A stretch of 64,000 nucleotides of DNA from Lytechinus pictus (lineage: Eukaryota), in the NCBI RefSeq assembly GCF_037042905.1, contig NC_087250.1, forward strand, positions 14,200,001 to 14,264,000, in the 5' to 3' direction. The stretch's first letter is position 1. Each line of letters begins with the position of its first letter. The notes beneath the pieces are model-generated. The model saw nothing but the letters and a program-made list of their open reading frames with translations. It did no database searches and was not told where the DNA came from. Below, one piece after another: positions 1-64,000 of this stretch. A program made the position numbers and the translations under genes.

Positions 1-238
1 AAATATTGTATTATTCAAACAATAAAAAGCAAAAGAAATAGTGAGTGAGTGACATCATCGACTCTCTCATTTGCGTATCACTGAGTTGAGCATAGAACTG
101 TTTTGTGAAAAATAAGCGAAACTTTAAAATGTCATAACTTTCTTATTTTACATCCGATTTTTATGAAGTTTTCAGCGTTATTCATGTTTGAGTTCTCTAT
201 TTATTCAAATCAACCTTTTTCTGGGGTGGACTTGACCT
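1..238. mobile_element. Right part of a TTAA-flanked (Kolobok-like) MITE, family A
   Basis: Ends GGGGTGGACTTGACCT + TTAA; homologous to 1120-1343 and 37770-37987. Confidence 0.75.
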
Positions 239-750
239 TTAAGATTTGAGAGGTATAAGGCCGTTCATTGGATAGAAGAGATTTCGCAAGCGCACGCAAG
301 CTTTGTTACACTTAAATACAAGTCAAAAATATGGTATAACTCGATCAAAATATCAACATCATTTCGCATTTGTAAACACCAGATGAAAGCGGAAAGTGCA
401 GTGCAATTTTTATAACAATAATGGTGATGTCTAAGAAGTATAAGACATGTCTTATAAATCATTAAATTTTACCAAAGTTTTAAGATAGTATTTTTTTATA
501 TCTATTTACCGTAATTATCATGATTATAGAGATATTATAGTAAAATGTTATTTTGTTTCTTAAAATTATGATATCATAAAAACACCAAAATATGAATGTT
601 TGTTGTACAATTCATTAGTACTTCAGGAAAACATTAGAAAACCTTTTTTTTCAAAAATGTTTAGTTATTAAAAAAATATATATATATTATCATAATTTTG
701 TGGGAAAGTTTGTTGTCACACCCATGGCATGATAATTATTTGTGTCTTAA

Positions 751-1343
751 ATGACAAGTCCACCCCATAAAAAGTTGATTTGAATAAAAAGAGAAAAAAT
801 CCAACAAGAATAATACTGAAAAATTAAATCAAAATCAGATGCAAAATAAGAAAGTTATGACATTTTTAAGTCTCGCCTTATAATTTTCACAAAACAGTTA
901 TATTCACATCCTGGACAGGTATGCAAATGAGGGGACTGATGACATCACTCACTATTTCTTTTGTAATTTATTATATGAAATATTGAATATTCCAATTTTA
1001 TCCCTGTTGTCCTGTGAAACAAAGTTTTGTTCCTCCCTGAACATATGGTATTAGCTTTGTTTTAAAATTTATGGTTCGATCAATTCGGTCCTTATTGTCA
1101 AATCTGTAAAAATTGAAATACATTTTATAATTCAAACAATATCATACAAAAAATGGAGAGTGAGGGACATCAACTCTCTCATTTGCATGTCTGAGTCGTG
1201 CATATAACTGTTTTGTGAAAAATAATGGAAACTTTGTAACTTTCTCATTTTACTTCAGATTTTGATGAAATTTTCACCGTTGTGCTTGTTAGAGTTTTTC
1301 GCTATTTGTAAAAATCAACAATTTTCTGGGGTGGACTTGTCCT
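751..1343. mobile_element. Complete TTAA-flanked (Kolobok-like) MITE, family A
   Basis: TTAA at 747-750 and 1344-1347; TIRs ATGACAAGTCCACCCC ... GGGGTGGACTTGTCCT with long imperfect inverted arms. Confidence 0.85.
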
Positions 1344-1736
1344 TTAAAAATGATATCATAAAAATGTCAAAATTAGGATGTTTCTGATTCATTTTTCAAA
1401 CATTTTTTTTAAACATTGGAAAAGCTTTTCTAAAAATAAGTTTTTTTTTAATATTTGAGAAGCATAATTATAATCATGACATTTCGAGAATGATGTTTTA
1501 TGTTATAGTCATATTCTACCAACATATATTTTTTTCACATAATGTATAACATTATAAAAACGATGATAGTAAAATGAATTTATTTCTTAAAAGATCAGAT
1601 GATGTTATATCATAAATATGTATTAAAACAATATTTTCTCTCTTTTTTTAGTGAAAATACTATAAAGCAGTTTCAGTTATGACATTCTTAGAACATTTGA
1701 TGTCATTGATATGATACTAGTATTACAACCTTTTAA

Positions 1737-2948
1737 AACTAGCACATCAATGATGTGGAGCTCATCCAGCATCTCGCAACGATATTTAACACAATTTTAA
1801 TTTCAGCCCAGTTGACGTCACTGTAGTGAATTATATTGGTGACATAAATTGAGGATATAGAATTGAAATTGATGAAGAAATTACATAGAAGCTTTTTTGT
1901 GATCTATGAATAAATTTTATCATAAATTAGCATAAATAATTTTCTAGTCAAAATTTCTAAACTCTGTGTAGAACCTTGGTGAACCTCATGTAGCTCTCAG
2001 ATGGAACAAAAATAATCAACAAATAAATAAGTTATTTTTTTGAGTTTTGAAAATATATAAATAAATTAGCATATTTAATGAGTTTCAAAATTCTGTGTTG
2101 AAATTTTGTATCACCACCTAAAGCGATCATATAAAACAAAGAAAATTAAAATTGATCAACAAATGATGTACAGGTTTGGTGAACCTCATGCAGATCTACC
2201 AGATGGAAAAAAAATCAAAATCGGTCAACAAATAAGACGCAATTCCTGTTGATTTATGAATACATTTCGCATATGATACAATTTTTCCTAGTCAAAATTT
2301 CAAAATTCTGTGTAGAAATTTGGTGAACCTCATGAAGTGCTACCAAAAGGAAGCCGAAATAGGTCAACAAATAACGAAGGAGAAGCATTTTTTGTGAATT
2401 TTGAATAATGCGCATAAATTAGCATATTTAATGAGTTTCAAAATTCTGTGTAGAAGGTTTGAATCCCCCACCTAATACTATCATATTAAAATAGCAAACA
2501 GAATTAAAATCAGACTTGAAATGACGAAGAGGCAGCATTTTGAAATTCAGTCAACAAATAAAGAAGAGGCATTTTCTGTGATTTATGAATTTCGCATAAA
2601 TTAGCATAAATAATTTCTACTCCGGCCAAATTTCAAATTTTTGTGTAAAAGTTTGGTGACCTTCATGAGGCTCTACCAGATGGAAGCAAACAATTCAAAA
2701 TCGGTCAATTAATTAAGAAGAAGCATTTTTTGTGAATTTTGAAAAATGCACATAAATTAGCATATTTAATGAGTTTCAAAATTTTATGTAGAAGTTTTGA
2801 ATCCCCTACCTAGTGCGATCATAATATAAAGCAAACAGAATTGAAATCGGACTTGAAATGGCCGCGAAGGAGAAGCATTTTGAAATTGTGGACGGACGCC
2901 ACGCCACGGCATAAGCTCATCTAGCCCTTCGGGCCGGATGAGTTAAAA
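1737..2948. mobile_element. Helentron-associated (HINE/Tsp-like) element, family 1, with internal tandem repeats
   Basis: Starts AACTAG, hairpin CACATCA-a-TGATGTG, sub-terminal AGCTCATCCAGC; internal repeats (aaattctgtgtagaa..ggtgaacctcatg..); ends GACGGACG, hairpin AGCTCATCTAGCCC-ttc-GGGCCGGATGAGTT, then an A run. Confidence 0.7.
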
Positions 2949-5089
2949 ATAGATCCCAATAACTTTATCAAAATGTCAGCAAAATACAAAAAAAATGTTA
3001 AAATTATACTACTAAAAATAAGGATGTTTCTAATACATTTATAAATATTTTTGGAAATTTTATTTCAAAAATGTTTTGTTGAACGGTTGATGTTATTGTC
3101 ATAATATTCGATCTTACAACATTTTTAAAATGTTTATTTTACATCAAATGTATAACCTTACAAAAATGTTAGTAGTATTATCAAGTTTCTGAAAAAAATT
3201 ATATTCATATCATCATAAAACATTGAAAAACATGTTAATGATATATACATTTAATTAACGCTTTTGAAAATTTTTAGGAAAACATTTTTTTCAAAAACGT
3301 GAAGTCAAAATGATACATAAACATATAGTTTCATAACATTTATTATCACATCCAATGTAGGTACATGTATATAACATTATAAAATTGTATATCTGTTTTG
3401 TTTCTCAACAATTTATGTTAAAATTATCAGGATGTTTCTATATATATTTTTTAAAGTTGACATTTTGGAAAACAATATTGAAAACATTTTTCAAGAATGC
3501 TTTTGTTAAAAAGTGTTGTAAAACCATGTTTCATATATCGATCATTTCATTTCAAGTATTCTAACAACATTTTCAAAATGCTATTTTTACATCCGATTCA
3601 TGTACATGTAGATGTCAATAAAATGTTATTGTGTTGCTATCAAAATGTTAATTCAATATGCAAAAACGGCAAAATTATCATGTATCTAATATATTTAAGA
3701 AAATCATAACATTATCAAAAATGTTTTGTCGAAATATTTTGAAAACAAACATTCATGACTTTTTTATCATCATCATGGTCATAACATCGAACGTTTGAAC
3801 AAAAAATATTCACATTAATTAAATGTAACATTATAAAAACGTTAGAAAAATATTAATTGTGTCTTAAGAATTTTTTTTTCATCAACTATGGGTAAACTTA
3901 GATCTATGTAACATTTCGGAAAATATATCTGCTTGGCATCATAATATTAACTTTTATTTCATGTTTAACATCAGGGGAATATTGTTTCATTAATGTTATA
4001 CAAATGTTCTTAAAAATTTCTTTTGAAAGCATTTCTAGGATCTTTCATGAATGTTATTATAGTTAGCTGGGTATGGACATGGATGTCCATAGTATGGAAT
4101 ACACTAGCTGCAAACACATGTATAACAAACCATGTCCAAACCATAGAGCTATATATAGCTCCATATACAAAAAACCACTGACTGCCCCTTATCATGGAGG
4201 TCAGGAGGTCATTTCATGGAAGCAACAGCGTCCTGGTTTTCGTAGTCTAGTCTTATAAACTGTAATACTTATTCCACGGATGAAATCATTGGGTAAGAGA
4301 AAAAATATTTCAATAGAACAAAATGTGAATATCAAATTATCATGGCGGTATATGTCTATTCTGTAGAACATCGGTCACATCTGTGTATTTTCATCGTCCT
4401 TGGGGGTAAACTTGTATTTGAGTGGAGGCAAAAGTTTGGTACAAGAGACTAGTCGTACCTGTAGGCCACTGGTCTGGTTTCCCCTGACCCTCCACTGCCC
4501 ATTGACCACGATGGGGCTGGGGGCCAGGATCCGTTGATCGCTGCCTGAGCCAGAGATGTTTACCAGCTGTTGCCTCCTTGTGACTGGTGTAGTCTACTTA
4601 TTCAAACTTTGATACTTGGTTCATGGGTGGAATCATTTGGCGAGAGAGGAAGGCGCTGAATAGATATTTTTTAAGTGCATGAACACGGAGCCTTATGTTT
4701 ACATTGTAAAAAAAAAACCACAAATTTGCATTTTTCACCCTGTTTGAGGTGAAGTTGTTTCGGGTAAAAATGTGTCTTGTTTGGTGTGTGAGACTAGGGC
4801 ACCTGACCCCCTACCGTGTAACTTGTTTGATTGATGCCTAGCTTTTCTGGTACAGCAAAGTTTTGTACTGGACCTTGTTGGGGAGGGAAGATGAGTGGAT
4901 TGGCGTTGATTAGAGATTGGGAGACATGTGCCCTCTATGTTAGCTTTGGGAAAAGGCACTTCCAAACAACAAGGTCCAATCTGGACTACGCACTATGCAG
5001 CTCAATCTCGATGAGCTGTGTGGGGAGCTTAGTGAGGGTGGGGTAGCAGGTGGCCAGATCTCACAAATAATAGCCAAGGCTGTGGACAC

Positions 5090-7978
5090 CCCAGGTAATA
5101 AGCCAACGTTGGCTGTACGTTGGAAACTTGAAAGTCGTTGGACGTTGGAAAAACTTGATGGATTAACGTTGAATCGAAGTTGGAAACTAGTTTGATGGAA
5201 AGATGATGGACAATCAACAATGACATGACATTGGCAACGTTGGAAACTTGTTGGAGAGATGTTGGACAGTCGACAATGTCACAACGTGTGAAACACGTTT
5301 TATTGGATAGTTGTTGAACAGCCTGCAAAGGCACAATGTTGGCAACGTTGGAAACTAGTTCGCTGGAAGTTGTTGAACAACCGACAATGGCACAACGTTG
5401 ACAAAGTTGGACACTAGTTTGTTGGAGAGTTGTGGGACGGTCGACAATGGCACAACGTTGGAAACACGTTTGATTGGATAGTTGTTGAACAGCCAGCAAA
5501 AGCACAACGTTGGCGACAATTTTGAACTTGAAGAATCTGGCAGAATTTGGACTGGATATAGACAATTAAACTCCTGAATATGTTGTGATCTGGAACAGTA
5601 CATATAAGCTGCATATTTAGGACCTACAATCTGCAGTGGAATTTTCTTTGCACTTGCAGATAGTCGGTAACTGCAACCGTTGATCCCCTCCGAAAGATCC
5701 CGGAGTCAGCTTCTGTGCGCGTACAGTCCGACGCTAGTCTTTTCGTGTAAGTACTTACACCAGTCACTGTGTGAGTGACTAATAGTAATACTAACCTCGC
5801 AATACGTGTGAGTGGGAACGAGTATGCGATACCAAGGGCAAGGCAACAGTCATTGGGTGATTTCAATAATTTCAAGTACAGTGTTGAAATCTGGTGTTGG
5901 TATTGTGACAACACCGTACTTGAATCAGGCTGGTGTTGAGATTGACCTCGGAAAATATGGTGTATTTCCGGCAGTTTGCGTTGAAGGCTGGTGTTAATTG
6001 TAATCTGCTGAACCCAACACTGCACTGCGGCTGCATGGTGCATGGTGTTGATGATCTACGTGCAATTTCCCCATTCAGCAACACCGACCCCCAGGGATTG
6101 GGAGAATCGTGATTTAAAGTTCAATGTTGGTGTTGATGAACTGTAGCTCACAAACAGGGGGTAAACACGACGAACCATCTCCGTAAAAGTATCTTTTACA
6201 TTTAAGATAAGAGCAAATCAATAGAGTTTTAATACATTTCAATGAAAAATAATATTACGCTTGGTGTTGGAGCTCAGTTCAGCAGCCCTTTCGCGCTCTC
6301 AACACCGTACACCGTACTTGAAATCACCCAATGACTTGCTACCTGGCATTCCTGCCTTATTTATTATACGCTGCCTTGAATTGACCTGGTCGGTCATGCC
6401 TGGCCTAGCCTGGACCGAGTGTTTTCCAACTGCAGTCAAACCTGTAGTAGCTACGTGAGGCATGCTTACACTTGACGCTGAAATATCATTTAAGAGTTAT
6501 GGCACGAGCGAGACTAGGTCATGGCCATGTATATTGAGATCTCAGTTGACTTCTATCTTAATCAAAAAGAGGTGCTCTTTAGTTACAGTAGGCAGTAGCT
6601 ACGTTACTCTGAGTGAGGCCAAGTTACGCGACCTCCTTTTTAGATTTTGTTAATACTGAGAGACTGCAATTACACATGTTGGCATTGCATACCGAGTCAT
6701 TAACAATTGTAGACAGAAACAGAGATTGCAACTCGCAAAAAAATGTAATACATCTTAATTCTTATTACATATGCATATGTTTTTTTGGTATTAGTCTTGT
6801 TTGAGAAAAAGAGGATGTCAAAAAAGTTTGACTGCTACAAAGGCCTCAATAAATATCACACGTAATTCTCTTGATTCCTCTTAATTATGTGAAGAGACTT
6901 GTAACAGAGAGAATGAAAAAAAATTAATGGCTGTAATAATAGTTGTAATGTTTTTTGACAGAATCATGAACAGGTTACAGATGATGAAGGCACAGTGTTG
7001 AAAACTGTTTGATGGAGATGGCGCATCGTTGGATTTGTTTAAAATTAGACCAACAAAGAATCAACGTTACAACAACATTTAACCGATATTAGACAAACAT
7101 TGAATCAACGTTTACGCCAACGTTGGACCAACATTGGACCAACGCTGCCATACCTGCCTCATCTGGACATAATGATTATGCACTCATGAATATTCATTAC
7201 ATCAGTAAATGACAAAGATTTTAGGTTATATTGCTATAATAATTAGAGTGTTTATGTTTATTCAATATTTCCACCATGAAAAATTTCAGAAAAGTATGTG
7301 GCTCCATTACCATATCATTTATAATCAAAACCTATTATTCTAAGTGAAATTTACAAGGTTAAGTGTGGAAAATGATATTAACTGTATTCTGTCAAGTATA
7401 GCAAAGTTGCTCTATATATAGGAGTCAATGACAGGATTCAGTGGATAGGTGTAGGATGATAGGAATAGGATGCAGGATTAGGATGTTGGATTTTAGGATA
7501 GGATAAGACATGATGATAAAAGAGTTGTAATGGTGGACTTCACATTGAAACCAATTAATGTTTTGTTAATATACTGCCATACGTTGGAATAACGTTGGAG
7601 CAACGATGTAACAATGGTGGAGCAATGTTGCCAGACAACGTTGGAGCAATTGTTGCTGGACAACGTTGAACCAACGTTGTAAACATAGTTGGACTGACGA
7701 TGTATGCACGTGCACGTCCATCGCTGCTTCAACGTTGCCCATCAACGTTGGAGCAACGCTGTTATTGATGACTCAGCCGACATTATACCAACGTTGGAGC
7801 ATTGATGGTGTCACCGTTGAACTGACGTTGGAAATGTTGTTGGTCTGACGATGTATAGACGTGCACTTCTATCGATGATGCAACGTTGCTTACCAACGTT
7901 GTAGCAATGTTGTATTTGACAATTTAGCCAACATTGGATCAACGTTGCCAGACAACGTTGGAACATTGTTGCTGGACA
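5090..7978. mobile_element. CCCAG-terminal DNA element with CAACGTTG sub-terminal arrays (EnSpm/CMC-like); right end lost at the LINE junction
   Basis: CCCAG at ~5090 followed by a CAACGTTG array (5100-5520); second array at 7060-7978 abuts the LINE. Confidence 0.5.
5838..6346. repeat. Inverted-repeat (MITE-like) insert with GGTGTTG motifs
   Basis: agtcattgggtgatttcaa..gtacagtgttga on the left is complementary to tcaacaccgtac..ttgaaatcacccaatgact on the right. Confidence 0.55.
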
Positions 7979-10900
7979 AGATTTTTTTGATAAAACTGTG
8001 ATAGGTATAATTTATAGGAAACCAAACACTGATATTGATCAGTTTCAAAGTAGCTTGCTTGGTGTTTTGGAAGAGGTTAATGTTGGAAAAACGAACATTG
8101 TACTTATTGGTGATTTCAATATAGATGCGTCTCAAACAATTAATCAAAAGGTACATGATTATTTAAGTATGATAGAAAGTATAGGACTTCAGCAGCTTAT
8201 CTCACCCCCCACCAGGGTGACTAATTCTACCTCATCAGTTATTGATCATTTTTATGCTAATGTTTATAATCATGCAATTCATTCAGGTGTTATCGAAACA
8301 GATGCCTCTGATCATTTTCCAAATTTTGTAATATTTGAAAGTAAGAATAAGAGTAAGAACGCTTTCATGAGGAAAGTTGCCCGATCCTACGAGTCATTTA
8401 ATATTCAATAATTTCATGAAGATCTTGGTAAAATCGATTGGGTACCTGTATTCAGACACAAAGAGGTAAATAGAGCATATGAAGTTTTTAATGACATGTT
8501 TGTGAAAGTGTGTGATAAACACGCACCTAACACAGAACACAATGTATCTCGTGAAGAGAATAGTCCCAAGAAACCGTGGATTTCATCAGCAATTATTAAA
8601 TGTATCAGGAACAAAAACAAACTGTTCAAAAAGTACCGGTCGTCGAATTTTAATGAAGAGTATGGGAATAAATATAAAAGGTATAGGAACACTTTGGTGA
8701 CAGTTATACAAATGCTAAGAGAATGTATTATTGCAATTACTTTGATTATAATAAAAATTATATGGGAAAGACCTGGGAAACTATTAAAGAGTTAATTGGG
8801 AAAAGTAAGGATAAAAATATGCATACTATTGAGGGGTTGGTCATTAATCGAGGTGGATTAGATACGATTGATACCTCAGGAAAGGATTTAGCCGAGAAAC
8901 TTAACGACTACTTTGTTACTGTTGGGTCAAATTTGGCAGAACTAATACCAAATGGGCTTCCTAATTCTTGTTTTAAAGATTATTTGGGTGCTTCAAATGA
9001 GATATCTTTATTTTGAAAACCCATAATGGAAGAGGAAGTTAAACATATTTTATGTACTTTAGATGCTTCAAAATCTCATGGGTATGATAATTTGCCAGTT
9101 AGATTGATCAAGGATGCAGCACCTTTCATTGCTTCTCCGTTGACTTATATTTTCAATTTATCATTAGAACTGGGCAAATTCCCAGATGCCCTAAAGGTAG
9201 CAAAAGTGACCCTCCTGTATAAAAAGGGTTCGAAGGATGACCCAGACAATTATAGACCCATTATAGTTTTACCAGTTATTGCAAAAATCTTTGAAAAATT
9301 AGTTAATATGCTTCTCATGTCCTTTCTAGAGTCCAGTGATATTTTGTATAGACATCAGTATGGCTTTCGTAAGAGATATAGTACAAAATTATCAGTAATA
9401 AATTTGGTAAACGCATTATTGAAGGCGATTGATATGGGTGAAATAACCATAGGTATATTTATAGATTTCAAAAACGTGTTTGATACAATCAATCATAACA
9501 TACTCTACGAAAAATTAAAGCATTATGGAATAAGAGGTATTGTATTGCAGTGGTTCCAGAAAAACTCAATGGACCGATCGCAGGTTTTATGTTACAAAGA
9601 TGAAATGCCCAGTAGTAGAAGGATAACATGTGGTGTTCCCCAAGGATCAGTCCTGGGGCCCACACTCTTTTTATTATATATTAATGACTTACCATGATCA
9701 ACTGATTTTTTCCAGTTTAGACTTTTTGCAGATGATTCAAATATTTTCCATACTTTCCCCAAATGTCAAAAAGATATTGATATGAACTATGTAAGTAAGA
9801 AATTAAAAGAGGTGTATAGTTGGTGTGTACTTAATAAATTAACCATACATTTGAAGAAAACAAATTATATGATAAAAGGACCAAGACGATCTATTGAAAT
9901 TGAAGGTGTATAGACTTTATGTGAAACAGTTATAGAAAAAGTACATGTGGCATCTTTTGTAGGAATTCAAATCGATGAGTCTTTGTTGTGGAAAAACCAG
10001 ATCCAATGTATTGATAAATGCATTAGGCGGAAAATTGGTTTGCTTTTTAAATTGCGTTACTATGTACCACGACATGTTCTAATGCTTTTGTATAAATGTT
10101 TTATACAACCACACATATCTTTTGGAATTGAAGTTTGGGGAAGTAGCTACAGGAGCCATCTAAATTGTATACATTTGGCGCAGAAAATGGCTATGAGAGC
10201 AATTACATTTTCTCTACTTAGAACAAGCTCTAGGCCACTATTCGTCAGTCTGGGGTATTAGATGTACATTTTCTCTACTTAGAACAAGCTCTAGGCCACT
10301 ATTCGTCAGCCTGGGGTATTAGATGTTTATGACTTGCATAAACTTGCAGTATCAACATTTGTTTATGATTTACACAAAGAACATTTACCACATTCTGTAA
10401 AGCAATACTTTGAGTTGTTAAATCATAGTTACAAAACCAGAGGCAGAGAACATTCCATGCTGAGACTCCCCAAATGTAACACTACACATGGCATTTTTTC
10501 TATATCTTTTATTAGAGCAAAGTTTTGGAATAGTTTGCCCCAGAGTATTCGAGAGAAAAGAACACGGTTTTCATTTTTTAAAAATCTGAAAAATTACTTA
10601 ATTAATGAAGATTGATGATTGATATGAGCTTGGAAAAAAATAAAATAAAACAAAGTTGTTTTAGGAGAGTAGATACATTGCACTTTGATCATTTTGGGAA
10701 ACCATTCTCGACTAGCACAAGTGCTAACTTTTGGTTCTCCCTTTAACAGCATTTCATTTGGTACAAAATCACTCATACCATGTATAATTTATGTTCATGC
10801 ATACAATCATTTTTTATGGTGATTTGGTTCTTGTCAAGTGAAACTGCATCAAGACAAACCACATGATGTTACTCTCTTGTATTATATGCTGATATCACAT

Positions 10901-11052
10901 GCGGTATCATATTGTGTTTTTATTTAGACTATGCTTATGTTATGTTATGACTTGCATTTATATGATTCATGTTATACAATCACATTCTTGTAAATATGTA
11001 TATTCATTCATGTAAATATGTTAATGTTGTTAATAAACTCAACTCAACTTAA
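7979..11052 (+). mobile_element. 5'-truncated CR1/L2-group LINE; ORF2 (APE endonuclease + reverse transcriptase) broken by stops and frameshifts
   Basis: EN motifs IYRKP, LIGDFN, PTRVT, SDHFP; KPWIS; RT motifs NYRPI, QYGFR, FDTINH, GVPQGSVLGPTLFLLYINDLP, then FADD after a stop; C-terminal WNSLP; 3' UTR ending AATAAA plus (ACTCA) repeats. Confidence 0.95.
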
Positions 11053-11212
11053 CGGCTCAAACCATGTTATCTCACAGAACCATCAGTACATAAACCACAA
11101 CAAAACATAGAAGATGAAGAAGCAGTGGCTTGATTTGAATGGATTTTCATCTCTATTGACACAAACAAAAGAATCATGTTCTGTATTGACCCTCCATGAC
11201 TATTTCTACTCT

Positions 11213-11600
11213 TTTTGCAGCTTTTCAAGTCAGACCTCATCCAACACTTTTGAATCATGCTCTTTTTGTGACGGCGTGATCATAACAAGCGTGGTATCAT
11301 TTTAAAGAGAATTAAATGATCTTTTGAATGATGTCAAATATGCATTGTGTAAAATTGGGAGTTGGGAGAAATTAATGGCCAAACTTAGATTTCCAAACTG
11401 TTTTTGCTCGTTTTGCAGCTTTTCAATTCAGACCTCATCCAATACTTTTGAATCCTGCTCTTATCATGATGGCATGATCATAACAAGCATGGCATCATTT
11501 TAAAGAGAATTAAATGATCTTTTGAATGATGTCAAATATGCATTGTGTAAAATTGGGAGTTGGGAGAAATTTATGGCCAAACCAAGATTTCAAAACTTTT
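11213..11600. repeat. Two-copy 198-bp tandem repeat, followed by a (TTC)n/pyrimidine tract at 12045-12170
   Basis: tttgcagcttttcaa..aaattgggagttgggagaaatt recurs at a 198-bp offset. Confidence 0.8.
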
Positions 11601-12419
11601 TTGAGGGGTTTATATATATATGTATGTAGTGTAAAAAAGGTCATTGACCTTTGACCTTGAATTTTATGGGTAAATGTAAGTATTTAATTTTTATTATTTG
11701 AACTTCTTGTAAGAATCTGTGCATTTTGAAACCAAGATCACCAACCTGTTACATTTTATCTGGGTGATACCATTATATAGTACATTAAAAAAGGTCATTG
11801 ACAATTGACCTTGGAAAAAAGCACTTTCTCCAGCCCGTATTTTTCCTACCTTTTTTTTGGTAAATGTTGACACCCATACCTACTCAAATCAGTTGAAAAA
11901 AACATTTCCAATAATTTTATCCCAGATGATCACTAAATACGGGAAACTAGACCACTTTGTTCGAATTACTCGATAGCTCCTCAACCACATTTCATTTTGT
12001 ACATGTATATTACTTATTGATGTCTTTGTGAACGATATATCATTTCTTTGCCTTCGTCTTTCTTCTTCTTCTTCTTCCTCTTTCTTCTTCTTCTTCTCCT
12101 TGTTCTTCTTCTTCTTCCTTTTCTCCTTTTTCTCCTTTTTTTCTCCCTCTCCTCCCTTCCTCATCATCTTTCAGAAAGTGATTCTTTTGTAATATTTTAT
12201 TGATCCTTCTGTTCATAATAACATATTTTTTTATTGTTCTTTAAACACTGGTTTTCACACGTTTATCATGCCAATTGTATATTATGTTCCACACGGCCCC
12301 AATGGAAATCTGTCTGTGAACTGGTGGGCTTTTTAATCGTGTATAAATAAAATCAATCTTATCAATCTTATTTAAATACAATACACACTCCTCTTCATTA
12401 ATTCATTTGCAAAGACACA

Positions 12420-12932
12420 GGACGTGCTCTCAATCAACATAATATTCGTTTGTAGGTCCGAAAAGTGGAACTATTTATCTTCAGACGTTAGAAATTCACC
12501 ATCTTTGAATTCTGTTTCTGTTTCTCTTCATGGTAACACACGTTGGAACTCGACAGGACAGCTTTTGCTAGCAAACGCCAAGCTGGTATTTACTCCAAGA
12601 CAAATCTTAAGAAAAAAAAAACTTACGTCCGGTCCCTAAATTGAGTGGTTTCCTTAGTTTCTGTTGTAGGATGACTGGTTTGACGATTTATTAACTGTTT
12701 CATTTGATATAATGTATAATATTATGTTTTTGTTTTCATTTTGCTTTTCCCCTTGTTGTGTAATGTACTTTGCATGGATAAGGGTTTTTTCATGCATTAC
12801 GTCTTTATTGTCTATTTGCCACTGTGTACTCGTCACAAGCTCTGCTTACTTCGTTGCCACCTCCACTGAATTGTTATCTTTTTATGCTTTTATCTCTGGA
12901 AATAAATGTTGAATTGACCTTGAACTTGAATA
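12420..12932 (+). mobile_element. Old CR1/L2-type LINE 3' fragment
   Basis: KWNYLSSDVRNSPSLNS resembles the CR1/L2 ORF2 C-terminal WNxLP..IR.S.SL.SFK motif; ends AATAAA plus a ttgaa/ttgac tail. Confidence 0.5.
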
Positions 12933-12967
12933 AATTGCAAGCAAATTTGGGCAAAATCTTATCTGAC

Positions 12968-13120
12968 CTGATCTTGGCTCTTTTTAGGGGGTAATCCTTC
13001 AATCTGTTCTCTGATAAAATCGAGATCCTGTTTGTCCAATCCATTCTCCTCCAGTTCAGTACTAACTAATTGATTTTTCTCGATCAGATGATCAAACATC
13101 AGTACAGATAGATTCTCATG
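12968..13120 (-). CDS. SAMHD1: SAMHD1 coding exon 7, 153 nt
   Basis: gaacAG acceptor; HENLSVLMFDHLIEKNQLVSTELEENGLDKQDLDFIREQIEGLPPKKSQDQ; donor cagGTCAGA (3' boundary slightly less certain). Confidence 0.92.
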
Positions 13121-13316
13121 CTGTTCAAGGGGAAAAATAAATGGAGGAAATAATAGTGAAGCGGTTCAGTCCCTTGACTCTGAAACAAAGAATTAGGGGT
13201 TCAAGTTCAAGTATTTCGACCGACCATACTTTTGGCAAGAGTAGGATTTATAAAGTCATACATACAGGCGGATCCAGTGGGGGGGGGGGGACCTTCTATT
13301 AGTGGAGCAAAAAAAA

Positions 13317-15462
13317 AACAAGTGGAGCGCCTCTGGCAGTCTCATCTGCATTGCGCAATTCAATAGCAGAAGTGCTGACTTTAAAAACTACTATGAAATA
13401 ATAATTCACAAAAAACACCATTCGAATAATGATACGATAGTACGTTCATTGACCCTAAATGACATTTGACCTTGATCATGAGACCTAAGACTTGTCAGTA
13501 ATACTTGATTACCCGTATGTCTACATTTCATAAACTTTATTAATAAACTTTGAAAGTTATGACAGCAATTTAATAATTACCTCTAACTTTAAATGACCTT
13601 TGACTTTGCTCATGCGTCTTGAAACTCGAACAAAATGTTCAGTGATACTTGATTACTATTATGTCCAAGTTTTATGAAGTAGATCCATACACTTTCAGAG
13701 TCATGATGGTTATTAAACAAATACCCCCAACATGGCCAAAGTTCATTGACCTTAAATGACCTTTGACGTTGGTCGTGTGACCTAAAACTCACCCAGGATG
13801 TTCAATAATACTTTATTACTCTTATGTCCAAGTTTCATAAATCAGATCCATAAACTTTCAAATTTATATGATAGTAATTCAACAAATACCCCCAACTTGG
13901 CCAAAGTTCATTGACCTGAAATGACCTTTGACCTTGGAAGTCGCACAGGATGTTCATTGATAGTAATTACTCTTATGTCCAAGTTTTATGAGCTAGGTCC
14001 ATATAAATTTGAAGTTATGATGACATTTCAAAAACTTAACCTTAGTTTCAGATTTTAAAGATGATTCCGCCAACTTGGTCTAAGTTCATTGACCCTAAAT
14101 TACCTTTGACCTTGATCATGTGACCTGAAACTCAGGTAGGATGTTTAATAATACTTAATTAAGCCTATGTCTAATTTTCATGAACTAGGTCTATAAACTT
14201 TCTAAGTTATGCTGTCATTTGTTTTAATGTTGACCTTGCCGCCGCCGTCGCCGCCGCACAGTGGGCCAGAATGAGTTTGAAAGTGTGCCAAAATTATATT
14301 CCGTGTTATTTTTTTTACCTTTAACAATTTGATTAGGGGTAATTTGAGGCGTAGAATCGACTGAACATAATTTAAAGCCGATATGACGTCACCTTGATAC
14401 CAAATTTTGATTGGCTACTTAAACCTATCTGTGAAAAGATGAATTACGCTAAACAGTGTGTAGTTTATAAACTCTTTGTTACTTTAAGATTGACCTGAGT
14501 GAATGTTGGTTGATGCTTTTCAAATGCCTAAAAAAGTGTGTATGAGATCCTGAAAAAATTATATGGCATCAAAATGATCATCAAATAAAGAAAATAAAAA
14601 AAATCTGAAAATATTAACCGTGCTGTCATCTCTCTGAGAGGGTTTTTGGCTGAAAAGCTTCTACAAGTAACTTTTATCTCTGGAAGAGGGTTAGGTAGCC
14701 CTTATATGCGTTATCAACCTTCATTTTGCCTACATTATGCCCGGAATTCATGTCATTTTCATGGAATTGAAGGAGAATCGACCTCGCCGTGCAAAAATGA
14801 ACGACAATATGTATGCCCCATACGGTGCGCTGCGATGACTGTGCGGTATAAACATGATAAAAATGACCGTTTGGGGGGAGTGATGTGTCAAGTAAAAGCG
14901 GCTCTAACATAAAAACGGGCAAAAACAGACAGCTAAATTTGGTATCAACTTAAAGCTTAGACATCGGGAAAAATGATGCTGTTAGAATTTAGACGGAAAT
15001 CCAAATGTTTATAATGTAATTGCAAAAAACGTGGATTATCAGCCTATTTTGAGAAATAATTTTCATATAAACTACCTTAGAGCTGTCTTTTATCTAATTT
15101 GAACCCTTTCACAAAAAAGATCATGATTATGTAGGAGCCATTTCAGATTCCTACATGAAAAACTTCATGTGAAATGGCCTGTTTTCAACTTCAAGGTTGT
15201 AATATACCTGGCATTTCGCAAAATGTCGCATTTTACGATTTGAGGTAGGAAATTATAAACAACCTTTATGCAAATTCCCGAATGGAATATTTTGCGGAAG
15301 TATTCTTTAAAGTGTTGTCTTTCAGCTGGGCATGACAAAAATCTGAAATTGCCCAAAATGAATTTTGGCGCACTTTTGTTTCGCACCGACCCACATGACT
15401 TTGCGCCGCCGTCGGAAAAGCGGCGCCTACAGTCTCACTCTGCTATGCAGGTGAGACAAAAA
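13317..15462. mobile_element. HINE/Tsp-like element, family 2, with ~165-bp tandem repeats; host of the Transib-like insertion
   Basis: Starts AACAAGTGGAGCGCC..GTCTCATCTGCA; repeat unit ttcattgaccctaaatgacctttgaccttggtcatgtgacc..; ends (GCC)n, hairpin GTCTCACTCTGC-tat-GCAGGTGAGAC, then an A run. Confidence 0.8.
14257..15403. mobile_element. Non-autonomous Transib/RAG-like transposon with RSS-like termini
   Basis: Left end CACAGTG; 5-bp TSD CGCCG (14252-14256 and 15404-15408); inner block AAAGTGYGCCAAAATT inverted at both ends; splits the host's (GCC)n tract cleanly. Confidence 0.75.
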
Positions 15463-16576
15463 TGGGGGAAGTCTCATCTGCATTACGCAATTCAATATAG
15501 CAGCAGTACTGACTTTGAAAACTACTATAAACAGCCATTCCATTGTGACTAGCGTGACATTTACACTAAATTTCAACTTCTTAAGGTTGATAACTTGAAA
15601 ATCGTATATTGCACACTTCTATTTATTTCAATCAAAGTATTGATAATACACATTGTTTACAAAAAATATTGAATTTACAGTCGTTTTTGTAGGAGATATT
15701 TCAATTTGTTTGTTGTGACTCGCGTGACGCGACACTATTTAAGATTCCTGACCTTATTCTATTTGTCTGTATTTTCCTAAGAAGATACCAGACTTTGTTA
15801 AAATTTTCTGAAAACATCTGAAAATAATGTTAAAAATTAATTGACGCCTGACTTATTGTTTTGAGTCAATTGGCATTTGAAAATGTTACTCGCGTGACAC
15901 AGGAGTGTGACTCGCGTGACAAGTATCTTTTTTTTACTACAAATAAAAAAAAAAATCACGATTTTATACAGTAAAATGGGCCGAATTTCATTCAAACAGA
16001 ACACTTATGGTCATTTGCATCCCCTGTATCTTTAAAAGAAAGGAATTTTAAAGTCACGCTATAAATATTACATGAAAGTTAACATGCGGGACTACATATT
16101 GTAATCCCACATGCGTTATTAATAGCATTTAACAACGTTTTTCTTAATGAAAGTAATAATTCAGGCCTAAAAAATTGACATCTGCCTTAAGAATTGCAAT
16201 CATTATCCCTTTTCCCAAAAATATTGTTCATTTTGTGGTATGTGACTCGCGTGACGTACCCTAAAAAACCTTTATATGACTCGCGTGACGGCACTTTAGG
16301 GTGTTTTTTCATAATGAAGGGGTCTCCAGTTGGCAATCTTCTTTACTGGTTCGATTTAGGACTATTTGCTCCTTACTTTTTATCAACTACAAATTATATT
16401 GCGTAATACTTTTTAAGTAAACTAAACTATGGATGTATTTTTGTGACTCGCGTGACACCTTTTCGAGGGTGTTTTTAACTTGAAATATTGTCAAGCTCGA
16501 AAAAGTGCAAAAAAGAAAGTGATGTTAGAATGGCTATAAGATTTGACAGAATAAAATAAATTGTGAATCTACAGAC

Positions 16577-19246
16577 GGTATCAGGACAACTACCCCCTGG
16601 ACAATCACCCCCCGGACAACTACCCCCCGGACAATTACCCCCCAAGGACAATTACCCCCCGGACAATTACCCCCCGGACAATTACCCCCCGGACAATTAC
16701 CCCCGAGGACAATTACCCCCCGGACAATTACCCCCCGGACAACTACCCCCCGGACAACTACCCCCGGACAATTACCCACCGGACAATTACCCCCCGGAAA
16801 ACTACCCCCCGGACAATTACCCCCTAGACAAAGGGAGTGCACAGAGTCATACGTCGGCCGTACGTTTGACGTAAGAAGTACTCAAGACATTCTCGAGTAT
16901 CTTGGAATCAAACGTACGCCGTAAGAAAGCTGTAAAATTGAGCTCCATCCATAGGCAGATCCAGGGGGGCGAGGGCCCCGCCCCCTCCCCCCTATCGGCA
17001 GAGCAAAAAAATGAAAAAAAAGGGGAAAGAAAGAAGAAAAATAAAAAGGTCAGGGGATGACTTGGAAAATGATTAAAAAATATATTTCATGTCACTATAT
17101 TAATTTTTTCACTCGCGCTTCGGGCTCGCATAGCCTGTTCGATGAGATACACAACTTGCTAAATAGGCTGATATGGAGCTTAAAATATCAAGTTTCGAAG
17201 TCAATATACAAATCATATTTCATCTCGGATATCGAGCTTTCATTATTTTTAAATTTACAAATTGATTTTTCAAGTGCTCTGTAAAATGTCCGTTTTATGG
17301 TCTAAATATTAATATTTTCAGCTCAGGGTGCTCGGTCGCATTATTTGATTTGCATAGGCCTACTTCTTTATAAATTCTTACAAACCGTCCTTAAAATCAT
17401 GGACCTATGTTAAAATGCACCTTAAAGGAGAATGAAACTCTTGGAGCAAGTTAGCTTTTGTGAAAGCAGAAAAATCAAAGAATAAGATCAACAAAACTTT
17501 GAGTAAAATAGGACTAGCAATAAAAGAGTTATGAGCATTTGAATGTCGAGATCACTAATGCTATGGAGATCCTCCCATTGGCAATGCGACCAAGATCTGT
17601 GATGTCACACACGTACAACTCTCCCATTTGGACACTGAAAATATACCCCAAAACATCTCTTTTTGCTCATTCTAATCATATGACAAACGATTCATTAATG
17701 ATATAATGTTGTGAAACCTCTGTACTTGTCATCTCATAAAGAGAACACCTCACCTTGTGATAGACTCTATAAAAGTGAGAATATAAGTGAAATAAGTACT
17801 AAAGTAATGAGGGAGTTGTACGTGTGTGATATCACAGATCTTGGTCGCATTGCCGTTGTGAGGATCTACATGGCACTAGTGATCTCAATATTCGAATGCT
17901 CATAACTTTCTTATTATTCATTCAATCTTCCTCAAACTTTCAACAATATGTTTTTTTGATTTTTCTCTTTGATATGGATTCAGCTGGTTTCAAGGGTTTC
18001 ATTCTCCTTTAAACGAATTGTATACTATCATGATTGCCAATTTGTATAGAAAAAACACTGTATTTGATTATGTCATATTGTTTAAAATTTAGTAAATTTG
18101 GTACTTAATTTCCTTCTTTAATGTTTAATTGCTTTCACCCAAGAATAATACACATAACAACACCTTGTCATTAACAAAGTGTTCTTGTGTGTATTATCTT
18201 TGCATAAAGTTTTTTAGCTTACTGTATTAAGTTATAAAGCCACATCTTAATCTGGAATGTGCACCAATTGTTTCATAATTCTTAGCTTCTTGTTAGTTGA
18301 ACTGTTTAAAAAAAACAGATTTATAGGTCTACTTGACAGTGTAAGTGTTCATAGTTGTGTTTTCGACTTTCAATATATCTACCTATAAAGGTGTTTTTTT
18401 TTACGTTTTATCTATTTGCCTGATTTCTTACCTGAAATTAAACCCAAAATAAATATTTAAAAAAATCAGATCAGCTGGAATCAGAAATATTCAGCATTTG
18501 TGATTATTATGACTAATCGTGTTCAATTGTTCTATGAAAACTTAGAATGAGGGCCAGTTTACCAATTTTCTGATGTATATATGCATAGCCAAACGGGAGG
18601 TTTCGGGTGCAAGCCCCCCCCCCCCCCCCATTTTTCATGATGCAGAAGGCGCCGCTAAATAAAAACAAAAAAGGAAAAAAGAAGTGAGAGAACAGGAGAA
18701 AGAGCAATATAAAAGAGAAAGAAAAAGTTATTAACGTATGATAAAGAAAAAAAGTAGAAAATATTTCGGAAACCTGTGCCACCGACCAAAACTTACAATG
18801 GGTCCCGCCTAATTCTAACATTGATGCTGGAGAGAAGGGGGGATTTTCTGAAGGTAATTGTCTGGGGGGTAATTGTCCGGGGGTAGTTGTCCGGGGGGTA
18901 ATTGTCCGGGGGTAATTGTCCGGGGTGGTAATTGTCCGGGGGGTAGTTGTCCGGGGGGTAATTGTCCGGGGGCTAATTGTCCGGGGGGTAATTGTCTGGG
19001 GGGTAATTGTCCGGGGGGTAATTGTCCGGAGGGAAATTGTCCGGGGGGTAGTTGTCCGGGGGTAGTTGTCCGGGGGTAGTTATCCGGAAGTAGTTGTCCG
19101 GGGGGTAATTGTCCGGGGGGTAATTGTCCTCGGGGGTAGTTGTCCTCGGGGGGTAATTGTCCGGGGGGTAATTTTCCGGGGGGGTAATTGTCCTCGGGGG
19201 GTAATTGTCCGGGGGTGATTGTCCAGGGGGTAGTTGTCCTAGAACC
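16577..19246. mobile_element. Foldback/MULE-like element whose arms are 15-bp tandem repeats (GGACAATTACCCCCC)n
   Basis: Inverted arrays at 16584-16830 and 18852-19240; 9-bp TSD TCTACAGAC / TTTACAGAC. Confidence 0.85.
17426..18008. mobile_element. TTAA-flanked (Kolobok-like) MITE, family B
   Basis: TTAA-AGGAGAATGAAAC ... GTTTCATTCTCCT-TTAA; about 200-bp imperfect inverted arms. Confidence 0.85.
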
Positions 19247-20154
19247 TTTACAGACAACAGAACACACTTTATTAGTGTCATTAAAAAAAGTTTTAAAAAA
19301 CCCATACTTTTCATGCAAAGTTGGCATCTCTTAAGGGTCGTGTATCTCGCTCATTTGTAGGTGAAAGGCAGTGAAAAATCAGATTTTACATCCTTTGGAC
19401 ATGTATTTAGCCAATCATACATGTAGATATTCTTCATTTATTGGTTTAACTTGAGATTTGAATCCCAGGGTGTCTAGTTACATGGAATGGCTGTAAAGTA
19501 ATTATTCACAAAAAACACGATTCATATAATGATGTAATACTATGTTCATTGACCCTAAATGACATTTGACCTTGATCATGTGGCGTAAGACTTGTCAGTG
19601 ATACTTATATATAGTTATATATATATGTGTGTGTGTGTGTTCATAAACTTTCAAAGTTATGACGGCAATCTAAAAAAATTACCTCCAACATGGCCAAAGT
19701 TCATTGACCTTAAACTACCTTTAACTTTGGTCATGTAACCTGAAACTCGTACAGGATGTTCAGCGACACTTGATTACTCTTATGTTCAAGATTTATGAAC
19801 TAGATCCATACACTTTCAGAGTTATGATAGTAATTTAACAAATACTCCCAACATGGCCAAAGTTCATTGACCTTTGACCTTGGTAATGTGACCTGAAACT
19901 CGCATAGGACGTTTAGTGATACCTGATTATTCTTATGTCTAAGTTTAATGAACCAGTTCCATAAACATTCAAAGTTATAATGGTAATTCCACAATTGTCC
20001 CCAACTTGGGTAAAGTTCATTGACCCTAAATGACCTTTGACCTTGGTCATGTAACTTGATATTCAGTAATACTTCATTACTATCATGGCCAGATTTCATG
20101 AACTAGGTTCATATACTTTCTAAGTGATGATGACAATTCAAAAACTTTACCTTA

Positions 20155-22960
20155 GGATACATTCGTAGTTCCGAAGCTTCGTTATTCCACAGGTTTGGAT
20201 ATTCCGAAGGTTCCTTATTCCGAAGGTTCGTATTTCCGAAGGTTCGTAATTGCGAAGGTTCGTTAGTCCGAAAACGAAATGAGGTTCGTGATTCCGAAGG
20301 TTCGTTAGTTCGAAAACGAAATGAGGTTCGTAATTCCGAAGGTTCGTTAATCCAAAAACGAAATGAGGTTCGTAATTCCGAAGGTTCGTTAGTCCGAAAA
20401 CGAACTGAGGTTCGTAATTCCAAAGGTTCGTTAATCCGAAAACGAATGAGGTTCGTTAGTCCGAAAACGAAATGAGGTTCGTAATTCCGAAGGTTCGTTA
20501 GTCCGAAAACGAAATAATGTTCGTTAATCCGAAGGTTCGTTAATCCGAAGGTTCGTTAATCCGAAATTAAATAAGGTTCAAATTTCCGAAAATGAAATTA
20601 ATTCATTTTGCTAACAAGAACGGTGTTGTCCTTACAAGATGACATGATATTATGCAATAATAGTAATAACAAACGATGATACATGTGTGTGTTGTGACCA
20701 AAGCATGTAGTGCATTAAGAATAGGCGCCCGGATCAAACATAGGCTTAATTTCTTTTTATCTGAGCAATTATTGCTGCCTAAGCAAATTGTTTAATGATG
20801 CAGGGGATTAAGTGTGTTGGTCGCGTGCGAGTAACCTCCAGATAATAGGATTTGTATTGGAGTGGATGTAATTTTTAATAAGAGCTTTTGTTGGTAATAA
20901 AAATACAAATAATACTAATGATGATCATAATAATCCAAACGATGATCATAATAAAAATGGTAATAAATAATATAAATGTTGATAAAATTTTATTGATCGT
21001 TACGCCTAGTGTTAACAAAGTAAATCCTTTTTTCATGATTACAAAAAATGTTCGTAATGTTTATTTTTATGTGGGGCGTTGTGGCCCAGTGGATTAGTCC
21101 TCTGACTATGAAACAGAGGGTCGTAGGTTCGGATCCCAGCCATGGCGTAATTTCCTTCAGCAAGAAATTTATCCACACTGTACTGCATTCAACCCATATA
21201 AGGTGAATGGGTACCCGGTAGGAAGAAATTTATTAAATGCCTTCCTTCGGGCGCCTAGGCAGCCCAGCCAAAGCCGGGGTAATAATAATAGCCAGGCCCG
21301 CTGCGAGAACAGTTTTCAGAACTGAAATGGCTTCCCTTGATAAATGATACCAATATTATTATTATTATTGTTATTATTAGGCCTACATAAGATTTCAAAT
21401 ATTTTGAGCTCGTGATTCGCTCGCAACATCTCACAAGGATGCCCTTTTAACAATAATTAGGTCCATAATTGACCAAAAAGCAAGTTTTACAACTTCAGAT
21501 TTGAAATTTTGTTCCAAACCGCTTGCTCGCTACTGTTTGCTCGCGAAAAGTGAAACCTAAACATATATCTTATCAATCAAATATAAATTCAAATAACTTT
21601 GCTCAACTTAATTACTACAAAACACACGACTTCTTTACGCAGATAATAATCTCATGGTGGGAATATCCGTTTGCACCAAAATGCCAGTTTTGGCATAAAA
21701 GTGTATATTTTTTTACTTTGCCCCCGAAGGAAATTACGTTCCGCCGCCCCTGATTGAAACATGTATCGTCTTCATGGCTAACTGCAAAAAATCCTTAACA
21801 TGTTACTTTTAGATCAGGTCAGAGCTTTTATTTAAAATTTCTGCTCGCGCCTCTTGCTCGCATGTTCTCTAGTAACATAGGAATTTTGTTTTAAGATCAC
21901 AAACATATTGCCCATTATATTTATTAAAAAATATAGCTCGCGCTTTGCGCTCGCATTATTTAAAAAGGGTTTATGATATTATTTCATATTTACTTTTTTA
22001 TAAGAATAAAGCTAATTATTGACTGTTAGGACTACTTTTTCAACAAAAAAAAAAAAAATCAACTTTGAGCTGCCAATCGGGGAAATTATGGGTGAAAAAA
22101 ATTCGCGCTCCCCCTATTGGCGAAAGCTGGATCCACGGGGGGCAGGGGGCACTTGCACCCCCAAAATAAATAAAAATTCTGGTCAGTATATTTAAGCTCG
22201 CGCTTTCCGCTCGTGTTAATTCTTTAGTTAGATCTTGGACCCTAGGGTCCATGGTTAGATGCACATCTTTTTAATGATAGCAGAAACCTGCTCGGAAGTT
22301 TTTATTTTCATTTCTTATTGAAATGTCCTAAGGTTTGAGCTTGTGATTCACGCTCGCAACACCTCCCAATAATGCCATTTTAACAGTAATTGACCGCAAA
22401 AACGGGTTTTACAACTTCAGCTTTGATTTTTTTTCCAAACCGCTCGCTTATTACACTCTCTCGCGAAAAATAAAGCCTAAATATATATATTTCCATAATC
22501 AAAAGTCACTTCAAAAAGGTTTTTATCTACTTAATTACTATAAAACACACAATGACTTCACGCAGATGATAATCTCATGGTAAAAATATCACCAAAGTGC
22601 CCATTTTGAGGTACGAGTTTCATTTATGGCTTTGCCCCCAAAACGAAAATTCGTTCGGCCGCCCTTGCCTTTCCATCCTCATAACAATTGAACAGCAACG
22701 GTATTTCTCCCCCCCCACCACCACACTTGCCCTTCCTCTTCTTTCCCGGTTTTCATTTTTTGGATTAACGAACCTTCGGAATAACGAATCTTATTTCGTT
22801 TTCGGATTGTCGAACCTTCAAAACAACGAACCTTATTTCGTTTTTGGATTAACGAACCTTCGGAACAACGAACCTTATTTCGTTTTCGGATTAACGAACC
22901 TTCGGAACAACGAACCTTATTTCGTTTTCGGATCATCGAACCTTCGGAATTAAGAAGTGC
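20155..22960. mobile_element. Foldback element with (CCGAAGGTTCG/CCGAAAACGAAAT) tandem-repeat arms
   Basis: Array at 20160-20595 is the reverse complement of the array at 22760-22950; interrupts a family-2 HINE; no clear TSD. Confidence 0.7.
21073..21380 (+). mobile_element. tRNA-derived SINE
   Basis: tRNA-like head with A box TGGCCCAGTGG and B box GGTTCGGATCC, body ..aagaaatttatccaca..aatgggtacccgg.., (ATT)n tail; homologous copies at 44070-44297 and 39400-39596. Confidence 0.85.
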
Positions 22961-23122
22961 AAGATTCTGATATTGATTCCCCCCAACATGGTCTAAGTTC
23001 AATGACCCTAATAAAATGACCTTTGACATTGATCATGTGACCTAAACCTCAAGCAGGATGTTCAGAAATACTTGATTAACCATTTTCTCAAGTTTCATGA
23101 ACTAGGTCTACATACTTCTTAA

Positions 23123-23706
23123 AGGGGAATGAAACTTTTAGAACATGTGGACTTGTGTGGAAACAGAAAAATCAAAGAATAAGAACATAGAAAATTTGAC
23201 GAAAATCGGACAAATAATGAGAAAGTTATGAGCATCTGATTATTGCGATCACTAATGCTATGGATATCCTCCAATTGGCAATGCGAAAAAGATGCGTGAT
23301 GTCACATGTGAACAACTTTCCCTGTGATGGACTATAACATTCCCATAAATTGTCTCTTTTTGCTCCTTCTCATGGTGATACAAACTCTTTATTCATAATT
23401 TATTCTGTGAAAATCTGTATTACATGCCCTCCTATAGAAAGAATACATGATCTACTGATAGAAGTGATAAAAAAGGCAGTTTAAGTGTAATACATACAAA
23501 AGTAATGGGAAAGTTGTTCACATGTGTCATCACACATCTTTGTTGCATTGCCAACTAGAGGATCTACATTACAATAATGATCTAAACTTCAAATGCTCAT
23601 AACTTTCTTGTTATTTATTCAATTTTTCTCAAAATTTCATTGATCCGTTTCTTTGATTTTTTCTGTTTTCACACAAGCTACTTAGTTCCAAAGGTTAAAT
23701 TTCCCT
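23123..23706. mobile_element. TTAA-flanked (Kolobok-like) MITE, family B, second copy
   Basis: TTAA at 23119-23122 and 23707-23710; homologous to 17426-18008. Confidence 0.85.
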
Positions 23707-25575
23707 TTAAGTTATGCTGTCATTTTTCAAAATTTAACCTTCGGTTAAGATTTGATGTTGACGCCGCCGTCGGAAAACCGGCGCCTATAGTCTCGCTCTG
23801 TTATGCAGGCGAGACAAAAAGAAGGAAAAAGAAGAAGAGGAAGACGAGTGAATAAATTCTAATATGATGACGTAATGTCCCGGTCCTATGTAAATAGTAA
23901 TAATAATGAAAAATGTCAGCTCTTTATTATTAAGTGCGATCCATATCCACCTCATAATTATCCTACAAAGTGCTTGAAACCTAGAATTTGGATTGACCCT
24001 TTTCAGATCGGAATTTGAAATATTTTGTACTCGCGCTTCGAGCACGCTTTACTGATTTTCATGATAAACAGTTTTAGAATGCCTAGAGTTTAGGTCTAAA
24101 TCTGAAAAATGCGCACGCATGTTTATTCAGATACGCAGCTTGTTCTCTATTTAAATCATTGTCCCGTTCCAGATCAGAATATCGAAAGAGAAATCTGCTC
24201 GCATCTGCTCTCGCATTATATCCCCCAATTATTCATCCGTTTCATGATTTACAAAACATGAATAGAGTGTCCCGTTTTTATGTCTAAATCTAGAATTTTT
24301 CCGCACGCGCTTCGCGCTCGCATCGATTGTTTAGTTATTAACCTATCCTGTTCGCGATTACAAAATGTGCCTAGAATTTCCATTCTCAATGTAGAAATGT
24401 CAAAAAGTTTCAGCTCACGCTTTGCACTCGCTTTATTTGATTGTTATTTAACATCCCCATGGCTACTTCAAGCAGTCCTTAAAGCTCCCTCACACTTGAC
24501 CGAATGTAGGCAGACGAAGGGTGACGAATGGGAAAAAGTGTTATTACATTTGTGGGCGTTATTACATTTGTGGGTGCAACAGCCCCCCAAACAAAAATTC
24601 GTTCGGCCGCCCTTGCCTTTCTATCCTCATAACAATTGAACAGCAACGGTATTTCTCCCCCCCCCCTCACCACCACACTTGCCCTTCCTCTTCTTTCCCG
24701 GTTTTCATTTTTTGGATTAACGAACATTTGGAATAACGAATCTTATTTCGTTTTCGGATTATCGAACCTTTGAAACAACGAACCTTATTTCGTTTTCGGA
24801 TTAACGAACCTTCGGAACAACAAACCTTATTTAAATACTTGATTAACCATTTTCTCAAGTTTCATGAACTAGGTCTACATACTCTTAATTTATGCTGTCA
24901 TTTTTCCAAATTTAACCTTCGGTTAAGATTTGGTGTTGTTGACGCCGCCGCCGTCGGAAAACCGGCAAAAAAGGAGGAAAAAGAAGAGGAGGAAGACGAG
25001 TGAATAAATTATAATATGATGACATAATGTCATTAGAATGTCCCGGTCCTATTTAAATAGTAATAATAATGAAACATGTCAGCTCTTTATTATTAAGTGC
25101 GATCCATATCCACCTCATAATTAACCTACAAATTGCTTGAAACCTAGAATTTGAATTGACCCTTTTCAGATCGGAATATGAAATATTTTGTACACGCGCT
25201 TCGAGCACGCTTTATTGATTTTCATGATAAAAACGTTTTAGAATGCCTAGAGTTTAAGTCTAAATCTGAAAAACGCGCGCGCATGTTTATTCAGATACGC
25301 AGCTTGTTCTCTATTTAAATAATTTCTCTTTTTTCCTGATGAAGCCCTATGGGCGAAAATTTGATCTAACTTTTCTCTCTACGGTTGTTTTATTCACCTT
25401 GTATTTTGCTTTATACTACCACAACCGACGCAGGACCTTCATTTTTATATATTTATATATATATTTATATATTTGTTTATATATATGCCTACCATTGTTC
25501 TCTTCATCCATTTCTTTCACAAAATATTTAAATGAAAGAGTTGCCAAAGCTGTTATACATGTAAAATATCACACA

Positions 25576-25630
<55 letters not shown>

Positions 25631-25638
25631 TGTTTATT

Positions 25639-26881
25639 CAGTGCGTCCCAGAAAAAAGGAAACCGGGATTCCCATGTCTTTTTTCTTAAAAAACAAAAAA
25701 AAATTATGATTATTGATTTACATAATCATATAGTTCAATCATTCTTCATTATTTTGATACACGTGACGAACACTTCACGCATTATGAGCAAAACGAGTTT
25801 GAAATTTTGATGTCAAAACCAGGGGCGGTATTCTGGAGGATGTCATAACTTTTGTCACAAACATTGTCACAAACTTCGTCTCTTTTCTTTAGCTCGCACC
25901 AAAAATACGCGGCTTTAAATGCGCGTAATCCTTTTTACAAGGAAAAGATATGACAAAGTTATGACAGGGAGGTAGCAGTCATAAATTTTGTCATATCTTT
26001 TAGTACCAAATATGCCTATACCCTGCCGACTGAATGTCAAGCATATAATGATACCATTTAGATTAGATTGTGGTATTAGTTTCACTCATCATCCATGACA
26101 ATTTTCAAAATTATTTGTTCAATTAGTGAGGCCCTACATATTAATTCCTCCTTTTTTTCTCTGTTTTCCTTCTTTTTCTACTTCTCTTCTAAACTCCTTC
26201 ACAGTTCCCTGTCTCTCTTTGTAATCAAGCGCATCAATATACACGTAGTTGCGCGATGCCAGTAACTGTATTGGGGATATGCCCTATGCCTGCCACGGGG
26301 CCTTCCTATTGGCTAGAAAGGCTCCCACTGGGAACTAACGATAATTTTGATTGGTTTGCTTTCGAAAAAATGGACGGGAACTTAAAGAGATATGACAGGG
26401 AGAATACAATGTTCAGAATACTGATTTGTGACAATTATAGCGGTGTCACATCTCGGAGAGAATTGACAAGATTTATGACAAAAGTTATGACAGTGTTCCT
26501 GAATACCACCCGGGTCGTGCAGAAATATTGGACATAATTGGTTCGTGCTACGACGAACGCGCTCACTAGTATTCGAAGATTGGCTCATTAGCATTTTATT
26601 GTATTGTCTTTTGTTATGATTCTCTCACTGATACCTGAAATGAAAAAGGATTCAGAGTCACACGTGAGTTTCTGCGCAAATCGTTCCTGATAGTCCTCAA
26701 TATTCTTTTTTTTTTTAAAATCTGTCATGCATGAAATATCATTTCCTAAGCTGTTGGTCTCAAATTGAAGATGAGATGAGATTCCACTCTTGCCACGAGT
26801 ATGAAATTTGGAGTAAAGACATATTCAATAATTGAGAAATCTATCTCTGAAAACGGGTTTCCTTTTTTGTGGGACGCACTG
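25639..26881. mobile_element. Tc1/mariner-like MITE (CAGTGCGTCCCA TIR) carrying a nested insertion
   Basis: CAGTGCGTCCCAGAAAAAAGGAAACC ... GGTTTCCTTTTTTGTGGGACGCACTG-TA, next to (TA)n tracts. Confidence 0.8.
25823..26511. mobile_element. Harbinger/PIF-like MITE nested in the Tc1-like MITE
   Basis: GGGCGGTATTC..TGTCATAACTTTTGTCA is inverted with TGACAAAAGTTATGACA..GAATACCACCC; TSD ambiguous. Confidence 0.55.
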
Positions 26882-27007
26882 TATATATTTAACAAAATGA
26901 ATGAAGAATAGCCGGAAAATATTCTAAAAGTGGACTTTTCTTTGACTAATTGACTATTCTTCGTTTATTTTTTTATTATTTCTATCCTTGACGGTGAACA
27001 TATTTCA

Positions 27008-27048
<41 letters not shown>

Positions 27049-27149
27049 TTGTATATATTTATATATATATATTTATTTATATATATATATATTACAAATA
27101 ATATTCTTGGTAGAAGTTTTTTCACCAGCAAAGATTTTTGTTCATTTAC

Positions 27150-27220
27150 CTTGAGTTTCTCCTCGAGTCCGAAGGAAGGAATGACGAATGAGTCAAACAC
27201 ATGGGAAAAAGGACCATGAC
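27150..27220 (-). CDS. SAMHD1: SAMHD1 coding exon 6, 71 nt
   Basis: actAG / aagGTAAAT; (G)HGPFSHVFDSFVIPSFGLEEKLK. Confidence 0.96.
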
Positions 27221-28151
27221 CTAGTGTTGAATAAGAATAACAATACTAATAATAGTGTATCATTAAAGGTACACATTCTATCTATTTACCTATTCAAAGA
27301 AGACAAATAAAAAGAATATAGCCTAAAATTGTCAGTGAGGTTTTAACTTGTAACCGACTCAAACAAGACTCGATAAGATTTATTCTCAGGAGCTGGAATT
27401 AAGTAAGCACAGTGCGATCAAAGAAGCACAAAAGTTAATATTTTGTTTCTGTAGTCCATCTGTATGGGATATTCTAACAATGTCGGAGAAGCTGAGACAC
27501 CGCAGAAAAGCAATACATTAAAAAAAAAATACGGAAATGTCGAGAGAGGATGAGAATGAAATCACTGATCTGAATGCCGCCACATAGAAACGGTATCTTC
27601 TTTTTAGAATATTGTTTATCTACTCCCGTTTAAGGAGATGTATTGAGCACACGCATTAATACAATAATTCTAGCTTGATAAGATTCTTCTAGTTTCTTTA
27701 CGATTTCTTTGAGGAGTTCCCACTTGAGACCTCATAATATTAAAGGTAAAATACATTTCACATAATTTCATAAATATGTAAAGCAAGATCAAAACAGGCA
27801 TAAACATATTTGATTTACAATTACAGCAGAATTACAATAATATTGTACAGGGGTGGGAGTAACCACATTGAAATAGCTGAAGGTTTTGTACCTACAGGCA
27901 AAGTACACTTATTTGCATAATTTATTAATTTTAAAAAATATGAAAGATGATTTTGGAAAAAAATTACAACTCAGATTTGTAGTCCACATCCGGCTTTACA
28001 CGCGTGGCACTTTTCACGGCGATCATTGTCGAAATATCAAGGGGGTCATTTGACACACCTCCCCCAGTAAAAGCCTGGTCTCATATAGCCCAGTTGAAAT
28101 AGGGTGAGAGGGTTGACTAACCCAACAAAATTTTTTAGAAATTATTATCAC

Positions 28152-28267
28152 CAAGATCATGGCAAAGCCCAGCAATCTGCACACAGAGGATATCCTTGTT
28201 GGTGATGTTTAGCTCTGGCTGCTTGCGTTGAAGAGAAAGGACAAGCTCTCCGGCAAGGTAGCAGACC
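28152..28267 (-). CDS. SAMHD1: SAMHD1 coding exon 5 (HD motif), 116 nt
   Basis: ctgactaacAG / [44 protein letters not shown](G), containing the catalytic HD. Confidence 0.96.
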
Positions 28268-28927
28268 CTGTTAGTCAGAAAAATGATGATATTTGTTTTG
28301 TTTACCTGTTGCTCTACGACAGTCGTAATCTAAAAACATGGAGTAAACCATTAAGACAGAGCTTTCTTCGAAGAATGGATAAATACTCAAGATTAGGAAA
28401 TGAAATAGCCTCACCGTAAGACATTCCTGGAGTAAACCATTTTTTGGGATACATAATCCAACCTTGTATACAGTTGCAATAAAGATTGAATTGAATTGAT
28501 TTATTTTAATCAAGGGTACATATTTCGTATTAAAGGGTCTGCAATTATGGTAACTTTGCCATTGGTGTATAACTACCATAGAAACCATGATTTGATTGGC
28601 TGTTGGTAATTGTAGTTACCATAAATAGTGACAAAGTTACCACAGTTGTATTTTTTACGAAATGGGCATAAGTCTATAAAATTTGGTCAATCAAACCGTA
28701 CTACCAGGAGTGAGAAAACTATGGATAAAAAATGAAAAACAAAATACAAGCCTGCAAGCGGTTAATTCATTGTTTGAATATTTGTGTGAATGAAGAGGAA
28801 AGGTTACTAATCCAATATCTTGCCACTATTCATATTCACTAAAGGCGCCATGTAAAGTTCCAAGCAATAACTCGTATGTAATCAATAGCACTTCAAGGCA
28901 ACCATAGTCTATACACTTGCTACTTAC

Positions 28928-29088
28928 CCTAGTGAGTGTTCAAATCTATTGTGTGCTGCTCCTGGGAAGACAAAGTAGCAACAGCCAAGTTGCTTGATGA
29001 AGCGTAGTCTCTGAAACTGTGGGGTATCTATGATTTTGACCAGCAGAGGGCAAAAGTCAATGTGGCCATGAACTGAGTCGTTGAAAAC
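28928..29088 (-). CDS. SAMHD1: SAMHD1 coding exon 4 (allosteric-site region, start of HD domain), 161 nt
   Basis: ctctcAG / [59 protein letters not shown](G), the hallmark SAMHD1 sequence. Confidence 0.97.
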
Positions 29089-30491
29089 CTGAGAGGAAGT
29101 CAAGACACAGAAAACACAATAAAAATTATGTCATTGTATATTACATTGTATCTGGGTATATTACATGTACTTTATCATCAAGAATAGGCTCACAAGCTCG
29201 GGTGCATCAGTGATTTTGGTTTCAGATACTGTGGGCCAATGGACTGTTCCAAGGTCTTTGAATTACAAGGTACCAGGGCAGGGGCGGAAATCTCTCCCAA
29301 AAGGTATGGGGGGACGCAGGTACGGATCCAGCCTTCGCCAATAGGGGGATGGGGCGGAAATTTGTTTCAGCCATATTTTCCCCCGATCACCTCTTAGCTC
29401 TATTCTTATAAATTAATTTACAATATCATAATCCTTATTTATATGATGTGAGCGCGAAGCACGAGCTAATTTTTTTGTTGTTGAAATTTTATGTATATTT
29501 TCCTAAAATTTGAACATTCTGGGCAATGTTTGTTATCCTGAAAAAGATGTGTATGCAACTTAATAATTACTACAAACGCAAAGCGCGAGCAGAAATGAAC
29601 TGATGGAAAATATACCAGTTAAAGACTGCTTGCATTTAATAATCTGATAATGCGAGCACGAAGCTCGAGCTGAATTTTTTTTTACATTTTCACCTAAAGA
29701 ATGGAAATTCTAAGCACTTTTTGTAACTCAAGCGGAATAGTGATATAAGTAGACAATTGATGCGAGCGGAAAATTTCGAGATTTAGTCCTATAATATTTA
29801 CTTAACGAGACACTCTATTCATGTTTTGTAAATCATGAAAAGGATTAGTATTAATAATGCGAGCGCAAAGCGCGAGCAGAAAATTTTTATATACGTTTTG
29901 AACTGGTACCTGTTGAAAAGGTACCTGTTAAGGACTGCTTGCACTTAGCCATGAAGGCATTACATAATTCAACAATCAAAAAATGCGAGCGCGAAGCGCG
30001 AGCTGAACATTTTTGAAATTTCTAAAGAAAAAATAGAAAATTTTAATCAATTTTTGTAGTCGTGAACAGGATAGCTATATCATCTATAAATTGATGCGAG
30101 CGCGAAGTGCGAGCAAAAAAAAATCGAGATTTAGACCTAAAAATGGGCCACTCTGTTCATGTTTTGTAAATCATGAAAAGGATGAGTAATAGGGGGTCTT
30201 CCTACATTAATAATGCGAGCACGAAGCGCGAGCAGAAAATTTCTTATATTGTGATCTGAAACATGCGCGCGTGTTTCTTATTTAGACCTATAATCTAGGC
30301 ATTCTAAATACATCTTTAATCATGAAAATCATGAAACGTTGATATTCCGATCTGAAAAAAGAGTCAATTTCAGCTTTATTTCAAGCACTTTGTTGGAAAA
30401 TTGTAAGGTGGATATGGATTGCACTTTAAAAAAGCTGATATTTTCATTATTATTACTAAGAGTTTTGACATAGGACCGGGACATCCTTACG

Positions 30492-32543
30492 CAGGGCCGT
30501 AGCTAGAGGGGGGGGGGGGGTATGGGGGGTGTGACACCCCCCCCCCCAACATTCATGGCAGTCGGCAAAATCATGTACCAGTTGGCAAAATGGAGGATAG
30601 GGGAGAAAAAGAAAGAGGGAAAGAAAGGAAGAGAAAAAAGACAGGAGAGAGGGGGAGAGAAAGAAAGAAAGAAAGAAAGAAAAAAAGGAAAGAAAAATAG
30701 GGGTACTAACTTCGAAGAAGGTTACGACATATAGAATAAAGACAACCAGTTGGCAAATCCAAGTCCATGTAGCCAGGCTTAGAGCCCTACTATAGTCAGC
30801 AAAATACAAAGGACAAAACAGATGGAGCTATAATAACACACAAAGTAAGCCCCCGGTCCTCCCCCAATATAAACAAGCTTGTGAGTTTGCAAATTATACC
30901 ACAATTATTGACGATTTAACAAACACATTAGTTTTTTAAAATTAGAGGCAAGACTATAGGTAAAGAAATATGGGGGGATGAATTTCCAAGGTTTAAGGTG
31001 AATAATCAAAGCCAAAGTATAGTTGGCAACTTATAAAGTGGGCCTCATAATGAAGTGGCAGAACACGAACCTGTCACAAACACGGTGGACAGCAAGGGCA
31101 GAATCAATCAGAGCAGTATGGTCGTCATATGAAGCCATTCTAAAAGCTTTGGAAGAAATCACAACTTCTGCAACCCCTACCGACAGGCAGTTGGGTGCGC
31201 AAGCTTCAGGTATACTAAAGAAGATGAAGACTTTAGATTTCATCATATCGCTGATGTTTATGAAGAACGTGATGATGAAAACAAGCAATCTCGCTGAATC
31301 ACTCCAGAAGGAAGATTTAAATATCATAGATGCTCTGGAGCTAACAGAATCAGCTTTCACGTCACTTGAGCGCTTGAATGGTGACACCAATGCCATGGAT
31401 GCTCAAATTCAGGCTGCATGCACCTATGCCAGGAAATTGGACATTGATCCAGAGCAGGACTACCAGAGGCACCATCGCGTTAGACGCCCACCAGCAAGGC
31501 TTGATGACGCTCCTCACACTGCAGCAGCATTATCACTCCATGCATTCTACAGGAAAGAGTTCAAGAGCGTATTGGATACACTGATACTGCAATTCAGGAG
31601 AAAATGCAGCCAACACTTGACAAAGTGAAGCAAATGTCACGTTTGCTCTTGCCTCCAACGCCAGCATGCAACTCCAACTATGGCAGATGTTGTTGACTTT
31701 TGTAAACTCTTTCCAAAAAGAAGTGGATCACGAGGCATTGAAAGTGGAACTAGAATGCTTCCATGACATGGCAGTGGCAAGAGATCTGCAAAGTGTTGCT
31801 GACGCAGTCACTATGGCATTTGACAAGAAGTCTATTCTTCCTCTCACTTGGAATGCTTACAAGCTTCTCATGACAGCACCAATAAGTGTTGCAAAGGATG
31901 AACGCGCCTTCAGCCATATAAAGTTTAATAAGAACTTTTATAGATCAACCATGGGAGACCGGCGACTGGACAACCTGCTACTCCTGAACTGTGAAAAGGA
32001 CCTTATAGATACTGCCGACTTAAATCGCTTGCTAACAACTTGGTCATCAAAACCAAGACGTTAAATATGATATAGAATAACATACAAGATAAAGGTAACT
32101 TCAATAATTTCTGTAACATTTTTAATGGCTGAAAGAGATACATGTTAGCAGTAGCACTCTTGAAATTTTAGTTGAGACATCTTGCACAGAAGGTCAATTA
32201 AAAATTAACAAATCTTTGATGTTGATATTATTAATGCATAGGGTATATCATTATACTGCAAGTTAGCAACTACGGCACACTAGCCTTAAGTTTATATTTT
32301 GATCCAAAATGTTTATTTTTACAGTGCAAAAATCTTTGTATATCTTTGTATAATTCACCAAATGCCACTAATTCAATTCTAAAAATTCAAAATCTTTTAG
32401 CATGTGATTAATGTAGGGGGGTGGGGGCACATCCCCCATCAGACTCCCCCTGTGCTCACGTTGGCGCTGCACGCCAAATTTAGTTGGCAAATTTAGCTGG
32501 TACGCCCCCCCCCCCCAACAAAATGCTTCTGGCTACGGCCCTG
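30492..32543 (+). mobile_element. Internally deleted hAT transposon (2052 bp)
   Basis: TIR CAGGGCCGTAGC; perfect 8-bp TSD TCCTTACG (30484-30491 and 32544-32551); sub-terminal GTTGGCAA repeats; transposase remnant inside. Confidence 0.93.
31066..32064 (+). pseudogene. C-terminal half of a hAT transposase (ZMYM1/PRKRIR-like group), frameshifted
   Basis: LSQTRWTAR (hAT TRW motif) and the dimerisation-domain motif LLMTAPISVAKDERAFSHIKFNKNFYRSTMGDRRLDNLLLL lie in two frames; N-terminus missing. Confidence 0.9.
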
Positions 32544-33784
32544 TCCTTACGACATGTCATCATATGAAAATGATGACTATCTTCCTCAGCGCGAGATGAA
32601 ACAAAAGGGACAATTTAAGTATTAAATTAATATCATATTTATTAATGCCTAATGAGGGCGCGAAATCTGATGATATTATGGCATAAAAACTGAACATTTC
32701 ACTTTTGTAATTATGAATAGGATGCATCAGTTAATATATTGTTAATGCGAGCGCAAATCGCGAGCTAAATTTTTTGATAAACTGTCATGAAAAGGGGATT
32801 TTAAGTAGTTTGTTGTATAATCAATATTGAAAGATACATAACTCGCCAATCAAAATACCAGTATGAAGCGCTAGCTGATAGATACGTCTTGACAATCAGA
32901 CCTGAAAAGGGATATTTGGAAAAATGTATGGAATACACGAAAATAATAGGTACCTGATAAATCAAAATTTGCGAGAGCGCAGCGCAAGCAGCAAATGTTA
33001 ATATTCAGACCATAAAACTGACATTTTTACAGAGAACTTTTTAAAAATCAATTTGTAAATCATACAAAATAATGAAAGTTCGATTTCCGAAAATATAGGA
33101 GGGGGGGTCCGGGCCCCTGGATCCGCCTATAGGGATAAGGGGCTGGAAAATTTGACAAGCAAAAATAAAGGTTATCATCCCAAAAGTAAGGTCATCTCGT
33201 CCCAACTCGTCCCAAAATAATGTTTTATTTTGATTTAGAATGAAGTATTTCTTGCCATCATAAAAGACCAAAAATAGTAGGGGGACATTTGATATTGTGT
33301 CCCCCCTACTATTTTGAGTAGGGGGGACACGTCCCCCCCCCTGTCCCCCCTGGGATTTCCGCCCATGCAAGGTACTGGGTTCAGACCCTATAAGGTAAAA
33401 ATGGGGTCATGCTACAAGATGATATTAAGAATGCATTCATCTTACTAAGTCAAACATGACTGAATCCGATGACCTGGGAAATTATATTCTAGTAACTTGC
33501 TCAGACACATTGTTGGCATCTTGAACTTTAAATTCCAGGTGTTGTTACAATTACAAAATAGATTTAAAGGACGATTCCACCCCAAAAATTTGAATAAGAA
33601 GAGAAAAATCAAACAAGTTTAACACTGAAAATTTCATCGAACCCACTCACTGTTTCTTTTGTATCTTATCATATGACATATGAAATAATCAAATCTCCTC
33701 TTCATTGTCATGTGGAGAAAGTTTTAATCTTCCCTGAAAACGTGTAATTACCATAGCTTGAACATTCAAGGCTCAGTCAATATA

Positions 33785-34583
33785 CAGTGCGTCCCATAAA
33801 AAACGAAACCGAGTTTAAGCGATGATTTATCATAACTTAATCACAAATACAATAGACAAATGACCTACCAATGTAATGCTTAGAATCTCTTCTTTCATCT
33901 GATATTACTTAGATTATTCTTCATTCACGCATGAGTGGGCAAAAATAATTTGAAGAAAGGATACTAAAAACTCATTTGGCGGGGGGTATCTGAATTTCAA
34001 AAAGAAATTCACATGCCTAAAAAGTTCAATATCTGCTCTTTTATTTGATACCTTAATCACAAAAAAATGGTCAATAAGTAAAAAAGTTATGTTCCCTCGA
34101 AACAATGCTTGTATTTCTATAATTTCATTAAATAAACGTGTTTTACCGGTTACCCACAGAAGCTATCGCATGGTTAACAAAATAATTCATGCATGGAGTG
34201 TCAAGTGAGTTTGAACGCTAGCCTGTAGAACCTCTTAATTTTGTGAAATTATTGAAATTTAAGCCTTATTCAAATAACCAGAACTTTTTTTTTCTAGACC
34301 ATTTCCTGTAATTAAGGTATCAAATTAAAAAGCAGACATTGGACTTTTTTTAAATGTGGTGTTCTTTTTGAAACCCAGATACAGCCCGCCAAATGACTTT
34401 TTGGTATCCCCTCTTCAAATTGTTTTTGCTTTCTCATGCGTGAATGAGAAATAATCTAAGTAATTTCAGATGAAAGTGGAGATTCTAAGCTTTACAATAG
34501 TAGGTCATTTGTCTATTGTATTTGTGATTAAGTTATGATAAATCATCGATAAATCTCGGTTTCGTTTTTTGTGGGACGCAGAG
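33785..34583. mobile_element. Palindromic Tc1/mariner-like MITE with TA TSD
   Basis: TA-CAGTGCGTCCCATAAAAAACGAAACCGAG ... CTCGGTTTCGTTTTTTGTGGGACGCAGAG-TA; arms complementary over roughly 280 bp. Confidence 0.85.
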
Positions 34584-34626
34584 TATTGTCAAATCTGGAA
34601 AATTGAAATATGTTATCATTCAAAAA

Positions 34627-37600
34627 ATAAAGTGGAGCGCCTCTGGAAGTCTCGCCTGCATTACGCAATTCAATATAGCAGCAGCGCTGACTTTGAAAAT
34701 GACTATATAATAATTATTTACAAAGAACACCATTCACATGATATTAAATGCTATGTTCTTTGACCCTAAATGACATTTGACCTTGATGATGAGAACTAAG
34801 ACTTGTGCAAGATGATCAGTGACACTTGCTTTCCCCTATGGCCACAAAGTAATGATGGCGACAAGTACCCCCAATATGGCTGAATTGCATGTGAATTAAT
34901 GCAGGATGTTCACTGATACTTGATTAAATGTCCTAGTTCCATGAACTAGATCCACATCCTTTCAAAGTTTTTACATTAAAGAAAATAACCTGAGTAACGA
35001 TTTTGCTTTGATTCACCAACATAATCATTGACTCTACATGACCTTTGACCTTGGTCATGCGACGTTAAACACGCACGGGATGTTCAGTGATACTTGATTA
35101 CTCTTATGTCCCAGTTTCATGAACTAGATCCATAATCTTTCAAAGGTATGATGACAATTCATGAAATATCCCTAACACGGCCAGAGTTAACTAACCCTAA
35201 TGACCTTTGACCTGTTGGTCATGTGACCATATCGAAAAGTGTACCGGACGCGTATTTTTTATTTACACCACTGCTCCGCCAAAATATTGAAAAACGCCAT
35301 AGAAACGGCTCGCGCCAGAGTCTAACACGTTGGCCACACGTTCGTATCTCCTTGATTTAACCGTAGTCGGTCCATGATTTAACTTACTTATTCAAAACAA
35401 ACCTTATTTCAATATATGAATAAGATATGCAGCTTTTAAAAAGCGTTGAGTTTGTTGGGACCTAATCCGCTTGCATTACATATTAATTCCTACATGTGTA
35501 GGAATCGTATGATCATTTTGTTCGCAGTTATGGCACCTCCAGATATTCATGCAGATGCATTGAACAATGAACTAGGGTTCTTATAGCTGCAGACTCGACT
35601 ATCTATTCTCTTCGTTTAAAATTTTACCCTCATCTCTTCAGCACTCATCCTCTCTCTCTCGCTCTCTCCAGCATTCTCCTTTACTTTATTTGGGCGACGA
35701 ACTTGATTCGAGTTCTGAAAAAAAATCATGTGATTGGTAAAATAAAGAATTTTGCAGTATAAATACATTTGTAAACAAAACAAATGGTTAGTGGTGCATC
35801 CATGACTTCATAAAATTGGCAATTTGTCTTGTGATTTCCCCAGGTTTTCATGATTAAAATTTCATAACTTTCTTTTAGTTGTCCAATTTTCCTCAAACGT
35901 TTTTATCATTCCTTCTCACTCCCAACCCCTTTCCCCTCTTTTTTCATCTTTCTCAGTCATTTATCACAGCTACTACTGAACTTTGTCCAACAAGTGCACT
36001 ATACCAAGCTTAGTTGTGCATAACAAGGACCCTCACACATTCTTTCAGCACTTAATTGGCTCAACATCACTAAACAATATCTTGTACATATTCATTTTCA
36101 ATACAAAATCACATATCAGCTCTGTTACAAACTCAAATGGTTTTTGGAACCCTTTTTCGTAATATCAACAATAACCTTTAGAAAATAATGTGGTAACAGG
36201 ATGATTGGTTTTGGATATAAATTCAACTTGCAAAGGAGAATTTAACCCAAATCTAACGCGAGAACGATCCGAGAGCTTTGCTTGAGCGCACAGATTAGAC
36301 TTGCCCGCGAGCCGTTTCTTTCGAATTTCTAGGAATTTTGGCGGAGCAGTGGTGTAAATAAAATATACGCCGGTACGCGTACCGGACATCTAAAAACATA
36401 GCAGACGACGTTTGCAGACCTCGCGATCATCGTATGACTAGTGGTGCAGAATGTTCCATTGCGGCTTTATGGGGGAAATAGCATTACAGAGGGATAAAAT
36501 GTATACACAAATAATGTTTCAGCGTTGATTTGCAATATTTTGTGTCAATTTCATAAACTATCGTTGTTTGAACATTTAAAACATCATTATAAAGTGAAAG
36601 GAATAAGCAAAAGTTAATTTTCAGACTTACATATGCAGTGGTAAGCTAGGATGCACCCTCGTATACATAATTGACCCGTCACAATATTCAGAGACATATC
36701 CAACTTTCAGAGAACAAAATTGATTTTTGTTGGCAAAAATAATGGTATCTGAAATATTTATATCTATATAGTTCGGACTGACAATGTATATATATTTATA
36801 TATTCCTAATAAAATGTTCAGCACTGCAATGGAAAGAGCAGAAAACCGCTGTGACTCGAACAACAGACCGACGTACATAAAAGCTCTGTCCAGCCCTACA
36901 TGTTGAATACACGTCGAGTGTAGGTTTGCTCTTCGGACATCACAATCACATAGAAAATCTCCTCTGATTTGATGATAAAAGTGCCCTATTTCCTTATTAA
37001 CCAATCTCCATGGTTCTTTCATGAGTATTTGCCTTACAATGTGCCCTTTATTGTAATCTGGGCGGAAATTCATGATACCATCACCCACCGATGTGACGAC
37101 GGATATAATCCACCCGGGTACTATAAAAATGTCCCCCAAACCCATTATCCCAATACATATTCCTGACTATGGATGGTTTTTAGTGATTTTAATGTAATAA
37201 AGTGCCATATTTCCCACCAATTGAATGTAAAAAAAATATGGTCATCTGATAGAAGAAGTTGTTACCATTCATCTCAGGGGGGCGGAAATTCTATCTGAAT
37301 CAACGCTTGTCCTTGATACACATTTGTTTGTTGAAAAAGGGTATGATGCAAGGGAATTATGCGTGTTATAAGGGTGCGCGCGTGCAGCGAGGACCTTCTG
37401 TCCGCTAGTTTTCCATATGTGAGACTCAGGAAGGATGTTGAGTAATACCCGGGGAGTGTTTCATCAACATTTTCATCCGACAAGTTGTCAGATCTGACAT
37501 CTTTCTCTGATGTTGATTGGTTGAGAGGTACTGTTACTATGGTAACTGTCGGATAAAATGGGACTTGTCGGATAAAACGTCCGACAAGTCCTTTCATGAA

Positions 37601-37763
37601 ACGCTCCCCTGATTACCCTTATGTCCAAGTTTCATGAAATAGGGTCATATACTTTCTAAGTTATGATGACATTTTTTTTAAACCTGACCTTCGGTTAAGA
37701 TTTCAATGTTGACGTCGGAAAAGCGGCGCCTATAGTCTCGCTCTGCTATATGCAAGTGAGAAA
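34627..37763. mobile_element. Third family-2 HINE copy, interrupted at ~35229-37611
   Basis: Family-2 left end AAGTGGAGCGCCTCTGGAAGTCTCGCCTGC, repeat units, and terminal hairpin at ~37735-37760. Confidence 0.75.
35243..36378. mobile_element. MITE with ~90-bp inverted arms
   Basis: GTACCGG..TATTTACACCACTGCTCCGCCAAAA is inverted with TTTTGGCGGAGCAGTGGTGTAAATA..CCGGTAC. Confidence 0.7.
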
Positions 37764-39399
37764 GACACACAAAATGAATAGTAAGTGATGAGGGATAACA
37801 CCGACCTTCTCATTTGCATATCATCAAGTTGTGCATATAACTGTTTTGTGAAAAAAAATAAGCGAAACTTTAAAAGGTCAAAACTTTTTTTGTTTTACAT
37901 CCGATTTTGATGTAATTTTCAGCATTATGCTTGTTTGATTTTTCTCTATTGATTCAAATCAACATTTTCCTGGGGTGGACTTGACCTTGAAGATAAAATA
38001 AACTGAAATAAATTTACTCACTCTGTAAATCATTTTGTTTGTATTTCTATGTGGAGGTGCACATGTATTCCTTTCGTTCCATTTGTGTTTTTTTTCTTCA
38101 GATTCTGATAGCTATATTTGTAGTCATTACGTTTATTTTGAAAAAAAGGCGCTTAAACGTTAGTAAACAGGCGCCTATGTTTAACCGGCGGGGTTAAATA
38201 AAAACCTTCACCAAATGTGTAAAACATTTCGTATTTTGCATTTCTTACTCCATGAAACCGGGGGGGGGGGGGCACTCATGTATATTGGTGGTACGGGCCT
38301 TTTACAGACCTAATTTTCAGTTTTCTAGATACTCCGAATGACAAAGTTCCATTCATAATAGTCCAGGATAGAAGAGGCATAACCTTGTTTTTTCATATAT
38401 ACAATATTTTTTATGGTTTATTGTCAATTCGAGGGTGCTGATTACGAATCTGAATGATGCCACTCGTGTAACCTTGAGCATTTTCCGCAAATTAGCAAAA
38501 TCCAATATGGCCGCCAAAATATGCAAATTACCCATGAAAATCATAAAATTGCCCGCACATTGGCTATAAAATGCATGGAATTGTGTTGTACTGTTTTGGC
38601 CAGTGGCGGCTATTTTAGATATCAAAATACACCAATTTTCTCATACATGACATAATAAATGATATATCTCGTTAGTAATGGTGATTTGCATACGGTACTT
38701 TGTTCATATATCACGATTTCTTGCACTTTAGTGCTCATTTTTGTGAAAATATCCAGAAAATAAATATTTTGTCAAAAACTATTTTTTCAGAGAGTGTTTC
38801 ACTCCTACCACACAATTCCATGCATTTTATAGCCAGTGCGTATACCTAGCAGTACAGTTCCGGGATCCCGCTTCGTAGACCTGTTTTTCACAACGCCCGG
38901 TATATTTTTAGTTCCCAAGGCCCCGTATTTTACCCTAGGCTTGTAGTCAGTTCCTTTATAGACCCCCATTTCGGGGTTTCGTTAGGCACACCGGCCCCCA
39001 TCAAAATATATCAAATTTTCAGTTTAAGTCACTGCTACAAATGATGAGCGTCATTTAGCAAATACATAGGTCAAAGTCATACAATTTGTGCATAAAGGTA
39101 TTATACCTTTAAAACCAGTTGGATATTCAATTGGAAGTCAGTATATTGAATGATGTTAATTTTATCTATGGGGCCAAGCGTCAGAGTTGATCTTACCCCC
39201 CCCCCCCCCCCTGGCCATTGCAAAACACCAAAGGTGTGAGAAAATGATGATATTATTAACAATGATAGAATTATGATATCAACAATAAAACAAACTAAAA
39301 TAAACAGATTAATGAAATAATTATATTGGCTTATATACCGCTTAAGACTTGGGCCTATATTATGGGGAGTCTAAGTGATATGTAGTAAGGTAGCTAAAT

Positions 39400-39596
39400 C
39401 ACCCTGGCTTTTGCAGAGCGATTGTTATGCGCTCTGTGTATTAATGAATACATGTAGATTCTTATGCTTTATTAGCCTCACCTGGGTTTGGTGCAGCTCA
39501 GCATTTCCTGCTGAGAAGGGGCACGCAATGGTTTGAATTGTGCCACATCCTCAGATTGCAGGGTGGAAGTCATGACCACTAGACCAGGATGCCCCC
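39400..39596 (-). mobile_element. Degenerate tRNA-SINE copy
   Basis: cacctgggtttggtgcagc..ttcctgctgagaa..accactagaccaggatgcccc aligns by eye with 44070-44297. Confidence 0.5.
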
Positions 39597-42500
39597 TCCC
39601 AGGCGAACATAAGACAATGAAGCCTTTGAAGTGTTATAATGATGAATATATGACAGTTAAAAAAAGTTAAAAAAAAGATATCTACGATTAGATTGACTAA
39701 GAAAAAAAAAAGTTTAATAGGACACAGAAGTAATAGAGGCACTTCTGCCACTCTCTCCATTGGGGGCATGTGAGCACACACCGGACACGCTCTCATGCGT
39801 ACACAGGACTTCATGTACATGTCAGATCGAAAATTGCTCACAAATACTATTTCATCATTAACAAAGTCAGGGAACGAATGGTGCTTTCAGCTAGTAGTCG
39901 CAGTCAGTCATTACTTCGATTAAGCTGGCAACAGTGAGTTTCGATGCTTATTATGGCTGAAAGGAATTGTGAAACGGGGGCGGGGGATGAGTAGGGTTTT
40001 ACAAAATGATGCGATAGAAAAGGTATTGTCTCCTGTACCAATAACTTGCCAATTGCAATTGTCGGGAATGATATAGAGGATATCTCGAAAATGAGCTTTC
40101 ATAAAGTGTTATGTAATGAAGTTGAGCAGTAGGTTTGAAAATTGTCTGTGTTCACGGCTCACACATGGTAAAGCTCCATAAATTTGATGGGTTGAAATTA
40201 TTGGTTCATTGTGCAGATTTCTATACATTATCACACAATCACTAGAATAACTCTGGCTCGAAGCATTGTATGCGATAACAATAGCCGGCCACCCCTTTTA
40301 TGCAAAGGAAGGTCTTTGCTCAGGTTTTGATTGCACAAACATTGATCAAATTCATAGTCATTTCACAGTGCTGTATACACAGGTATACACAATTCCAGTT
40401 TTGTTCCACACACTGAATTGTTTTACAATTCATATTAAGTAATGTTATGTGCACCGGAATGTTTATCATCGCTGAAATTGTTATGAAACATACTGATAGC
40501 ATATGTCACACAATGTGAATGGGCAATACAAAATATTATACCAAAAAAAGAACAAAAACAAGAACAACAAAAAACTGAACAGGCAGCAAGCAACCACAAT
40601 ATGCTCACATGTATAGGTGCATTTAGATACAGATAATGTACATATGTACACAAATATATATGTAATTTTGGTGGTTTAGTAAGGGTGGTGTAGAAATGAA
40701 ATCAGAGATGGCATTTTGCTGGGCCAATTGTGATTATTATTTATTTCTTTGGTTTTATTATGCTAAATTTTCACTTTTTCTACATTTATATATTCATGTG
40801 CCCCTTAGGGCCCCTGCACTTATTTGACCTCGCTAAGGGATTTGATATGAGCAATTCATATGTAATTATATGATTATAAGCAATTTATCCCTATAGGGGG
40901 CAAATAGGGTGCCAGTCGAAATTTGAACATGTTTTTACGCAAAATCTGATATGATATATTGGGCTAATACCCGGTGAATGCTAGCATTATTCACCATTTC
41001 GTTTTGTCCTTTTCTCTTTCTTGTTGCGTTCGTGTAAACGTTTGGGGGTCTAAGCCCCCAGCCATAGGCCAGTTGCAAGACGACTGCACTTTGTTGCTGG
41101 GGATGGAACGACTTGGAGACTAGATGAGAGGGCAGCTGATCGCTGGTAGCTGGGCATGCAATTAGGTACCCAAGGACACAGGCATGTTGGTGTCAGACTT
41201 GAGCACATGCAGAGACACACAACGAGATGCATGGACTTTTCCCGCATATGAGAAAGAGACCAGCACCAGTCGTGGATGTTTCTCTCAATCCTAATATTTC
41301 GGGGTTTCCTAGTGACATCATTGAACACAGTGGTCAGAAAAACCTCTCTGCTGTACTCAAGATCATCATGAAATGGACCACCCCCCCTCCAGGAGATCAG
41401 AGCATGGCTCACATCTTGATACTATAGGGTGTCCGTCATAATGAAAAGAGCTACCTAGAAATCAATTTGAGGGGGTTTGAATGGCTAAATAATAAGAATT
41501 ACAACTAGAATGGTGTTGTAGATGGCAAATCATAGTTAAGCACTAATATAATTTGGGGGCTAGTCTGATCCTCTGAGAATTGGACCCATTAGCCATGGGT
41601 CGGGACGGTAATGAGAAACATCCAATTTGAATTTGTCTCTTTAGCCGAAATTTCACATTTTTTATTGATTGATGAAATTCGGACTTGGAGGTTTTGGGGT
41701 GTGTCCCATCAACAGTGCGGTCCAAATGTGGTCCAATTTAACAACTTCTCTTGAGTAAGCTTAGCTAAAAGAAACCTCATTTACTTTGACTACAATTAGA
41801 TAACAGGATTCGGTCGGATGAAACGTCCGACATGGCCTTTCATGAGACATTCCTTGAGGTACCCATTTCAATAAAATGGCTGTTCGGTAACCCAACTTGC
41901 CATTCACAGAACCAACCATAACTCTCGCAAGAGATAGCATTTATTTGTTTGAATAAAGGTCAGATATCATAAATTGGATCTCTGTAAGGCCTCGAATGTG
42001 GTCATTGAATTGGTATACATGTAACATGGTTCAGAATAGAGATCATTTGCAAAATACACAAGTGCAATATAGTGAATCAAATTATTCCCCGGGTAGGACA
42101 GTGGTCTGTGGTTCGGTGGTGGAGCAAGTCTCGGTCGCACCTACCATAACACAGGTGGGCCATAAGGGAATTTATCCAGCATAACCCCTCCAAGTGAGGA
42201 GGCACTGCCATTGCGTCCTGTTGGTTTTTGCCCTTATCTCCTCCGTGCCCCAGTGCCACGTGTCCTCCCATTGCGGCGGACATTTGTCCGCCGATTCCCC
42301 CACTTTCCGTGTTATTGGGGATGCACCTAGGGTGATTACCACCCTATCTATTCTAGGATTAATCATGCAATATGTCTTAGCCCAAATGTCCACTAACCAC
42401 TGGATATTACCAGTGAAATGAAAAAAAAGAAGAAAAAAAAAAGAATCAGAAGTCGCAAGGCGCGGCTGTCCCTGTGGTGACATGCATAATTTAAAAAGAA

Positions 42501-44069
42501 AGAAAAAGTGGACTTCTACTAAGACAGGAGAACAAAATACACTGTTTTTGGACATACCTTTTGAGAGGATACTGATTTTCTTGGAAGAATCTCGCTCATA
42601 AAGGCTGCATGAAAACGATTGTGAACGGTGTGTTAAGCCTTTTCCAAGCTTTTTTGTTCAGTTCCTCCAAATTTACTACATGTATTTAATCCTGAGATAA
42701 TTGTATCAGGTGGAATTTGTTTATTTTAACTTCCAAGATGGAATGTTCTCTTACAAGCCGTTTGCATTAATGCACAGGGCACTCCTGTAAATTTATGTTT
42801 GGATACGCGGAGCTGGGAATAAGCAGCTCCATGCCAATATATTGGGCAGCTTTATTTGCAAACATGACAAACTGATGTATGCCTCAAATTCATTTAACAT
42901 ACAAAGGGGCAAAAAAAAAATTGGGTGGAAGGTTTGTGTTCAGAAACAAATTGTTTGAAACCTGACAGATTACCAATATTAATATCAAAGTATATGCTCC
43001 AAAGATGTTGATTACCAAGATTTAGGGGAAATACCCTTGGGAACTACTATCCTGCGGGTGGGTCACGTGATCAACAGCCCCATGGAGGAGTTACTACCCT
43101 CCTGGTGTTCACGTGACCATATCTTTCAGTATGCCACAGTTCTAATGCATATGTAGTCTTTTGTTATGTCTCACGACATTATTCAGATTGTGTTGATGTT
43201 CATTACCTTTTATGTTATTTAGGCATATCGCCTATCATGTGTTTTGATGCCTCGTATGGAATTAAATGACAAGCAATGGCAAATTATTTGTACACTTGTT
43301 TTCTTCTCAAAAATACCTTTGTTAAACCAATTCATTTTCCCTTTATTCCAAATTTACTTGGAATATAAGAATATTTTAATTGTTCGCGTACTCAGTAAAA
43401 AGAATAGTTTTCATGAGTAATGATTAATCCTTCACAGTAAATTTTAACTATGTTTAATCCCCCCAAAATTGTTTTTAAATACTCTATTAATGAGGCTTTT
43501 ATATTTCATTTTTACACAAAATTCCTGTCGTGGGAGGGGTTATCATAGGTACATCAAGGGGGCGAAGCGGCGGCCCGCCCCATATTAGCGGCGCAAAATA
43601 GGAAGGCGAGGAGAAAAATAAGAAGAAAGATAGGACGAGGAAGAAAATTAAATGATGGAAGGAAAGGGGAATAATTGGAAAAACGAAAACTTTCAGGTGA
43701 AAGTATAAAAATAAAAAATTCGCTCGCGCTTTGCATTAATACACAGCCATCTCTTTATTTCAAAACGTGCTTAATTTTTTTTTCACTTTTTAGATCAAAA
43801 TATATTAAATCAAATCATTTATTTTGGAAGATATGCATCTTTTTCATAATTTGTAGGTTTAAATCTTAAAAAAAAATTAGCTCGCGCTTTTCGCTCGCAT
43901 TGCTTATTGAGATAAACTGCTTGTTCTTTATTTCAAAGGTGCTTAAAATATCCAGTTTTTAGATCTGAATATAAAAAGATACATTTCGCGCTCGCATCAG
44001 TAATATGGTTGAGTCACATACTATCCTGTTTATTGCTATAAGGTGAAAAGAAGATGACTTTTTGGTATG

Positions 44070-44297
44070 TGCTCAAGGTGTTCCTATATTACCCCGGCTA
44101 AGCTAGTCAACCGATTCCGGTGCGCACAGCTTTTTGAGGAATTACTTCCTGCCGTTAACCATTTACCTCACCTGGGTTGAGTGCAGCACAATGTGGGTAA
44201 ATTTCTTGCTGAAGGAAAACACGCCATGGCTTTGAATTGAACCTACGTCCTTCAGATTGAAAGACGAGAGTCTTAACCACTAGACCACGACGCACCC
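44070..44297 (-). mobile_element. tRNA-derived SINE, same family as 21073
   Basis: Reverse complement: GGGTGCGTCGTGGTCTAGTGGTTAAG..GGTTCAATTC..GCCATGGCGTG..CCTTCAGCAAGAAATTTACCCACA. Confidence 0.85.
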
Positions 44298-45896
44298 ACA
44301 AAGTAATTATAAGTAACATTTTGTGGGAGAAATGTGCTGATAAATTAAACTTACCCTTTTTAAAGGAAATATCTTGGAAACAAGTTCATATAAGAATAAA
44401 TGTGACTAACATAAGAAAAAGCCGAACAATTGTTAAACCATATCATAAGTTTATTTATTATTATTATGATCTCACAGGGTAGGGAAACGGGAGTACCTTC
44501 AAATGTAAACGAAATTAAAGAAGAATAGAAAATAGAAGAAAAGAGAAAAGGCTTGTAATAGAAAGGGAAACTTTGTCATTTCACCCTAGGAAATAGGAAC
44601 ACTTTGAAGAATCAGCCTCACAACCCTCTAAAGTAGCAGTCCTCCCTGTTACAAGCGATAATATCGCATAATCGCATACAGCATACGCATACAGCAACGC
44701 ATTATGTCACACCAACGCATAATGTCACACCAACGCATACTGTCACATCAACGCTTAATGTCGCAGATTGCGATATGCCAAGAGCGTCCAACGCATAATG
44801 TCGCAGCAAATTTATAACGCATAATGTCACACATCACAACGCATAATGTCACAGCGGTATTTGCTTCATGACTCGAGTTGCAGATAAGAAAACACGTTTT
44901 CACTTTTTTTTCTGTTCAAGCTAACGTTTTTGAAAGTGTGTGTGTTTGGGGCAGGCGCTGGTGCAGGGGAGTGGGCCCAGTATCGAATTCATTATCAGTA
45001 GGGGGGAGGTGAACATGTATTTTTTTTTACTTATTTTGCGAGAGAGTGAGGTCAATGAATACCTTTTTATGGTGTTTCAAAGATAATTTCAAATACAAAT
45101 GTAACTATATATCATCGCTGTTCACAACGTTTTAATAAAGAAATAATATTTCATATTGTTGATCGGAATTGTTATCGTAGGAACAATATTTTTTAAACCG
45201 CAAATTTCCCGGGGGTAGGGGACCACATTGAAATAATTACATGGCCCTACTTAGCTGTTGGGGGGCACAATGGCAATTCCTGTCTGACAATAGGATATTA
45301 CTGAACAATGTGCATAAAATTCATGGGTCAAGCTAATGCCTGATAAAATGTATTCTATAAAACTAGGTATCCAAAGATCTGGCATATTTCCAGATTTCCT
45401 TGAACATCTTTTTTTTTCGTCTATCGTTCTTTCTTAGGGGCACTGGCCCTTCACCCTATTTCCTCTTTAATATATAGCTTTCATTGAAACCGATATCCCT
45501 AACCCTTTATTTTTTTCTTTCTCTCTCTCAGTATGATTCGTTCCCTCTTCTTTCCAGTTCCCTTCCAACTATATTCATTTGTCTGGGAGGGGGCGATCGA
45601 TGGTCTTTCGGCTCCCAGATTCAAAGCTTGGCGGGGAAATTCACGACCCCTGTTTTATTGCTGGAAGGAATAGATCTAACTTTATGTGAGTCAATGCACT
45701 TTCAACCGTTTTCATTATCCTCTTCCTCTTATTTCTGTATCATATATTTCTACCCTGTCCCTTATGTATTCATTTAGTTTTCATATTTGCTTACCTTACC
45801 ACTCTCTCTATCTCTCTCTCTCTCTCTCTCTCTTTTGGTTGAGACACAAGAAAGAGAATTAAGTGATTTGGATTACTCTTTGTATGGATATTTATC

Positions 45897-46677
45897 CGTT
45901 TATTTTCCATTTCGTCTACTGCCATTTTGTCCACTATCACATGGTCTAATATAATTTCATCTACCATTAGTTAGTCAAATATCAATATAGTCCAATCACC
46001 ATTTCGTCCAATCACCATTTCGTCTAATAGCCAGTTGGTCTTATAGCCATTTTATTATCATTTGGTCTAATTGTATTTTTTTGCCAATTGGTCCAATAGC
46101 CACTTTGTCCAATATCATTAGGTCTATTACCTTTTGGTCTAATAGCAAACTGGTCTAATAACCACTTGGTCTAATTTCATTTCGTCCATGTTCCATTTGG
46201 TCTAACTGCATTTGTTCCACTCTCGCTTTGTCTAAACCCATTTCAGCTAACAATCATTTGGTATCGTTGCCATGTGGTCCAATCGGTAAATTGCCAATTC
46301 GTCCCCTGTCAATTTGTCGACTCACCGCATGGTCTACCTTCCTTTAGTCTAATGCCATCAACATTTCGTCTAACAACCATTTGGTCCAATCATCTCTTCG
46401 TCTAATCACAATTTCGTCTATTACCATTTTGTCTTATAACGAGTTGGTCTAACACTCATTTTCTTTTCATTCATTTTGAACAATAAACACTTTAGTTTAA
46501 TTACACCAAATATTGTATGGACTAAATGGCAATTGGACCAACTGGTTGTTAGACGGAATGGCATTAGACTAAATGAAAGCAGACCATGTGGTGAGTAGAC
46601 GAAATGATGATGGACCAAATGGTAGTAGACGAGTTGGCAATTGGACGAATCGACATTAGACGAATTGGAAATAAACC
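45897..46677. mobile_element. Small foldback element of TTGGTCTAAT/TTCGTCTA repeats
   Basis: About 16-17-bp degenerate units invert polarity near 46500; ends gtttattttccatttcgtcta / tagacgaattggaaataaac. Confidence 0.6.
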
Positions 46678-47156
46678 CATCCAATCACCTGGGTCCAACC
46701 ATCGATAGATCCAATTACCTTCTCGTCTACTCATCATTTCGTCCAATATTCATTTCGTTTTATACTGGCACTGGCCCTATACGGTGACTATTATGTATCA
46801 TTGCCGATTTGTTAAAATACTACTCCTGATTTGTGGTTCAGATCAGCTCACGCACGCAAAAAATAACCCTCTTCCATCTGCCGACAGGGGAATATATAAA
46901 TGAATGAACATTTCTCGAGCTCCCCCCCCCCCCACAATAAGCAAATGATAGATCCGCAAATTGGTAGGGTCTATACTTGATGCGTTACTCGTCAAAAAAA
47001 AATATGTGCTCTTGGTTTTCAAATCCCCCTTGAGAAATCTTCGATCCGCGCCTACGGTAGTAATTATTTTACTATTACTTATTTTATGATCATTATAACT
47101 ATACTCTTATCATTTTTATTAGTAGTGTTATGATCATTACTAATAGTAGTAGTAGC

Positions 47157-47197
<41 letters not shown>

Positions 47198-47659
47198 AGC
47201 AGTGGCGGCGGAGCAAAGTTGAAAGTGAGGGGGGCAGAGCAAAAGGGGCACAATTTCTTTCGAAAAGGGCAATATCTTCAAACAAAGAAAAAGTGACTTA
47301 ACGGTGGGGGTAATGGGCCAAAATTTTGAGGGGGGCTAGATATGTCCTATCACGTAAATTTGAAAGAAGTTGCGAGCGAAGCAAGCGAGCAATTTTTCTG
47401 ACATTTTTATAACGAAAATCAAATTTTGTGATAGATTTTGAACAATTTTATCATATTTCACCCTCCTCTCTTTCCTTTTTCTCCTTTTTTTCTTGGTCGT
47501 GAAAAATTTGGGGAGGGGGCAAGAGCCCCCCCCCCCAGCCCTTCATCTGTACGCCTCTGCTTATCTACCCCACTCACATGACTCATGAAGCTTAAGGCCG
47601 GTAGGATTATCCTTACAAGTTTTGTAGTAACATATAAAAATTAGACTATTGTTTCTTGT

Positions 47660-48255
47660 TTCAAAGGGGCACTCGTTAACACGTACACCCTATGGGTCCT
47701 TCTCAGGTGGAAGGGGCACAGAAGACGTTCGTGTGGAGCACTTTTCTTGGGTAAAAGGGGGGACTAATACGAGATAGGGCACTTACAAGAAGGCAAGGGG
47801 GCACTTGCTCAAACATAAAACGGGTGATTCTCAGGTGAAAGGGGCACAGTACAACGCTCGTGTGGAGCACTTTTCTTGCCTAAAAAGGGGGACTAATACG
47901 AGATAGGGCACTTACAAGAAGGCAAAGGGGCACTTGCTCACACAAAATACGGGTCCTTCACGGGTGAAAAAGGCACATAACACGTTTGTGAGGGGAACTT
48001 TCCTTGGTTGAAGGGGGCACGGATTCGAGACAGGGCACTAACAAGAAAGCAATGAGGTACTTGCTCACACATAAAACGGATCCTTTTCGGGTAAAAGGTG
48101 CACAGAACACGTTCGTGAGGGTTTTTTTTCGGTAAGAATTGGCAGTGATACAATAAATAGCACTTGCTAACACATAAAACGAGTCCTCCTCAGGTGAAAG
48201 GGGCACAGTACACGTGAGGGGGGCATTTTTCCTCGTACAAAAAGGGCACTTTTTA
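47660..48255. repeat. ~128-bp tandem repeat (4-5 copies), GGGCAC-rich
   Basis: ggactaatacgagatagggcacttacaagaaggca at 47761 and 47890, with diverged copies beyond. Confidence 0.75.
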
Positions 48256-51200
48256 GTGCTTCAGAAATTGGGGGTATTGTGCCCCCGCCCCTAGAATCGC
48301 CACCCCTGAGTAGTACTAGTAATGATAGTAGTAGTAGCAATACTGTTAGGGGCGGAACCAGCTTTTTACAACAGGGGGTAGGATTTACTTTTAACCCGAT
48401 CGGCTGCTATGCCTGAGCTGTTTTTGTTAGTTTCTCTGAAGGGGTAGTCCTAACAGTGATTTCTTGATTTTATTCTTATAAACTAGATGATTAATCTGAT
48501 TTTTTACAAACGGAACACTCGATTCATATTTTGTAACATGAAAAGAATGGGTTTTCTTCCTAAATGAACTAGGCGAGCGCAAAGCTGAAAATTGATAGTG
48601 ATATTCCGATTTGAAACTGCAGATTTTAAGCACATTAATTATAGAACAATTTGTGTTACTCAACAAACAATAAGAGCTGTTTTCTTTTTTTTGGTATAGA
48701 CCTTATAACGGGGCATTCTGAACTCATTATCATAAAAATGGTGGATATCTTCCTAATTAAATCATACGAGCGCGGAACGTGAGCCAAAAAATTATAGTAT
48801 ATGGAAGAATTTATATTTTCCACGTCTTTCCCTCACCATGTTTTATTTACTTGTCTTCCTTCTCTTATTTTACCTCTTCTTTTGTCTCCCTCCTCTCCCT
48901 TTTTCTCCCCCTTCATTTTTATTGCGCCGCCAATAAGGGGGGGGGGGGCCTTCGGTCTCGCTGGATCCGCCAGTGTACTATTATTCTTATTAGTATAATC
49001 ATTAATTACTGTTATTATTATTAACAATAATAATATACGATATCAATATTAATTTTAATATTGATATTATTGTTATAATTAAAATTATTATTAATTATTA
49101 TGATTCATCATGTATACTATGATGTTCGACGGTAAATTATTTTGGGGATGAATACACAGGCCACCCCTCTCCGAAAATTGAAGGGGGATATTTCGATCTC
49201 AATCCATCTGGATTTACGCCCGTAGAATCAACACTCGCGTACGCATGGTCAGAGATGAGATTAGAATGGAGAAATTTCGTTGAAATACACATAATACATC
49301 ATTATCACTAACAAGCCCGGGTATGAATTATATTGGCATTACAGACCATTAATTATTTCACCCTTCAATGCCTGAAACAGAGAATGGAATATGTATTAGG
49401 TACAATCGGCCGTCTGACAGGAGGAGTGAAACTAGGGTACTCACTTTTTCTTATTTGAATAAAAATAAAGTTAAAACAAAATATTATATGGTTAATGAAT
49501 TGGTGTAAAATATGTTGCAGTAGAATATATCCATACCCACACACACATACACCCCCCACACACACACACACTCTCACCTTCATAACCCTTCCCTAAACAT
49601 ACACAATCATACACCCTAACACACTCCACACACACTTAAAAAAAAACGTTCAGATGAAAGAACTTGAACAAAATACTGAGTGAAAACATACTTCATATCT
49701 TATCTGTAACTCGAATCCTGAAGCAAATACCGTTGTGACATTATGCATTGCGACATGTGACCTTGTGCGTTAGAAAAGTTGCGACATTATGCGTTGACTG
49801 CGACATTATGCGTTGGACGCTCCTGGCAAAATGTCGCAATCTGCGACATTATGCGATGCTGCGACATTAGCGAGTTTTCGCAAACCTCTGGAACGCGACA
49901 TTAGGGTCCGGTTACACAAAAGTTATAGATTAATCATAGACTCAATTTTCAAGATTGATTGTGTATTATAGTCAATAGAATCGAACGTAGAAAGCTGTTC
50001 TACAATCATTGCTATTAAGCTTTGTGTTACAGGCCCTATAGATCTGCTTTTCGTGTGCAAAATTCTTTCATGCGATACCAGCATGTCATTCCAAATTGTT
50101 GAAATCCCGCTTTCATGCATGTACGACTGGTTATCATAGCATATGCCTGCCTGAGCTCGCGACGGGACTGTTCTATCATGACTACCTTGACTTCAGTTGG
50201 CTGGGGATATGCGAAATGTAGATTATGACATGTATAAGAAAGTGGTTTTTCAAACAAATCGAGTAATATTGAGTGAGGAAAAACTTACTGAATTCAGAAT
50301 TAGATATAAATCATTACAGTCCATCGAATCGATATTGTATCTAATGTGGATTATTGGTGGATCACTGGCAATTGATTCCATGCGTCAGATCACCTCTCCA
50401 GCTAAACCATTTCGCATGCGTTGACATGTACATAGCTTATGCAATAGGCCTATCCGTCTGAAACTCATCCGACTTTGCGGGGTTTTTCCTTTCCTTGCTC
50501 CTCCTACACAAACGATATGCCTCTAGCACACAATGTAATGGGCATTATGTTTTACTTTCCCCCGTAATGGGGGATTAGATTCAAATTTTCGGGGGGACAA
50601 TTTCCATTGACGAGTGGATACCAGGCGCGACCATGGGTTTTCGAAAAGCACTCTAAACAAGGGAAGCAAGTCTTTTCAAGATCATGAAAATGCAAGCCCT
50701 TAACAAGTATTTGGCTTGTGAAACTCTTCAAGTATTGGAAATGTATCCCTTTTTCAGTATCTTAAACATCGTTTTTGACACCCTTATAACGTTACATATG
50801 GTCCTATACGTAATGTACATGCCCACTCTTTCCCTTTTTACGCGTGGTCGCGCCTGGTATCCAAATGTGGCTCTGGAATGTCGTCCTAAATCGATATGTC
50901 GCTGTTACCATAGTATTTTGCACACGAACCGCAGATTAATGTTTCCGTTGCAGATGCGAAAGCTAAACAAAATCCTCATGTCACATAATTTAAATTGCAG
51001 GACAGTCCTTTACGACGGGCCCAATAGTCTCTTCCAAAATCATCTACCGTCGCAAATATGCGTTCGCGTTCTCCAGCGAAAAGTTGGGATTATCGGTTGT
51101 AACACTCCCTAGATGAGGTCCGGTTTTTTTGTTTTGTTTGTGTTGTTTGTGGGGGTACATTGGGAGAAGCGTGGGAGAGTGTGTGTTTTATTATAACTTT

Positions 51201-51811
51201 CTCTAATTAGTTTTATTCTATGGTATTGTGAATGATAAAAATAATGTTTAACTTGAAACTTGTCTATTGATTATAAGTATGTTTGGGCCTTATAATCATG
51301 TTCAGAGAGATTTCTATAAAATTTTATTTTGTATTACATGTACTATGCCTTGTGATTATAAATTGTAAAAGAAATATGTACGGATTAATTCTTATTACTT
51401 TTTACCTTTGGAATAATTGTTTTAAATTCTTTTGCGTGAATTCTGATTCAATTATGTTAATGATTTGGTAGTATTCAATATTTTCATATGTTATGTATGA
51501 GGAAGAAATAAAATATGATTTTAAAACAAAAGATTTACACTGTTCAAATTTTAGATGTGAGACTACATTATTACAAAACAATATGAGCATTTTTTTTTTG
51601 TAATTTCCAACTAAATCAAATCAATTTTAAGGAAATATGGGGGAAAGGTGTCCATTCAACGAGTGTAAATGTGTTAAAATGTGAAGGCTCCCCTCCCCCG
51701 GAACTGGATCTATATACGATTTAAACGGTTGTCAAAATAGGTATACGTTTGTGGTTTTAATGGTCGTTTGAATGAGCCTTAAACTTTTTGACTCTGCCAT
51801 AAGTTATTCTA

Positions 51812-52795
51812 CAGTGCGTATCAAAAAAAAAGTTTACACTTTGAAAAAGCCCTGGGAATTAAAAAATATACAACATGTGGGTAATTCTTTCACATATAAT
51901 CTTGGGTTTGGGTCTCATCTATCCAATGGAAGTAAAGGTTTTGACAGAATGTTACACTTGATTGAGCACTGTCCATGTTCGCAGAAATCTGTTTGCGTTG
52001 CGAAGAAATGCTTGTTTTCACGTTGTGTCAAAGGTAAAAGGCGAAATCAAACTTACCCTGCGAAACATTTCTCATACATGTCCCTTGCCCTTTTAGTCAG
52101 TTGAAATAAAACGGATACATTCAAGCATTTTGCAACAATTTTGCCACCAGAATTGAAATTTCAACACTTAGTAAGCACAACCTTTACCCTTTTTGTGCCA
52201 GCTGGATCTGAGGACATAACTGAATCTGAACAAAAGTTTATATCAGACATCTCCAGCATTTTTTCACTGCGTTGTTATCATTTAAAGTGAATTTACATTT
52301 CTTTTTTCATTTAATACTTGTTTCTTCACACTTTTCCAAGCTTGACAATGATTAACAAAATGAAAATCAAGCCTAAGCCATTTCATGTAAATCACAGCTC
52401 AGTGTAAACCAAATATCGTCACGATGTCCTTGGTGTGTGGGGGAGTGGAGTGGGGCGCAATGCACTCTTCAAAGTGTTTTGGGCAAGGAAACAAGTTGAA
52501 AAAAGGTAAAAGATGTCTTTAAATCAATTTTACTAGCTAAATTCCACATGTTCTTCATGATTAAGGTCTACTTTTATTCGCATAACTATTTCAAAGTTCT
52601 GCGCAAATAATTTTTCACTAGCCTTTCAAAAGTAAGTGGTGCTCACTCAAGCGGAAATATTTTTTAACAGTTATATCATCATTTGCTTAAATGGATCTAT
52701 ACCAATGTTAAAATGTGGAAAAATCTTCAGGATATTACAAATTTATAATTTCACAGGATTGTTTCTAAGTATAAACTTTTTTTTGATACGCACTG
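51812..52795. mobile_element. Tc1/mariner-like MITE with TA TSD
   Basis: TA-CAGTGCGTATCAAAAAAAAAGTTTA ... TAAACTTTTTTTTGATACGCACTG-TA. Confidence 0.88.
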
Positions 52796-52915
52796 TATAG
52801 TCCAAACATTGACTTATTGAGTAACATTTGCACTAAGCACCTTTCAAATGATATGATTCTTATTATTAATTCCCCCCCAAAAAAAAAAAAAAATAATAAT
52901 AATAATTATAATAAT

Positions 52916-55078
52916 AACTAGATTTTAATTCGTCATGCGGACGAATTAGGTGGTCTGTCATGATTTTTCATTCAGTGTCGGCTAATGTTGTATGGAATGA
53001 ATCACTTAGATATGAATGATAATCTTGATCATAGACATCATAGGAATAAATTTTGACTATTGCTTAATGTGATTATTAATTTGGTGATGACAATCGCGGA
53101 TGATTATAATGATGGTGGTGATAATGCAAAACGGTAAATACGAAATGAAGTTTGGAGCACGTAAAACGCCTTAAAAACTCCTCAAAATTTTCAGACGATT
53201 TTACCAAAATTGGTTTTCCAAAATTGCGCAATGAAAGGCGCCTTCATTTTCACAGCAGCTAATTTTTAATCGACAGTACTTAAATGTTTTTTATGCAAAA
53301 TCTTTTGAAAAATTCTTTGTACTGTCAGCAATTTTTTAAAAAAGATTTCAAGCAAGAATTTTTACAATATCAGTGGGTATGAATTTCACAGAATATTTGA
53401 AAATTCATAGGTGATACTTTTTTAAAACTAAAATATCTTTAATATTTTCATTCCAAATTTCTGCTAAATTTCAATAATCTTTAATGAGAAGTTTTACAAT
53501 GCTACAATTTCACAGCATTCACTTCAATACAAATAAGTGATGTATTTGATAAAAGAATTAAGTAGAATTTTTTGGGTAAATGTTTGCAAAATTTCTGCAA
53601 ATTTCTAAACATTTCACATAATATTGTCCGTCAAGAATTTTCAATATCCATATATTAATTGTGTAAGACTTCGGCATTTACTTGAAAATTATTTCTTGAT
53701 GATTTTTGCTGAAAAACGTAAGGTAAAAGATTCAAATACTAGCGATTTTCCCGTAAAATTTCGGGAAAATGTGTAATTAACGAAATTGCTGAATTTTTCA
53801 TTTCACAGACGGTACCTGAAAATTTGTTATACGTAAAAGTTAGTAAAAATGACTTTAAAAAAAATCCAGGAATTTCCGCAAAAAGTCCGGAATGAAATTT
53901 TTCAACCCAATAGCGTCTCAATATAGCAGTGTTTCCTAAAAAATGCATAAATGATGTTTTACAATGTTAAGATTACCCCTTAAAAAGTTCAGGCAAAATT
54001 TCAAAAAATGTCCTACATAAAAAACCGCAAAGCAAGGGGGTTTGAAATTTTCAGCAAGACCGTCCAATTGATCAATAAAAAATGTCCTTAAAAAATTTCT
54101 CAAAAATTAGGTCCAGAAAAAAATTGAAAAAACTTAAACAAGTCATAACACATTAATGCTGTGGTCAAAAGTGAAAATTATTCCACGTTATTTGTAGAGA
54201 AATGTCTTCACTACATCATATCAAAATTTGGGAGAAAACTGACCAGTAATAACGAAGATACAATCAAATACGTTGACGTATGTTGCAAAAATATGTAATT
54301 TTCACTAATAACTTAATTTTGACGTAATTACGAAATCTCCAAATGAGATATTGACTATATCCAAGAGTGAGGAAAAATTGGGGGTCAACGGACTCCCTGA
54401 AGAGCTACAGTGAAATTTATATAGGCTTATTTTTGCCCATTTATGACTTATTTTGCGAGTTTGCACGCGCGAGTAATGCAAATTTGAATGGACGCGCATT
54501 CCCGTAGTATTGGTTGGAAGAGGCTGAGTGAGGTATCAAATTAATCAGAAGATAATGGACAATGGACAGACATAAAATAGATGGTGACTCAAAGATGCAT
54601 GCCGATGGTAGGTGCAAGAACGCGCACGCATACCTGTGCGCGCGCAAATTCTTGACATGCTCAAAATGACCTGAAACGTACCCAAACTTGACCACGGTCG
54701 ATTTGGGGAATTTTAAAATTTTGACGCGCACGTACGTGCGCGTCGTGACCTTTGCATGACCTCTGATGACATGTCCTGATGACCTGTCACCTGAACTTGA
54801 TATGATGCAAATATGAATGATTTTTTATGATTAGTTGCGATGATATGATCAATCATTTAATTTTACAAAATGGCGCCTAGATGACGTCATCATAATTTGA
54901 TAACCTTGAAAAGTTTCGTTTCCCATGTCCATAATGATGTCCATACATGACATGAAAATCAAGAAAATTGACATGCCCGATTTTTAGATAAAGGGACAAA
55001 GATTTGGCAATAAAAATGAAGAAAATTCCGACGAATATAAAAGGTGATCTGTCATATTCATGACAGACCACCTAATAA
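52916..55078. mobile_element. HINE-like element, family 3
   Basis: AACTAG start, hairpin AATTCGTC-atgcg-GACGAATT, sub-terminal TAGGTGGTCTGTCATG inverted with CATGACAGACCACCTA, which is part of a right-end hairpin. Confidence 0.75.
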
Positions 55079-55250
55079 ATAATTCTTGGAATCCAGTTTG
55101 CATGTAGATTTTGTTAGGTATGGCAAACCTCTATCAAGATTTCAGGTTGTTCTGAACAACCTTGAATATGTAAGTTAATAACAGGTATGTTGGTCTTGAT
55201 TTTGAAGACTTTCTCTAAATCTCTAAATGAAATAGGCTTATGGTAATTAC

Positions 55251-55326
55251 CTTGGTGTTGACAGTTCTGAAGCTTTTTGCCAGATTGTCGATGAGGTCTA
55301 TGACGGACAACCTCTCGCGAATGGTT
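55251..55326 (-). CDS. SAMHD1: SAMHD1 coding exon 3 (SAM C-terminal helix and linker), 76 nt
   Basis: ttAG / aagGTAATT boundaries; TIRERLSVIDLIDNLAKSFRTVNTK, ending in the K that precedes VFND as in SAMHD1. Confidence 0.85.
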
Positions 55327-56154
55327 CTAAGATATACGAGATATGTTGAACAAATAACAAAACAAAATCTAAGTGAGAACATGCACTTGCAGTCACACTT
55401 TCACTCCAATGCCCGCACGGTGAGTCAAAACCGGCCGTAATTATTTATATTTATTCAAAGCATCTAGATATAGCTGGTGCTGACTCGCCCTACGGCCACC
55501 GTATAGCGGAAATGTGACTGCGCAATGAGAAAATTTACAATTTGCACTGAAATCTTAACAAAAGCCATGCCTGTTCAAACTTCATACATCTTTCATTAGA
55601 AGAATAGGTTGACTGAATTCTTATATCATTTGAATATTCATTATTATAATTTCTGCCATTATAGGTTTTTAAAATTGTAATGTAAATGCAGTTAGTTTTG
55701 TAAATGATTGTTTATGCAATATTATCCTTTAAATACCCAAAAGTCAATCGTATCCATTTGAGTATCATTACAGTACATTAGATTAAATAGAAATTCTCAT
55801 TTTTGTCTAATAAGCTATTAAATCATTTGGATACCACGTCTACAATTCAATTACAAAGAAAGAGCAAATCAAGACGGTACTATACATATAACAGGTAACT
55901 TCCCTTAAGTCTAGTCTCTTTGACGAATAGAAATGAAGTTGGATTTTAGTCAGAAATTATAAACCTTTGAATAATGTGGTCCGTAAACATTATTACTATT
56001 TAGGATTATCAGTCTTATGAAAGGTAAACGTGTGCAAGTTTAACTGTCTAAAAAAATAGTTCACAATATTTCATGAAGTAAAGAGGCTGCATTGAAGGTG
56101 CTGAAAAATTATTTATTATATTTTGAGTACACTTCAAATCTCCTTTATACTCAC

Positions 56155-56221
56155 TTTACTCCCATGACTTTCAGCGTTTCATCAGTAATCCGCAATAAAT
56201 TACTTCCTTTGATGTTATTAC
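56155..56221 (-). CDS. SAMHD1: SAMHD1 coding exon 2 (SAM domain), 67 nt
   Basis: catAG / GTGAGT boundaries; (R)NNIKGSNLLRITDETLKVMGV(K) fits the SAM core; phases 1 and 2 join both neighbours in frame. Confidence 0.88.
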
Positions 56222-57058
56222 CTATGGTGATGAGGATATGAATCATACATTGGACCAACTTTACATGGTGAACTAAAATAAATGTATGATGGATACTATT
56301 CTATCAAGCGACATTTAAATGTTACACATTTAAGTTGTATTACACAATCTCATTTTCTGATCATTAAACATTATTTGTTTTATTGGCAATGAAATAAAAA
56401 TAACGGATACGAGGATTGTCATACATAATGTATAAATAAGTATACAGTCTTTTATTTTGGCATTATAATAGCTTTAATTTATAAAAATGGCCCTTTGTGT
56501 TGTTCTCTTCTTATTGTATACTCTGCATAATTATGTTTATTATGTTTGTATTCATGTTGTTTGGAACGCTCACCGAGAATTCAAGAAAAAATACTGAAGA
56601 TGTAAGTTTAACCTCAATCCATTGAATCTAAAATAAGGACAACAGTATGCCAATAACTGATGGAGCCACCCTACTAAAAAAAGACTAATAAATATATAAG
56701 AATAAGGACAGGGATTTGAAATGTCATTCATATTGGGAATTCCAACACGCTGGTCATTAGGAAATAAAACACGTCATTTCATTTTATTTCATTTCTTTCC
56801 ATATTCAATTAAGAACAAACAATCATTACCATTAATTGCAGTTATCATTATAACTTTAATCAGGGCTTAAATTATTCAAATGCCATGTCCAGCCTTGGGT
56901 TCCCTATTGACTCTCTTTGACGCCCATCTTATTGCTTTTGATATTTCCCTTTTTTTGTCCTAATTGTGATACAATTCACAAATGTGCCTTATGGCAAAGT
57001 TGTATTGCCCTGAAATAAAATGTAAAGCCTATTCTATGCAAAAAGACCTAAGACTTAC

Positions 57059-57167
57059 GCTCGAGGATAATTCCCTCTTTAGATAAGTCATTCTTCGTGA
57101 AGTATTTTCTAACATCCTCAGGTGTCCAACTCTGCAACTGGTGAAGCTGAATACCATCATCCGACAT
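57059..57167 (-). CDS. SAMHD1: SAMHD1 coding exon 1 (start codon, SAM domain N-terminus); full exon 57189-57059
   Basis: Acceptor tttatttctgccAG, Kozak-like caccATG, MSDDGIQLHQLQSWTPEDVRKYFTKNDLSKEGIILE, donor GTAAGT (phase 1). W-x-x-x-D-V is a typical SAM helix-1 motif. Confidence 0.85.
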
Positions 57168-58221
57168 GGTGACAAGGTCTTGCAAATGTCTGGCAGAAAT
57201 AAATAGATACTTGGTTATTATCCCAAAACTAATAAAAGATATCAAGTGCAGTAATATGCAACGATATGGGAAGGTCCTGCCTTCCCATCCTCACAACTGA
57301 ACAGCAACGATATTTCAACACCCCCCCTCCCCCGCCACCTCCACAACGCTTGTCCTTCCTGTTTTCCCGGATTTGCCACAAATTATATTATTTATCGGAT
57401 TAACGACCCTTCGGAATAACGAACTTTTTTTTTCATTTTCGGTTTAACCAACCTTCCGAATAACGATCTTCATTTCGTTTTCGGACTGACGACCCTTCGG
57501 AATAACGAACGAAACCCATTTTACTTATAGTATGGCAAGGCACATTAAAGTCCATGCAGTGCCCCTCATCAGCACATTTGCTTATCTGCGCGATTCTGAT
57601 AAAAAGACCACAAACTTTCCAACTGCAAAACATAGATCTTTCACTAAATAAAATCAACCACAGGTTTTTATCCAAGAAAATCATATATTTCTCTCAAATA
57701 TTTATGAGAGTTTCGGCACACTTACTCACAAGAATGTAAGTATGGGGACTACAATTTCACAACACAGATTTGTCAAGCAGGTTTGTGCTGAATGATGACC
57801 CCAAAATGGTCCACTTTTTGTTTATTTTTTTTTCAATGCAAATCCGACAAATCCTGGTTAGGTTTCATTGAATGTTTGATATCATGGATTTTGACTGAGT
57901 AATAGAGCTTTTAACTCAGAAAGAAAGAAAGAAAGAAAGAAAGGAGGAAAGAGAGAGATAAATGAAATCAAAAGGAAGGATATAAATCAGAGAGAGAGAA
58001 GGGGATAGGGTAGACGGGGTTTTGAATAGGTAAACATGTGTGTCGGTGTAACTTAAGATGTGGATTCTGAGATGTTGGGAAAATGATAAATTGTTCGTTT
58101 ATACGCAAGCGCAGGGATGTTGGACTGACGTCTGTCGGGGAAAAAGACAAACTGTTGGCCCGACAGTTTGCCATTTTTCCGGGTCACGCAGGACTATTTC
58201 AACTGCTCTATGGAGGCTTAC

Positions 58222-58330
58222 CTTGTTCTTTGTCAAAATATCAATGTCAAAATGCATCGTAATTAAATTGTTGATTTTTTTTTCGCAATGCAAACGTGGG
58301 AAGCTCTCTGTACCGACAGTGATCAGAATG
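58222..58330 (-). other. Candidate non-coding first exon (5' UTR) of SAMHD1
   Basis: The ATG exon has a splice acceptor, so an upstream exon is needed. A strong AAG|GTAAGC donor lies at 58222/58221 in apparently unique sequence; the 5' limit is a guess. An alternative donor exists near 57725. Confidence 0.3.
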
Positions 58331-58934
58331 ACCCATTTTAATTAGGACTGAAACTTAAAAAAATTCCAGCTCGCGCTTCGCGCTCGCATCATTTATTTAA
58401 TGGGAACCATGTCCTATCAACATTTTCCTTCATGTTGGACAGAGTTGGTCAGTGTATCAAAAATTACCGCTCGCGCTTCGCGCTCGCATAATTTGTTTAA
58501 ACACACAGTTTGTTCAGTCACATAATGCGGTATCTTAGTTTGTTCTTTATATAAAAAATTGATAAAATGTTAATTTTTTTAGTAAAAATATTAAAAGTTG
58601 GCAGCTTGCGCTTCCGTACCGACAGTGATTATTATGTCCTTGTTTTAGGTCTAAATCTCTAAACCTTTTTTTTCAGCTCGCGCTTCGCGCTCGCATCATA
58701 ATTTAGTGAAATCCATATCCTTTTGGGAAGTGCTTGAAATTATTATTTTGGGGTCAGTAGATTAAAAAAGACATCAGCTCGCATTTTGTGTAATGATATA
58801 CGTTACAGCTTGTCCAGTTACTAACGCGGAATCCGAGTTTGTTCTTTTTATAAAAACGTGTAAAAATTATAAATTTCAAGTATGTATATATATATATATA
58901 TACATGTACATATATATATATATATATACAGTAC

Positions 58935-59066
58935 GTATCAAGAACACTTTATGCAAGAGCTAGAAAACACAGACTGGTCTGAAATCTACACTATAGAAAA
59001 TGCAAATGATGCCTTTGAATCATTCATGAGCATACCATCTTCTAAGATGGATCATTGTTTTCCTGT
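58935..59066 (+). mobile_element. Short internal CR1/L2 ORF2 fragment between (TA)n tracts
   Basis: FMQELENTDWSEIYTIENANDAFESF..MDHCFP matches the EN-RT linker pattern also seen at ~8410-8530. Confidence 0.6.
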
Positions 59067-59076
59067 ATATATTATG

Positions 59077-59119
<43 letters not shown>

Positions 59120-59809
59120 CAAAATACAAGGTGAATAAAACAACCGTAGATAGAAAAGTTGATCAAATTTTCGCCCATAGGGCTTCATCAGGAAATGATG
59201 AATTTATTAGTCAACAGCACCAAGAAACGCAGTGCGCAAAACGCAAAGCGTAAAAAACAACGCACTAAGAGGTAAGACGCGAAGCGCAACAGTACAAAAG
59301 AAAAGAGAGAGAGAAAGAGAGAAAAAAAGAAAAAAGAAAGAAAGGGGAAGGGAAAAAAGGGGAAGGGAAAAAAAGAAGAAGAAAGAAGAAGAAAGCCGGG
59401 GAGACAAAAGGAAGAGAGAAAAGGGAAAAGGAAAACGACTAGAAAAAAGGAGAGAGGGAGAGAAGGGGGCAAAAATAGAGGACAGCTGGGGAGAAAGAAG
59501 TAAGAGAAGAAAAAAAAAAAAAATAAAGGGAAGGACAACAGAAAGAAAGGAAGAAAACAAGAAAGGGAAACAAAGAGAGAAAGAGAGAGAGAGGGAGTGA
59601 AAAGAAATCAAACCACGGGAAAGGAGTGGAAAGACACATTCATTCCATCAGGTTGGAGAGAGCCGAGAGAGTGGATGAGGCGTTCGTCCTTCTCTTTCCT
59701 TATCCCATCTGAACGAAAACCAGTCAGAAGAACGCACACCTTGAAGTACCCGATGTTATGGTCAGGTTGGGTAAAATGATGGGCTACCGGCAACCCTGCT
59801 GACTCGATC

Positions 59810-59858
<49 letters not shown>

Positions 59859-59961
59859 AATTTCCGAACAACTGGGAGTTTTCACTATATTTTTACATGA
59901 GCGTGTAGGTAATTTATAAGCTACCCTTTGAATGAATGTTACGAACGTATTTTATGTTATG

Positions 59962-61208
59962 CAACCGCGTAGCCAGGATTTAGTTTTGGAGGGGGCGGTA
60001 AGTGCACTCGAAGGGACGAAGGGGTAGGATGCAGGGAGGGGGAAGTCCCCCCCCCCCCTCCCTCGCGAAGCGCGAAGTTTTTTATATCCCATCAAATTCA
60101 AATAAAAAGAAGGCGTCTCTAGCGTCTCTAATACCCTTTTCAACTCGAATATTGAATTGCTGTGATTTAAAAAAAATTGTTTTCGAAAGAAATTATGAAC
60201 GCCCCCCCCCCCCCAAATGGGAAAAGATTGGAGAATTTGAAATAATTCATCTTTCCGCGCGAAGCGCGGAAGCTTAAAGCGTTGTATAGAAAAAAGAGAA
60301 CAGAAATTAGATGAAATATAGTAGAAGATGGGTATATACAGAAAAATAGAGGCGAATGGCGTTGAAGCTCTGATTTTTAGAAATTTATCTGAAAATTTAA
60401 CCTGTTCTAATTTTGATATTTCTTGGATTATATACAACTCGATAAAAAAAGAAGCTCAACATGCAAAAGGGATGATGCTAGCTAGAAGATGGACTTTTAC
60501 TTTCCTATGCTCGCGAAGCACGGAAACCTGTGATTTATTTTGAAAGAAAAAAATTCGCTCATATTAAGCGCCTCCTTTTGTTTAAGAAAGATCAGTGATA
60601 TTCAAAATTTCAAATCAATGACGCAAAACAAGACAGGAGATGGATGTGCAGCGATATAGAATAAAGTTTAATATGGTACATACGTTTGCATATAGCACGG
60701 CACGAATTTATTTTCTCCCCCTTTGAGCAGACACTTTGCCAAAAATTACTTGCTGAAAAGCGGAGGAACAAGCACTTGGGGATTCGGGAGTAAGGGTAGT
60801 GTTTACCCGCTCCGAACAGAAGAGCCAAAATTTTGTGCCAATGCATATAAAAAAAATACTTTTCGTACTCTATACACCCATGTATACCTTATAATTTCTG
60901 GCAAGAATATACAATTCCCACGGCCGGGAAGGGAAAAACGGAGTAGAAAAAAGGTGTGGAAAGAGAATGGCAATGTTAATATTTTTCCTGCAAATTTTTA
61001 GCATGAAGAGAGAAGAACGTCTCGTTTTGGTTGTTATTCTTTTGACCAAAAAAATAAGGTAAAAACAACAAAAGCTAAACCTTTTTTCCTTTTCTCCTTT
61101 TGATTTATCTTTTTCTCATTCTGCTCATTTTTTTTCTTTTTTTTTGAGCGTTTTTTTTTTTTTTTGGGGGGGCGACCGCCCCCCTCTCCCGCCCTGGCTA
61201 CGCGCGTG
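59962..61208. mobile_element. Non-autonomous hAT-like element with 8-bp TSD
   Basis: ATGTTATG-CAACCGCGTAGCCAGG ... CCTGGCTACGCGCGTG-ATGTCATG. Confidence 0.8.
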
Positions 61209-62619
61209 ATGTCATGCTTCAGTGAGCACCGCCAAAAGTCAAATTTGCCATTTTTTTAAAGTCACAAGCCAAATATCATGACTTTGATTCCATTTTGTTG
61301 GCACGAATTCCATATTCTCATCATGAAAAATCGTCAGAAGGCTTGTGAAAGGCGTCTAAAAGACGATCAAACTTTTTTGATATGAATAAACACAAGTAAA
61401 AATTTGCTACAATTTGATTTTTACACATTTCTGTCGGTATAATGATCAAATATGATGACATTTTTTTTAATTTGGGAAGAGTATTTTGAACAATATTCAT
61501 CATTTCACGGTTCAATGAACATTTATTGAAAACATAAAATATGATTTTCAAATATCAAAGGAAAGTATTGTTTCATTTTGGAAACTGAAATTATCTCATT
61601 TTGGGAACTGAAATTATCTTACCAATTTTTTCTTTATGTTCATGACCAATTAAAAAGCTCCAATGATTTAAAGGCCTTTAATAAAACATTCACGCTTGAA
61701 TGCACATTTGGAATGTGAATAGTTCTTTCTTACGTTATTGGAAAACAATGCAATTGCTAACTATGGATATCGGTCACAAACCTTCTTGCATAGTTCATTT
61801 GACTTAATTTTTATGAAAATCCCGATATCTAATGCTTCAGTGAGCACACAATATTCGAAAATTATTCAAATAAGAAGAAAGTTCAAGGCCTTGGCCCCAC
61901 TTTGTGCTGTATTGAATGATTATTTTGGTGTGCACACCTTTTGGATAGTGGCACTCTGAAGCCATGTGCGAAGTTTCATGAAAAAACTTAGGGCAGAAGT
62001 AACAAAAACACCCATGAAGCAAACCCTCTTTTCACTTTTGTTAAAATTTTGATTTCCTCTCCCATACACATTGTGTACACTATGGGTGCATATGTTTAAT
62101 AATAAATAATCCCTTATTCAAAATGGTGACACTTTTTTCAAAACTGTCTTTAGCAATGTCATTTGGCAGTAATGTTGATCAACTGTGGACAGAATTCTGT
62201 GCAAAAATGAAATTTATTTGTTTATTTATGGATGAGTGAACACGCATCAAAGGGGGGGGGGTTGACATTTTCAATGTCACAGACTGATTTTGAGGGGTTA
62301 TGAAATGAATAATGGGGGCAAATTCAGTTTAAACTGTGACTTAGTTGCTGTTTTTTTTTATCATCCATCATTTTCATCACCACACACGAATTTTTTACAC
62401 ATTCATGGTTAAGCGAGCACACTTGAAAACTTAGGAATTCATACTTTTTATATTGCATAGTGCATTCTTTTCCTAACAATTTTTAAGGATCAGTTTAATT
62501 TATGGACTAATGAGTGGTGAATCCAGAATTTGAAAATGGGGAGGGGGCCGAGGAATTAGGGGAGGGGAGCCACTAACATTTTCCAATTTTTTCATGCTTT
62601 CTTAACTTATAGACTATAG

Positions 62620-63285
62620 AGGATACTACTGTAAACCCCTATGATGATATGTTACAAAAAAAATTCTCACTGAACCATGAACATACTTTAACAAAATTTT
62701 GTGTGGAGTGGCTAAATGATGGATTATAAAATTTTGATAAACACCTCCAACATGGCCAAAGTTCATTGACCTTAAATGACCTTTGACTTCGGTCATGTGA
62801 CCTGAAACTCGCACAGGATGTTCAGTGATACTGGATTACTCTTATTTCTAAGTAATATGAATCAGATCCATAAACTTTCAAAGTTATGATGGTAATTCAA
62901 CTAATACCCCAAACTTGGCCAAAGTTCATTGACCCTAAATGACCTTTGACCTTGGTCATGTGACTTGAATCTCAGGCAGGATGTTCAGTAATATTTGATT
63001 ACCCTTATGGCCAAGTTTCATGAACTAGGTCCACATATTGTTAGTTCCCCCAACATGGTCCAAGTTCATTGAACCTAAATGGCCTTTTATCTTGGTCATG
63101 TGACCTGAAACTAAGGCAGGATGTTCAGTAATACTTGATTCCTTATGTTTAAGTTTCATGAACTAGGTCCATATACTTTCTAAGTTATACTGTCATTTCT
63201 AAAACTTAACCTTAGGTTAAGATTTAATGTTGACGCCGCCGTCGCCGTCGGAAAAGCGGCGCCTGTAGTCTCACTCTGCTATAAA
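62620..63285. mobile_element. Fourth family-2 HINE copy (right part)
   Basis: ~165-bp units plus gccgccgtcgccgtcggaaaagcggcgcc; terminal hairpin truncated. Confidence 0.75.
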
Positions 63286-63960
63286 ACAAAAACGTGTAAA
63301 AAAGTCAAAATGTCAAAGATTTTCATCTCGCACTTCGTGCTCGCATCATTCATTGGTACCCTCCTTTTTCTATAATTACCAAAGCTGCAAGGAATAACAA
63401 TTTAAAGTCTAAATCTAAAAATAAAAAAAATAAAAAAATAAATTTACCCCAGCTCGCGCTTCGCGCTCGCAGCATAATATAGTGAAATCCACATCCTCTC
63501 TACACGATTTCGTCATGTTGGACAGTGCTTAAAACGGGCTCTTTGGGGTCAGTAAATCAATTTTTTCAGCTCGCGCTTCACGCTCACATTCTGTTTATAG
63601 GGATACACAGCCTGTCCAATTACAGATGCAGAAACCGAGTTTGTTCTAAATAATAAGAACGTGTAAAAAAATTAAAATATCCAAAATTATCTTAATTAAA
63701 AAAACTGCAATGAATACCCGATTTTAAGTCTGAATTAAAAAAAGTAACCCCAGCTCGCGCTTCGCACTCGCATTTTTTGTTTGATTAGATACCCATCGTG
63801 TCCATGATATCAAAAAGTGTTTGCAATGTTCAATTTTCAGGTAGCAAGAGTCATTTAGTTCTATTCCCACCCTGTCCATGGTTACTCTCAGCTCGCTTGT
63901 TTTTCTGTTTTTTTTTTTTCAAAAACGTGCTTAACCGGTCTTATTCATGAGTCACAGCAA
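63286..63960. repeat. GCTCGCGCTTCGCGCTCGC-motif repeat family, homologous to 58365-58875
   Basis: cagctcgcgcttcgcgctcgc..tagtgaaatcca..ttttggggtcagta blocks are shared with 58670-58870. Confidence 0.65.
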
Positions 63961-64000
63961 ACAGTCATTTACAGGTGTTTTTTTTTTCAAATCGGTTAAT

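Follow-up and report, generated by a model that had tools for sequence, protein, structure and literature searches.

A damaged non-autonomous element in a sea-urchin SAMHD1 intron, very probably an ordinary Transib with essentially symmetric ends

The window analysed here, by which we mean the whole stretch of 64,000 nucleotides, carries SAMHD1-like exons on its minus strand. TBLASTN searches with four SAMHD1-like proteins gave exon matches at 57164-57063 (one query), 29094-28927, 28266-28138, 27224-27150 and 13156-12968, and the 53-amino-acid exon at 28930-29088 (minus strand) reached 94% identity with the SAMHD1-like proteins of both Strongylocentrotus purpuratus and Lytechinus pictus, no other value among the best 120 of 1788 matches being higher, which makes the host a sea urchin. 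Because the minus-strand exon matches at 27224-27150 and 13156-12968 flank the insert that is the subject of this work, the insert is placed in an intron of ~14 kb, which agrees with the SAMHD1 intron location proposed in an earlier reading of this DNA from its letters (hereafter, the sequence-only reading). SAMHD1 exons beyond residue ~265 were not found in the 13 kb that follow the last exon match (window 1-12968); the missing exons may lie outside the window, or this gene copy may be partial. Elsewhere in the window, at 7920-10615 (plus strand), lies a LINE-type retrotransposon that is broken but still shows domains of an endonuclease and a reverse transcriptase.

The insertion site is the GCC microsatellite of a HINE-type repeat within the SAMHD1 intron. 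This host repeat is built like the HINE/DINE-1-like elements of PMC4067079: it has inverted repeats of 13 bp in sub-terminal position (13339-13351 and 15445-15457, 12/13 identical), internal tandem repeats, the GCC microsatellite and a 3' hairpin. Four other copies of the repeat in the window contain the GCC tract without the insert. The repeat is present in high copy, with other copies near 19500-20150, 22970-23820, 24830-24970, 34620-35230, 37610-37760 and 62740-63280, and a truncated 5' piece of another repeat copy (15467-15531) directly follows the host copy. The features of the locus are:

12968-13126, minus strand: SAMHD1-like exon downstream of the intron (TBLASTN match 13156-12968; acceptor approximate)
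13318-15462, plus strand: host repeat interrupted by the element, HINE/DINE-1-like; outer limits approximate
14252-14256, plus strand: left copy of CGCCG, a probable 5-bp duplication of the target site (TSD), inside the GCC microsatellite
14257-14293, plus strand: left terminal inverted repeat (TIR), intact, with CACAGTG, a GGCCAG block, a variable middle and a AAAGTGTGCCAAAA block; spacer 23
14294-15362, no strand: interior, non-coding and multi-copy, differing from related contigs by ~12%; homology to metagenome locus L008 in its right half
15363-15394, minus strand: right TIR, corresponding to family-type TIR positions 5-36, with a spacer of 22 when read in the homologous register
15395-15403, minus strand: right terminus, probably damaged, with 9 nt (CAAAGTCAT) where related TIRs have 4 nt (CACA); lacks 5'-CAC
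15404-15408, plus strand: right copy of CGCCG, probable 5-bp TSD
27150-27224, minus strand: SAMHD1-like exon upstream of the intron (TBLASTN; limits approximate)

Read letter for letter, the insert is 1147 bp long (window 14257-15403). Its left end is CACAGTG + 23 nt + GCCAAAATT on the forward strand, and both this end and the length stand exactly as they had been given in the sequence-only reading. The right end, as written in this copy and taken as its reverse complement, is CAAAGTC + 27 nt + GCCAAAATT, and it also carries ACAAAAGTG, which matches the nonamer of the recombination signal sequence (RSS) at 6/9 positions, 12 nt past ..ATGTG. The two insert ends are joined by a 16-nt inverted repeat at 94%, which exceeds chance expectation and also matches published and independently found TIRs. 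No match at the cut-off was obtained for 10 ORFs of the element region in Pfam, and no RAG1 or RAG2 remnant was found inside the element; Rfam gave no match over the whole window, and a second copy of the element was not found within the 64-kb window. The element also contains a perfect 14-bp internal inverted repeat, TTGATACCAAATTT (14394-14407 and 14935-14948), which may be a candidate transposase-binding site.

Transib elements in general are described as having ends like RSS23, TSDs of 5 bp and targets rich in GC (Kapitonov and Jurka 2005, PMC1131882), and the RSS likeness seen here is thus a published superfamily hallmark. The closest comparison in that source is TransibN1_SP of S. purpuratus, which has a symmetric 36-bp TIR of the form CACAGTGGGCCAG - 9 nt - AAAGTGCGCCAAAA with a spacer of 22 (PMC1131882, Fig. 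S4g); among its 11 published copies, by eye, 10/11 have a CGNCG 5' flank and 8/11 a perfect 5-bp TSD, which is CGCCG in 2 of those (PMC1131882). In the element studied here, the left TIR starts with CAC and has a conserved second block ~22-23 nt further on, and the right TIR is of the same type over positions 5-36. Compared by eye with TransibN1_SP, the first 13 nt of the left TIR are identical and the left end agrees at 26/27 block positions, whereas the right TIR agrees at 26/32 over positions 5-36; the 14-nt inner block agrees at 13/14 positions on the left and 14/14 on the right. The two also share the CGNCG target, with CGCCG among the published copies, a sea-urchin host and the lack of coding capacity. 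They differ in length (558-992 bp in the published copies, n = 11, vs. 1147 bp here), in the 9-10-nt middle of the TIR, and in the right terminus, which is damaged here. We do not file the element as TransibN1_SP itself, because the two were compared by their termini only and this copy is longer than the 11 published ones; its family may be a sister family of TransibN1_SP. The published sea-urchin TIR type supports the claim of the sequence-only reading that this is a non-autonomous element of the Transib superfamily, one that has RSS-like ends with CAC at the termini and a target that is GC-rich and 5 bp long. Taking this together with the evidence on the right end given below, we consider it very probable that the element is an old, damaged, ordinary non-autonomous Transib copy with essentially symmetric TIRs of the TransibN1_SP type (~36 bp, spacer 22 ± 1).

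The target site was read previously as a 5-bp GC-rich TSD, CGCCG. These letters do stand on both sides of the insert, but the flanks are a GCC microsatellite, which is compatible with a duplication of 2, 5 or 8 bp, so that the length of 5 bp is taken from the CGNCG target of the family rather than from this copy. An 8-bp duplication, CGCCGCCG, compatible with the flanks, would suit a hAT-type element, and a broken hAT transposase with a C-terminal dimerisation domain does occur elsewhere in the window (31023-32064, plus strand, in the long SAMHD1 intron upstream). The 8-bp fit, however, follows from the GCC repeat. Moreover, hAT elements are described as preferring AT-rich targets and as having TIRs without a second conserved block (PMC1131882), whereas the target here is GC-rich, the second TIR block is present, and the TIR agrees with that of a Transib family already published, whose targets are CGNCG and 5 bp long. 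A hAT origin is therefore extremely improbable.

A pattern scan of metagenome contigs that specified the canonical terminus and allowed spacers of 21-24, a pattern unable to match a 27-type end, identified 8 loci (L001-L008), of which 8/8 have a spacer of 22 and 5/8 a CGNCG flank. These 8 loci comprise ~4 end types, and 5/8 come from one assembly; given the canonical pattern and the few end types, they show the register of the TIR and not the absence of asymmetry. Their ends share CACAGTGGGCC(A/G)G - 9 nt - AAAGTG(C/T)GCCAAAA. One locus, L008 (1-526, minus strand), is homologous inward over ~490 bp to the right half of the element (window 14860-15403) and has an intact TIR; it is 76% identical to the element over 66 nt (BLASTN; z = 9.1 against shuffles), and L004 and L008 share 87% identity over 364 nt. 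Among the 14 comparisons of internal sequence (7 loci by two ends, L003 being too short), the right side of L008 gave z = 9.1, the left side of L005 5.6, the right side of L001 3.6 and the right side of L002 3.4, and the remaining 10 stayed under 3; we accept L008 alone as clear. The TTGATACCAAATTT motif is present in L008 too, at the homologous place. The ORFs of L001 and L004 (2/8 loci) include no long frame. A looser TIR pattern, with longer spacers and any terminus, gave 0 matches in genome_contigs and 0 in viral_contigs, collections of prokaryotes and viruses that are uninformative on this family. As metagenome contigs also carry this TIR type together with its CGNCG target, the Transib lineage concerned may be widespread or horizontally moved.

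Comparison of the element with these 8 related TIRs bears directly on the spacing of its two ends. The left TIR matches them at 12-13/13 positions of the first block and 13-14/14 of the inner block. The right end matches at 9-14/36 positions in the 27-nt register and at 21-25/32 when shifted by 5 nt, and in the shifted register the right spacer is 22, which gives 23/22 for the two ends. Because the shifted register fits far better, we read the right end as an ordinary TIR with a spacer of 22 whose first four bases have been replaced by nine, and the 23/27 asymmetry then appears to arise from reading the right end out of register. As letters, CAAAGTC + 27 nt is present as previously given; as a homologue of the left heptamer it fails, since the true register lies 5 nt further in. 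Likewise, the 12-nt-spaced nonamer at the right end does match at 6/9 letters, but it is the TIR's own AAAGTG block. Both ends carry this AAAG block as well as the GCCAAAA block; at the same nonamer position the left end achieves 3/9 and the 8 related TIRs 3-5/9, and a score of 6/9 to the nonamer at 12 ± 1 nt is attained by 65/1454 GTG sites in the window (4.5%).

We further compared this copy with contigs from 4 public sequencing runs (4 of 16 runs listed; one organism, 3 studies), placed on positions 14150-15530 at 80% likeness. All 30 bins were covered in 4/4 runs, and variant sites inside the element had as many as 70 contigs each, contig depth not being taken as copy number; the element is a multi-copy, interspersed, non-coding family. 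Divergence from this copy is 6-17% among the 32 listed pieces and 12.4% when they are pooled; as the runs share 5-13% of the stretch's words, and their organism may be a different individual or belong to a related species, a divergence of 12% may overstate the age of the copy. One base of the left spacer, at position 14276, is absent from 33, 42, 32 and 46% of depth in the 4 runs, and 54-68% of depth lacks this 1-nt loss, so that a one-base 23/22 spacer difference may be common. At position 15362, another base is found in 99% of depth, which indicates that the GCCAAAATT at the right end is not the family's sequence. At position 15400, within the odd terminus, depth was 0, 47.9, 68.6 and 0, compared with 35,000-99,000 at position 15362, 38 nt inward (0-0.2%). 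The listed sites (40/319 variant sites and 12/126 indels) do not include the right terminus of the family, and the privacy of the right terminus of this copy rests on missing cover, since contigs show presence and not absence. This terminus starts with CAA, not CAC, and we read it as damage because it is nearly absent from the related contigs. Joints from 14257 to 15404, with 18-20 nt on the short side, were considered as an empty allele and set aside, as they most likely represent other host-repeat copies.

A family whose ends are truly asymmetric (23/27, or overlapping 12/23) and recognised as a pair, like RSSs, ProtoRAG and the 12/23 Transibs, would leave the spacings as they are written in this copy; Transib and RAG-like (RAGL) TIRs with asymmetry are known (PMC1131882, PMC10629977, PMC8355894), and the family's right terminus is not among the listed variant sites of the related contigs. 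The 27-nt reading, however, misaligns the GTGGG block (9-14/36 vs. 21-25/32) and lacks CAC, the right terminus is uncovered in 2/4 runs and reaches ≤0.2% in the other 2, and base 15362 of the right 'nonamer' differs in 99% of depth. A 12/23 reading needs a different block to be picked at each end, as both ends have both blocks. The published 12/23 Transibs (Transib5, Transib2_AG and TransibN1-3_AG) resemble the element in the CAC heptamer, the GC-rich TSD, probably of 5 bp here, and the RSS-like second block, but their own consensus ends are RSS12 vs. RSS23 (PMC1131882), whereas here the same blocks stand at both ends at 22-23 nt. Spacer asymmetry was not found to be conserved across copies, as judged from terminus depth, the left 1-nt loss and the register, with the right end judged from missing cover; no description of an asymmetric echinoid Transib was found in the searches of papers. 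We regard asymmetric family ends as highly improbable. The RAG-like spacer asymmetry proposed in the sequence-only reading thus finds no support in 23/22 ends with an odd right terminus that is nearly absent from related copies, and the evidence agrees with the alternative that had been offered beside it, namely that the right end is decayed and carries a private indel.

The element might also be a non-autonomous offshoot of a RAG1L-RAG2L (RAGL/TransibSU) transposon, and its ends would then be the TIRs that searches around the RAGL genes of echinoids have never found. Sea urchins have RAG1L and RAG2L genes without identified TIRs (PMC4411706; for echinoids, PMC9885083 reports none identified around the RAGL genes), RAGL elements likewise end in CAC and have TSDs that are GC-rich and 5 bp long, and some of them are non-autonomous (PMC10629977, PMC7204232). 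As described, RAGL TIRs have an A-rich block, TR2, after the heptamer at positions 8-10 (PMC7204232, PMC10629977), the starfish TransibSU-1_PM starts with CACAGCGAAAAAT (PMC4411706), the spacer asymmetry of ProtoRAG is 27/31 (PMC8355894), and echinoderm RAGL TIRs are reported to have no conserved nonamer (bioRxiv 10.1101/100735). An A-rich TR2 was not found at either end of the element, where GGCCAG and GGTCGG follow the heptamer position instead. The element resembles the RAGL transposons (ProtoRAG, TransibSU-1_PM and PflRAGL-A, as published) in its CAC terminus and its GC-rich, probably 5-bp TSD, and differs from them in having GG(C/T)C at both ends in place of the A-rich block, no RAG1L or RAG2L sequence or remnant inside, and no family-wide asymmetry. 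In addition, Kapitonov and Jurka, working with a partial genome, reported that the flanks of sea-urchin RAG1-like sequences had no similarity to non-autonomous elements (PMC1131882). A RAGL origin is accordingly most improbable, and because TR2 and conserved asymmetry were both looked for and neither was found, we do not file the element as RAGL or as an asymmetric Transib.

The autonomous partner is instead likely to be an ordinary Transib. Against a RAG-like asymmetry, the sequence-only reading had itself named symmetric TIRs tied to an ordinary Transib; a symmetric sea-urchin TIR of the same type is indeed published and the odd right terminus is nearly absent from related copies, which goes most of the way. 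Transib1_SP, a sea-urchin autonomous element of 4132 bp with one 676-aa transposase and the TSD CGGCG (PMC1131882), shares with the element a CGNCG-type target and a sea-urchin host, and is a plausible kind of partner, a pairing suggested by these features. Transib transposase is described as binding both TIRs and producing a 5-bp duplication in GC-rich DNA (PMC1131882). By this route, a single-ORF Transib transposase from an autonomous element elsewhere in the genome would have bound both TIRs and cut at their CAC ends, and this copy would have entered a CGCCG site through a cut staggered by 5 bp. The right terminus differs from related TIRs by a gain of 5 nt and the loss of CAC, a decay that presumably came after insertion. 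Since 5'-CAC is described as vital for cleavage by RAG-family enzymes (PMC7204232), this copy is probably immobile now, and probably dead.

The 9-nt terminus could have come about through a substitution together with an insertion, or it could be a scar left by repair that copied DNA close by. The true right end might have been truncated at ~15394, with the last 9 nt derived from the host or copied during repair, and with the 1147-bp length and exact TSD partly coincidental. The 9-mer resembles sub-terminal sequence at 15358-15367 and the left flank at 14230-14238, and, given the 15362 variant, it is, by eye, one edit from the family letters at 15358-15367, a closeness reached in 2.5% of random trials. 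Against the letters of this copy, however, each of the two matches is two edits away, a closeness attained by 29% of random 9-mers, so that an origin of the 9-mer by templated repair is not significant on these letters; and a substitution plus a 5-nt insertion keeps the perfect CGCCG duplication without extra events. We consider the truncation unlikely; it is in any case a variant of the best explanation, and it leaves the family assignment unchanged.

That this CGNCG-targeting TIR family is moved by echinoid RAG1L-RAG2L, or has right ends truly unlike its left ends, we hold to be very unlikely. If true, the RAG1L-RAG2L reading would supply the missing DNA substrate of the sea-urchin RAG-like proteins, and TIRs found to flank RAG1L-RAG2L in an echinoid would matter much more than the present element, as the natural substrate of these proteins is described as not known (PMC10629977, PMC9885083). 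As an ordinary Transib, the element is one more decayed non-autonomous copy in a sea urchin, of a kind whose TIR type and target were reported in 2005, and by itself it matters little. The occurrence of the same TIR type and CGNCG target in metagenome contigs, one of them with ~490 bp of internal homology, is a side result of modest value. The case shows that an RSS-like asymmetry can be read into a single damaged copy.
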